Assembly (NCBI RefSeq): GCF_963921235.1
Contig: NC_086108.1
Span: 2,914,001-2,978,000, forward strand
Reading direction: 5' to 3'
DNA from: Mobula hypostoma
Lineage: Eukaryota
DNA length: 64,000 nt
Of this stretch, positions 1 to 64,000 are shown piece by piece. The position numbers were made by a program, and so were the translations under genes. Positions within the stretch are counted from its first letter, which is position 1, and every line of letters starts with the position of its first letter. The notes beneath the pieces were generated by a model. The model was not told the DNA's origin. It ran no database searches and worked only from the letters and a program-made list of their open reading frames with translations.

Positions 1-460
1 CACATTTTCCCTTCTTGGTCTATTAGTTTCCACTGGAGCTGTTCTTGTAGCTTTAGCATTTCTGCTATCACTTCCTCTGAGTTTTGCAGCCTCTCCTCAG
101 TCCCTACAATCCTCGCTTCGGCTTCATCTAACCTCAGATTAGTTTTTCCTATTTCTCCTTTAATGTCTTCCAGCTGTTTGTTGATATCTTGTTAGAAATA
201 ACAAATCTCTAAGAATCAAAGTCAGATTCACTGATTCTTCCACATTATCTCCATCCTGGCTAGCCGTGGGGGAGCTAGGCCCCTCGTCTTGCTGCGACTT
301 TTTATAGTTATCAGCCTTCTGAGTGGACTTTTTAATGTTGTACTTAGACTCCATCCTTGCCCCTTCTATTGATATAGTTATACAATACTAAATATTTGTC
401 TAATTTTGACTTTGGGGCAGTTTACGTTTTTTTTTTGTCCTACGCTGCCATTCTCTTGGA
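1..460 (-). mobile_element. L1-clade LINE 5' end / frameshifted ORF1 fragment
   Basis: ORF 160-354 plus a shifted frame giving QLEDIKGEIGKTNLRLDEAEARIVGTEERLQNSEEVIAEMLKLQEQLQWKLIDQEG, like a fish L1 ORF1p coiled coil. Confidence 0.7.
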
Positions 461-639
461 GACCCAGAAGTCCTCTCGTCCCTGTTGTACCTTTATGAAT
501 GGCAAAAGCCCAGGTAGTATGGTAGGGCATCACTGTAGCATAGCACAACACTTTATAGTATCAGCAACTTGGATTCAATTCCCGCCACTGCCTGTAAGAA
601 GTTTGTACACTTTCCCCGTGACTGCGTGGGTTTCTTCCA

Positions 640-1670
640 AGTGGCTGACCTTAACAACGACGATGATGAGTTGGAGTATAGAGAGGAAGTGGAGCGGCTG
701 GTGGACTGGTATGAGAACAACAAACCGAGTCTGAATGTGGAGAAGACAAAAGAACTGATTGTGGATTTTAGGAAGGTGCAGATGAACAGCCCCCCTCTGC
801 ACATACATGGCTCCTCTGTAGAGAGAGATAAGAGTACCAATTTCCTGGGGATTCACCTCACCTGGTTCCTCAATAGCACCTCCCTGAACAAGAAGGCACA
901 GCATCACCTCCACTTCCTGAGGAGATTGAAATGAGGTACACCCCACCCCATCCAGAAGCACCATTAACAGTGTCCTGACAAGCTGTATCTCAGTTAGTCT
1001 TCCTTCACCTGGTCCCTCGCCTTCCTTCAGTTAGTCCTGGCGAAGGGTCTTGGCCTGAAACGTCGACTGTACCTCTTCCTAGAGATGCTGCCTGGCCTGC
1101 TGTGTTCACCAGCAACTTTGATGTGTGTTGCTTCAATTTCCAGCATCTGCAGAATTCCTCGTGTTTGCGTTTTTACAAAAGCTGTATCTCCATCTGGTAT
1201 GGAAGCAGCAGAGCATTGGACTGGAAGTTCTGACAAAAGACTGCGAGAACGGCTGAGGGGTCTCCCTACTGTCCATCAGGGACATTTATCAGGAGCGCTG
1301 CGTACGTAGGGCTCTTAATATTATCGAGGATCCCACCCATCCATCCAGCATCCTCTTTGACTTTCTCCCATTAGGCAGGAGACTCTGATGCATAAAGACA
1401 AAAACAGTCAGTATGGGAAACAGCTTCTTCCCTTGGGCCATTAGGTTTCTGAGCTCCCTGCCGCAGCACAATTCAAGTGTCATCGGATAATTTGTTCTGA
1501 ACCCTACAATACTTAATTTATGTACTTTACTTTGCTTATCCATGTGTAATTCATTTGTAAATTTAATTCTTAACTTTCTCAAGTTATTCTGTATTATATG
1601 TGTGTTATATGTATCCTAGTTCAGAGAAACATTGTCTCCTTTGACAGCACACGTGTGTATAGTTGAATCA
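640..1670 (+). mobile_element. Decayed Rex1/Babar-type LINE 3' fragment (interrupted at 992-1178), preceded by a SINE head at ~525-640
   Basis: EYREEVERLVDW...SLNVEKTKELIVDFRK...KKAQHHLHFLRRL RT C-terminal motifs; frameshifts. Confidence 0.8.
992..1178 (+). mobile_element. Penelope pseudo-LTR fragment with 12-bp TSD and mutated hammerhead core
   Basis: Near-identical to 10270-10418; flanked by AAGCTGTATCTC at 980-991 and 1179-1190; core reads CTGGCGA rather than CTGANGA. Confidence 0.8.
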
Positions 1671-2870
1671 AGTCAAGTTTATTGTCATTTTGGCCATAAG
1701 CTGCTGGTACAGTACACAACGTTCCTCCAGGACCCTGGTGCTACATGAAACAACACAAAACTACACTAGACTATGTGAGACAGCACAAGGCTACACTAGA
1801 CTACGTAAAACAACACACAAAAACTACACTAGACCGGCACAGGACTATATAAAGTGCACAAAACAGTGCAGGGCAGTACAATAATTAATAAACAAGACAA
1901 CAGGTACAGTAGAGCACAAATTACAATATAATAATAGGTGATGTAGATGTCAGTCTAGACTCTGGGTATTAAGGAGTCTGATGGCTTGGGGGAAGAAACT
2001 GTTACACAGTCTGGTCGTGAGAATCCAAATGCTTCGGTACCTTTTGCCAGATGGCAGGAGGGAGAAGAGTTTGTATGAAGGGTGCGTGGGGTCCTTCACA
2101 GTACTGTTAGCTTTGCGGGTGCAGTGAGTGGTGTAAATGTCTGGAATAGCGGGAAGAGAGACCCCGATGATCTCCTCAGTTGACCTCACTATCCGCTGCA
2201 GGGTCTTGCGATCTGAGATGGTGCAATTCTTGACCAGGCTGTGATGCAGCTGCTCAGGATGCTCTTGATGCATCCTCTGTAGAACGTGGTGGGAACGGGG
2301 TGGGGGGGGGGGTGGTGGGAGATGGATTTTTCTCACCCTTCGCAGGAAGTAGAGACGCTGCTGGGCTTTCTTTGCTATGGAGCTGGTGTTGAGGGACCAG
2401 GTGAGATTCTCCACCAGGTGAACACCAAAAAATTTGGTGCTCTTAACGATCTCAACGGAGAAGCCGTCAATGTTCAGCGGAGGGTGGTCGCTCCGTGTCC
2501 TCCTGAAATCCCTTTTGTTTTGTTCACTTTCAGAGACAGGTTGTTGGCTCTGCACCAGTCCATTAGCCGCTGCACCTCCTCTCTGTATACTGACTCGTCG
2601 TTCTTGCTGATGAGACCCACCACGGCCGTGTCATCGGTGAACTTGATGATGTGGTTTGAGCTGTGTGTTGCAGCACAGTCGTGGGTCAGCAGAGTGAACA
2701 GCAGTGGACTGAGCACACAGCCCTGGGGGGCCCCCGTGCTCAGTGTGATGGTGTTGGAGATGCTGCTCCCGATCCAGACTGACTGAGGTCTCCCAGTCAG
2801 GAAGTCTAGGATCCAGTTGCAGAGGGAGGTGTTCAGGCCCAGCAGTTTCAGCTGTTCAATCAGGTGCTGA
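1670..2870 (-). mobile_element. Rex1/Babar-type LINE, 5'-truncated
   Basis: [13 protein letters not shown]...[39 protein letters not shown]...NSFFPQAIRLLN (ORFs 1950-2555, 2474-2716). Confidence 0.88.
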
Positions 2871-3085
2871 TTGAAATGGCAATAAACTTGACTTGGCTAG
2901 ATAATGAATTTACTTTTTGACATTTATTACTACAAATTCATTAATTAATGATAATCTCTGCTCAAAGTTACCACAGCACATGAGAACCTTCTGAGAAGAT
3001 AATTGTCCATCTGGTCACACACTCTTAAAAAGGTTCACCAGCCCCGCCAAAAACAAATCAAATGAAGCAGAAAAGGAAGTGGTAC

Positions 3086-3173
3086 CTTGGTAAAATGGTG
3101 AACCCGAAAGAGCCCCCAGGGATCCCTTGCTGTGTCTGTCTCTGCTCGGTAACACGTACTGCTGCACACCATC
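3086..3173 (-). CDS. SARS2: SARS2 coding exon (~exon 11), 88 bp
   Basis: (R)[29 protein letters not shown] = SerRS motif 2; cttttccattgcag| acceptor, AAG|gtacca donor; phase continuous with the 24565-24610 exon. Confidence 0.96.
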
Positions 3174-3339
3174 CTGCAATGGAAAAGACAGCGTTCACTC
3201 CAGTATTCATCAACAAGCCTCACACAGTGAATCGGCCCACCGTACTTCACAGAAACAACAGTCGGACTTGGCTGGGAATCGTAAAAGGAGATAATCCTCA
3301 CCTTGGTCAAAGATATTCTTTGTTGGAGGAAGGCCAAAC

Positions 3340-3955
3340 CATAAGACACAGAATTAGGCCATTCGGCCCATTGAGTCTGCTCTGCCATTTCATCATGGCG
3401 TATCCATTTCCCTCCTAACACCATTCTCCTGCCTTCTCCCTGTAACCTTTCACACCCTGACTAATCAAGGACCTATTGACCTCCACCTTAAATGCATCCA
3501 GTGACTTGGCTCCCACAGGCACCCGTGGCAATGAATTCTACAGATTCACCAGTCTCTGGCTAAAGAAAATTCCTCATCTTTGTTCTCAATGGACATCCCT
3601 CTATACTGAGGCTGTGTTCTCTGGTCCTAGACTCCCCCCATCGAAGGAAACACCTTCTCCACATCCACTCTATTGAGGTCTTTTAACATTCAATAGATTT
3701 CAGTGAGATTCTCCCCCCCCCCGCCCCATTGTTCTAAATTCCAGCAAAAACAGGCCCAGAGCCTTCAGTCACTGCTCATATAATAACCCTTTCATTCCCA
3801 GATTCATTCTCAACTCTCAACTCTCCCCAATGTCAGCACATCCTTTCTTCAACAGGGGCACAAAACTGCTCACTATACTTAAAGTGAAGCCTCACCAGTG
3901 CCTTATTCAGTCTCCATATTACATCATTTCTTTTATATTCTATTTCTCTGAAAAA
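3340..3955 (-). mobile_element. CR1-type LINE 3' fragment
   Basis: Reverse-complement similarity to the CR1 ORF2 end and 3' UTR at 49100-49710. Confidence 0.75.
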
Positions 3956-4089
3956 GAATGAGAGAAAGGGCACAGCACTTAGTTAACGGGTTCGGGAATC
4001 AGCGACCCAGACAGCTGAAGGCATGAACACCAATGGAGCAGTGAGTAAAAGGAGGGAAACACCTGGAAAACGGGGTCTCGTATGCAAGA

Positions 4090-5190
4090 CTCGTCAGTTC
4101 AACAGCATCCTACTCCAGAACCTGGGAATCAACTGCTCCCTCTGTAACTGGATACTGGACTTAACGGCAAAGCCGCAGTCAGTCTACGTGGGCAGCAATG
4201 TCTTTAGTCTCATCATGCTGAGCTGCTGCACTCCCTAAGACTGTGTGCTCAGTCCACTGCTGAGGCACGACTGTGTCGCAGGATCCAGCTCCAACCACGT
4301 CGTCAGGTTTGTAGGTGACACAACATCAGGAACGATGACGAGGCGGAGTAGAGGGAGGAAGTGGAGCGCCTGGTGGATTGGTATGAGAAGAACAACACAG
4401 GCCTGAATCTGAAGAAGAACAAGGAAATCATTGTGGACTTCAGGAAGGTGCAGATGAACCATCCCCCTCTGCGAATACACGGCTCCTCCATACAGAGAAT
4501 CAAGTTCCTGGGAGTTCATGTCACAGATTACCTCACCCGATTCCTTAATATCACCTCCCTGAACAGGAAGACACAGCAGCGTCTCCTCTTCCTGAGGAGA
4601 CTGAGGCAAGCAAGGCTCCCCCACCGCCCCAAACCTAACTGGATTTTACAGGAGGACCATTGAGAGCATCTTGACCAGTTGCATCTCCATCTGGTATGGG
4701 AGCAGCAAAGTATCAGACCAGAAGTCCCTACAAAGGACTGTGAGAACAGCTGAGAGATGGGGGGCATTTATCAGGAGCACTGTGTACACAGGGCCCTTAG
4801 TATTATCAAGAATCCCACCACCCATCCAGCATCTTCTTTGACTTTTTACCCTCAGCAGGAGACTCCGACACATAACGACAAGAGCAGTCAGGATGGGGAA
4901 TAGTTTCTTCTCCCAGGCCATTAGGCTTCTGAACTCCCTGCCGCATTGTTTTCAATGTTTCACTGGTTAATATGTTCCAGTACAATATTTAATATTAATG
5001 TACTTTAGTTTGTTAATTATGTGTGATTCACCTGTAGATTTTACGCTTACGATCACAAGTAATAGAGTGCATGTGTGTTTTGTCTACTACTGTGCCTTAC
5101 ACCCAGGTTTGGAGAAACGTTGTCTCTTTTCTGTATACATTATATGGTTATATATGTTATATACATAAATGTAGTTAAAGGACAATAAAC
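4090..5190 (+). mobile_element. Decayed Rex1/Babar-type LINE
   Basis: VERLVDWYEKNNTGLNLKKNKEIIVDFRK...QQRLLFLRRL; paralogous to 640-1670. Confidence 0.8.
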
Positions 5191-5359
5191 GGATAAATTT
5201 GGAAGATTTAGGGCTGAGGAACGGTACCAATTTGCCTGAGACATAGCTACCCACTCAGATAATAGGAACAAGATTATGTTTATGTCATGATGGCCCAGGG
5301 CATTGCCAGAACTCCCTTCGTTCTCTTCCAGTGTTATTTGTTTAATATCATCACATGTG

Positions 5360-7385
5360 CAGTGCCTATAAAAAGCATTCACTCCCCACTTGGAAGTTTT
5401 CATGTTTTATTATTCTACAATATTGAATCACAGTGGATTTAATTTGGCTTTTTTTGAAACATCAGCAGAAAGAGCCTCTGTTGTGTCAAAGTGAAAACAG
5501 ATCTCTACAAAGTGATCTAAATTAATTACAAATATAAAACACAAGATAATTTATTGCATAAGTATTCACCCTCTTCAAGTCAATATTTAGTAGACACACC
5601 TTTGGCAGCAATTACAGCCTTGAGTCTGTGTGGATAGGTCTCTATCAGCTTTGCACATCTGGACACTGCAATTTTTCCCCTTTCTTCTTTACAAAACCAC
5701 TCAAACTCTGTCATATTGCATGGGGATCGTGAGTGAACAGCCCTTTTCAATCCATCCACATATTCTCGATTGAATTGAGGTCTGGACTCTGATTTGGCCA
5801 CTCCAGGACATTAACTTTGTTTTTTAAGCCATTCTTGTGTAACTTTGGCTTTATGCTTGGGGTCATTATTTTGCTGGAAAACAAATCTTCCAAGTCACAG
5901 TTCTCTTACAGGTTTTCCTCCAGGATTTCCCTGTATTTTGCTCCATTCATTTTACCCTCTACCTCCACAAGCCTTCCAGGGTCTGCTGCAGTGAAGCATC
6001 CCCACAACATGATGCAGCCACCACCATGCTTCACAGTAGGATGAATGTGTTTTTGATGAAGTGCGGTGTCTGGCTTACGCCAAATATAGTGTTTAGTCAA
6101 ATGGCCAAAAAGCTCAATTTTTGTTTCATCGACCATAGAACCTTCTTCCAGCTGACTTCAGAATCTCCCACGTACCTTCTGGCAAACTCTAGCCAAGATT
6201 TCATGAAATTTTTTTTTCCAGCAGTGGCTTTCTCTTTGCCAATCTCCCATAAAGCTGTGACTGGCGCAGCACCCAGGCAACAGTTGTTGTATGCGCAGAC
6301 TCTCCCATTTCAGCCACCACCATTGTAATTCCTCCAGAGTTGTCATAGGTCTCTTAGTGTCCTCCCTCATCCTTCTTGCACGGTCACTCAGTTTTTGAGG
6401 ACTGCCTGCTCTAGGCAGATTTACAGCTGTGCCATATTCTTTCCATTGCTTGATGATTGACTTAACTGTACTCCAAGGGTATTCAGTGACTTGGAAGCTT
6501 TCTTGTATTCATCTCCTGACTTGTGCTTTTCAATAACCTTTTCACAGAGTTGCTTGGAGTGTTCTTTTGTCTTCATGGTGTAGTTTTTGTCAGGGCACTG
6601 ACTCACCAACAACTGGACCTTCCAGATACATGTTATTTTTTACTACAGTCAATTAAAACACCCTGACTGCACACAGGTCTTCAAAAACAGATCTCCACTA
6701 AACTAATTATGTGACTTCTAAAACCAATTAATAATAATTACTTTATTGATCCCAAGCGGGAAATTATTTTGTTACAGCAGCAACATTTTAAAAATTCAGC
6801 AATAATAATAAATATAATAATATTAGCAACTGAAAAAGTTCAGAATGATAATATTCACAATAATTTACCAATGTGCTATACTGTACAATAGTAATGTACA
6901 AAATAATACAACAGAGGCTATTGTACTATTGTGTTCCCCTGTTGCACAGAGATGAACTGTTGTATATGCTTACAGCATTTGGTCAGAAAGATTTTCTGCA
7001 ACAATTCTTGTGACAGCAGAGCTGAGTGAGCCTGTTTGAAAGGGGGCTCCACTGCTGATTCAGTCAGTCATGGAGAGGATGTGCCTGATTGACACTGATG
7101 GATAACAGTTTGTTTCGTGACCTCCTCCCCACCACTAACTCAAATAGTCAATTGGCTGCACCAGTGATGATTTGGTGTGTCATATTAAAGGGGGTGAATA
7201 TTTATGTAATCAATTATTTTGTGTTTTATATTTGTAATTAATTTAGATCACTTTGTAGGGATATGTTTTCACTTTGACAGGAAAAGAGTCTTTTCTGTGT
7301 CAAAAAAGCCAAATTAAATCCACTGTGATTCAATGTTGTAAAATTATAAAGCTGAAAACTTCCAAGTTGGGGGACGGGGGTGAGA
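5360..7385 (-). mobile_element. Tc1-like DNA transposon with ~200-bp TIRs and decayed transposase; unrelated insert at ~6730-7150
   Basis: TIR starting CAGTGCCTATAAAAAG (5360-5577) mirrored at ~7190-7385; [50 protein letters not shown]. Confidence 0.9.
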
Positions 7386-7419
7386 GTGCCAAGCTTCATT
7401 TTCATGACATTCAAACAGA

Positions 7420-8545
7420 TCATGCCATTCATAATCACATCAGGGTGGTGAACACGTGCCCCACGGGGATGTCTACTTAGCCCACTTATGACTGCGTGGC
7501 TACGCACAGCTCCAATGCCATATTGAAGTTCACTGATGACATCATTGTTTAAGCTGAATCCAAGGTGGTGATGAATCACCTTACGGGGGGGATTGAAAAT
7601 CTGGCTGAGTGGTGCCATAACAACAAGCTCTCACTCAATGTCAGCAAGACCAAGGAGCTGATTAACACACGCAAAATGGAGGAGCTCAGCTGGCCAGGCA
7701 GCATCAATGAAAGAGAGTACACAGTTGATGTTTCGGACTGCGACCCTTCAGCAAAGGAGTTGATTATTGACTTCCGGAGGAAGAAACCAGAGGTCTACGA
7801 GCCAGTCCTCATCGGAGGATCAGAGGTGGAGAGGGTCAGCAACTTTGAATTCCCGGGTGTTACTATTTCAGAGAACCTGTCCCGGGCCCAGCAAGCAAGT
7901 GCAATTACGAAGAAAGCACAGCAACGTTTCCGCTTCCTTAGGAGTTTGCAGAGATTTGGCATGACATCTAAAACTTCCACAAACTTCCAGAGATGTGTAG
8001 TGGAGAGTGTATTGACTGGCTGCATCATGGCCTGGAATGGAAACACTAATGCCTTGGATTCAGCCCTGTACATCATTGGTAAAGTGCTCCCAACCATTGA
8101 GCACATCTACACGAAACGGTGTCATAGGAAAGCAGCATCCATCATCAGAGATCCTCAACACCCAGGCCGTGCTCCCTTTTTGCTGCTGCCATCAGCTAGA
8201 AGGTACAACAGCCGCAGAACTCACACCACCAGGTTCAAGAACAGTTACTACCTCACAACCATCAGGTTCTTGAACAAAAGGGGATAACTACACTCACTTG
8301 CCCATTCATTGAAATGTTCCCACAACCAATGATCTCACATTAAGGACTCCTTGTCTCATTATCTCATGTTCTCATTATTTACTGATATTTATTTATATTT
8401 GCATTTGCACAGTTAGTTGTCTTCTGCACTCTGCTTGATCTTTCACTGATCCTGTTATAGTTACTATTCTATAGATTTGCTGAGTATGCCCACAGGAAAA
8501 TGAATCTCAGGGTGGTATATGGTGACATATATGAACTTTGAATAC
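7420..8545 (+). mobile_element. Rex1/Babar-type LINE 3' part with a small Penelope pLTR insert (~7660-7750)
   Basis: ORF 7565-8287: LAEWCHNNKLSLNVSKTKEL...HTTRFKNSYYLTTIRFLN. Confidence 0.82.
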
Positions 8546-9429
8546 TAAAAGGTCTAGACAGGGTTGGCATGAAGAGCCGTTTCCTATAGTAGACAATTCT
8601 AGGACCAGAGGGCACAGCCTCAGAATAGAAGTACATCTCTTTAGAACAGAGATGAGGAAGAATTTCCTTAGCTCGAGGGTAGCTAGTATCCACATCTTCA
8701 AGGAGCGATACCTTAGGAAGGCAGCGTCCATAATTAAGGATCCTCACCACCCAGGACATGCTCTCTTCTCACCGTTACCATCGGGAAAGAGGTACAGAAA
8801 CCTGAGGGCACACACTTAACGATTCAGGAACAGCCTCTTCCCCTCTGCCATCCGATTTCTGAATGGACTTTGAATCCATGAACACTATTTCACTACTTTT
8901 TAAAAAAATTTCCTACTCTTTTGCTCTAATTTAATTATTTAATACAGAATACTTACTGTAATGCAAAGATTTTTCTTTTTTTCTCTCTATTATCATGTAC
9001 TGCATTGTACTGCTGCCACAAAGCTAACAAATTTCACAACACATACCAGTGCTACTAAACCTGATTCTGACGGTAGAATGGAGAAGAGAGAATGACCAGG
9101 TTGGGAGGGGTCATAATCATGGGCTGCTTTCCCGAGACAGGCAAAGAGTGTACATGGGGGTTAATGGAGGTGAGGTTGGTTGGTGTGATGGACTAAGATA
9201 CCGTCACAACTCTCTAATTTATAGCAGACAGGGAAGCGTAGCTGGCATGGGTTTTAATATCTACCTAATGGTCTCACTTTAACTTCTCTTTCAGAAGGCC
9301 ATACATACAGTGCCTATAAGAGGTATTCACCCCCCTCCCCAGAAGTTTTCATGTTTTACAACATTGAATCAGTGTTTTGACACTGATCAACAGAAAAACT
9401 CTTTTGTATCAAAGTGAAAACAAATCATG

Positions 9430-10418
9430 ATTATTCCGCCACCTCCAACGGGATCTCACCACTAAGCACATCTTTCCCTCCCCACCTCTCTGCTGTCCGC
9501 AGGGATCGCTCCCTACATGACTCCCTTGTCCATTCATCCCCCACATCCCTCCCCACTGATCTCCCTCCTGGCACTTATCCATGTAAGCGGAACAAGTGCT
9601 ACACATGCCCTTACACTTCCTCCCTTACCACCATTCAGGGCCCCAAACAGTCCTTCCAGGTGAGGCAACACTTCACCTGTGAGTCAGCTGGGGTGATATA
9701 CTGCATCCAGTGCTCCCGATGTGGCCTTTTATATATTGGTGAGACCCGACGCAGACTGGGAGACTGTTTCGCTGAACACCTACGCTCTGTCCGCCAGAGA
9801 AAGCAGGATCTCCCAGTGGCCACACATTTTAATTCCACATCCCATTCCCATTCTGACATGTCTATCCACGGCCTCCTCTACTGTAAAGATGAAGCCACAC
9901 TCAGGTTGGAGGAACAACACCTTATATTCCGTCTGGGTAGCCTCCAACCTGATGGCATGAACATCGACTTCTCTAACTTCCGCTAATGCCCCACCTCCGC
10001 CTCGTACCCCATCTGTTACTTATTTTTATACACACATTCTTTCTCTCACTCTCCTTTTTCTCCCTCTGTCCCTCTGAATATATCCCTTGCCCATCCTCTG
10101 GATCCACCCCCCCCCCTTGTCTTTCTTCCCGGACCTCCTGTCCCATGGTCCTCTCGTATCCCTTTTGCCTATCACCTGTCCAGCTCTTGGCTCCATCCCT
10201 CCCCCTCCTGTCTTCTCCTATCATTTTGGATCTCCCCCTCCCCCTCCAACTTTCAAATCTCTTACTCACTCTTCCTTCAGTTAGTCCTGACGAAGGGTCT
10301 CGGCCTGAAACGTCGACTGTATCCCTTCCTAGAGATGCTGCCTGGCCTGCTGCGTTCACCAGCAACTTTGATGTGTGTTGCTTGAATTTTCATCATCTGC
10401 AGAATTCCTGTTGTTCAC
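9430..10418 (+). mobile_element. Penelope-like retroelement 3' part: GIY-YIG endonuclease ORF plus pseudo-LTR
   Basis: ORF 9414-9986: PCKRNKCYTC...GVIYCIQCSRCGLLYIGETRRRLGDCFAEHL...LQPDGMN, followed by a C/T-rich tract and a hammerhead-bearing pLTR. Confidence 0.92.
10283..10318 (+). ncRNA. Minimal type I hammerhead ribozyme (PLE-associated)
   Basis: AGTC-CTGACGA-AGG gtctcgg CCT-GAAA-C-GTC-GACT: stem I AGTC/GACT, intact core, GUC cleavage triplet. Confidence 0.85.
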
Positions 10419-10669
10419 GATTATTTATATTTACATTTGTAATTAATTTAGATCAGCTTGCTGAGATCTGCATGCACTTTGACACAAAAGAGGTTTTCTG
10501 TTGATCAGTGTCAAAAAAGCAAGCCAGATTAAATCCACTGAGATTCCACGTTGTAAAACAATAAAACAGTAAGATAGCAATGCTCCCTCAGCTGTGCACT
10601 AGAAGTGTCACCCTGGTCTCTTGCTTGAGGTCACACTCAAACACATAACCTACTGGCTCTAGACGTCTG

Positions 10670-10820
10670 TGTACGGTTTGTGTAACACTATTACAGCTGT
10701 AAGATTGGGGTTCGAGTCCCACAGCTGTCTATAAGGAGTTTGTACATTCTCTACACGACCATGTGGGTTTCCTCTGGGTGCTCTGGTTTCCTCCTACAAT
10801 CCAAAGACGTGTGGGTTAGG
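10670..10820 (+). mobile_element. V-domain tRNA-derived SINE, 5' part; 3' part resumes at ~21792-21919 and 23455-23482
   Basis: Box-B-like GGTTCGAGTCC and V-core GTGGGTTTCCTCTGGGTGCTCTGGTTTCCTCC; an uninterrupted family copy lies at ~25370-25690. Confidence 0.75.
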
Positions 10821-11497
10821 ATGGTGGTGAATATTGGTAGCTCGGGTTGAGTGCTTGCATTTATATAGGCCCCATTCACTTGCCTTGCTCCTGACTGGCT
10901 ACCCCTTCAGTTGATCTTCGAATTCTATTGACTCGCATTTCTTTGGCCCTGAGGAGTTAATAGATCTATTTCGATATGTTTGATAATGAAGTTATCACAA
11001 GAGAAACACGCTTGCACCTGCTTGGTTTCCCAGCTAAAGTGGTGTCCTTCCTGGTCTTCATGTACCAAGATCAGCGACAGTGGTCCATGTCTCCGTACTG
11101 TCTGTTTGTGTTGCGGTAAATGAGATAAGAGTTTACATCCTGTCTGGCTCATGTACTACTTGTTGCAGTCTCCACAGGTGATCCTGTACACCGCATTGCT
11201 TTTGTCAGTTGCCTTCAATGGTACCTCGGCTCTTCAGACAATCCTCCTTAAAGTTCTGGGCCAGGCAAGCACGAGCAGGCACAAGACTACAGAATTCAAA
11301 GATGAAGAGGTAGCCAATCAGGATCAAAGTGAGCAATCGGGGCCTATATAAACATTAACATTCCCAGAGAGTAACACATAACTGCACACTGAGGATGTCT
11401 CCTTGACTGGTGATGAAACATCTGTAAGCTGATTGTCAAGCTCAGTGAACACTGCAATATCAAACACCTCTCCCGAGCTACCAATACTCATCACCAT
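10821..11497. mobile_element. Second-family Penelope remnant with inverted pLTRs: GIY-YIG fragment (-) and pLTR (+) carrying CCAAT/TATA and a degenerate hammerhead (~11384-11426)
   Basis: ORF 10925-11152 (QTGCKLL...QHKQTVRRHGPLSLILVHEDQEGHHFSW) is GIY-YIG-like; 10857-10926 is an inverted copy of ~11290-11352; CTGAGGA...GAAACATC. Confidence 0.75.
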
Positions 11498-14400
11498 CCT
11501 AACCCACCAATACTCACCACCATCCTAACCCACCAGTACTCACCACCATCCTAACCCACCAATACTCATCACCTTCCTAACCCACCAATACTCACCACCA
11601 TCCTAACCCACCAGTACTCACCACCATCCTAACCCACCAATACTCACCACCATCCTAACCCACCAATACTCACCACCATCCTAACCCACCAATACTCACC
11701 ACCATCCTAACCCACCAGTACTCACCATCCTAACCCACCAGTACTCACCACCATCCTAACCCACCAGTACTCACCACCATCCTAACCCACCAATACTCAC
11801 CACCATCCTAACCCACCAGTACTCACCATCCTAACCCACCAGTACTCACCACCATCCTAACCCACCAGTACTCACCACCATCCTAACCCACCAATACTCA
11901 CCACCATCCTAACCCACCAGTACTCACCATCCTAACCCACCAGTACTCACCACCATCCTAACCCACCAATACTCACCACCATCCTAACCCACCAGTACTC
12001 ACCATCCTAACCCACCAGTACTCACCACCATCCTAACCCACCAGTACTCACCACCATCCTAACCCACCAATACTCACCACCATCCTAACCCACCAGTACT
12101 CACCATCCTAACCCACCAGTACTCACCACCATCCTAACCCACCAATACTCACCACCATCCTAACCCACCAGTACTCACCATCCTAACCCACCAGTACTCA
12201 CCACCATCCTAACCCACCAATACTCACCACCATCCTAACCCACCAGTACTCACCATCCTAACCCACCAGTACTCACCACCATCCTAACCCACCAATACTC
12301 ACCACCATCCTAACCCAATACTCACCACCATCCTAACCCACCAGTACTCACCACCATCCTAACCCACCAGTACTCACCACCATCCTAACCCACCAGTACT
12401 CACCACCATCCTAACCCACCAGTACTCACCATCCTAACCCACCAGTACTCACCACCATCCTAACCCACCAATACTCACCACCATCCTAACCCACCAATAC
12501 TCACCACCATCCTAACCCACCAGTACTCACCAGCATCCTAACCCACCAGTACTCACCAGCATCCTAACCCACCAGTACTCACCACCATCCTAACCCACCA
12601 ATACTCACCACCATCCTAACCCACCAGTACTCACCATCCTAACCCACCAGTACTCACCACCATCCTAACCCACCAATACTCACCACCATCCTAACCCACC
12701 AATACTCACCACCATCCTAACCCACCAGTACTCACCATCCTAACCCACCAATACTCACCACCATCCTAACCCAATACTCACCACCATCCTAACCCACCAG
12801 TACTCACCACCATCCTAACCCACCAGTACTCACCAGCATACTAACCCACCAGTACTCACCACCATCCTAACCCACCAGTACTCACCAGCATCCTAACCCA
12901 CCAGTACTCACCACCATCCTAACCCACCAATACTCACCACCATCCTAACCCACCAGTACTCACCACCATCCTAACCCACCAATACTCACCACCATCCTAA
13001 CCCACCAGTACTCACCACCATCCTAACCCACCAATACTCACCACCATCCTAACCCACCAGTACTCACCACCATCCTAACCCACCAGTACTCACCATCCTA
13101 ACCCACCAGTACTCACCACCATCCTAACCCACCAATACTCACCACCATCCTAACCCACCAGTACTCACCACCATCCTAACCCACCAATACTCACCACCAT
13201 CCTAACCCACCAGTACTCACCACCATCCTAACCCACCAGTACTCACCATCATCCTAACCCACCAATACTCACCACCATCCTAACCCACCAGTACTCACCA
13301 CCATCCTAACCCACCAATACTCACCACCATCCTAACCCACCAGTACTCACCACCATCCTAACCCACCAGTACTCACCACCATCCTAACCCACCAATACTC
13401 ACCACCATCCTAACCCACCAGTACTCACCACCATCCTAACCCACCAATACTCACCACCATCCTAACCCACCAGTACTCACCACCATCCTAACCCACCAAT
13501 ACTCACCACCATCCTAACCCACCAGTACTCACCATCCTAACCCACCAGTACTCACCACCATCCTAACCCACCAGTACTCACCACCATCCTAACCCACCAA
13601 TACTCACCACCATCCTAACCCACCAGTACTCACCATCCTAACCCACCAGTACTCACCACCATCCTAACCCACCAGTACTCACCACCATCCTAACCCACCA
13701 GTACTCACCACCATCCTAACCCACCAGTACTCACCATCCTAACCCACCAGTACTCACCATCCTAACCCACCAGTACTCACCACCATCCTAACCCACCAGT
13801 ACTCACCACCATCCTAACCCACCAGTACTCACCACCATCCTAACCCACCAGTACTCACCACCATCCTAACCCACCAGTACTCACCACCATCCTAACCCAC
13901 CAGTACTCACCACCATCCTAACCCACCAGTACTCACCACCATCCTAACCCACCAGTACTCACCACCATCCTAACCCACCAGTACTCACCAGCATCCTAAC
14001 CCACCAGTACTCACCACCATCCTAACCCACCAATACTCACCACCATCCTAACCCACCAGTACTCACCACCATCCTAACCCACCAGTACTCACCATCCTAA
14101 CCCACCAGTACTCATCACCATCCTAACCCACCAGTACTCACCACCATCCTAACCCACCAGTACTCACCACCATCCTAACCCACCAGTACTCACCACCATC
14201 CTAACCCACCAGTACTCACCATCCTAACCCACCAGTACTCACCACCATCCTAACCCACCAGTACTCACCACCATCCTAACCCACCAATACTCACCACCAT
14301 CCTAACCCACCAGTACTCACCATCCTAACCCACCAGTACTCACCATCCTAACCCACCAGTACTCACCACCATCCTAACCCACCAGTACTCACCACCATCC

Positions 14401-17400
14401 TAACCCACCAATACTCACCACCATCCTAACCCACCAGTACTCACCATCCTAACCCACCAGTACTCACCACCATCCTAACCCACCAGTACTCACCACCATC
14501 CTAACCCACCAGTACTCACCATCCTAACCCACCAGTACTCACCACCATCCTAACCCACCAGTACTCACCACCATCCTAACCCACCAGTACTCACCATCCT
14601 AACCCACCAGTACTCACCACCATCCTAACCCACCAGTACTCACCACCATCCTAACCCACCAGTACTCACCACCATCCTAACCCACCAGTACTCACCATCC
14701 TAACCCACCAGTACTCACCATCCTAACCCACCAATACTCACCACCATCCTAACCCACCAATACTCACCACCATCCTAACCCACCAATACTCACCACCATC
14801 CTAACCCAATACTCACCACCATCCTAACCCACCAGTACTCACCACCATCCTAACCCACCAGTACTCACCACCATCCTAACCCACCAATACTCACCACCAT
14901 CCTAACCCACCAGTACTCACCATCCTAACCCACCAGTACTCACCACCATCCTAACCCACCAATACTCACCACCATCCTAACCCACCAGTACTCACCACCA
15001 TCCTAACCCACCAGTACTCACCACCATCCTAACCCACCAGTACTCACCACCATCCTAACCCACCAGTACTCACCACCATCCTAACCCACCAATACTCACC
15101 ACCATCCTAACCCAGCAGTACTCACCACCATCCTAACCCACCAGTACTCACCACCATCCTAACCCACCAGTACTCACCACCATCCTAACCCACCAGTACT
15201 CACCATCCTAACCCACCAATACTCACCACCATCCTAACCCACCAATACTCACCACCATCCTAACCCACCAATACTCACCACCATCCTAACCCACCAGTAC
15301 TCACCACCATCCTAACCCACCAGTACTCACCACCATCCTAACCCACCAATACTCACCACCATCCTAACCCACCAATACTCACCACCATCCTAACCCACCA
15401 GTACTCACCATCCTAACCCACCAGTACTCACCACCATCCTAACCCACCAGTACTCACCACCATCCTAACCCACCAATACTCACCACCATCCTAACCCACC
15501 AGTACTCACCAGCATCCTAACCCACCAGTACTCACCACCATCCTAACCCACCAGTACTCACCACCATCCTAACCCACCAGTACTCACCACCATCCTAACC
15601 CACCAGTACTCACCACCATCCTAACCCACCAGTACTCACCAGCATCCTAACCCACCAGTACTCACCACCATCCTAACCCACCAATACTCACCACCATCCT
15701 AACCCACCAATACTCACCACCATCCTAACCCACCAGTACTCACCACCATCCTAACCCACCACTACTCACCACCATCCTAACCCACCAGTACTCACCACCA
15801 TCCTAACCCACCAGTACTCACCACCATCCTAACCCACCAATACTCACCACCATCCTAACCCACCAGTACTCACCATCCTAACCCACCAGTACTCACCACC
15901 ATCCTAACCCACCAGTACTCACCACCATCCTAACCCACCAATACTCACCACCATCCTAACCCACCAGTACTCACCACCATCCTAACCCACCAGTACTCAC
16001 CACCATCCTAACCCACCAGTACTCACCACCATCCTAACCCACCAGTACTCACCATCCTAACCCACCAATACTCACCACCATCCTAACCCACCAGTACTCA
16101 CCATCCTAACCCACCAGTACTCACCACCATCCTAACCCACCAATACTCACCACCATCCTAACCCACCAGTACTCACCACCATCCTAACCCACCAGTACTC
16201 ACCACCATCCTAACCCACCAGTACTCACCACCATCCTAACCCACCAATACTCACCACCATCCTAACCCACCAGTACTCACCATCCTAACCCACCAATACT
16301 CACCACCATCCTAACCCACCAGTACTCACCATCCTAACCCACCAATACTCACCACCATCCTAACCCACCAGTACTCACCACCATCCTAACCCACCAGTAC
16401 TCACCACCATCCTAACCCACCAGTACTCACCACCATCCTAACCCACCAGTACTCACCACCATCCTAACCCACCAGTACTCACCACCATCCTAACCCACCA
16501 ATACTCACCACCATCCTAACCCACCAGTACTCACCATCCTAACCCACCAATACTCACCACCATCCTAACCCACCAGTACTCACCACCATCCTAACCCACC
16601 AGTACTCACCATCCTAACCCACCAGTACTCACCACCATCCTAACCCACCAATACTCACCACCATCCTAACCCACCAATACTCACCACCATCCTAACCCAC
16701 CAATACTCACCACCATCCTAACCCACCAGTACTCACCATCCTAACCCACCAGTACTCACCACCATCCTAACCCACCAGTACTCACCACCATCCTAACCCA
16801 CCAATACTCACCACCATCCTAACCCACCAGTACTCACCACCATCCTAACCCACCAATACTCACCACCATCCTAACCCACCAATACTCACCACCATCCTAA
16901 CCCACCAATACTCACCACCATCCTAACCCACCAATACTCACCACCATCCTAACCCACCAATACTCACCACCATCCTAACCCACCAGTACTCACCACCATC
17001 CTAACCCACCAGTACTCACCATCCTAACCCACCACCACCACCATCCTAACCCACCAGTACTCACACCTCCTAACCCACCACTCACCACCATCCTAACCCA
17101 CAGTACTCACCACCATCCTAACCCACCAGTACTCACCACCATCCTAACCCACCAATACTCACCACCATCCTAACCCACCAGTACTCACCACCATCCTAAC
17201 CCACCAGTACTCACCACCATCCTAACCCACCAGTACTCACCACCATCCTAACCCACCAGTACTCACCACCATCCTAACCCACCAGTACTCACCACCATCC
17301 TAACCCACCAATACTCACCACCATCCTAACCCACCAGTACTCACCACCATCCTAACCCACCAGTACTCACCATCCTAACCCACCAGTACTCACCACCATC

Positions 17401-20400
17401 CTAACCCACCAGTACTCACCACCATCCTAACCCACCATACTCACCACCATCCTAACCCACCAGTACTCACCACCATCCTAACCCACCAGTACTCACCACC
17501 ATCCTAACCCACCAGTACTCACCATCCTAACCCACCAGTACTCACCACCATCCTAACCCACCAGTACTCACCACCATCCTAACCCACCAGTACTCACCAC
17601 CATCCTAACCCACCAGTACTCACCACCATCCTAACCCACCAGTACTCACCACCATCCTAACCCACCAGTACTCACCACCATCCTAACCCACCAGTACTCA
17701 CCACCATCCTAACCCAATACTCACCACCATCCTAACCCACCAGTACTCACCATCCTAACCCACCAGTACTCACCACCATCCTAACCCACCAGTACTCACC
17801 ATCCTAACCCACCAGTACTCACCACCATCCTAACCCACCAGTACTCACCACCATCCTAACCCACCAGTACTCACCATCCTAACCCACCAGTACTCACCAC
17901 CATCCTAACCCACCAATACTCACCACCATCCTAACCCACCATACTCACCACCATCCTAACCCACCATACTCACCACCATCCTAACCCACCATACTCACCA
18001 CCATCCTAACCCACCAGTACTCACCACCATCCTAACCCACCAGTACTCACCATCCTAACCCACCATACTCACCACCATCCTAACCCACCAGTACTCACCA
18101 CCATCCTAACCCACCAGTACTCACCACCATCCTAACCCACCAATACTCACCACCATCCTAACCCACAGTACTCACCACCATCCTAACCCACCAGTACTCA
18201 CCACCATCCTAACCCACCAGTACTCACCACCATCCTAACCCACCAGTACTCACCACCATCCTAACCCACCAGTACTCACCACCATCCTAACCCACCAGTA
18301 CTCACCACCATCCTAACCCACCAATACTCACCACCATCCTAACCCACCAGTACTACCACCATCCTAACCCACCAGTACTCACCATCCTAACCCACCAGTA
18401 CTCACCATCCTAACCCACCAGTACTCACCACCATCCTAACCCACCAGTACTCACCACCATCCTAACCCACCAATACTCACCACCATCCTAACCCACCAGT
18501 ACTCACCACCATCCTAACCCACCAATACTCACCACCATCCTAACCCACCAATACTCACCACCATCCTAACCCACCAATACTCACCACCATCCTAACCCAC
18601 CAGTACTCACCACCATCCTAACCCACCAGTACTCACCACCATCCTAACCCACCAGTACTACCACCATCCTAACCCACCAATACTCACCACCATCCTAACC
18701 CAGCAGTACTCACCACCATCCTAACCCACCAGTACTCACCACCATCCTAACCCAGCAGTACTCACCACCATCCTAACCCACCAGTACTCACCACCATCCT
18801 AACCCACCAGTACTCACCACCCTCCAAACCCACCAGAACTCACCACCATCCTAACCCACCAATACTCACCACCATCCTAACCCACCAGTACTCACCACCA
18901 TCCTAACCCACCAGTACTCACCACCATCCTAACCCACCAATACTCACCACCATCCTAACCCACCAGTACTCACCACCATCCTAACCCACCAGTACTCACC
19001 ATCCTAACCCACCAGTACTCACCACCATCCTAACCCACCAGTACTCACCACCATCCTAACCCACCAGTACTCACCATCCTAACCCAATACTCACCACCAT
19101 CCTAACCCACCAGTACTCACCATCCTAACCCACCAGTACTCACCACCATCCTAACCCACCAGTACTCACCACCATCCTAACCCACCAGTACTCACCATCC
19201 TAACCCACCAGTACTCACCACCATCCTAACCCACCAATACTCACCACCATCCTAACCCACCAGTACTCACCATCCTAACCCACCAATACTCACCACCATC
19301 CTAACCCACCAATACTCACCACCATCCTAACCCACCAATACTCACCACCATCCTAACCCACCAGTACTCACCACCATCCTAACCCACCAGTACTCACCAC
19401 CATCCTAACCCACCAGTACTCACCACCATCCTAACCCACCAATACTCACCACCATCCTAACCCAGCAGTACTCACCACCATCCTAACCCACCAGTACTCA
19501 CCACCATCCTAACCCACCAATACTCACCACCATCCTAACCCAGCAGTACTCACCACCATCCTAACCCACCAGTACTCACCACCATCCTAACCCACCAGTA
19601 CTCACCACCATCCTAACCCACCAGTACTCACCACTATCCTAACCCACCAGTACTCACCATCCTAACCCACCAGTACTCACCACCATCCTAACCCACCAAT
19701 ACTCACCACCATCCTAACCCACCAGTACTCACCACCATCCTAACCCACCAGTACTCACCATCCTAACCCACCAGTACTCACCACCATCCTAACCCACCAG
19801 TACTCACCACCATCCTAACCCACCAGTACTCACCATCCTAACCCAATACTCACCACCATCCTAACCCACCAGTACTCACCATCCTAACCCACCAGTACTC
19901 ACCATCCTAACCCACCAGTACTCACCACCATCCTAACCCACCAGTACTCACCACCATCCTAACCCACCAATACTCACCACCATCCTAACCCACCAATACT
20001 CACCACCATCCTAACCCACCAGTACTCACCATCCTAACCCACCAATACTCACCACCATCCTAACCCACCAATACTCACCACCATCCTAACCCACCAATAC
20101 TCACCACCATCCTAACCCACCAGTACTCACCACCATCCTAACCCACCAGTACTCACCACCATCCTAACCCACCAGTACTCACCACCATCCTAACCCACCA
20201 ATACTCACCACCATCCTAACCCAGCAGTACTCACCACCATCCTAACCCACCAGTACTCACCACCATCCTAACCCACCAATACTCACCACCATCCTAACCC
20301 AGCAGTACTCACCACCATCCTAACCCACCAGTACTCACCACCATCCTAACCCACCAGTACTCACCACCATCCTAACCCACCAGTACTCACCACTATCCTA

Positions 20401-21756
20401 ACCCACCAGTACTCACCATCCTAACCCACCAGTACTCACCACCATCCTAACCCACCAATACTCACCACCATCCTAACCCACCAGTACTCACCACCATCCT
20501 AACCCACCAGTACTCACCACCATCCTAACCCACCAGTACTCACCACCATCCTAACCCACCAGTACTCACCACCATCCTAACCCACCAGTACTCACCACCA
20601 TCCTAACCCAGCAGTACTCACCACCATCCTAACCCACCAGTACTCACCACCATCCTAACCCACCAGTACTCACCACCATCCTAACCCACCAGTACTCACC
20701 ACCATCCTAACCCACCAGTACTCACCATCCTAACCCACCAGTACTCACCACCATCCTAACCCACCAGTACTCACCACTATCCTAACCCACCAGTACTCAC
20801 CATCCTAACCCACCAGTACTCACCACCATCCTAACCCACCAATACTCACCACCATCCTAACCCACCAGTACTCACCACCATCCTAACCCACCAGTACTCA
20901 CCACCATCCTAACCCACCAGTACTCACCACCATCCTAACCCACCAGTACTCACCACCATCCTAACCCACCAATACTCACCACCATCCTAACCCAGCAGTA
21001 CTCACCACCATCCTAACCCACCAGTACTCACCACCATCCTAACCCACCAATACTCACCACCATCCTAACCCAGCAGTACTCACCACCATCCTAACCCACC
21101 AGTACTCACCACCATCCTAACCCACCAGTACTCACCACCATCCTAACCCACCAGTACTCACCACCATCCTAACCCACCAGTACTCACCATCCTAACCCAC
21201 CAGTACTCACCACCATCCTAACCCACCAGTACTCACCACCATCCTAACCCACCAATACTCACCACCATCCTAACCCACCAGTACTCACCACCATCCTAAC
21301 CCACCAGTACTCACCACCATCCTAACCCACCAATACTCACCACCATCCTAACCCAGCAGTACTCACCATCATCCTAACCCACCAGTACTCACCATCCTAA
21401 CCCAATACTCACCACCATCCTAACCCACCAGTACTCACCATCCTAACCCACCAGTACTCACCACCATCCTAACCCACCAGTACTCACCACCATCCTAACC
21501 CACCAATACTCACCACCATCCTAACCCACCAGTACTCACCACCATCCTAACCCACCAGTACTCACCACCATCCTAACCCACCAATACTCACCATCCTAAC
21601 CCACCAGTACTCACCATCCTAACCCACCAGTACTCACCACCATCCTAACCCACCAATACTCACCACCATCCTAACCCAGCAGTACTCACCATCATCCTAA
21701 CCCACCAGTACTCACCACCATCCTAACCCACCAGTACTCACCACCATCCTAACCCA
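11481..21756. repeat. Minisatellite array, 26-bp unit TACTCACCACCATCCTAACCCACCA(G/A) with 23-bp deletion variants, roughly 400 units
   Basis: Directly visible tandem array; copy number estimated from length divided by unit size. Confidence 0.99.
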
Positions 21757-21919
21757 TATCTCTGGGACTGTAGGAGGAAACCAGAGCACCCGAGTTGGGG
21801 TTAGTGAGTTGTGGGCATGCTATGTTAGTGCGGGAAGCATGGTGACACCTGCATTGTGCCCAGCACAAACCTCGCTGATTTGATTTGATACAAATTATTT
21901 CACTGTAATTTTCAATGTA

Positions 21920-23454
21920 CAGCTGCAAGAAAAAGTTTGTGAACCTTTTCCTCTTACCTCGTCTTCTGCATTTTTTACTCATAAAATGTGGTCTGATCTT
22001 CATCAGAGTCACAATAATAGACAAGCACAATCTGCCTAAACTAATAACATACAAACAATTGTACTTCTCGTCAATACTGAGTCCACCATTTAAACACAGT
22101 CTAGGTTCAAAAAAGTATGGGAACCTCTGGGGTAATGCCTTCCACAAAAGCTATTTGGAGTCAGGCGTTCCAATCAATGAGATGAGATTGGAGGTGTGCG
22201 TTGTTCAGGTGCCCTGCCCTATAACAAGACAAAGTCAGATTACTGAGAGAGCCTGCTCTTCTCAAGAAAGATCTCTTTACATGCACTATGCCTTGATCAA
22301 AACAACTTTCAGAGGACTTTAGAAGAAGAACTGTAGAGATTAATGAAGCTGGAAAAGGCTACAAAGGCATTTCTAAAGACCTTTGTGTTCATCAGTCCAC
22401 AGTAAGAGAAATTGTCTACAAATGGTGAGTACTGTTGCTACTCTCCCTAGGAGTGGGCATCCTGCAAAACTCACACCAAGAGCACAATGTGCAATGCTGA
22501 AGGAGGTGAAAAAGAACCCAGGGGTAACAGCCACAGACCTGTAGAAATCTCTGTTCATGTGTCCACTATAAGAAAATGGTGCTCAAGGAAGGACACCACC
22601 GTTCTCCAGGGAAAAAACACTGCTGCCACCTCAAGTTTGCAAAAGACCACGTGGATGTTCCACGACGCTTCTGGGCCAACGTTCTGTGGACAGATCAGAC
22701 AAAAGTTGAACTTTTCGGCAGAAATGCACACTGCTATGTTTCGAGGGAAAAGGGCACTGCACACCAACACCAAAACCTCATCCCAGCTGTGCAGCATGGT
22801 GGAAGGAGCATCGTGGTTTGGGGCTGCTTTGCTGTCTCAGGGCTTGGACAGCTTGCAGTCATTGAGGGAACAGTGAATTCAAAACTGTATCGAGACATTT
22901 TACAGGAGAGTGTCAGGGTAGCAGTCCGTCACCTGAAGCTTAATAGAAGTTGGATGATACAACATGATCCAAAACACAAGAGTAAATCAACAACAGGTTT
23001 AAAAAGCAGAACATTTGTGTTTTGGAATGGCCACGTCAGAGTCCAGATCTTAGCCCCTGACCTGAAGAGGGCTGTTTATGCAAGATATCCCAGAAACATC
23101 GATGAACTGAAACAGCTTTGTATGGAGGAAAGGTCTTAAATTTCTCCTTGCCGTTGTGCAAGTCTGATCAGCAGCTACAGGAAACATTTGGTGGAGGTTA
23201 TTTGCTGCTAAAGGAGGTTCTACCAGTTATTAAATACAAGGTTTCACGTAGCTTTTCCAGCCTGGACTGTGAATGATTAAACAATGTGTTCAATAAAAAA
23301 ATGGAAAGTACAATTGTCTCTGTGTTACTAGTTTAGGCAGATTGTGTTTGTCTATTATTGTGACTTAGATGAAGATCAGACCTACATTTTATGAATAATT
23401 AATGCAGAAAACCAGGAAATTGCAAAGGGTTCTCTAATCTTTTTCTTGCAACTG
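21920..23454 (+). mobile_element. Tc1-like transposon, full extent, TA TSD, decayed transposase
   Basis: TA|CAGCTGCAAGAAAAAG...CTTTTTCTTGCAACTG|TA; FWANVLWTDQTKVELFG, AVQHGGRSIVVWGCF, QHDPKHKSKST. Confidence 0.92.
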
Positions 23455-23531
23455 TATATATGACAAATAAAGCTAATCTTTACAAAATCCTTAACAAAAG
23501 GTTCTACAGAAAGACGAATGTGCATTTAGAA

Positions 23532-23723
23532 ATGCAAACAACAGGAATTCTGCAGATGCTGGAAATTCAAGCAACACACATAAAAGTTGCTGGTGAACAC
23601 AGCAGGCCAGGCAGCATCTCTCGGATCCTGACGAAGGGTCTCGGCCTGAAACGTCGACTGCACCTCTTCCTAGAGATGCTGCCTGGCCTGCTGCGTTCAC
23701 CAGCAACTTTGATGTGTGTTGCC
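23532..23723. mobile_element. Hairpin Penelope pLTR mini-insertion with hammerhead core in the loop and 13-bp TSD
   Basis: 51-bp inverted arms 23571-23621 and 23672-23722; CTGACGA..GAAACGTC at 23628-23655; TGTGCATTTAGAA at 23519-23531 and 23724-23736. Confidence 0.85.
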
Positions 23724-23771
23724 TGTGCATTTAGAATGTAGCTTTTTCCAATGCATTACAGTCGGATATAC

Positions 23772-24396
23772 ACAGGGTGGCCACTTTATGAGGTATTATA
23801 TCTCCTGTACCTGATAAAGTGGCCACTGAGTGTACGTTCGAGATCTTCTGCTGCTGTAGCCCAACCACTTCAAGTTTTGATGTGTTGCGTGTTCAGAGAT
23901 GCTCCTCTTCACACCAGGGTTGTAACGTGTGGATATTCAAGTTACTGTCAACTTCTTGTCAGCTTGAACCGGTCTGGCCATTCCAAACTGGCCTCTCTCA
24001 TTAACAAGGCTTTTTCAGTGGAACCGTTTTTTGTTTATCACACCATTCCCCGTAAACTCTAGGGCAGGGGTTCCCAACCATTTTTATGCCATGGACCAAC
24101 ACCATTAAGAAAGGAGTCTATGGACCCCAAATTGGGAAACCCTGCTCCAGATACTGTTGAAAATCCCAGGAGATCAGAGTTTTTAAGATACTCAAACCAC
24201 CCCATCTGGCACCAACAAACATTTCATGGTCAAAGTCACTTAGATCATATTTCTTCCCCATTCTGAAGTTTGGTCTGAACAACAACTGAATCTCTTGACC
24301 ATGTCTGCAAGCTTTTATGCATTGAGGTACTGTCACATGATTGGCTGATTAGATATTTGTAATTATGATCAGGTGTACCTAATAAAGTGGTCACTG
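23772..24396. mobile_element. Tc1-derived non-autonomous element (related copies ~29748-30245 and ~40155-40680) with a nested hAT-type MITE at ~24065-24144
   Basis: Ends GTGGCCACTTTAT..AGGTA / TACCTAATAAAGTGG; shared internal sequence among the copies. Confidence 0.7.
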
Positions 24397-24564
24397 GAGC
24401 TGTACTTGCCACAAATGTTCAAGGAGAGAAAGTTGGAAACTGAAGGCTGCTAACTAGTAAAGCCACTCAGCATGGACAGAAAATTTAGAAATTAGCGCAA
24501 GGCAGACAACTGACACAAAACTTTCCAGCAAAACCCAGTGCTTCTCCATAATTCATCAACTTAC

Positions 24565-24610
24565 CTCATGGGCAGATCCTGGATGTTAACAGCATGATCC
24601 ATGAAGTACC
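24565..24610 (-). CDS. SARS2: SARS2 coding exon (~exon 10), 46 bp
   Basis: (G)YFMDHAVNIQDLPM(R); ttttccag| acceptor, |gtaagt donor. Confidence 0.95.
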
Positions 24611-25699
24611 CTGGAAAACAACAGCATCTTTCACTGAGAGAACAGCATGGAGAGTATAACAAACTAGGATTCACCAACTTCAACATATCATCCCTGTATT
24701 CAATACTTTGACTTGGAAAGGCCAATGTGCCAAATGCTCTCTTAAGACTTTAAGATAATGCACGAGAATTAGGCCATTTAACTCATTGAGTCTGCTCCGC
24801 CATTTCATCATGGCTGATCCACTTTCCCTCTCAGCCCCAATCTCCTACCTTCTTCTCATATCCCTCCACGCCCAGACTAATCAAGAATCTCTCAAACTCT
24901 GCGTTAAATATACTCAATGACAGGCTCTCCAGAACAAATTCCACAGAGTCACCACTCTCTGGATAAATGAATTCCTCCTCATCTCTATTCTAAATGGATG
25001 TCCTCTATTCTGAGGCTGAGTCCTCTGGTTTTAGACTCCCCCACCACAGGAAACATCGTCTCCACATCCACTCTATCAAAGTCTTTCAACATTCGATAGG
25101 TTTCTTAATGACTTTATCTACCTGTGCTCTAAGTGACTTTCAAGGAATTATGGATCTGTATACACAGAGACACAAAGGCAAAGGCAGACTGCATATAACT
25201 AAGTATTTGCAGCTGGTCTATCTGGTACTGATGTTCCAAGGAGCCTTTTTCATCATCTTCACCTCAGTGCCTTCAGAATCACCATGCATTTCCCCTCATG
25301 TCTTATCCAGCTTCCCAATAAATGCATCTCCTACCTCCCTCCATCCTTTTCTCCTTCCATCTGCTGGGTGGCATGATAGCATAGAGGCTAGAGTAATGTT
25401 ATCAGAGTGCCAGAGATAGGTGTTCAATTCCTGCTGCTGTCTGTAAGGAGTTTGCACGCTCTCCCCCATGACAATGAGGGTTTCCTCTGAGTGCTCCAGT
25501 TTTGTCCCACAGTCTAAAGACATATGGGTTAGGGTTAGGAAGTTGTAGGCATGTCAAGCTGGAAAAACAGTAATACTTGCAGGCTACCACCAGCACATCC
25601 TTGGGCGCTGCTGGTCATTCATGCAAACAACGTAGTTCACTGTATGTTTCAATGTTTTGATGTACATTTGACAAACAAAGCTAATTCTTAATAGGACCT

Positions 25700-26185
25700 A
25701 AGACCATAAGATTTAGGAGCAGAAGCAGGCCATTCAGCCCATCAAGTCTGCTCTGTCATTCAATCATAGGCTGATCCAATTCTTCCAGTCATCCCCACTC
25801 CCCTGCTTTCACCCCATACCCTTTGATGCCCTGGCTAATCAAGAACCTATTCCTATTTCTGCCTTAAATACACCCAATGACTTGGCCTCCACAGCCGCTC
25901 GTGACAACAAATTCCACAGATTTACCACCCTCTGACTAAAGTAATCTCTCTGCATCTCTGTTCTAAATGGACGTCCTTCAATCCTGAAGTCGTGCCCTCT
26001 TGTCCTACACCTCCCTACCATGGGAAATAACTTTACCATATCTAATACGTTCAGGCCTTTTGACATTCGTAATGTTTCTATAAGAACACGGCCCCCCCCC
26101 CCCCCATTCACCAGGGAATACAGCCCAGGAGGTGCCAGACGTTCCTCATACGGTATCCCTTTCATTCCTGGAATCATTCTCGTCA
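25700..26185 (-). mobile_element. CR1 LINE 3' fragment (another at ~24760-25110)
   Basis: TRMIPGMKGIPYEERL...RTRGHDFRIEGRPFRTEMQRDYFSQRVVNLWN. Confidence 0.85.
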
Positions 26186-26216
26186 AAGTTCAAGGTTTGA
26201 AGTACATTTATTATTA

Positions 26217-26242
26217 GAGTGAGTGAGTGAGTGAGTGAGTGA

Positions 26243-26309
<67 letters not shown>
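26217..26309. repeat. Compound microsatellite (GAGT)n(GT)n(GA)n
   Basis: Directly visible. Confidence 0.97.
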
Positions 26310-26310
<1 letters not shown>

Positions 26311-26557
26311 CCATGTACAACCCCAAGATTCATTTTCTTGTGGACATACTCAATAAGTCCAACGGCCATAATAGAATTAAGGAAAGACCGCACCAACTAG
26401 ACACACAGCCAGTGTGCACAAGACAACAAACTGCGCAAATACAAAAGTAAATAATAAATAAGCAAGCAATAAATATCCAGATCACGAGCTCAGAGTTCTT
26501 GAAAGTGAGCCCACGGGTGTGGGAACATTGCAATGATGGGGAAGTGAAGTTGAGGGT

Positions 26558-27113
26558 AGTTATCCAATTTGGTTCAAAAGCTTGATGTCTGCAGGGTAGT
26601 AACTGTTCCTGAACCTGGTGGTGTGGGACCTGAGGCTCATTGTGGTGAGTGAAGTTATCCACACTGGTTCAGGAGCCTGATGGTTGTGGGGTAATAACTG
26701 TTCCTGAACCTGGTGGTGTGGGACCTGAGGCTCGTTGTGGTGAGTGAAGTTATCCACACTGGTTCAGGAGCCTGATGGTTGTGGGGTAATAACTGTTCCT
26801 GAACCTGGTGGTGTGGGACCTGAGGCTCATTGTGGTGAGTGAAGTTATCTACACCGGTTCAGGAGCCTGATGGTTGTCGGGTAATAACTGTTCCTGAACC
26901 TGGTGGTGTGGGACCTGAGGCTCATTGTGGAGAGTGAAGTTATCCACACTGGTTCAGGAGCCTGATGATTGTGGGATAATAACTGTTCCTGAACCTGGTG
27001 GTGTGGGACCTGAGGCTCATTGTGGTGAGTGAAGTTATCCACACTGGTTCAGGAGCCTGATGGTTGTGGGGTAATAACCGTTCCTGAACCTGGTGGTGTG
27101 GGTCATGAGGCTC
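26558..27113 (-). repeat. 95-bp tandem repeat (~5.8 units) within a Rex1-type LINE 3' end (element ~26190-27440)
   Basis: Repeated ...GTTCCTGAACCTGGTGGTGTGGGACCTGAGGCTCATTGTGGTGAGTGAAGTTATCC...; near-identical ORF starts at 26662, 26757 and 27042 (multiples of 95). Confidence 0.92.
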
Positions 27114-28839
27114 CTGCACCTTCTTCCTGATGGCAACAGTGAGAAGAGAGCATGTCCTACATGGTGTTGGGGAGCGGGGGCAATGATGGATGCTGCTTTC
27201 CTGCAACAGCATTCTGTGTAGATCTGCTCAACGGAGAAGAGGACTTCACCCATAATGGACTGGCTGTATCCACTCCTGATGGTAGGACTTTCCGTTCAAG
27301 GACACTGGTGTTTCCACACCCCGGCCATGAGGCTGCCAGCCAATACCCTGCCCCACACATCTATAGAAGTTTCAGACACCATATCGAATCTTCGTAAAGT
27401 TCTAAGGAAGTAGAGATACTGCCATGCTTTCTTTGTAATTTTAATCAGCCTCCCTTTAGAACAGGGGTCCCCAACCATTAACGGAGGGGTCCGTGGAATC
27501 CAGGGTCTTTTAAGAGACTCCTGGATGAATAGATGGAGCTTAGAAAAATAGAGATCTATGGGTAAGCCTGGGTACTTCTAAGGTAAGGACATGTTCAGCA
27601 CAGCTTTGTGGGCCGAAGGGCCTGTATTATGCTGTAGGTTTTCTATGTTTCTATGTAACACTGCCTTAAATACATCTAGTACTCACATCTCTCTACTGCC
27701 TACGGGAGCTGGAACCATATCCATCAGATATGCTAAGGACAACTTACGGTAACAAATTAGCATAGTAACTTGCATGCGTTCGGGATGTGGAAGGAAAGTA
27801 GAGCACCAGAGCAAACTCAGTCACAGAGAGAATTCCACTCATCACTTCCACCCGTCATGTCCGAGCATCTGCATGCTCATCTGCCTATTAACCCCCGCTT
27901 ACCTGGATCCACTGATGACCTGATGACCCTTGCTTCTCATCTTCCCTACCTCCCGCACTTTTTTTTATACTGGCCATCTCCTTCCAGTCCAGAAAGGCCT
28001 GTACTGTGTTGTTCTCTGTTCTAACAGTTATAATGCCATCACTCAAGGTGAGCATGACGTTTTCCTGAGGGGTCATTCCCTTAATGGAGAATGCCTGTGC
28101 ATGACTTTATTTAACGTGGGTAGGCTAATGCACGGGCAGCCCCCACACGGTCCTTGACTGATCTGGGTCAGAGTCCAGTGGTACAGAATGCAAGACGACT
28201 GGGGACCGTTCATTGCTGCTGTGATCCATCATCATCTTCTACCCATTGCACCGTGAAGGTCTAAGTTGGATTGGTCTTGGTCTGGAACCTCCCTCACTGC
28301 CATGCGCAACCCAACAAGGAACTACACAGCATTGCTCTTGGGATCTCAGGAACTCATAAGCTCATCCACCACATCAAACTGATGATCCTCGGAAAAGCCT
28401 ACAAAATGTTCTAACATTTGACCTTAGACCAACATCATTAAAAAAACAATAAGCCCGCGACTCACGGCAAGTAGGCTTTGAAGGAGGAGATTGTGCAGGT
28501 ACATTTCAGAAGAGAAATAATGAAGGGAGAAAGGAATATGTTACTAGGGTGAGAAGTTGGGCAGAAGGAGGTACAACAGGACATGAACATCAGAACTGAG
28601 GGTTAGGGCTTGATTCACAACATCAACTAACCATTTCCCACCATAGCTGCTGCCTACCGTCCAGTGCCTTTGTGTTGCTCACAAGGAGAAAGCCCGATCT
28701 CTATCCCACAGTTCAGAAACAGACTGGGGGGCGGGGGGGGGCGGGGTCACTGGAGCCAAGGGACATCTGCACTACCTATTGTGTTATCTCCACTCTGTGG
28801 TGTGTCAGGTACACAGCTCATGAAACAAATCAATCATAT

Positions 28840-29415
28840 CTACCTCCCTCCAAACCCTTCCCTCTCTGCTCATCGTTTCTCTACTCCTCCTCCTCCCCCT
28901 CCTACTACCCATTCCATCCACCTCTCCCCTGCTCCATCCTCTCCTTCCCTCTCTCCCGCCGTTCCTCCCACTCCCCTCTTCCTCTCCAAACCCCCTTCTC
29001 CCTCTCTCCCCTTATGCCCCTCCCTTCCCCTCTCTCCGCCTCCATCTCTCCTCAGTCGCTCTTCCCCTCCCCTACTCCCTCCACCCTCTTCTTCCCCACT
29101 TCCTTTCTCACCCTCTATTCCTCTCACTCTCCTTCTCCCCTTCTCTCCCCTCCATCTCTCTCTTCCCCTACCTGCTCCCTCTCTCCATTTCTCTTTCCCT
29201 CCCACACTCCACACTCTCCCCCCACTCTGTCAGTCTACCCCCTCTCCCCTACTCCCCGCCCCCACTACCTCTCTTGCTCTCTCCCTCTCTTTCATCTCCC
29301 TCTCCCTCCCCCACTCACGACAGTCATATCCATCTCCCTCTCCCTCCCCCACTCACATCACTCATCTCTCTTTCTCTCCCTCTCTCTCCCCCCCACCCCT
29401 GCACACACCCCCCTA
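28840..29415. repeat. C/T-rich low-complexity tract
   Basis: Almost purine-free on the + strand; the P/S/L-rich ORFs are compositional. Confidence 0.9.
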
Positions 29416-29498
29416 ACCCCAGTTATCCATTGAGGGTTAAAGTTAGTTAATGCTCAGGGAATGCAAAAGGTTCCTAACTCATTCTGTCATGCCCTTAC

Positions 29499-29607
29499 CT
29501 GCGATGCCAACCTCTGCTGTTCCTGCTAGACAGAGATCACCGAAGTGAGCAGAATCGAGCTGATACACCTGAGATGTTTTGGCATTGGGCATCATTCCAC
29601 AACCCTC
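29499..29607 (-). CDS. SARS2: SARS2 coding exon (~exon 9), 109 bp
   Basis: [36 protein letters not shown](G) including the SerRS L-x-G-T-A-E motif; tttacag| acceptor, |gtaagg donor. Confidence 0.96.
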
Positions 29608-31499
29608 CTGTAAAGTTAGGAAATTCAACTGTTAAAGGCATCCTCATCCTCCGTCACCCGTGTCTAGTGCACAGTACAGCACTTCCAAAATTCTGTTCCA
29701 TTGCCTTCAGTGCAACTGCCAGAGAGTGTACTGCTGTTAATACGCACTCAGTGGCCACTTTATTAGGTACACCCCAGAACCTGCAGTGGTCTGCTGCTGC
29801 TGCTGGAGCCTATCCACTTCAAGGTCTGACGTGCTGTGTGGTCAGAGATGCTCTTTGGCACACGACTGATATAACGCATGGCTATCTGAATTACTGTCAC
29901 CTTCCTGTCAGCTCAAACCAGTCCTTCTGCCCAAAGAACTGCCACACATTTGATGTATTCTCGCTTTTCACACCATTCTCTGTAAACTCTGGAGACTGTT
30001 GTACAGAAAAATCCCAGGAGATTAGCAGTTTCTGAGATACTCAAACCACCCCTTCTGGCACCAACAATCATTCCAGTCAAAGCCACTTAGATCACATATT
30101 TTCCCCATCCTGATGCTTAGTCTGAATAACAACTAAACTCTTGATGACGTCTGCATGCTTTTGTGCAGACAGTTGCTACATGATTGGCTGATTAGATATT
30201 TGCATTAACGAGCAGGTGTACAGGTGTAACAATGAAGTGCATTGCTTGTGTAGTATATACATGAGAGCTCAGAATTTCTGGTTTTCTTCTAAGTTAATTA
30301 ATGAGATCAAAGGTCTATTAATATTAATGTCTGCCAATGAACCGATAGGCAATTACTGTGCTTGGAGTAGGTGAGAGAGAGCCTGTCTGAGATACCGAAG
30401 TTAGGATGGATTGTAGTTTTTGATGGACTCTAGATCAAGGTCTTTTTGGGGGTTTTGTTATTGACTGCATGGTGGGAGGGGGGCAATCAGTGACTTTGCA
30501 AGGGTAAGTGGGGGGAATAGGAGGGGTGATGCTTTTGTTACTGCTTGTGTGTGGGAAGGTGAAGGGGTGCTTTAGGGTTCTGATACTTCTGTCATTCATT
30601 CTTCGTTTTTTTCCCTGTTTGAGTAAGAATTTCAGGCTGTATACTGTATACATTCTCTGATATCACACTGAACCATTAAACCATTGTTTGAGGACCAGCA
30701 GAGATGTCACAAAAACTTCAGCAATTTCGCTCAACAAAGGTACAGCAGGCAGTGCAAGTAGTTTGGCTGCTTCACAGTCTTGGCAACCCAAGTTCCATGG
30801 TGAATTTCAGGAGCAGACAGTGTGGAGTTTGCACATTCTCTGTGAGTGCAGTGGTTTTCACTGGGTGCTCCAGCTTCCTCTCTCACGGGCAAAGATCTCA
30901 CTGCATCCAACAGTAAGCCCTGACGGGCTCTTGATTCTGGGTTGGGAAGTCCTGAATTGAAGTCCTTCTCCAGAGTCTGGGCTGTCAAAATCTAGGTCAC
31001 ATCTCCAGTGCAATACTGAGGTGTCACCTTATGGATAAAATGTTAAACCAAGGCCTTCTCTCACCCCTATATAGGCAAGTGAAAAGAAGCTTGAGGATTT
31101 CCTGCTCCTTGACCTACCTGGACAGCCCGGATTAGACAGCATGTCTTATGAGGAAAAGATGAGTGAGCTTGGGCTTGTCTCTTTGGAAAGAAAGTGGATA
31201 ACAGATGACTTGACAGACATGTACATGAAGATAAGAAGCATAGGTCGAGTAGACAGTCTGACTTTTTCCCAGCGTGGAAATGGCTAATATGAAGGGGCAT
31301 ACATTAAGGTGATGGGAGAAAAGTATGGGGGTGGGGGGAGGTGGGAAGGGTTTCAGAGGTAGGCTTTATTTATTTTTTTATTTATTACAGAGAACGATGG
31401 TGCATGGAATCTCCCAGGGATAGTGGTAGATACTTAAGATAACCTTAGATAGGCACATGGATGATAGAAAACTGGAGGGCTACATGGGAGGAGGTTCCT

Positions 31500-32030
31500 G
31501 AAATTGTAATAGCCAATCGTGTGCTCCTCAAATAGTCTCTGACAACCAACTCCAGCTCCTGGTATGTGTGTAGCTTAGCTACTAAGCCCAGCAGAACGGT
31601 TACTACTGACAGAAGTGGCAAAGAAGGGTTACTGGCGCCTTAGAACCAGTCACTTTGGGCAGATGGGACTCATCAGCCGTGGTTGGCAGCTCATCTAGGA
31701 GAAGGAAAACTTTGATCTCAAACATCCGCTGCCTTGCAGCTATACCCAACTCACGGGGAAGGCTTTGGGAGTAAACCTTGAGGAAAAATCTGGAGCTGGA
31801 ATCCCAAAGGCAGTCCAATGTTGAATTCAATCACTGACGGGCAACTCCTACAACGCCGCTGGTGCCAAACTGTATTGGTCTCTGCCGTTCCTTTGGGTTT
31901 ATCAGATGTGTGAGAAGGGGAGCTGGCTACGTGGGCAACAGCTTGCTCTCCATATTGTACTGCCCAAGCTCGTGCATCTAGACTGCTAGGATGCAATATC
32001 TATGGTGGACGCTGACCGGCAGAGGCCTTG
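31500..32030. mobile_element. Dispersed non-coding repeat (RTE 5'UTR/MER6-like, family uncertain); copies at ~41370-41935 and ~46130-46375
   Basis: Shared TCAAATAG.CTCTGACAACCAA...GGCAGATGGG.CT.ATCAG...GGTGCCAAACTGTAT.GGTCTCT blocks. Confidence 0.6.
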
Positions 32031-32174
32031 GTCAGTCATGGGAGAAGGAAGTGTTCGATTGATCATGAAGCAGTTAAAGTTTTGGCACATCATTGTGAGC
32101 TAAATAGCCTGTGCTGTGTTGTAATGTTCCACTTTCCAACACTTGACCTGAGACCAACATCATTAATAAACAAA

Positions 32175-33535
32175 CCCACTGCTGATGCATGACTGTGTTA
32201 CAGGGTTCAGCTCAAACCATGTCATTAAGTTTGCAGATAAACAACAGCGGTTGGCCTCATCAACAATGATGAGTCAGAGTACAGAAAGAGAGTGGAGCGG
32301 TTGGTGGACTACTGTGAGAACAACCGAACTATGAATGTGGAGGAGACCAAGGAAATAATTGTGACTTCAGGAAAGGTCAGATGACCCATTCCCCCTGTGA
32401 ATACACGGCTCCTCCCTAGAGAGAGTTAAGTGTACCAAGTTCCTGGGAGTTCACATGACAGATGACTTCACCTGGTCCCTCAATATCACCTCCCCAAACA
32501 AGACAGTACAGTAGTGCCTACACCTTCCTGAGGAGAATGAGGCAAGCGAGGCTCTCCCCCACCCCACCGATTTTAACTGAATTTTACAGGAGCACCAATG
32601 AGAGTGCCCTGACAAGCTTCATCTCCATCTGGTATGGGAGCAGCCGAGCATCGGACTGGTAGTCCCTACAAAGGCCTGTAGGAATGGCTGAGTGGATCAC
32701 AGATATCTCCCGACTATTCATCGGGGACATTTATCAGGAGTGCTGTGTATGCAGGGCCCTTAGTAATATCAAGGATCGCATCTATCTGTCCTGTGGGAGC
32801 ATTGCTTACTTTGATTGTCGAAAGTCACTTCTGTCATGATTGGTCAGTTTTAGAAATTGCAGCTGCTTTTCCCATTGGTTAACTGCCTGGTATCCAGTTT
32901 CAGATATCCCGGGTATAAAATAACACATGGAAGAGGCTCGCTCTCTCTTCCTTTGTTTAAGGGCAAGTGGTGCACACAGCCATTGGGAAGGTAGGCTCTG
33001 CACGCGTCTTTAGCTAAGTGTGTTTCTTGAATATTCAGATTTGTCGTTTCTATAATTTGGGGAACATTAATGTTTGGTCGAATTTTTACTTGTTTGTAAA
33101 TAAATAATTAATATACTTCCTTTGTAGTCAGTGTTTTCTGTCTCACTCGCCAGACCTGTGAATCTGATTCAACATTACACCATTCATGTCCAGCACTCGC
33201 TTTGACTTTCTACCACCAGGCAGGAGACTTTATCTGAAGCATAAAGTCAGGATGTGAAACAGCTTCTTCCCTCAGGCCATTAAGCTTCTGAACTCCCTGC
33301 CACATCAATTTTGAAGTGTCACTGAATAATCGGTTCTGTACCCTATAATATTTAAATTATGCACTTTACCTTGTTTACCTAACCCACCTGTAGATTTTAA
33401 CCTTACTTTCCTAAGCTATCGTGTGTTATATGTGTAATCTGTGTACTACTGTGCTTTACACCGTGGTCCGGAGAAATGTCTCATTTGACGGTATACATGT
33501 ATATAGTAAAATGACAATAGACTTGATTTGACTTG
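32175..33535 (+). mobile_element. Decayed Rex1-type LINE interrupted by an unrelated insert at ~32790-33180
   Basis: Paralogous to 4090-5190 at the nucleotide level. Confidence 0.72.
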
Positions 33536-33736
33536 AAGTAGATATGGCTTTGAAGGAGATTACAGAGATACATTTCAGAGGAGAGACCATGAAGGGAAAA
33601 GGGAAATGCTGAGAGGATGAGATGCAGTCAGGCAGGAGTATGATACAAAAATTAAAATATCAGCAGAGAAGACTTGGGCTGGATGGCCTGCTTCAGTGCT
33701 TTTAATGAATGCAATTGAACAAATTTCTATACTTAC

Positions 33737-33784
33737 AAACACAGCCCCTTTCAACATATCAGGAACAGATATTGCCTCAAATCC
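33737..33784 (-). CDS. SARS2: SARS2 coding exon (~exon 8), 48 bp
   Basis: GFEAISVPDMLKGAVF (class II aaRS motif 1 region); tttcag| acceptor, |gtaagt donor. Confidence 0.94.
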
Positions 33785-35346
33785 CTGAAACAAAAAGTTA
33801 TGGGAGAAGTATTAAATCTGCCAGCACAATTGTACAATATTCAGTCCAAGTTACCCACCCTGACCAGTGGGCATCATGTTACAGCAGTTAGTACAACACT
33901 TTATACAGTGCCAGCGGTAAGACTGGGGTTCAATTCGTAAGGAGTTTGTATATTCTCCCCGTGATCACGTGGTACCCCTGGGTGCTCCAGTTTCCTCCTG
34001 CTCCCAAAGACAGGTGGATCAGGGTTAGGCAGCTGTGAGCGCTCTGAAGCATGGTTTCACTCGCCCAGCATAACCCATGCTAATTTGATTTGGCGCATTT
34101 CACTGTATGCTTCGCCGTACGTGTGACACAGCTAATCTTTTAAACTTTTCTTTAACACTGTCAGACTACTCGGCCCAGAGCCTTCATTCAGTCCAGCCTT
34201 ACAAGGTTCAGCTAAAACACTAAGCTTAACCAGGCCATCCGATTTCATTGGCACTTCATCCCCTCTATGTCCAAGCAATTCAAGTGTTCACTAGACCAGG
34301 GGTTTCCAGCCTGGGGCCCAGGGACCCCTCCATTAATGGTAGACGTCCATGGCATAAAAAAAGCTTGTGAACCCCTGACCTCGACATTACTTAAATACTG
34401 TCAGCCACCAGCATCAACCACTTTCTCAAACCCTATACTTACGCCCTGGCACGACAGCGTAGTGGTTAGCACAACACTTTACAGAACTGGTGACCCTGGT
34501 TCAATTCCCGCCACTGCCTGTAAGGCGTTTGTATCCTCTCCGGGTGCTCCAGTTTCTTCCAAAGATGTACTGGTTGGTAGGTTAATTGGTCATTGTAAAT
34601 TGTCCCGTGATTAGGCTCGGGTTAAATTGGTGGACGGTGTGGCTCAAAGAGCTGGAAGGGCCAATTGTGTGCTGTATCTCAATCAATAAATAAAGGTGGT
34701 GGGGGAAGGGGAAGGAGTTAAAACTGGCAGGTGAGAGGTGAAACCAGGTTGGGGGGGGTTGGGGAGGGAGGGTGGGTGAGGGAGAAGGGAATGAAGTGAG
34801 AAGACAGCAAGGGATATGAAGTGGGAGGAATCTGAGAGGAGAGAATAGTGGACCATGAGGGAAAGGGAAGTTGGGGGGCCATCAAAGAGAGGCGATAGTT
34901 AGGTGAGGAGCAGTGTTAAGAATAGGGAATGAAAAAGGAGAGGAGGGGGAAGAGGGGAGAAACTACCTGAGGTTAGAGAAGTTGATGTTCATGCCATCGA
35001 GTTGGAGAATTAGCTAGGAAAGAAACCTAACAGAAGAATTGCAATTTTATGAAAAATAAACAAAAACTGCTGAAATCTGAAAGAAACTCAGATGTGGGAG
35101 TAGAGGGGCTGAGAACAGATGTGTGGAATAGCACAGACATGGTTGAGAGTTGCACAGGGGAAGTTATGGTTGGGGAAATGGGAAGGCACTTCAGAAGCCA
35201 TGTGGATAGTGTTGACTTCCGAGCAGATGGCATCAAAGAACTTAGGAGAAAGGACTAAATAGAAGAGATTCTGCAGATGTTGGAAGTCTGAATAAAATGC
35301 TAGAGGAACTCAGCTGGTCAGGAAGTATCTATGGAAGAGAATAAAC

Positions 35347-35381
35347 AGTCGACGTTTCAGGCCGAGACCCTTCATCAGGAC
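35347..35381 (-). ncRNA. Minimal hammerhead ribozyme in a Penelope pLTR, sense to SARS2 intron 7
   Basis: Minus strand GTC-CTGATGA-AGGGTCTCGGCCT-GAAA-C-GTC-GAC; intact core, 3-bp stem I. Confidence 0.75.
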
Positions 35382-35677
35382 AACAGTTTATTCCCCTGTA
35401 TAGATGCTGCCTGACTTTCTGAATCCCTCCACCATTTTGTCCATGTTGCTGGGAGAAAGGACTTATCTATACAAGACACTGGATAGAAAGAGATGTGTTT
35501 AAGGCAGCTGTGAAGAAGTTGAGAAAGGCAAGAGTCAGAATGGACCATATGAAAGTGTGAGCAGTGTGGAAAACACGGCAGAAGAAATGATATCTGTGAT
35601 GCTCGTCCGAGGCGCATCAAATGACACGAAGAAGGCAAGGAAGGAGAGCATTTTGGATTTTGTTCAAAAGAGCTCAC

Positions 35678-35783
35678 CCTTTTGAGCAGCTTGCTCATTG
35701 TAAATTGGGCCAAAGCCTGCTGCAGTTCACTGCCTGGTCCTCGGAGGTAGTAGGATCGATGGCCAGAGACATGGGAGAGGCGC
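35678..35783 (-). CDS. SARS2: SARS2 coding exon (~exon 7), 106 bp
   Basis: [35 protein letters not shown]; gatccag| acceptor, |gtgagc donor. Confidence 0.96.
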
Positions 35784-35969
35784 CTGGATCAAGATCAAAT
35801 ACAAAGAGTTAATGTTTAAACTCTAAACCAGCCTCCATTATCCAAGAAGTCATGGCATGGTCCAGCTGTTTTTTTAATATAAACAATTGTTACTGGAGCG
35901 GTTTGGAGAGACTGGGCTAGGGGAAAACACCAAAGACCTTAAAATTCACCTTAGATTCTGTCTGAGTAC

Positions 35970-36310
35970 TCTACAATCTGACGGCATGAGAATCAATTTC
36001 TCCTTCCAGTGAACAAAACTGCCCCCTCCCCTCTATTCCCCACTCTGACCTTTTACTTTTTCTCACCAGCCTATCACCTCCCCATGCGTCCCCTCCTCCT
36101 TCCCTTTCTCCCATTGTCCACTCCTCTCCCATCAGACTCCTTCCTCTCCAGCCCTTGGCCTTTCCCACCCTCCTGGCTTCACCTATCACCTTCCAGCTAG
36201 ACTCCTTCCCTCTTCGAAGAAGGGTCTCGGCCAGAAACGTCAACTGTGTACTCCTTTCCATAGATGCTGCTTGACCTGCTGAGCTCCTGCACCATTTTGT
36301 GTGTGTTACC
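35970..36310 (+). mobile_element. Old Penelope 3'/pLTR fragment (a similar minus-strand fragment lies at ~34690-35005)
   Basis: Similar to 9940-10380; degenerate hammerhead at ~36213-36246. Confidence 0.7.
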
Positions 36311-37094
36311 TTAAAATTACAGCTGGGATGCTCAAGGAAGATTAGATTAGATTAGATTATGAGGACATGCAGCCCTCTTTTATTGTCATTTAGTAATGCA
36401 TGCATTAAGAAATGATACAATATTCCTCCGGTGTGATATCACAGAAACACAGGACAGACCAAGACTGAAAAACTAACAAAAACCACATAACATATAGTTA
36501 TAACAGTGCAACAATACCATAACTTGATGAAGAACATGCCATGGCACAGTAAAAAAGTTCCAAGTCTCTTGAAAGTCCCACATCTCACGCAGACGGGAGA
36601 AGGAAGAAAACTCTCCCCGCCATGCCCCGCCACAGTCCAACTCTGAGTCGTCTGAAAACTTCAAGCCTCCGATCGGCCCTCCGACACCAAGTACCAAGCA
36701 CCATCTCTATCCGAACGCTTCATCCTCAGCCTTGGTCACCAGCAGCAGGCAAAGCTGGGGATTTTGGGGCCTCCCCTTCGGAAGATTCTCAATCGCACAG
36801 TAACAGCAGCAGCGAACCGGCATTTCAGAAATTTCTCCAGATGTTCATCTGTACTTTCATATCTGTCTCCATCAAATCAGAATTGTCCACTGCCCCTATT
36901 TAACAGATACGATATCATTTCACCGGAGATCTGTGCGCGCTGCCATCTTCAATGCCAGCTGCCATAAACATTGAGTTCTCTGCCCAACAGATGGTGGGAT
37001 CAATGGAAAATTTTAAAACCACCATTATTTTTATAAAAACAAAACACTGATGATACTGGAATCAGAAAATAATTATTGGAAATACTCAACATGT

Positions 37095-37485
37095 CTGGGT
37101 GGCAGGGTGGAGATACGTCTCTACCAAAGGTGTAAGGTGCTCCCGTCCTCTGCTACCCTATAGGTCACCTTTAGGCAAGGTGTAGCACCTGCTTAGCTGT
37201 GCCCCCCCCCCCCCAATGTCAGGGTCACGTGAAGCCATAGGAGCAGATCGTGGATGGTTGTATGATCAGCCGGTGCATATCACAAGTCCTGGTTATGTGA
37301 CCACCGACACCAGGCAATCTCTGAAGAATATTGATAATGACAGGAGTCACCCATCTCATAAAGACACTGCCCAGAAGGCAGCAATGGCAAACCACTTCTG
37401 TAGAAAAATTTGCCAAGAACAATGATGGTCATGGAAAGACCATGATTGGGCGCATCATAAGACGCAGCCCATAACGAATGAATGG
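37095..37485 (+). mobile_element. Dispersed SINE-like repeat; inverted copy at ~53945-54335
   Basis: GGGTGGAGATACGTCTCTACCAAAGG...CAAACCACTTCTGTAGAAAAATTTG present in both orientations. Confidence 0.65.
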
Positions 37486-38489
37486 ATTCAACATGTCAGC
37501 TAGCATCTGTGGAGAGAGGAAAAAGGTTGATGCTTCATCAAAACTGTTAAAGCTTTCTTTGGACAGGGGTTAAGAGAATATGGAATGTGGATGATGAATG
37601 GAGTCCAATGTCAACATAATTAGGCATAGAAAAGTACAGCACATAATCAAGCCATTTGGCCCAACTAGTCTGTGCTGAACCATTTAATCTACCTACTGCC
37701 ATCAACCGGCACCAGGTCCATCGCCCTCCATACCACTACCACCCATGTACCCTAACTTTCCTTAAACATTGAAATTGACCTCGCATGCACCACTAGAATG
37801 CAGAACTGGGTAGTGTGAGAGAATACTTTTCTTCTACAACATCTTTGAAACAAGAAATACTTCCATGGCAAATAATATACACAGTTTTCCATTTGAAAGA
37901 AGAAATACTTCCATGGCAAATACTATACAGTTTTCCAATATTTGGTGTCTATAATGTACTGCAACGAGCCCCAGAAACCCTAGAGTTGACACAGACTGAC
38001 CAACAAAAAAGTCAAAAGTTCTTCTAACATTCATCAACTCTGTCCTGTCCATATCTAGACCCAGATTCGCTAAGTACTAATGTGAAGAACTTCCCAGTCA
38101 GAGTCCATCAACATTCAGATTCCCTTCCCTGTGAAGAACTTATTACAGGAAAGATACTAGCATGAATAGAAGATTGGGTGATTGGCAGGAGGCAAAGAGC
38201 AGGAATAAAAGGGGCCTTGTCTGGTTGGCTGCCGATGACTAGCGGCATTGCAGGGATTGGTGTTGGGACCCCTTCTTTTCTTATGGTTTTCTTGTGATGG
38301 ACCTTCATTGGACCAGGGAACAATGGTACCTCCTGGAATAAGCAGACAAACTGACGCACAGTAGGAGATCGTGCCATTTTATGCCTGCATCCAGTTAAAA
38401 CATCTATACAAGTTTTTACAAGTATGATTGCTATTCCATTAGGAAAGAGGGCTGGTGAGTCACCGCTCTTGAAATTTGAGGTCCCAGCA

Positions 38490-38710
38490 TCGGCGAGGCA
38501 GGAGTTCAAGTTTGGAGTTCAGTATCCTGTCATCAGTGATGCAAGAGTTCAATTGTGGTGTTCAGTATCTTGTCATCAGTGAGGCAGGAGTTTGAGTGTG
38601 GAGTTTGGTGTCCCATCATCAGTGAGACAGGAGTACGAGTGTGAAGTTCAGGATCCCATTATTAGCATGCCTGGTACTCGAGTCTGGGGTTCAGGCTATC
38701 GTCATCGGTT
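38490..38710. repeat. Diverged ~43-bp tandem repeat, ~5 units
   Basis: GAGGCAGGAGTT.AGT.TGGAGTTCAGTATCC.GTCATCAGT recurring near 38494, 38538, 38581, 38623, 38665. Confidence 0.75.
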
Positions 38711-39339
38711 AGTCCGGGGGTGGGGGGTTATGGGTCAACACTTAAGATTAAAGATCAAAGCCTGAAGGTCAATTAGAAGTCCAGAAATCGAAGCTTGATA
38801 GTTGAAGACCAAAGACTGGAAACCTGTTCTGGGATTGAAGAACCGATGTGTGTTGGAAGGTGTGAGGGAGGAATATGGCTTGTCTTGCTGTTGTTCTGTT
38901 GCTTATTGTGTTCAGTGTTGTTCTGCTGAACACTGTGGGCATGCTACGTTGGTGCCAGAATGTGTGGTGATGTTTGCAGGCTGTCCCTAGCACTTCCTAG
39001 GGTGTGTTAATGCAAACTACATATTTTACCTATGTTTCAATATATACTCAGTGTCCACTTTATTAGGTACCTCCTGCACAGAGTAAAGATCAAAGTTGAA
39101 AGTAAATTTATTATGAATGTACATATATGTCCCTGAAATTCAGTTTTTGTGGGCATACTCAAAAATTCATAATAGAATAACCACAAAAGAGTCAATGAAA
39201 GATCGCACCCCAAGTTGGGCGTTCAACCAGTGTGCAAAAGACAATGAACTGTTCAAGTACAAAAAGGAAGAAAAAATAATAATAAATAAACAATAAATAT
39301 TTCTTGTTACATACACCTGTTAGGGTGCATTCTCCAGTT

Positions 39340-40130
39340 ACCTTATAAGGTAACCGTAGCCTTCAGCCAGGAGCAGATGTCATCAGGTGATTCCCAACCT
39401 TCACCGAGTGTTTCGAACCTTAACCATGACACTCGCCAGTTGGTGGGCCGGCAGTGGTGGCCAAATCACTGCCCATCTGCTCCTGGCTTCCAGCTCCCCT
39501 CCTCTTGCCTACTCCAAATCCAACAAGAGGCTCCTTCTGCCTCTTCCCCCATCCTACGAACTGCTCGTTTTTTGCTCCTTTCGTCTAGGCCCAGATCTGA
39601 CAACAACCGCCATGCTGATTTGGCTGGGAAACCTCTGCAGCCGATCTCCACAGGGAACAACCATGCCTACCATCCCTTGTCTTTACACTCCTGCTGGTAC
39701 TTCAAGGCCTTTATCTCGTGGGCCTCTTCCTATCCCTCCTCCCACGGCACAGTCAGTTCAACCAGAATTATTTTCTTGTCTTTGGTTGACCAAAGTACAA
39801 TGTCCAGGCGTAGGGTTGTGTGCACCACATCCGGGAACTGCAATCTCCTTCCCACATCGACCCTCATCTCCCAGGACCTGGCTGTTAGCAGCAGATTGGG
39901 CTTTGGTTGTTTGGTTACGAAAGGCCTGGCTCCCTCTTTGATGAAGGCGATGGCCTTCCTCAAATCTGTGCCAGCCGTCCTCTTCTTGCATCTAGTGTGT
40001 CAGCAAGAGCCAGAAGCACCTTATCATGGCGCCACCTATACGGTCCTTGAGTTAGAGCTGTTTTACACCCGGACAGTATCTGAGCCAGTGTCCCCTCTTG
40101 ACCACAGAGCTTACAGAACATGAGATGAAG
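39340..40130 (-). mobile_element. HERO/R2-group LINE C-terminal fragment (zinc knuckle plus restriction-like endonuclease), frameshifted
   Basis: CKLCGQEGTLAQILSGCKTALTQGPYRWRHDKVL; TTLRLDIVLWSTKDKKIILVELTVPWEE; FPVEIGCRGF; EEAEGASCWIWSR. Confidence 0.85.
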
Positions 40131-42190
40131 ACACCTTGAAAGTGAGTCCATAAAATGAACACTGAGTGTACGTTCAAGATCTTTTGCTGCTGGAGCCCAT
40201 CCACTTCAAGGTTCAATATGTTGTGCATTCAGAGATACTCTTCTGCACACCACTTCTGTAACATGTGGTTAGTTGAGTTACTATCACCTCCCCGTCAGCT
40301 TGAACCAGTCTGCCTATTCTCCTCTGATCTCTGTCATTAACAAGGCATTTTTGCCCACAGAACTGCTGCTCACTGGATGTTTTTCTTTGGGGGTTTTTTG
40401 CACCATTCTCTGTAAACATTAAAGACGGCTGTGTGAGAAAATCCCAGGAAATCAGCAGTTTCTGAGATACTCAAACCACACCATGTGGCACCAACAATCA
40501 TTCTACTGACAAGGTTACTCAGATCACATTTCTTTCCTACTCTGATGTTTGATCTGAACAATGACTGAACCTCCTGACCACGTCTGCATGCTTTTATGAC
40601 TGGCTGCCACATGATTGGCTGATTAATATTTGCATTAACAAGCAAGTGTACAAGTGTACCTAATAAAGTGGCCACTGAGTGAACATGCGATAAATAAATC
40701 TAAATTGGAAACTGGTCAGAAGCTCTTCTCACTCTATGGAAAGCAGTTGTTTGTTTAAAAAAAAATCACTATGCCTGCAGTGAAAAAGGCTACCCAATCT
40801 CATAAGTCAGCTGTAACAAGAGTTTAAAGTATCACTGCCAGCCGCAGGACAGAAGGGGATGTGTGAGTGAGCAACAGAGCTGTCTGAGAGATAATGAATG
40901 TCTGTGAGCCACGGGGACTACCCCCCGCTGTTCCGCAGCGGACAGGAAGAAAGAACCTCAAATAATACAGTACCTGCAAGGGGCAGAGTCGTATCCGGAC
41001 AAGCACTTGTTCACACAGAGATTACCAGCTGGTTCAATACACGTTAAAACAGCTAACACTGCCATCACGCAGGGCACATAACTGAAAAGTGACGTTCATT
41101 GACGCGGGATATGGGCGTCATTATTATGACTAGTATTTATTACTGATCTCAAATGCCTGAGATGTCAGCAGTGACAACTAAGAGCTATCAAGTTTCAAGA
41201 CTGTTTAATGTCATTTCCACTACACAAGTGCACAGGAGAACGAAATAACCTTTACTCTAGATCTGATTAGCACATAAAAACACCATAAAATTAAAAAAAA
41301 CAATTTTAAAAAGAACAATAAATATAAATACATATGATAGCTTAGATATAGATTGTTCCTTAAGTTTCTTATAGCCGGGGGAGGTAATGGCGACAAGCTC
41401 CAGCTACCTATTAATGCTCCCAATGGTGTGCATCTCAAATAGCCTCTGACAACCAAGTCCAGCTCCCGGCCTTCATGTATGGCTTAACTACTGAGCCCAG
41501 TGGAACAGTTGCTACTGAGAGAAGGGGAAAAGGCAGGTTACTGGCACATTAAAACCAGTCACTTTGGGCAGATGGGGCTTATCAGACGTGGTCGGCAGTT
41601 CAGCTAGAAGGAAAACTCTGATCTGAAACCTCTGCTGCCTTGCGGCTATACCCACTCAGGGGAAGACTTCAGGAGTAAATTCCCGAGGAACAAATTCAGA
41701 GCAGGAGTCCCTAAGGCAGCCCTACATTGAGTCCAATACTGACTAGCAACTTCCGTGATCCCTCTGGTGCCAAACTGTATCGGTCTCTCCCATTCCTTTG
41801 GGTTCGTCAGATGCGTGGAGAGGGGGGACTTGCTACATAGGCAACAGCTTGCTCTCCATATTGTGCTGCCCTGGTTTGTGTAACTAGACAGCCAGGATGC
41901 AATATCCATGGCGACCCAGAATAACGGAGGCCTCGGAATACAGAGATTGATTGTATGCCCTAAAAGTGACACTAGGTACAGGCGTATGTATTCATAAGGT
42001 GGCTCTGACAGGAAATAATACAACAGTGGTGGTGGGCTGAGTTAGTGCGTGGAAGTCAAGAGAATTTCACACGGTGGAGTTACTACTGTGTGGGTTTGAA
42101 GTAATGCAAGAACAAGTCTAAAGGCGGCAAACTGGTTTCTTTCAGAAGACCTTCAAAGTACAAAGCTCAAAGTAGATTTATTATCTATGG

Positions 42191-42375
42191 CAGTGGTCCC
42201 CAACCACCAGGCCGCAAGGAAATGATATGATTTGGCGATATGAACCGATATGAGTCAGCTGCACCTTTCCTCATTCCCTATCACGCCCACTGTTGAACTT
42301 GAACGCACGTGAGGTCCACAAGAATATTGTGAATATTAAACCGGTTCGCGGTGCGCAAAAGGTTGGGGACCCCTG
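42191..42375. mobile_element. hAT (Charlie-like) MITE
   Basis: TIRs CAGTGGTCCCCAACC / GGTTGGGGACCCCTG; perfect 8-bp TSD ATCTATGG at 42183-42190 and 42376-42383. Confidence 0.9.
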
Positions 42376-42738
42376 ATCTATGGGAGGTGTGTAAGGCGCA
42401 CAGCCAGGACCACTTGCCTGGAAGTGCAGTGTCGATGCCATGGCACCACCAGCTGGCATATCAAAGCACATACATATCAACATATACAACATGGAGAATC
42501 GTCATCCTGTGGGCACTCACAGTAAATACAAGAAACGCAATAGAATCAATGAAAGACCACACCCAACTGGATGGACAACGACCAATCTGCAAAAAAAACA
42601 AACTCCTGCAAATACAAAAAAAGGAAAAAAAATCATAATAATAAATAAGCAATAAATATCAAGAACGTTAGGTGAAGAGTCCTTAAGAGTGAGTCCAGTG
42701 GGAACAGTTCAGTGATGGAGCAAGTGATGTTGAGTGGA

Positions 42739-42995
42739 GTTATCCCCCTCTGGCGCAACAGCCTGATGACTGCAGGGTAATAACTGTTCCTGAACCTGGT
42801 GGTGTGGGACCTGAGGCTCATTGTGGTGAGTGAAGTTATCCACACCGGTTCAGGAGCCTGATGGTTGTGGGGTAATAACTGTTCCTGAACCTGGTGGTGT
42901 GGGACCTGAGGCTCATTGTGGTGAGTGAAGTTATCCACACCGGTTCAGGAGCCTGATGATTGAGGGGTAATAACTGTTCCTGAACCTGGTGGTGT
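42739..42995 (-). repeat. Second locus of the 95-bp Rex1-derived tandem repeat (~2.7 units)
   Basis: Same unit and junction as 26558-27113. Confidence 0.9.
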
Positions 42996-43737
42996 GTCTG
43001 GGAACTGTCAAGACCGGCTCCTCTTTGAACCCTGAACTGTTTGAAGTGATAGACAGGCGATAACCCAGCAGGGAGATAAAAAGGGACAGGTTCGCTAAGG
43101 CAAAACACACACGACACCACGAGGTAACAAGACCCTGGAAGCGGTGCGCCTCCCACAAGTCGGTGGGAGTTTTGCAGGGCTGGTCACGGGACCAAGCCAT
43201 AGACGCACAGGGTGGAAGGGTACGATCGGCGGGAACCTGGTGTGTGTCCGCCCTTGCCTGGGTGCCAGGTTCACTGCAGAGAAACGATCATATCTGAAAA
43301 CGGAGGGGTCACAGTCAGTGACCTCAGAAGACATCACAAAGGGCTCGCCCGAAAGCTGACTGCGAAGAATATCGAAGGTCTGTGTGGAAGCCGTTTGAAT
43401 ATTCATTCACTTTTGCTCTCCCTCTCCTTCCCCCCCCTGTCCACAGCCACGGCAGTGATTACTGTGAACTGAACTGAACTCAATTGAACTGAACTTTGCG
43501 TCACTTTGAAACTGCTCATTTATTCCTAGACGACGATAGAGCTTGATTGATCCTGTTATCCTAATTCTGTGTACATGTGTGTTTATCATTGCTGAACTGT
43601 TGCATTTATTGTCCTTTTGATTAGGGTACTGTATTGCTTATTTCTTTAATAAAACTTTCTTAGTTCCAGTAATCCAGACTCCAACTGAGTGATCCATTTC
43701 TGCTGGTTTGGCAACCCAGTTACAGGGTACGTAACAT
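42996..43737 (+). mobile_element. Probable solo LTR (Gypsy-like)
   Basis: Non-coding; (GAACT)n tract, AATAAA near 43648, terminus GGGTACGTAACA ending in CA; no TSD identified. Confidence 0.55.
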
Positions 43738-43739
43738 TG

Positions 43740-44680
43740 TAAACACAAGAGATTCTGCAGATAAAGGAAACCCTGAGCAGCACAAACAAAATTAACACTG
43801 TGGGCATCCTATGCTGGTGCTGGAATATGTGGCAATACTTATGGGCTGAACCCAACACATCCCTAGGTAATGCTCGTTGTTAATGCATAGGCCACATTTC
43901 AATGTACGTGTGTTACATAAATGAATCAGAATTTGCTGGAGGAACTCAGTTAGTCAGGCAGTATCTATGGAGAGGAATAAACAGTTGATGTTTCAGGCCA
44001 AGACCCTTCATGAGGATTGGAAATGAAGGGGGAAGGAGACAGAATAAGACTGTGGCAGGAAGGAGGAGGAGTACAAGCTGGCAGGTTATTAGTGAGACCA
44101 GGTTAGGGGAAAGGTGGTGAGTGGGGGAGTGTGACTGACGTGAGAAGCTGGGAGGGTTAGATGGAAGAGGTAAAGTGCTGGAGAGGGCAGTGGACCATGG
44201 AAGAAAGGGAAAGAGGAGGGGATCCAGAACGAGGTGATGGGCAGGGGAGAAGAGAAGGGTGGGAAGGTAACCATAATAGGAAATGAAAAACGAGAGGAAG
44301 GGAGGGGGTTGAAATTATCTGAAGGTAGATAAATCGATATCCATGCCATGAGATCGGAGGCTACCCTGGAGTATGAGGATTGTTCTTCGAACCGAAGAGC
44401 AGCCTCATTATGTCAATAGAGGAAGCAGTGGAGCAACTGTCAGAATTGGAATTGGTAGTTGAAATGAAATGAGTAACCATTTGGAGATCCTGCCTTTTGC
44501 TGCAGACAGAGCAAAGGTGTTCGACAAAGCATCCCCCCCCCCCCCGCCCCAGTCTGTGTCAGGTCTCACTAATTTAGGAGTCTGCACTGGGAACACCGGA
44601 TACAATAGATGCCCCCGAAAGACTTGCAGGTGAATTGTCGCCTCACCTGGAAGAACTGTCTGGAGCCCTGAATGGTGATC
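43740..44680 (-). mobile_element. Decayed Penelope (GIY-YIG end plus pLTR) with a nested SINE tail at ~43795-43930
   Basis: Reverse complement of 9630-10410; hammerhead core mutated to CTCATGA. Confidence 0.75.
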
Positions 44681-45825
44681 AGAGAACCAGTTAGTTTTTC
44701 ATAACAATGAATTAGAATCAGGTTTGCAACTTTTTCTTATCCTGTGCAGTGGCTCCTCCATACCAGTTAAAATGCTCTCAACAGTACATCTGCACAAGTT
44801 TGCATTCCAAGTCTCCTCAAACTCCTAATGAAATATAGGCGCTGTCGTGCCCACTTTGTAATTGCCGAGGATAGAATTCAAAGATATTGACACCCAGGAA
44901 CGTGAAGCTGCTCACCCTCTCCACTGCTGATCCCTCAGCGGGGCTGGAGTATGTCCCCTCAATTTCCCCTTCCTGAAGTCACAATTCCTTGGTCTTGGCC
45001 CTGGTCCAAAGTGCTAGTTTCATTGCCCGGACTCTCAATAACGGCATTACAATTCCACGTTTTGTATTCCCCAGTGCTCACTGTGGGATCTGAACTGGCT
45101 CCCCTGGATTCTTGGCCCAAGCCGCTTGATTACCGATTCAATACCAACAACTGTGCTAGAGCCGGTGAAAAACTCAATTGGGACCAATGCAAGACTAAAT
45201 TAATGTCTGCCTGATAGAATTAAATCAGACGGAATTAATGGATTCTCTAAAGCCCATTCACATTTGATACATGGGTACTTGAAGTGAGGAATTTAGACAA
45301 CAGTCAATAAGAGAAAGAAACCAGAATTATTTGCCCCACCCCTTTCCTTCTCCTGCCAATTTACACCTCACATCTGGCAACATTTACATCCCCTCAATGC
45401 AAATCAATGTGACCGAAGTAGATAATGACAAGAGGAACTTTGCCTTTTGTAAGACTGCTGTGTGCAGATGCCCAGAAATGGAATAGACTTCAGCAAGTGG
45501 TAGATACAGCTCAGTCCATCACAGGAAAAGCTCTCCCCACCATTGAGCACCTTGACATGAAGCATTGTCGCGAGAAAGCAGCGTCCATCATCAAGGACCC
45601 ACATCCATCCAGGCCAAGCTCCCTTCTCACTGCTGCCATCGGGAAGGAGGTACTTGGATGGTATATTTTACATATATTTATGTATTTTATGTACAGTGCT
45701 GTGCAAAACTCTTAGGCACTGCAGATATATCACAAGACAAGACAAAGGAGTAGAAGTGGGCCATTCAGCCCATCGAGTCTGCACATATATCGATGTACCC
45801 AAGACCTTTGCACAGTGCTGTACAG

Positions 45826-46083
45826 GAGCCTCAGGTCCCACACCACCAGGTTCAGGAACGGTTATTACCCCACAACCATCAAGCTCCTGAACCAGTATGG
45901 ATAACTTCACTCACCACAATGAGCCTCAGGTCCCACACCACCAGGTTCAGGAACAGTTATTACCCCTCAACCATCAGGCTCTGGAACCGGTGTGGATAAC
46001 TTCACTCACCACAATGAGCCTCAGGTCCCACACCACCAGGTTCAGGAACAGTTATTACCCCTCAACCATCAGGCTCCGGAACA
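45826..46083 (+). repeat. Third locus of the 95-bp Rex1-derived tandem repeat (~2.7 units)
   Basis: Same unit and junction in + orientation. Confidence 0.9.
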
Positions 46084-48341
46084 AACGTGGACAACTCTGA
46101 ACCTATTCCAAAACCTAAAAGACACACTTGCATGGAGTCCACAACAGAGTAAATCACAGTAAACCCTGAGGAAACAATCCAGAGCTGGAGTCCCCAAGGG
46201 AATCCTATGCTGACTGGCGACTCCTGCAATGCTGCTGGTGCCAAACTACATCGGTCTCTGCCATACCTTTGGGGTCATCAGATAAGTGAAGAGGGGGAGC
46301 TACATTGGCAACAGCTCGCTCTCCACGTTGTACTGGATAGGCTTGCGTACCTAGACTGTTAGGATGAAACACCCTTGGAGGGCCTCCTCTTCCTCTTAAT
46401 ATTATTTGACTTTTTGCATTTGCAGTTTGTCTTCTTTTGCACATTGGTTGTTTGTCAGGCTTTCTTTGTGTGCAGCATTTCATTGAATCTACTGCATTGC
46501 TTTTTTTCTACTGTGACTGCTTATAAGGAAATCTCAGGCTAGTGTACTTACTTAGATAATAAATTTCCTTTCTACTTTGCTACATTTATAACAGTGGTCA
46601 CACATCATGTAGTATTCAAAAGAAAAGAGAGTCTTGTATTGCAAGACCATACGGTATAGGAGCAGAATTAGGCCATTTGGCCCATCGTGTCTGTTCTGCC
46701 ATTTCATCATGGCTGATCCACTTTCCCTCTCAGCCCCAATCTCCTGCCTTCTCCCCATATCCCTTGCCCTGATTAATCAAGAATCCATCAACCTCTGCCT
46801 TAAATATACCCAATGACTTGGCCTCCACAGCCGCCTGTGACAATGAATTCCACACATTCACCACTCCCTGGCTAAAGTAATTTTATTGCCTTTTAGCGTG
46901 CCCCTTACAAGAGGGAAGGAGGAATGGTTACGGGAAAAGGGAAGCTTATTGAAAACAATGCAGGTCGATCAATGTAGTCGGTCCAATGGACCAACAATTT
47001 TACAAATGTTATCCTTTACAAATCCCTCTATGGTCTTGGACCATAATATATAGAAGCAGAATTAGGCCATTTGGCTCATCGAGTCTGCTCTAACATCATG
47101 GCTGATTTATTATCCCTCTCAACCCCACCCTCCTGCCTTCTCCACGCAACCTCTGGCACCCTGACTGATCAAAAACCCATCACCCTGTACTTTAAATATA
47201 CCCAATGACTTGGCCTCCACGGCTGCCTGTAGCAATGAATTCCACAGATTCACCACCTTTGCCTTGTCCCTCCCCACCTCTGTAATCACTCTGGTCAATG
47301 CTATGGGATTTTTGCAATCCGCCAATTCTGGGTCCCTAATCATCTCCCAAAACTCCGCCATGGATGGTCACAAGAACGGAGGTGAAAGGAGGAGGGTTGA
47401 CCATGGGGCGAGCAACCCCATCCCATAAAACCTAGTGCTAAAGAAACACCAACAGAAGCTCCAGAAACCTCATCCATGGATCTCCAATCAGCTACACCTT
47501 GGACAGTGGACTGGCGAGCTGCTGTAGGCGCCCTATGCCCCAGCAGGGGTGATGGGCTTAAGAAGAATCGTTATCCCCAAATTTAGTTATTCCATTACAG
47601 TTGGCTATGCTATCACTGCCTGGATCACAATTTGTGGAATTCCTTCCCTAAAGCTCTCCACCTCTCTGCCTATTTTAAACTGAGTCCCGTTGTTCACAAG
47701 ACTGCTGGAGGTCCGGCAGCCTGTCCTGGGGTTGTGTGTGGGGGTGGGAGGGAGGAAAGGAAAGGGCTTATATTTTTGCTGTTGTTGTTTTGTTGCTTTT
47801 TGAGTTCTGTGTTGTTCTGCTGAAGACAGTGGACGTGCTATGTTGATATTGGAATGTGTGGCAACAATTGTGGGCTGCTGCCAGCACATCTTTAACACAA
47901 ACAACACATTTCACTGCATGTTTCATGTGCATATGATAAATAAATGAATCAGAATGTGAAAATGTACTTTTAATCAGGCTTAAATTTTGTCTGACAATGC
48001 TGCCCCTACAGGACATTTTCCCCAGGGAAAAGTATAGTGGTTAGTCTAACACTATTACAGTCCCAACAACCCAGGTTTATCTTCCATTGCTGTCTGTAAG
48101 GAGTTTATACGTTCTCCCCATAACTGTGTAGGTTTCCTCCGGGTGCTCCTGCTTCCGCCCACATTTCAAAGGTTTCCAGGCTTCCAAGGATTAATAAATT
48201 ATGCTAGGTTGGTGCCAGAATCATGGTGAAACTTGTGGGCTACCTCCAGCATATTCCCGTACTGTGTTGGTTGTTAACACAGACGACACATTTCACTGTA
48301 TGTTTCAACATACATATGTCAAATAAAAAACTAGTCTTTAA

Positions 48342-49713
48342 CTGCTGGAGTCAGTTATCAAGGATGTGATAACAGCACATTTGGAAAGCGGTGAAATGAT
48401 CGGACAAAGTCAGCATGGATTTGTGAAAGGAAAATCATGTCTGACGAATCTCATAGAATTTTTTGAGGATGTAACTAGTAGAGTGGATAGGGGAGAACCA
48501 GTGGATGTGGTATATTTGGATTTTCAAAAGGCTTTTGACAAGGTCCCACACAGGAGATTAGTGTGCAAACTTAAAGCACACGGTATTGGGGGTAAGGTAT
48601 TGGTGTGGGTGGAGAATTGGTTAGCAGACAGGAAGCAAAGAGTGGGAATAAACGGGACCTTTTCAGAATGGCAGGCGGTGACTAGTGGGGTACCGCAAGG
48701 CTCAGTGCTGGGACCCCAGTTGTTTACAATATATATTAATGACTTGGATGAGGGAATTAAATGCAGCATCTCCAAGTTTGCGGATGACACGAAGCTGGGT
48801 GGCAGTGTTAGCAGTGAGGAGGATGCTAAGAGGATGCAGGGTGACTTGGATAGGTTGGGAGAGTGGGCAAACTCATGGCAGATGCAATTTAATGTGGATA
48901 AATGTGAAGTTATCCACTTTGGTGGCAAAAATAGGAAAACAGATTATTATCTGAATGGTGGCCGATTAGGAAAAGGGGAGGAGCAACGAGACCTGGGTGT
49001 CATTATACACCAGTCATTGAAAGTGGGCATGCAGGTACAGCAGGCGGTGAAAAAGGCGAACGGTATGCTGGCATTTATAGCGAGAGGATTCGAGTACAGG
49101 AGCAGGGAGGTACTACTGCAGTTGTACAAGGCCTTGGTGCGACCACACCTGGAGTATTGTGTGCAGTTTTGGTCCCCTAATCTGAGGAAAGACATCTTTG
49201 CCATAGAGGGAGTACAAAGAAGGTTCACCAGATTGATTCCTGGGATGGCAGGTCTTTCATATGAAGAAAGACTGGATGAACTGGGCTTGTACTCGTTGGA
49301 ATTTAGAAGATTGAGGGGGGATCTGATTGAAACGTATAAGATCCTAAAGGGATTGGACAGGCTAGATGCAGGAAGATTGTTCCCGATGTTGGGGAGGTCT
49401 AGAACGAGGGGTCACAGTTTGAGGATAGAGGGGAAGCCTTTTAGGACCGAGATGAGGAAAAACTTCTTCACACAGAGAGTGGTGAATCTGTGGAATTCTC
49501 TGCCACAGGAAACTGTTGAGGCCAGTTCATTGGCTATATTTAAGAGGGAGTTAGATATGGCCCTTGTGGCTACGGGGGTCAGGGGGTATGGAGGGAAGGC
49601 TGGGGCAGGGTTCTGAGTTGGATGATCAGCCATGATCATAATAAATGGCGGTGCAGGCTCGAAGGGCCGAATGGCCTACTCCTGCACCTATTTTCTATGT
49701 TTCTATGTTTCTA
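48342..49713 (+). mobile_element. Young 5'-truncated CR1 LINE; open RT-containing ORF2 C-terminus (48366-49616, 416 aa)
   Basis: QHGFVKGKSCLTNL, YLDFQKAFDKVPH, GVPQGSVLGP, KFADDTKL; no stops; (TTCTATGT)n 3' tail. Confidence 0.96.
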
Positions 49714-51084
49714 AAAGATCTTTTAATATCAGAGAATGCATCCAGTACACAACCTGAAATTCTTACTCTTCAGACACCCACCCCAAAGAATGGATTACAG
49801 TAAAACGTTAGAGCCCCAAAGCCCCCTCTTCCCCCTCCCAAGCTAATGCAGCAGCAAATCATCAGCCCTCTCCCCACTTATCCAGCAGGAAGCAACAGTA
49901 CACATCACCAACCGAGCAGGCAATAGCAAAGCCCCTAAAGAGAGACCATGATCTGCAGTCCAACAAAAACTATTGCTCACCCTACAATTCCACATGGCAC
50001 AGGCTCTCTCTTTCACCAACAATGGACAGAGAGATGTCACCTTTTCACAGTGAGAGGGGAGACCAACAAAGTAAAACAGCTCACCGACTACAATTTTACA
50101 GTCTGCCGCATTGCTTTTATTCTGAGTTTTCCCGACTCGAGATTCGACAGCAAACACTCCCCCACCGCAGAGAGAAAGTGGGTTTTAAGAGTGACTTGAG
50201 GGACAACCTGTTCATAGAGGGCAATGTGTGAATGGAACAAGTTGCCAGAGGAATTACGAGCGGTGGGTATAGTTACAACATTTGGACAGCTACACGGACA
50301 GGAAAGGTTTAAAGGGATACAGATCAAATGCAGGCAAGTATTGAGTTAGGCAACTTGGAGCAGTTACTGTGAAGGGTCTGTCTTCGTGCTGCATGCCATT
50401 AGAGTTGCTACACAAATACGAATTGCTATGGTCAGCTGGATGATTAAGCTTTCTGCTGTGCCTTGCTGACAGGTCAATTGATCTAATTTAATCGTTTCAA
50501 GAACTTATTCTGAAACCTAATTAAGTCCACGGCTTGCTTGTGTGTCTCTATCTTTCCCTTAGGCATCACTGGAGATCTTGTTTCAACTCTAGAAGCTCTG
50601 AAAGCCACTGTTGATTAAAGACTAAATATTAGCTTTATTTGTCACACAGCGAAATGTGTCATCTCAATTCAATTCAAGTTTAATTGCCATTCAACCATAC
50701 ATGAATACAGCTAAACGAAGAATTACTCCAGGATCAAGGTGCAAAACACAGTACTAACAGTCACACACAGCACAAAGCACACGCAAGGTAGCAAGCATAA
50801 ATGGTATCACAATCACTCTAAAAAGAGAGACCAAAACACTCAATCTACATCTGCTGCCAACCACAACAGAGCTTGTCTCCTGCCAAGGAAACACTGGGGG
50901 AGGGGCACAGCACCAACTTCATCGTGGACGCCGCACCACACCAACCCTGGTGGACTGCACCAGCTTCAACGCCTCCCTCCTGGCAGCTGCATTAAAGCGA
51001 CACCAAGGGGAAATCCACAAGGTCAGAGTGAGAATATTACACTTCCTTAGGACATGGTTGGTGCTGAAAAGCATCATGCTAACC

Positions 51085-51745
51085 ACGAAGCTACCTCCTC
51101 ATTCTTCGAGACTCCAGCAAGTACAAGCCCAGGGCCATCAGACACTCCTCAAACGTTAACCCTTTAATTCCCAGAATCATTCTTGTGAACCTTCTCTGGA
51201 CGCTCTCCAATGCCAGCACATCTTTTCTTAGGTAAGGGGCCCAAAACTGTTCAAGCTAAAGAAATTCTTCCTCATTTCTACTCAAAATAGAAGCCCCTCT
51301 GTTTTGAGGTTATGCCCTCTGGTCCTAGACTCTTCCTCTATAGGAAACATCCTCTCCACATGATTACCCCTCATTCTCCTAAATGCCAGTGAGTACAGGA
51401 CCAGAGCCATCAAACACTCCTCATACAATGTCTTTTAATCCCAAAGCATTTCTGTGAACCTCCTTTGAACCCTCTCCAATGTCAGCACATCCTTTCTTAG
51501 ATAATGAGTCCAAAACTGCTCACAATATTCCATGTGAGGCCTCACCAGTGCCGTATACAGCCTCAGCATTACATCCTTGCCTTCACATTCCAGTGCACTC
51601 GAAATATATGGCAACACTGCGTCTGTCTTCCTTACCATCAACTCAACTAGCAAGTTAACCTTTAGGAAATCCTGCGCAAGGACTCCCAAGTCCCTTTGCA
51701 CCCCTGAATTTTGAACTTGTTCCCATTTAGAAAATTTTCTGTACT
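51085..51745 (-). mobile_element. Rearranged CR1 fragments
   Basis: LYTALVRPHMEYCEQFW...LERVQRRFTEM. Confidence 0.78.
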
Positions 51746-54658
51746 CATGTCCGTTTGCTCCTTTTCAAGGTGGTTGGGGTCCTTTTGGAGTCCATGAACT
51801 ACAGCTGTGTTTAAGCTACAGTCTTCACGGATGGTGGGTCCTAACTCTTTGGAACTTGCCAAGCGGCTTGTGTTGCAGGATCTCCAGGAGCAGCTTGGAA
51901 GATGTGCACCTTCAGGGTGCGGCCCTGAGGACAACCCGATTCCTCACCAATGTCGCTGACTGCCGCGTTGTGGGAGATGGAAACATCAAGACAGCGGGAG
52001 CAGTTGGTTGGAGGCCTTGGCCAGCTATATATCTCTCTCTCTCTCCCTCCCCCCTCCTCCTCCTCCCCCCCCCATGATGACTCTCGAGTCAGGGGAACTT
52101 GAAATAAGTGACACTGCAGACTATAACATTGAAACATTGAAACAGTGAGCTGCTGGCCTCCCCTCTTCCTGTTGAAGGAGTGATTCTCTCTTCCCCCCTC
52201 GTTAGTGAGAGAGGGCCTGCTGGGATGAACTATAGTTTTTAATGGACTTTGGGGCTTACTATTGCTTGCATGGCGGGTGGTGGAGGGAGCTGATGCTTCT
52301 TACTGGATTAAGTGGGGGGAGCGAGGGGTTGAAGCTTTTGCTGCAGCTTGTGCGCGGGAGGGGGAGGATTTGGGGTTCTAACGTTTTTCTGTCAGTCATT
52401 CTTTGGGGTTTTTCTCTCTGTTTTGTGAATGTCTGTGAAGAGTAAAAACTTCAGGTTGTATACAATTCTCTGCCATTAAATTGAACCAAAGAATGCCTTT
52501 ATTCCTTCTCCTGTATACCTCTAATCTATGGACTGCCACCAGCAAGTGTCACATGGTGTCAGGGAGAGAAAGAACAACGCTGTTGATCAGATAATATGCA
52601 CTTCAGACACTCGGCTGCAATGTAATTAGGTTCACGCCTTGCCTGTATGTGATTATTGACGGAACCTCCAGGGAGTCGGAATGAAAGGGAAATGACATGA
52701 ATTAAAGTTACATTAAACAGCTGGAGACTAATTGCTTCATTTGTTTAGCAAGGGCAGAGTATGTTTTTTTTTAATTATTCAGCCTTCGAAGACAACATCC
52801 CTTGTTGTCTAAAGGGGAGAAATAACCTTGGATTGGTATAATTGGAAAATTGGGACATAACATAATGAGGCTGTTTCAACTTCAAAAGCAAATATTATCT
52901 TCATTTGTATAGACTTTTGTTACTGGTACATCACATCTGAAGGCAATGAAACAGAGTGCCTGACATGTAGGCAAACATAATGAACCAACCATCACTTATT
53001 TTAATTATTTATTAAGATACAGTGCTGAACAAGCCCTTCGAGCCGTGTCACCCAGCAATCCCCAATTAAACCGTAGTCTAAACACAGGACAGTTTACAAT
53101 GACCAATTAACCTACTAACCAGTATGTCTTTGAACTGAGAGAGGAAACCCACAAGTTCAATGGGAGACCATCAAACTCCTTACAGACAGCAGCAGGAATT
53201 GCACCTGGGGTTGATAAAGTTTAAGGACGTTGGGGAAGTAAGACATGATTCTTGGACTCTTGTAAATAAAGGGTTAAAAAAACTTAAGTGCCACCCTATG
53301 TGTGTTAGTGAACAAATTCTGTTGCTTTCGCTGAAGAATATGCCCGCAGGTTGTTTAGATTTAACAGCTTGCTTGATTAGCAGCCTTTTTCAAGGTGACA
53401 TGAGGGCTGGAATTACTCAGAGCTCACATAGGTCATGTTTTATTGTTCTGCTCCACTGACTTAAGTCTTTTCTTTGGAGAGGCTCAATGATAAAGACATC
53501 TGTCTGTAATTAAGTCAGGGGCCTCGCGAAAGGAATGACTGATACAGGGTGGACAATATATCTATTTGTAATTAAACTCTGATTTAGTGGACTCTCTTAT
53601 CAAAGTAATTGGGTTTCGCTCTGACTGACTTAGCATACCATTGTAACTGAGTGTTCTTTGTCTGCTCATTCTATAAATTGTAGCATTTCTGTTCTTTAAA
53701 TCAGAAGCTCATTGAGCCGCCAGAGAGAGAGATAAACTCTGTCCCTTTGATGTCCGGCTTCGAGCACCTTGCCAGCTGAACTGGGAACAATAAACTGGTG
53801 AAGAGGTTAAAGTTAATAACTGTGTGGTGTGATTATTGGTCTGGCAATCTTTTTTAAGTTTACAGGGTTGCTGGTGCTGTAAAGCCCTGAGCTAACTACT
53901 ACACTACCATGCTGTCCCATTAGAAAAATACTAGCTTAAAGGACACTCGTTTGTTCATTATGTGCCATGTTTTATAACATGGGCGATGATGGTTCTACCA
54001 TGATTGTTCTTGACAAATTTTTCTACAGAAGTGGTGTGCCATTGCCTTCTTTTGTAAAGTGACTTTAAAGATGGGTGTGCCTAGCCACTATCAATTCTCT
54101 TCGGAGATCATCTGCCTGGCATCAGTGGTCGCATAACCAGGACTTGTGGCATACACCAGCTACTCATATGGCCATCCAACACCTGCTCCCATAGCTTCAT
54201 GTGACGCTGACTGGAGGGGGGGAGAACCGGGCCTAAGCAGCTGCTACACCTTGCCCAAGGAGGACCTACAACACTAGCGGAGGGAAGGAGTTCCTTGAAT
54301 CTCCTTTGGTAGAGACGTATCTCCACCCCACCACTCAATAAAGGACACTAGCATTTCCATTGAAAACTGTTCCAGAGAGTCGTAAAATTAGTCAGCTCCA
54401 TCATGGGCACTAGCCTCCGTAGTATCCAGGACATTTTTAAGAAGTGGTGCCTCAGGAAGGTAGCGTCCATCATTAAGGACCCTTATCACCCAGGACGTGC
54501 CCTCTTCGCTACCATCAGGAAGGAGGTACAGAAGTCTGAAGGCACATACTCAATGATTCAGGAACAGCTTCTTCCTGCAGAGCGAACAAATCTCATGACA
54601 AATGCCAGTGATATTAAACCTGATTCTGATACACTAAGATTGCCAATACTACCACTTA

Positions 54659-55161
54659 AGGCTGACTTATACTTGTGCGTCAACTCGACACCGTAGGTAC
54701 GGCATCGCCGCGAACTCTACATGGATCCCCACACCGTAGCCCGACAGGCACCTCTCCCAAAATGTAACTATGCGTTGCAGCAACGCAGACCGCAACAACC
54801 GTGATTGGTCCGCCTGGTAGCGTCGCATTTCATCCTACGCTGCAATAGCTTCCCATTGAGTGACTGAAGGGCAGGGAAGGAACTCTGGCTGCAATGCTTT
54901 CCATAAAGCTTTACAGACCTCCGAAATTATGGAGGACACATTTCGCTTTTACGAAAAAAGGCGCTCGCTTTAAACTTGTTTACCCCGAGAAAGACTACCA
55001 TGACCATGAAGCCTTGCATGGGCAGGTGTGTGCGCATGCGTGACGTGTGCGAATTGCAGAGCGACACATACACACCAACGCCCAAGTATAAATGCTCGCA
55101 ATGGCTTAGGCCACTTGCGTAGGCTACGGTGTCGAGTTGATGCAGAAGTATAAATCAGCCT
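54659..55161. mobile_element. PIF/Harbinger-like MITE, copy 1
   Basis: TIR AGGCTGA.TTATACTT.TGCGTCAACTCGACACCGTAG; flanks TTA/TCA. Confidence 0.8.
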
Positions 55162-55469
55162 TCAGGCTGCTTATTTCATTATAATCACTAGATTTAGTTT
55201 CATTTGGGTTTTTTAAAATTATTACTAGACTGTTCATCTTTGCTGGTTACTTAAAACTTCATTATTTTGGAGCGCATCATACAGTGTCACCCTCCCCCCA
55301 GCCCCTTGCTTAGTGTCTGCTTGGTTTTGATTTGTTTCCAAGTAACCATTACACCAATTAATTAAACATCATTCCACCTGCTCTCAATCAAGTACAGTCA
55401 AGTTTACTGTCTGCTAACTACTAAGATAGGTAAGAAATTCAAGTTATTAGGCATTGGGCAGTTTTACCT

Positions 55470-55900
55470 GGCTCCATCATCAGCGACCCTCACACTTGGG
55501 ACATGCTCCATTTTTGCTGCTGTCATCAGGAAGAAGGTACAGGAGTCTCAGGACTCGCACCACAGGTTCAGGAACAGTTATTACCACTCAACCCTTAGGC
55601 TCTTAAACCAAAGGGGATAACTTCACTCAACTTCACTTGCCCCATCATTGAAACGTTCCCACAACCAATGGACTCACTTTCAAGGACTCTTCATCTCATG
55701 TTCTCAATATTTCTAATTTATTTATTATCATTTCTTTATTTTCGTATTTGTATAGTTCGTTGTCTTCTGCACACTGGTTGAACGCCCTAATAGGATGGTC
55801 TTCCACTGATTCTGTTACAACTTCTGTTATGGTTATTATTCTATAGATTTATTGAGTATGCCCACAAGAAAATGAATCTCCGGCTGACACTTACTTTGAA
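55470..55900 (+). mobile_element. Rex1-type LINE 3' end with a single (non-tandem) copy of the 95-bp segment
   Basis: Similar to 8150-8520. Confidence 0.75.
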
Positions 55901-56084
55901 CTTGAACTATCTAAGTCTCTTAAATGCATCCACATCTACTATCACCCCCTGTGTAAGTCAAGTTTATCATCATTTAACTATATACATGTATATGGTCAAA
56001 TGAGATATTTCTCCGGATCAGGATCTAAAGCACAGCGGTATACATTACAGACATGTAGCATACAATAACTTGGGAAGTAAGGAC

Positions 56085-57610
56085 AAGAACATATGAAAAA
56101 GGAGCAGGAGTAGGCCATCCGGTCCATCGAGCCTGCCCCACCACTCAATAAGATCTCATGTTTACCAACATTGTATTCCATCTGCCAGACCCTTGCCCAC
56201 TCACTTAACCTATCTATATCCATCTGCAGACTTTCCACATCCTCTCTACAATTTGCTTTTCCACTCAGTATAGTGTCATCAGCAAATTTTGCTACGCTAC
56301 ACTCAGTCCCCTCTTCCAAATCATCAATGTAAATGGTAAACAGCTGCAGGCCCAGCACCGACCCCTGCGGCACCCCACTCACCACTGACTGCCAACCAGA
56401 GAAACACCCATTTATACCAACTCTCTGCTTTCTATTGGTTAACCAATCCACTATCCATGCATCCGTATCTTATTTATAAGTCTCTTGTGCTGCACCTTAT
56501 CGAACACCTTCTGGAAATCCAAGTCTACGACATCCACCTGTTCCCCTCTATCCACTGCACCCATTATGTCCTCACAGAACTCCAGTAAGTTGTCAAACAG
56601 GAGCTGACCTTTCTGAATCCATGCTGTGTCTGTCTAATGGAACCACTCCCTTCTAAATGTTTTGCTATTTCTTCCCTAATGACAGCTTCAAGCATTTTCC
56701 CGACTACAGATGTCAAGCTAACTGGCCTATAGTTGCCCGTCTTTTGCCTACATCCTTTTTTTAAAATGTGGTATTACATGTGCTATCTTCTAATCCGCAG
56801 GACCTGCCCAGAGTCTACAGAGCTTTGATAAATAATTACCAACGCGTCTACCATAACCTCCACCAGTTCCTTCAGCACCCTGGGATGCATTCCATCAGGA
56901 CCAGGGGACTTATCTACCCTCAGGCCCTCTAGTTTGCTCATCACTATCTCTTTAGTGAACAGTGATTTTATCGAGGTCCTCACCTCCTATTTCGTCCATA
57001 ACATCCTTCTTTGCCATATTAGACGTGTCCTCCACTGTGAAGACTGACACAAAATAGTTGTTCAATGCCTCACCCATTTCCTTATCACCCAATAACAATT
57101 TCCCCTTAACGTCTTCCAAGGGTCCTATGTTGACTTTAGCCACCCTCTTCCGCTTTATATATTTATAAAAACTTTTGCTATCTGTTTTTATCTTTTGTGC
57201 TAATTTACTTTCATACTCTATCAGATTGAGGATAGAGGGGAAGCCTTTTAGGACTGAGATTAGGAAAAACTTCTTCACACAGAGAGTGGTGAATCTGTGG
57301 AATTCTCTGCCACAGGAAACTGTTGAGGCCAGTTCATTGGCTATATTTAAGAGGGAGTTAGATATGGCCCTTGTGGCTACGGGGGTCAGGGGGTATGGAG
57401 GGAAGGCTGGGGCGGGGTTCTGAGTTGGATGATCAGCCGTGATCATAATAAATGGCGGTGCAGGCTCGAAGGGCCGAATGGCCTACTCCTGCACCTATTT
57501 TCTATGTTTCTATGTTTCTCTTTCCTTATTTCTTGTTTAGTTGTTCTCTTGCTTTTTAAAGTTTTTCCAATCCTCCAGTCTCCCACTACTCTTTGCGACT
57601 TTGTACGCGA
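56085..57610 (-). mobile_element. CR1 ORF2 fragment, nested in an older Rex1 copy and interrupted by a young CR1 3' end (57225-57517, +)
   Basis: DKSPGPDGMHPRVLKEL, GVPQGSVLG, KFADDT; the insert is nearly identical to ~49420-49712. Confidence 0.85.
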
Positions 57611-58183
57611 GCTTTTAATTTGAAAATATACAAATGAATCACACATATATAAACAAAGTAAAGTGCATAAATTAAATACTGTCAGGTACAGAACAGTTTA
57701 ACTGGTGATACTACAAATGCAATGCAGCAGGGAGTTCAGAAGCCTAATGACCTGAGGGAAGAAACTGTTTCCCACCCTGACCGTTCTTGTTTTTATGAAT
57801 TGGAGTCTCCTGCCTGACGGTAGAAAATTAAAGAGGATATAAGATGGATGGGTGGATTCTTAAAAATACTGAAGGGCCCTGTGTACGCAGCGCTCCTGAT
57901 AAATGCCCCCGATGGACGGTAGGGAAACCCCTATGATCTTCTCAGCCATTCTCACGGTCCTTTGTAGGGACTTCCGATCCAATGTCCAATGTATTGAATC
58001 CCAAAGAATTAAAACCCATTCCCACTTATTCTGATGGTGTAAACTGCCAAATGACTCCTCATTCAAATCAACCATTATCCAGTAATCAGTACTCAAAAAA
58101 ATCTACTGACTGTCTCACTGTAAAGTTCAGTGCAAATTCATTTCTCAACCAGCAATGTTTTGACATCAGAAAGTTCATCTTAC

Positions 58184-58247
58184 CTCTGTCTAATAATATC
58201 CAGCTCTTCGCCAATTTGCAAATGACCCTTGGGCTCAAAATCAAATT
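58184..58247 (-). CDS. SARS2: SARS2 coding exon (~exon 6), 64 bp
   Basis: (E)FDFEPKGHLQIGEELDIIRQ(R); polypyrimidine ttttctag| acceptor, |gtaaga donor; phase fits both neighbours. Confidence 0.95.
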
Positions 58248-59472
58248 CTAGAAAACAGAAGGAAAAGATCAGAATGGAATTGTGAAATTGCAGGCCATTA
58301 AGGCTAAAGATTACCTTTATTTGTCACGTGTACATCGAAGCATGCTGTGAAATGCACTGTTTGTGTCAAAGCAAATCAGCAAGGATTGTGGTGTCATTTG
58401 CATCGAGAATGTGCTGCAGGTAAGCCGCAAAAGTTGCCATACTTCCTACAGCACATAGCATGCCCACAACTTACTAACCCTTACTCATACGGCTTTTGTG
58501 GGAGGAACCAGAACACCCAGAGGAAATCCACGTGGCCACAGGGAGAAGGTACTGACTATTTAAAGACAGTGAAACACAATCTTACAGCTAGGCACTGTAA
58601 AGCATTAAATTAATCATACCAGTGCACTTACAGTGTTATGTAGTGACTGCTTAAACGCTTGACTGCTGTAGCACTTTAAGGACTTCATTTATGCACATTG
58701 CGTAAATCACTGTGATCAGTTACAATTAAATTCCGCAAGTCAGTGACATGTTTACAAGTTTCAAGCTCAAGATCAGAATTCCGGTAGAATAAACCTATCT
58801 TTTAAAACCACATTTTGCTTCAACCTGTGGGCAAATGCGAGATTAGAAATGCGACAGACACACTGAAACTTAATTTGTCAATGAAACTTTCAGATTTTGA
58901 CCCATATTGAACCCAAGGTTATTGAGGGTGCAAAACTGGACTGCATGGTAACGTAGTGGTTAGCATAACATTTTATAGTACAGACGGTGCAGGTTCAATT
59001 CCCACCCAATGCCCATAAAACTTTGTACATTCTCTCTGTGACCGCGTGGGTGTCGTCCCTTAGTCCAAAGACACATGGGATGGTAGATTAATTGGTGATT
59101 GTAAATTGGTTAATTTGAAGTATCGCTATTTAAAAAAAAACTTGCCAATATATTTATTTATTGAGATACAGTAACATAGACCCTACTGGCCCTCCAAGCC
59201 AAGAGCCCAGCAATCCCCCGATTTCATCCTAGCCTAATCACAGGACTATTTATTATTATTATTACATATTTTCTCTCTCTTTTGTATTTGCACAGTATGT
59301 GGTCTTATACACATACTGGTTGCTTGTCTTTGTTTTATGCGTTGTATTAATACTACTGTATTTCTTTGTATTAACAATAATTGCATGAAAGAAAAGGAAT
59401 CTCAGGGTTGTATATGGTGACATAAATGTATGCATTTATTAATAAATTTACTTCAAACATTGAAATGCTCAC

Positions 59473-59527
59473 CTGGTTTGTCACCAACCACTTCAACCAC
59501 GACAGCCTGACTTTCATCACCTACAGG
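59473..59527 (-). CDS. SARS2: SARS2 coding exon (~exon 5), 55 bp
   Basis: PVGDESQAVVVEVVGDKP (human PVGDESQARVLHMVGDKP); ttggaag| acceptor, |gtgagc donor. Confidence 0.95.
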
Positions 59528-59656
59528 CTTCCAAGATAAGGAGAATAATTAGAAATCAGAATAACAATGGGAACAAGTTTGGAGACAGATGGTTTCTCCC
59601 AATTCGGCCTCCCCTATATAGGTGAGCTCCCCACTAATCTCCATCCAGCAGCCTAA

Positions 59657-60159
59657 AGGCTGATTTACACTTGTGCGTCAAATGGACACCGTAGCCTGTG
59701 CAAGTGCCCTACGCCATTGTGAGCATTTATACTTCTGCGTTGGTGTGTCTGCGTCGCTCTGCAATTTGGGCACGTCGCGAATGCGCACACACCTGCCCGC
59801 ACAAGGCTTCATGGTCATGGTAGTCTTTCTCGGGGTAAACAAGTTTAAAGCGAGCGTCTTTTCTCGTAAAAGTGAAATGTGTCCTCCATAATTTCTGAGA
59901 TCGGTAAAGCTTTATAGAACGCATAACAGTTAGGGTTCCTTCCCTACCCTTCAGTCGCCTAATGGGAAGCTATTGCAGCGTAGGAGGAAATACGATGCTA
60001 CCAAGCGGACCAATCACAGTTGTTCGGTCTGCGTTGCCGCGACGCATAGTTACGTTTTGGGAGAGGTATGCATCAGGCTACGGCTTAGGGATCCACATAG
60101 GCTCTGTGTAGGGTTCGCGGCGAACGGCATCGAGTTGACGCAGAAGTATAAATCAGCCT
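59657..60159. mobile_element. PIF/Harbinger-like MITE, copy 2, inverted relative to copy 1
   Basis: Same TIRs; TAA TSD at 59654-59656 and 60160-60162; interior is the reverse complement of 54659-55161. Confidence 0.85.
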
Positions 60160-60634
60160 TAAGCGCTACACCTTCTCCCCCTCCTCCATTCACAGCCCAA
60201 ACAGTCCTTCCAGATGAGGCAATATTTCTCCTGCAAATCTGCGAGGGTGTTTTTAGAGTCCAATACTGTCAATGGGGGCTCATCTACATAAGTGAGACCT
60301 GTCGTAACTTGGGGGATTGCTTTGTCAATCTAATTACTGTCCTCTTGTTAAAAAAAATGTATAAAATTACTTTGGTTGAAACATAAGGTTAAAGTTATTT
60401 TTCCAGGCGATACTGGGCTGGAAATACATCTCTTGCAAGTAAAACAATAAACGCATTAATAATGTGATCCACTCTGAATTTGTTGTAGTTTGTTACTTTA
60501 TATTAGGAGACCTAGCTGAACAGCACATGGCAAATGTCAATAACTCTTGCCCGTGTGTGTCTTATCAGGCAGAATAATAAAGAGATGGTCCATATGACAC
60601 ACCCTTTTCATTCCTGAAGGGCATCAGTGAATCA

Positions 60635-61185
60635 TAAACACGAGATTCTGCAGACGTTGGAAATCCAGAATAATCACACAAAAAGGTTTGTACATCATTG
60701 AGGACCCCCATCACCCAGGACATGCCCTCTTCTCATTGCTACCATCAGAAATGAGGTACCGAAGCCCGAAGGCACACTCTCAATAACTCAGGAACAATTC
60801 AGGATAATTCAGCAACTCCTCTACCATCAGATTTCTGAATGAACATTGAACCCATGAACACTACCTGACTATCTTTTTAATGTTTCCACTACTTAAACTA
60901 TTTAATATAATATAGTTACTGCCATTTAGATTGTTTTCTCTATTATTATGTATTGCATTGTACTGCTGCGGCAAAGTCAGCAAATTTCATGACATATGCC
61001 GGTGATACAAAACCCGATTCTGATTCTAAATACTGGAGGAACTCAGCAGACCAGGCAGCATCCATAATAAGCAGTCGACATTCTGGGCCGAGATCCTTCA
61101 TCAGGGCTAATATCAGCTATTTATTCTTCTCCATAGATGTTGCCCGACCTGCTGAGTTCCTCCAGCATTTTGTCTGTGTTACATC
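60635..61185. mobile_element. Penelope pLTR remnants with a nested Rex1 3' fragment (~60690-61028)
   Basis: pLTR motifs in both orientations around a degenerate hammerhead at ~61072-61108. Confidence 0.65.
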
Positions 61186-61269
61186 GGTGAATCAGATAGG
61201 CACAAATACAAATGCAGAGCGACTCGCAGGTATACAGGAATGAGTTTTAAACAGATACACACAGCTTAC

Positions 61270-61410
61270 CACACTTGGATGAGTCCAGTTGGGTAGTTTC
61301 AATGCTTTCAGAAAGAAGCGTTCATCCAGCTCACTCTCTTGATGATATAGTATATTTAATTCTGAACGAATTTCCTTCCCCCTGCTTCGCAGCCTTGAGA
61401 AATCAGGATG
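61270..61410 (-). CDS. SARS2: Mitochondrial seryl-tRNA synthetase coding exon (~human exon 4), 141 bp
   Basis: Encodes HPDFSRLRSRGKEIRSELNILYHQESELDERFFLKALKLPNWTHPSV, matching recalled human SARS2 ...LRARGREIRKEL...QALKLPNQTHPDV; acceptor aaacag| and donor |gtaagc; phase 0/0. Confidence 0.95.
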
Positions 61411-62689
61411 CTGTTTCCAATAGTAAGATGTACAGTACATTAAGTTTAAAAATTCATCCCTTAACAGCCACTTTCATACAATGATCCACACTGGGCTTTG
61501 TCTTTCATGCTCACTTTACCAAACAAACAGCAGTGCACTACAGTTCAAAGCTTCGTTTATTATCAAACAATGTACATATGCAACTTTGAAATTGGTCTTC
61601 TGCAGATAGCCACGAAACAAGGAAAAGCTACGCAAGTCATTCAGAGAGAAACATCAAACCTATCCCCCCGGCACAGAAAAGGAATGGCATCCCAAAAAAA
61701 CTAACAAAATGCAACAAGAACATTGACCCCAAACCCTCCTCCCTTCATACAACAAAACAAAAAAGAACAGGTGAAAACACAGAATATAAAAACCATAAAA
61801 CTGAAAAAAATCCACAGTCCATTAACACAGCCCAATCCGTAAAAGCAGAATCTCGGTAATATCATCCTAAGGAATGGCCTAATTCTGCTCCCATGTCTTA
61901 TTGTGTAAACAAAGGTGAAACAGTAGAGATTCTACAGTTGCTTGGATAGAAGTTGTCCTGGTGAGTCTGGTGGTGCATACACTACCATCTTGCTCCTGAC
62001 CCCTTGCACCATTATCCAATAGTGTGGCACCATCTTCCATAAAACCTTAAGACGAATTAGGCCATTCGTCCCATTGTGTTTACTCCATCATTTGATATCA
62101 TGGCTGATTTAATGATGAAATGGTGGAGCAGACTCGATGGACTGAATGACCTAATTCCATTCCTGTGTCTAACGGTCTTTTGTTACCCTGCACACAATTT
62201 CAGCCAGGTTTCTGCATCTAAACTCAATAAAGCATCAGGCTATGGGGAAAAGAGTGAAAGGTAGGATTAAGATTACAGGCAGGTGCTTAATGGCCTCCTT
62301 CTATACTGTAATAATTCATCAGAATCTATATTTGCAAACCCACCAACCCATCAATTACTTATCCAATCCGATCCCACTCAATCTTTCCTTTGCCTCCAGG
62401 GCCCATTTCAGGCTGAAGTCGCGACAGGCACTGAAGGACCATTCAGGAAGAGAAGCGCAGACGTAGACAGGCCTCCTGCATTTGTTTAGTTAAATATTCA
62501 TTTGTTGCATGCTTACTTCTTCAGTCTTTTAATATGAGGAAATTTGATGGAATACCCATTAAGTGTAACTAATTGTTCACAAGACAACTCAGGAGCAGGC
62601 TCACAATGTTGTGCCAAACCAGCTAAAAACCAAATCAAAAACACCCAATCACTAATCCCTCCTACCTACAGCAAGTCCATATCCCACCA

Positions 62690-63410
62690 TCTTTCGCATA
62701 TTCATGTGTCTATCCAAATGTCTCTCAGAAGCCTCTACCATAATACCAGGTATCCGTGACACGGAGTAAAAACCTTACCCTCACATCCCCTCTGAACGTA
62801 CCCCTTCTCACCTTCAATGCACACCCTCTGGTAATGGGCATTTCAACCCTGGGTAGCAGATACTCTCTGGCCACTCTATCTATGCCTCACACAATCTTGC
62901 AAACCTCTATCAGATCTCCTCTCAGCCTCTGATGCTCCAGAGAAAACAACCCAAGTTTGTTCAGCCTCTCATGATAGCACATGCCCTCTAAACCAAACAG
63001 CATCCTGGTAAACCTCTTCTGCACCCTCTCCAAAGCCTCAACATCCTTCCTATAGTGGGGCAACCAGAACTGTATGCAACACTCCAGATATGGTCTAACC
63101 AAAGTTTTATAAACTTGCAACATAACCTCTTGACTTTTGAACTCAATGCCTCGATTAATAAAAGCACACTTTCCATAAGCCTTCTTAACCACCTTATTGA
63201 CCCGTGTAGCCACTTTCAAGGAGCAATGAACTTGGATCCTAAGATCTCTCTGCTCAGCAACATTGATAAGGATCCTTCCCTTAACAGAGTGCTGTCTCCT
63301 CGCGTTTGCCTAGCTGAGGTGCAGCACCTCACATTTATCTGGGTTAAACTCTATCTGTTTATTTCTCAGCCCATATCTGCAACTGATCTGTATCGTGTTG
63401 TATTCTTAGT
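62690..63410 (-). mobile_element. CR1 LINE fragment
   Basis: VYKTLVRPYLECCIQFWLPHYRKDVEALERVQKRFTRML...RLRGDLIEV. Confidence 0.85.
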
Positions 63411-63834
63411 CAGTATTCTGGTTTTGTATAGTTTAAGGTAGTTCAGATAAACATTTGGTCATTTATAAATAAATAGTTAACATGCCCATTAGCAATCTGA
63501 GCCTTCTGTTTCATTCACTAGATCTTCAAATCTGAAAAACCCCCACCCATGTTACACCCCTCTACTTGCCAGGCATTCTTTCTTTTCCATACCACCCCTG
63601 CTAACCCTCCCCAAACTCACTGTCTCCTCAGTGTCTTCTCTCTGCACTGGACGAAGTTGTGCCAGAAGAGCCCATTCTATAAAGTGTGATGCTTTGAGTT
63701 TCACACATGACAGACCAGCAGAGCCTCCCCTTCAGGAGGGGCTCCTCTACACGTCATACCAAGAACTCTTATGGGCCTAGTTCCATCAATGTGACGTCTC
63801 TTGCCCAGATATTAGCCCACAAGGTAAAGATTAC

Positions 63835-64000
63835 AAATACAAGAGATTCTGCAGAGGCTGGAAATCTGGAGTAACACACACAAAATCCTGGAGGCACTCA
63901 GCAGATAGGGCAGCACCTATTGAGAGGAACAGATAGTCCAAGGTTCAGGCCAAGACCCTTCATCAGAACTGGAAACGAAGGTGAAGAACTCAGAAAAGAA
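63835..64000 (-). mobile_element. Penelope pLTR fragment running off the window end
   Basis: Similar to 35255-35380; GAAA of the hammerhead mutated. Confidence 0.7.

Follow-up and report, generated by a model that had tools for sequence, protein, structure and literature searches.

The window, a stretch of 64,000 nucleotides of DNA, contains a 10-kb tandem array of 26-bp units next to two inverted copies of a retroelement end, all of it within a copy of a SINE-like repeat (Table 1). The array of about 400 copies that had been predicted is real, with a period of 26, ~403-404 copies, 94% matches and an end at 21755 or 21756, and one 14-mer from the unit was counted 393 times, where chance predicts 0.08. 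With 5081 C and 307 G on its plus strand, this minisatellite without a shown function is highly asymmetric between its strands (C-rich/G-rich). The surroundings of the array are a transposon-rich stretch. No host gene domains were found in the ORFs searched; among the 210 ORFs of at least 70 aa outside the array, the 77 of at least 100 aa gave only RVT_1 (3) and ALKBH8_N (4), which are transposon domains. The original prediction had placed the locus in an intron of SARS2, and this was not confirmed: PF00587 matched six places, none of them within the window.

Table 1. Features of the array locus (positions in the window)
Feature	Position	Strand	Basis and remarks
SINE-like repeat, 5' part (insertion target)	10658..10815	+	BLAST to intact copy 25370-25680; alignment with 14 other copies
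Left arm, 5'-truncated Penelope-like copy pointing left	10816..11255	-	tail ~10816-10853; ORF remnant 10925-11155
TTAGG	10816..10820	.	shared by the repeat (native GGGTTAGG) and the element (terminal CCTAA, reverse strand)
Right arm, a shorter copy of the same 3' end in inverted, rightward orientation	11291..11502	+	inverted repeats I1, I2, I4
Minisatellite	11480..21755	+	period 26, 403 units; each unit 22-23 nt of tail plus flank CCC(A)
Inverted copy of left flank	21753..21794	-	joined directly to the CCTAA of the last unit
SINE-like repeat, 3' part	21795..21935	+	resumes forward with TTGGGGTTAGTGAG; end approximate, from the length of the intact copy

Judged by sequence similarity, the element flanking the array is an old Penelope-like retroelement (PLE), probably of an endonuclease-bearing family, in agreement with the Penelope assignment made originally. 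A family ORF (L041:342-968, minus strand) gave 22 protein matches with a best E-value of 1.6e-65. PF00078 (RVT_1) was present in 15 of the 22 and was confirmed in proteins P0003 and P0002, and the putative endonuclease-region ORF remnant in the left arm (minus strand) matches the C-terminus of the 832-aa RVT_1 protein P0003 (residues 725-801, YVGQTGRKL...) with an E-value of 6e-16. One of the 22 homologues is named as a GIY-YIG domain protein, and a family ORF reads ...VTYRITCRDCNKNYTGQT...; Pfam searches with the element ORF fragments returned no GIY-YIG match and nothing else of relevance. Rfam searches for hammerhead ribozymes, which minimal PLE hammerheads may escape, gave none at E<=1 in window positions 9000-12000 and none at E<=0.1 in 17 loci with exact tails, the only matches being at chance level or to simple-repeat miRNA models.

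The inverted repeats of the two arms confirm a head-to-head arrangement with the tails outward. Compared with each other the arms give 98 matches and 10 mismatches (90.7% identity). The left arm carries an internal deletion of ~110 nt that neither the right arm nor the family has, its positions 10816-10843 are an exact copy of the 28-mer at the family end, and genome copies match 10849-11255 at 70-75%. The optional tail of the right arm covers ~11465-11502 and ends ...CATCACCATCCTAA, and the element/flank junction recurs once in inverted form as predicted, 10811-10857 and 11461-11507 being 85% complementary over 47 nt. An optional tail of 30-40 bp and inverted 5'-truncated copies are both described for PLEs in the available text of PMC11167929, PMC8557442 and PMC3846280; such a tail is found here at the outer end, and an inverted 5'-truncated copy forms the head-to-head structure. 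A second head-to-head example lies at C5:213589167-213590364, and among 53 other loci there was one other head-to-head pair with both tails, whose outward flanks share just GCCRCT.

The repeat that received the element has 2661 first-look candidates in the genome, and 'SINE' serves as no more than a label, since ARAGORN found neither a tRNA-like head nor a tRNA-like gene in positions 10500-26000. The intact copy near 25525 reads GGGTTAGGGTTAGG, exactly as first described, and the majority sequence of 14 further copies reads GGGTTAGGGTTAG. The original prediction treated GTGGGTTAGG as purely host sequence, which it is not. The TTAGG at the left junction is as much part of the element as of the repeat, and may represent either a 5-nt microhomology or a target duplication of 0-5 nt. 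To the right of the array the expected inverted duplicate of the left flank is present and copies the last 44 nt of the repeat 5' part (10772-10815) with 39 matches, 3 mismatches and 9 gap columns (92.9% identity), a derived CCTACA (CCCACA in the majority) being common to both. Since this identity is similar to the 90.7% between the arms, the inverted flank would be of similar age to them. The repeat resumes in forward orientation at 21795, also as predicted, restarting with TTGGG (21795-21799).

That the unit spans the junction between the element end and local flank holds, while its division into 16 nt of element and 10 nt of target has to be replaced by 22-23 nt and 3-4 nt. The element does not stop at the boundary first assigned to it, after CCCGAGCTA; the family sequence continues through CCAATATTCACCACCATCCTAA, extends 22 nt beyond that boundary and ends ...GAGCTACCAATATTCACCACCATCCTAA. 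The 28-mer at the family end has 403 matches in the genome at <=3 mismatches (33 of them exact; 0 for the reversed control), and in 31 alignment rows representing 29 distinct ends the flanks diverge directly after CCTAA. Among element ends at 19 other loci, 13 stop at 11462-11472 and 11 continue for ~35-37 nt to CCTAA, at about 11496-11522. Within the unit, 22-23 of the 26 nt match the family tail end with 1-2 substitutions, and CCC(A) is present in every unit and absent from the family sequence. By these alignments 22-23 nt of the unit are the end of the optional 3' tail and the local flank contributes only CCC(A). CCTAA makes up five of the six nucleotides of the vertebrate C-strand telomere repeat; because the family sequence itself runs to CCTAA and the flank adds no more than CCC(A), the telomere-like motif CCTAACCC is, on this comparison, a chance composite of tail and flank. 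The suggested insertion bias at GGGTTAG finds no support, as CCC follows 1 of 119 exact tail ends, that of the array locus itself, with ~2 expected by chance. A start from flanking direct repeats was also considered and rejected, the near-repeat CCAATAT/CCCATAT lying at an offset of 22 and not 26; direct repeats of 5-10 bp flanking the unit, as in the Haber-Louis model, were not found, and one nucleotide (A) is common to both boundaries.

Two findings had been named in advance as counting against a junction origin, namely a unit already contained in the element and a 26-mer dispersed at many loci. CCTAA does indeed belong to the PLE family sequence, so that the first of these applies in part, and the 26-mer is not dispersed. 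At <=2 mismatches it has 330 forward matches genome-wide, all inside the array, and three reverse matches outside the window, which include two listed single element ends; searches with the 26-mer and with tandem-tail patterns located the array at one locus only in the 3.48-Gb genome. None of the tails at other loci is tandemised among at least 403 tail ends genome-wide, and the left tail of the same insertion is a single unit. Unit variants in the array include ACCAGTACT... (n=195), ACCAATACT... (n=98) and a 23-nt form (n=62). A local ABC pattern of units occurs 16 times against 7.3 in shuffles, and the largest multi-unit duplication is an exact block of 20 units (514 bp) present twice. The array is head-to-tail and made of transposon-derived units within the 10-100 bp range of a transposon-derived minisatellite.

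Contigs from other organisms (X10 and X4) and from an independent run with the same organism label (X2) were compared with the locus. Record 4 of X10 bridges the repeat/element junction (10778-10916, 1 difference), and in X4 record 30 bridges the arm-arm joint and record 32 the tail and first unit (11390-11509, 2 differences). Summed depth over 11484-11521 reached ~13156 in X2 (single-copy ~16), hundreds-fold over the first units, and ~244 in X4 (single-copy ~50), figures that come from the contigs of one run per organism and are unsuited to ranking. X2 is without cover at 11256-11293 and X17 (organism D) is without a locus-specific bridging piece, and neither counts as evidence. The comparison hints that a related organism has the insertion and the first unit at only few-fold depth.

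We consider it highly probable that the array arose by duplication at the DNA level at the tail/flank junction and was later expanded by unequal exchange or slippage. A PLE would have inserted into the SINE-like repeat at its native GGGTTAGG as two head-to-head, 5'-truncated copies whose 3' ends and optional tails of ~37 nt face outward, and the right tail would have been joined to the 42-nt inverted copy of the left flank, a copy perhaps best explained by fold-back (self-primed) synthesis running off the cDNA into target DNA. The 26-bp segment at the right junction, comprising the last 22-23 nt of the tail and CCC(A) of the inverted flank, would have been duplicated on DNA, and slippage together with unequal exchange would have expanded it, for the most part probably within this lineage, to ~400 units. 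The starting duplication left no diagnostic mark by which slippage at integration could be distinguished from a later DNA event.

The original prediction suggested a different beginning, in which the PLE reverse transcriptase made the first units at integration by reiterative copying, either telomerase-like or by stuttering at the junction, with amplification later. The start of the array does coincide with the outward 3' end, the point from which reverse transcription proceeds; PLE reverse transcriptases are related to telomerase (PMC8557442, available text), PLE enzymes in vitro have two adjacent internal initiation sites and extend both strands (PMC11167929, available text), and the very first duplication carries no dating signal in the sequence. 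However, the CCC(A) of the unit lies outside the templated end of the family and CCC follows just the one exact tail, the left tail and all others have stayed untandemised, the array has multi-unit duplications and a homogeneity (94%) far exceeding that of an array as old as the arms without DNA-level turnover, and the contigs of the related organism hint at few units. RNA-templated reiterative addition would give a template-specified unit that recurs at other insertions, and no such unit was found. Telomerase-like reiteration is unsupported because CCC(A) is untemplated by the element RNA, tails elsewhere are untandemised and units were duplicated in blocks, and we regard reverse-transcriptase copying of the first units as very unlikely. 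Similarly improbable is the fuller version in which the locus is a fossil of self-primed PLE fold-back synthesis that passed from the cDNA into target DNA, leaving the inverted arms and the 42-nt inverted flank, and in which that enzyme also made the first units as it stuttered at the tail/flank boundary; if true, a minisatellite would owe its beginning to a relative of telomerase that repeatedly copied a composite template of DNA and RNA. The array looks like an ordinary transposon-derived minisatellite rather than a product of telomerase-like copying.

Duplication on DNA could also have followed a different history of the flanks, with the inverted flank and the head-to-head arms produced by rearrangement after insertion, for instance through a replication template switch or fold-back at an inverted repeat. 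The other two-tailed head-to-head pair is without a long inverted flank (53 loci sampled, too small a sample to judge), which argues that integration does not regularly yield the flank copy, and the similar divergence of flank and arms would fit an early post-insertion event as well. Against this, head-to-head copies are regular in PLE insertions, for which self-priming has been proposed (available text of PMC3846280 and PMC8557442), and both the arms and the flank copy can be accounted for by one uninterrupted round of fold-back synthesis; we think such a rearrangement unlikely. As the 53 loci held just one other two-tailed pair, itself lacking the long inverted flank, the inverted flank at the array locus may nevertheless be a one-off or a later rearrangement. 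It is scarcely credible that the 26-mer in its entirety is carried by the element or is a dispersed satellite unit, or that the length of the array is an assembly artefact: short units in long arrays are difficult to assemble and the length does rest on the assembly, but the forward 26-mer matches all fall inside the array, tandem-tail patterns occur here only, and the independent X2 run has its hundreds-fold contig depth over the first units.

The precise match between the unit and the optional PLE tail provides a clear case, and one that can be dated, of a tail/flank junction becoming a 10-kb array. The array mechanism is ordinary and the inverted target-flank copy mildly interesting, being an arm-aged footprint that bears on head-to-head insertion, for which self-priming has been proposed. 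Should the difference in copy number between related organisms be confirmed, the locus would be a hypervariable marker. A word search of the literature on Penelope-derived satellites found no minisatellite built on a tail/flank junction, and a catfish satellite is described as 'connected to Penelope elements' in the available text of PMC11955569.

Like Penelope/Poseidon-type elements, the element here shows the reverse transcriptase relationship, a putative endonuclease-region remnant, heavy 5' truncation, head-to-head copies and the optional 30-40 bp tail; unlike them it has no hammerhead by Rfam, one of its tails is tandemised, and that tail carries the target flank as an inverted copy of 42 nt, which is not described in the available text of the PLE literature examined. 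With telomerase and Athena/Coprina, the telomere-attached PLEs lacking an endonuclease, it shares a related reverse transcriptase lineage and an element end with CCTAA, whereas the family here appears to be endonuclease-bearing, the locus lies 2.9 Mb into the contig, tail and flank together make up the telomere-like octamer, and the insertions show no target bias. Minisatellites derived from transposons are a large and known class to which the array can be added; they include arrays derived from Alu, B1 and MaLR LTRs and are reported to account for 23% of human minisatellites/satellites (PMC3389668 and PMC6947457, available text). As in these, a short retroelement segment was probably duplicated in place and expanded locally, at a single locus, with strand asymmetry and an apparently lineage-specific copy number. 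It differs from the Haber-Louis model, as given in the available text of PMC6947457, in having no short flanking direct repeats beyond the 1 nt shared, from other transposon-derived minisatellites in that its donor sequence comes from an optional PLE 3' tail and the unit includes 3-4 nt of flank, and from a typical minisatellite in its large size of ~400 units (10 kb).

Our analysis bears out the originally predicted array of about 10 kb and some 400 copies of a 26-bp unit as a single feature (Table), with one 14-mer of the unit found 393 times where chance would give 0.08. When the array was split at TAACCC we obtained 403 units of 22 variants, the main one being ACCAGTACTCACCACCATCCTAACCC (195 units), followed by a form containing ...CCAATACT... 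(98 units) and a 23-nt form without one CAC (62 units); an ancestral-like A variant is retained in the unit closest to the element. The plus strand of the array holds 5081 C and 307 G. Searching the 3.48-Gb assembly for the 26-mer at up to 2 mismatches gave 330 forward and 4 reverse matches. The forward matches all lie inside the array (330/330), ruling out a dispersed satellite, a reading that the original prediction had set against its own. Among the reverse matches listed, one is the inverted junction at 10813 and the other two are single Penelope-like element (PLE) family ends on other contigs.

The flanking stretch (10840-11480) is a dispersed repeat with 1372 first-look candidates and 90 scored matches, the long ones at 70-75% identity. 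The ORF of another genomic copy matched 22 proteins (best E 1.6e-65), 15 of them bearing RVT_1, which was confirmed in two of the 22, and one named as a GIY-YIG domain protein. A minus-strand remnant in the left arm aligns (E 6e-16) with residues 725-801 (YVGQTGRKL...) of a member 832 aa long. The coding strand of this arm therefore points leftward, and each outer end is a 3' end. GIY-YIG went unrecognised by Pfam in the ORF fragments of the element, and Rfam found no hammerhead ribozyme, a feature of PLEs. The RVT_1-bearing homologues, the C-terminal remnant and the structural features argue for the Penelope-like assignment first proposed, and we accept it.

Alignment of both window ends with 11 ends of other family copies revealed that the family sequence runs beyond the boundary originally drawn (…GAGCTA|) through CCAATATTCACCACCATCCTAA, with divergence only afterwards. 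The 28-mer GAGCTACCAATATTCACCACCATCCTAA has 193 + 210 = 403 genome matches at up to 3 mismatches, 33 of them exact including the left end of the window (10816-10843), and the reversed 28-mer control gave 0. Past CCTAA, the 31 rows taken from the other exact copies (29 distinct ends) differ immediately among themselves, position +1 being A in 16, G in 12, T in 2 and C in 1. As the family end reaches CCTAA and the flanks then diverge, the 26 nt comprise 22-23 nt of element and only CCC(A) of local origin; the earlier division into 16 and 10 nt was wrong, and the possibility that the whole unit lies within the PLE consensus holds in part, the element extending through CCTAA and the CCC(A) staying local.

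The native sequence of the interrupted repeat is GGGTTAGGGTTAG, as had been read in the intact copy at 25525, and the majority of 14 further copies agrees (3/14 exact). At the left junction the TTAGG of the repeat overlaps the terminal CCTAA of the element on the opposite strand and the repeat restarts at 21795 with TTGGG, which would fit a 5-nt microhomology or a target duplication of 0-5 nt. Within the unit, CCTAACCC combines tail and flank, since the tail ends in CCTAA and CCC is of local origin. The family as a whole shows no preference for telomere-like targets, and the suggested bias towards GGGTTAG-type sites was absent; CCC follows 1 of 119 exact ATTCACCACCATCCTAA ends, that of the present locus, with ~2 expected by chance.

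The arms represent the same 3' end in opposite orientations (98 matches and 10 mismatches in aligned columns, 90.7%), and past the array lies the predicted inverted copy of the left flank, which has in common with that flank the derived CCTACA where the repeat majority is CCCACA. With identities of 90.7% and 92.9%, arms and flank copy are of similar age, and far closer to each other than other family copies are to the arms. The left arm lacks ~110 nt found in the right arm and in other family copies (10850-10860 versus 11352-11465), the deletion falling between ...GCAAGCACTC and TCAACC.... The top strand reads flank, antisense element, sense element, antisense flank, the order that would be expected if a single continuous fold-back synthesis had copied back over the cDNA and on through 42 nt of target; PLEs have been proposed to self-prime (PMC3846280). 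A second head-to-head insertion (L050/L051, G000:C5:213589167-213590364 of the same assembly), the sole other two-tailed pair among 53 sampled loci, carries an exact copy of the 28-mer tail at each outer end, the two separated by 1170 bp. The flanks on its outer sides have only GCCRCT in common and no long inverted flank, so the flank copy in the window may be exceptional or post-insertional.

Features in and around the array, with matching contigs from public sequencing runs (X10, X4)
Feature	Position	Strand	Detail
26-bp array (Tandem Repeats Finder)	11480-21756		period 26, 404 copies, 94% matches
Left junction overlap	10816-10820		TTAGG/CCTAA
PLE coding remnant	10925-11155	-	
Inverted copy of left flank (10772-10815)	21753-21794		39 matches, 3 mismatches, 9 gap columns, 92.9%
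Exact 20-unit block	19233-19746; 19992-20505		514 bp, present twice
Repeat/element junction	10778-10916		X10 record 4, 1 difference
Arm-to-arm joint	11129-11409		X4 record 30, 10 differences
Right tail and first unit	11390-11509		X4 record 32, 2 differences
95-bp unit	26551-27113		5.9 copies
95-bp unit	42760-42996		2.5 copies
95-bp unit	45826-46096		2.9 copies, opposite orientation
(GT)n microsatellite	26219-26301		~21 repeats
RVT_1 and/or ALKBH8_N ORF fragments	1953-2630; 2477-2896; 55999-56469	-	
RVT_1 and/or ALKBH8_N ORF fragments	4352-4660; 7553-8284; 48342-49613	+	

The duplicated block and the local unit pattern ABC, with 16 occurrences where shuffling gave 7.3 (maximum 17 over 1000 shuffles), point to growth by unequal exchange or slippage on DNA. 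Birth of the minisatellite between short flanking repeats does not apply, because the boundaries of the unit share 1 nt only. The original prediction was that the first units may have arisen by telomerase-like reiteration or by slippage at the junction. We consider such reiteration unlikely, since every unit carries the locus-specific CCC(A), the array has a DNA-level structure, and no second tandemised tail emerged from a genome-wide search in which the two-tail patterns (234 and 254 occurrences) all fell within the array. A search with the ancestral ATTCACC-form pattern gave 1 match, which was unrelated.

Comparison with other organisms used contigs of public runs. Since these carry the junction, the arm joint and the tail with the first unit (Table), the insertion predates the splits from those organisms, as does at least the first unit. 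Summed contig depth at the first units was ~13156 in X2, the run labelled as the organism of the window (single-copy contigs near 16), and ~244 in X4, from a related organism (near 50); contig depth, the sole measure here, is a weak hint that the array expanded strongly only in the lineage of the window. The X2 contigs leave the arm-to-arm joint (11256-11293) uncovered and the X4 contigs cover it, a coverage hole that proves nothing.

The surroundings are transposon-rich. The three short arrays of a 95-bp unit probably represent a tandem repeat internal to some dispersed element, and the RVT_1/ALKBH8_N ORF fragments are retrotransposon remnants unrelated to the PLE family; a (GT)n microsatellite is also present. 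The original prediction placed the locus in a SARS2 intron, a context that our searches did not corroborate: PF00587 (class-II aminoacyl-tRNA synthetase core) gave no match in the window, and its best match on the same contig (G000:C50:82233455-82234090, E 4.5e-26) lies ~79 Mb away within a 492-aa open frame without stops.

Among the element ends at 19 further loci, 13 terminate at the equivalent of 11462-11472 and 11 others run ~35-37 nt on to CCTAA. This agrees with the optional 30-40 bp "tail" described for published PLEs (PMC11167929; PMC8557442; PMC3846280) and with the report that reverse transcription by a purified PLE enzyme begins at two adjacent internal sites, both DNA strands being extended (PMC11167929). 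The minisatellite unit corresponds to the distal two-thirds of the tail plus the first flank bases. The array is a transposon-derived minisatellite of an already known kind; ~23% of human minisatellites/satellites are reported to be transposon-derived (PMC3389668), and it belongs to the same class as the Alu-, B1- and LTR-derived minisatellites described in reviews (PMC6947457).
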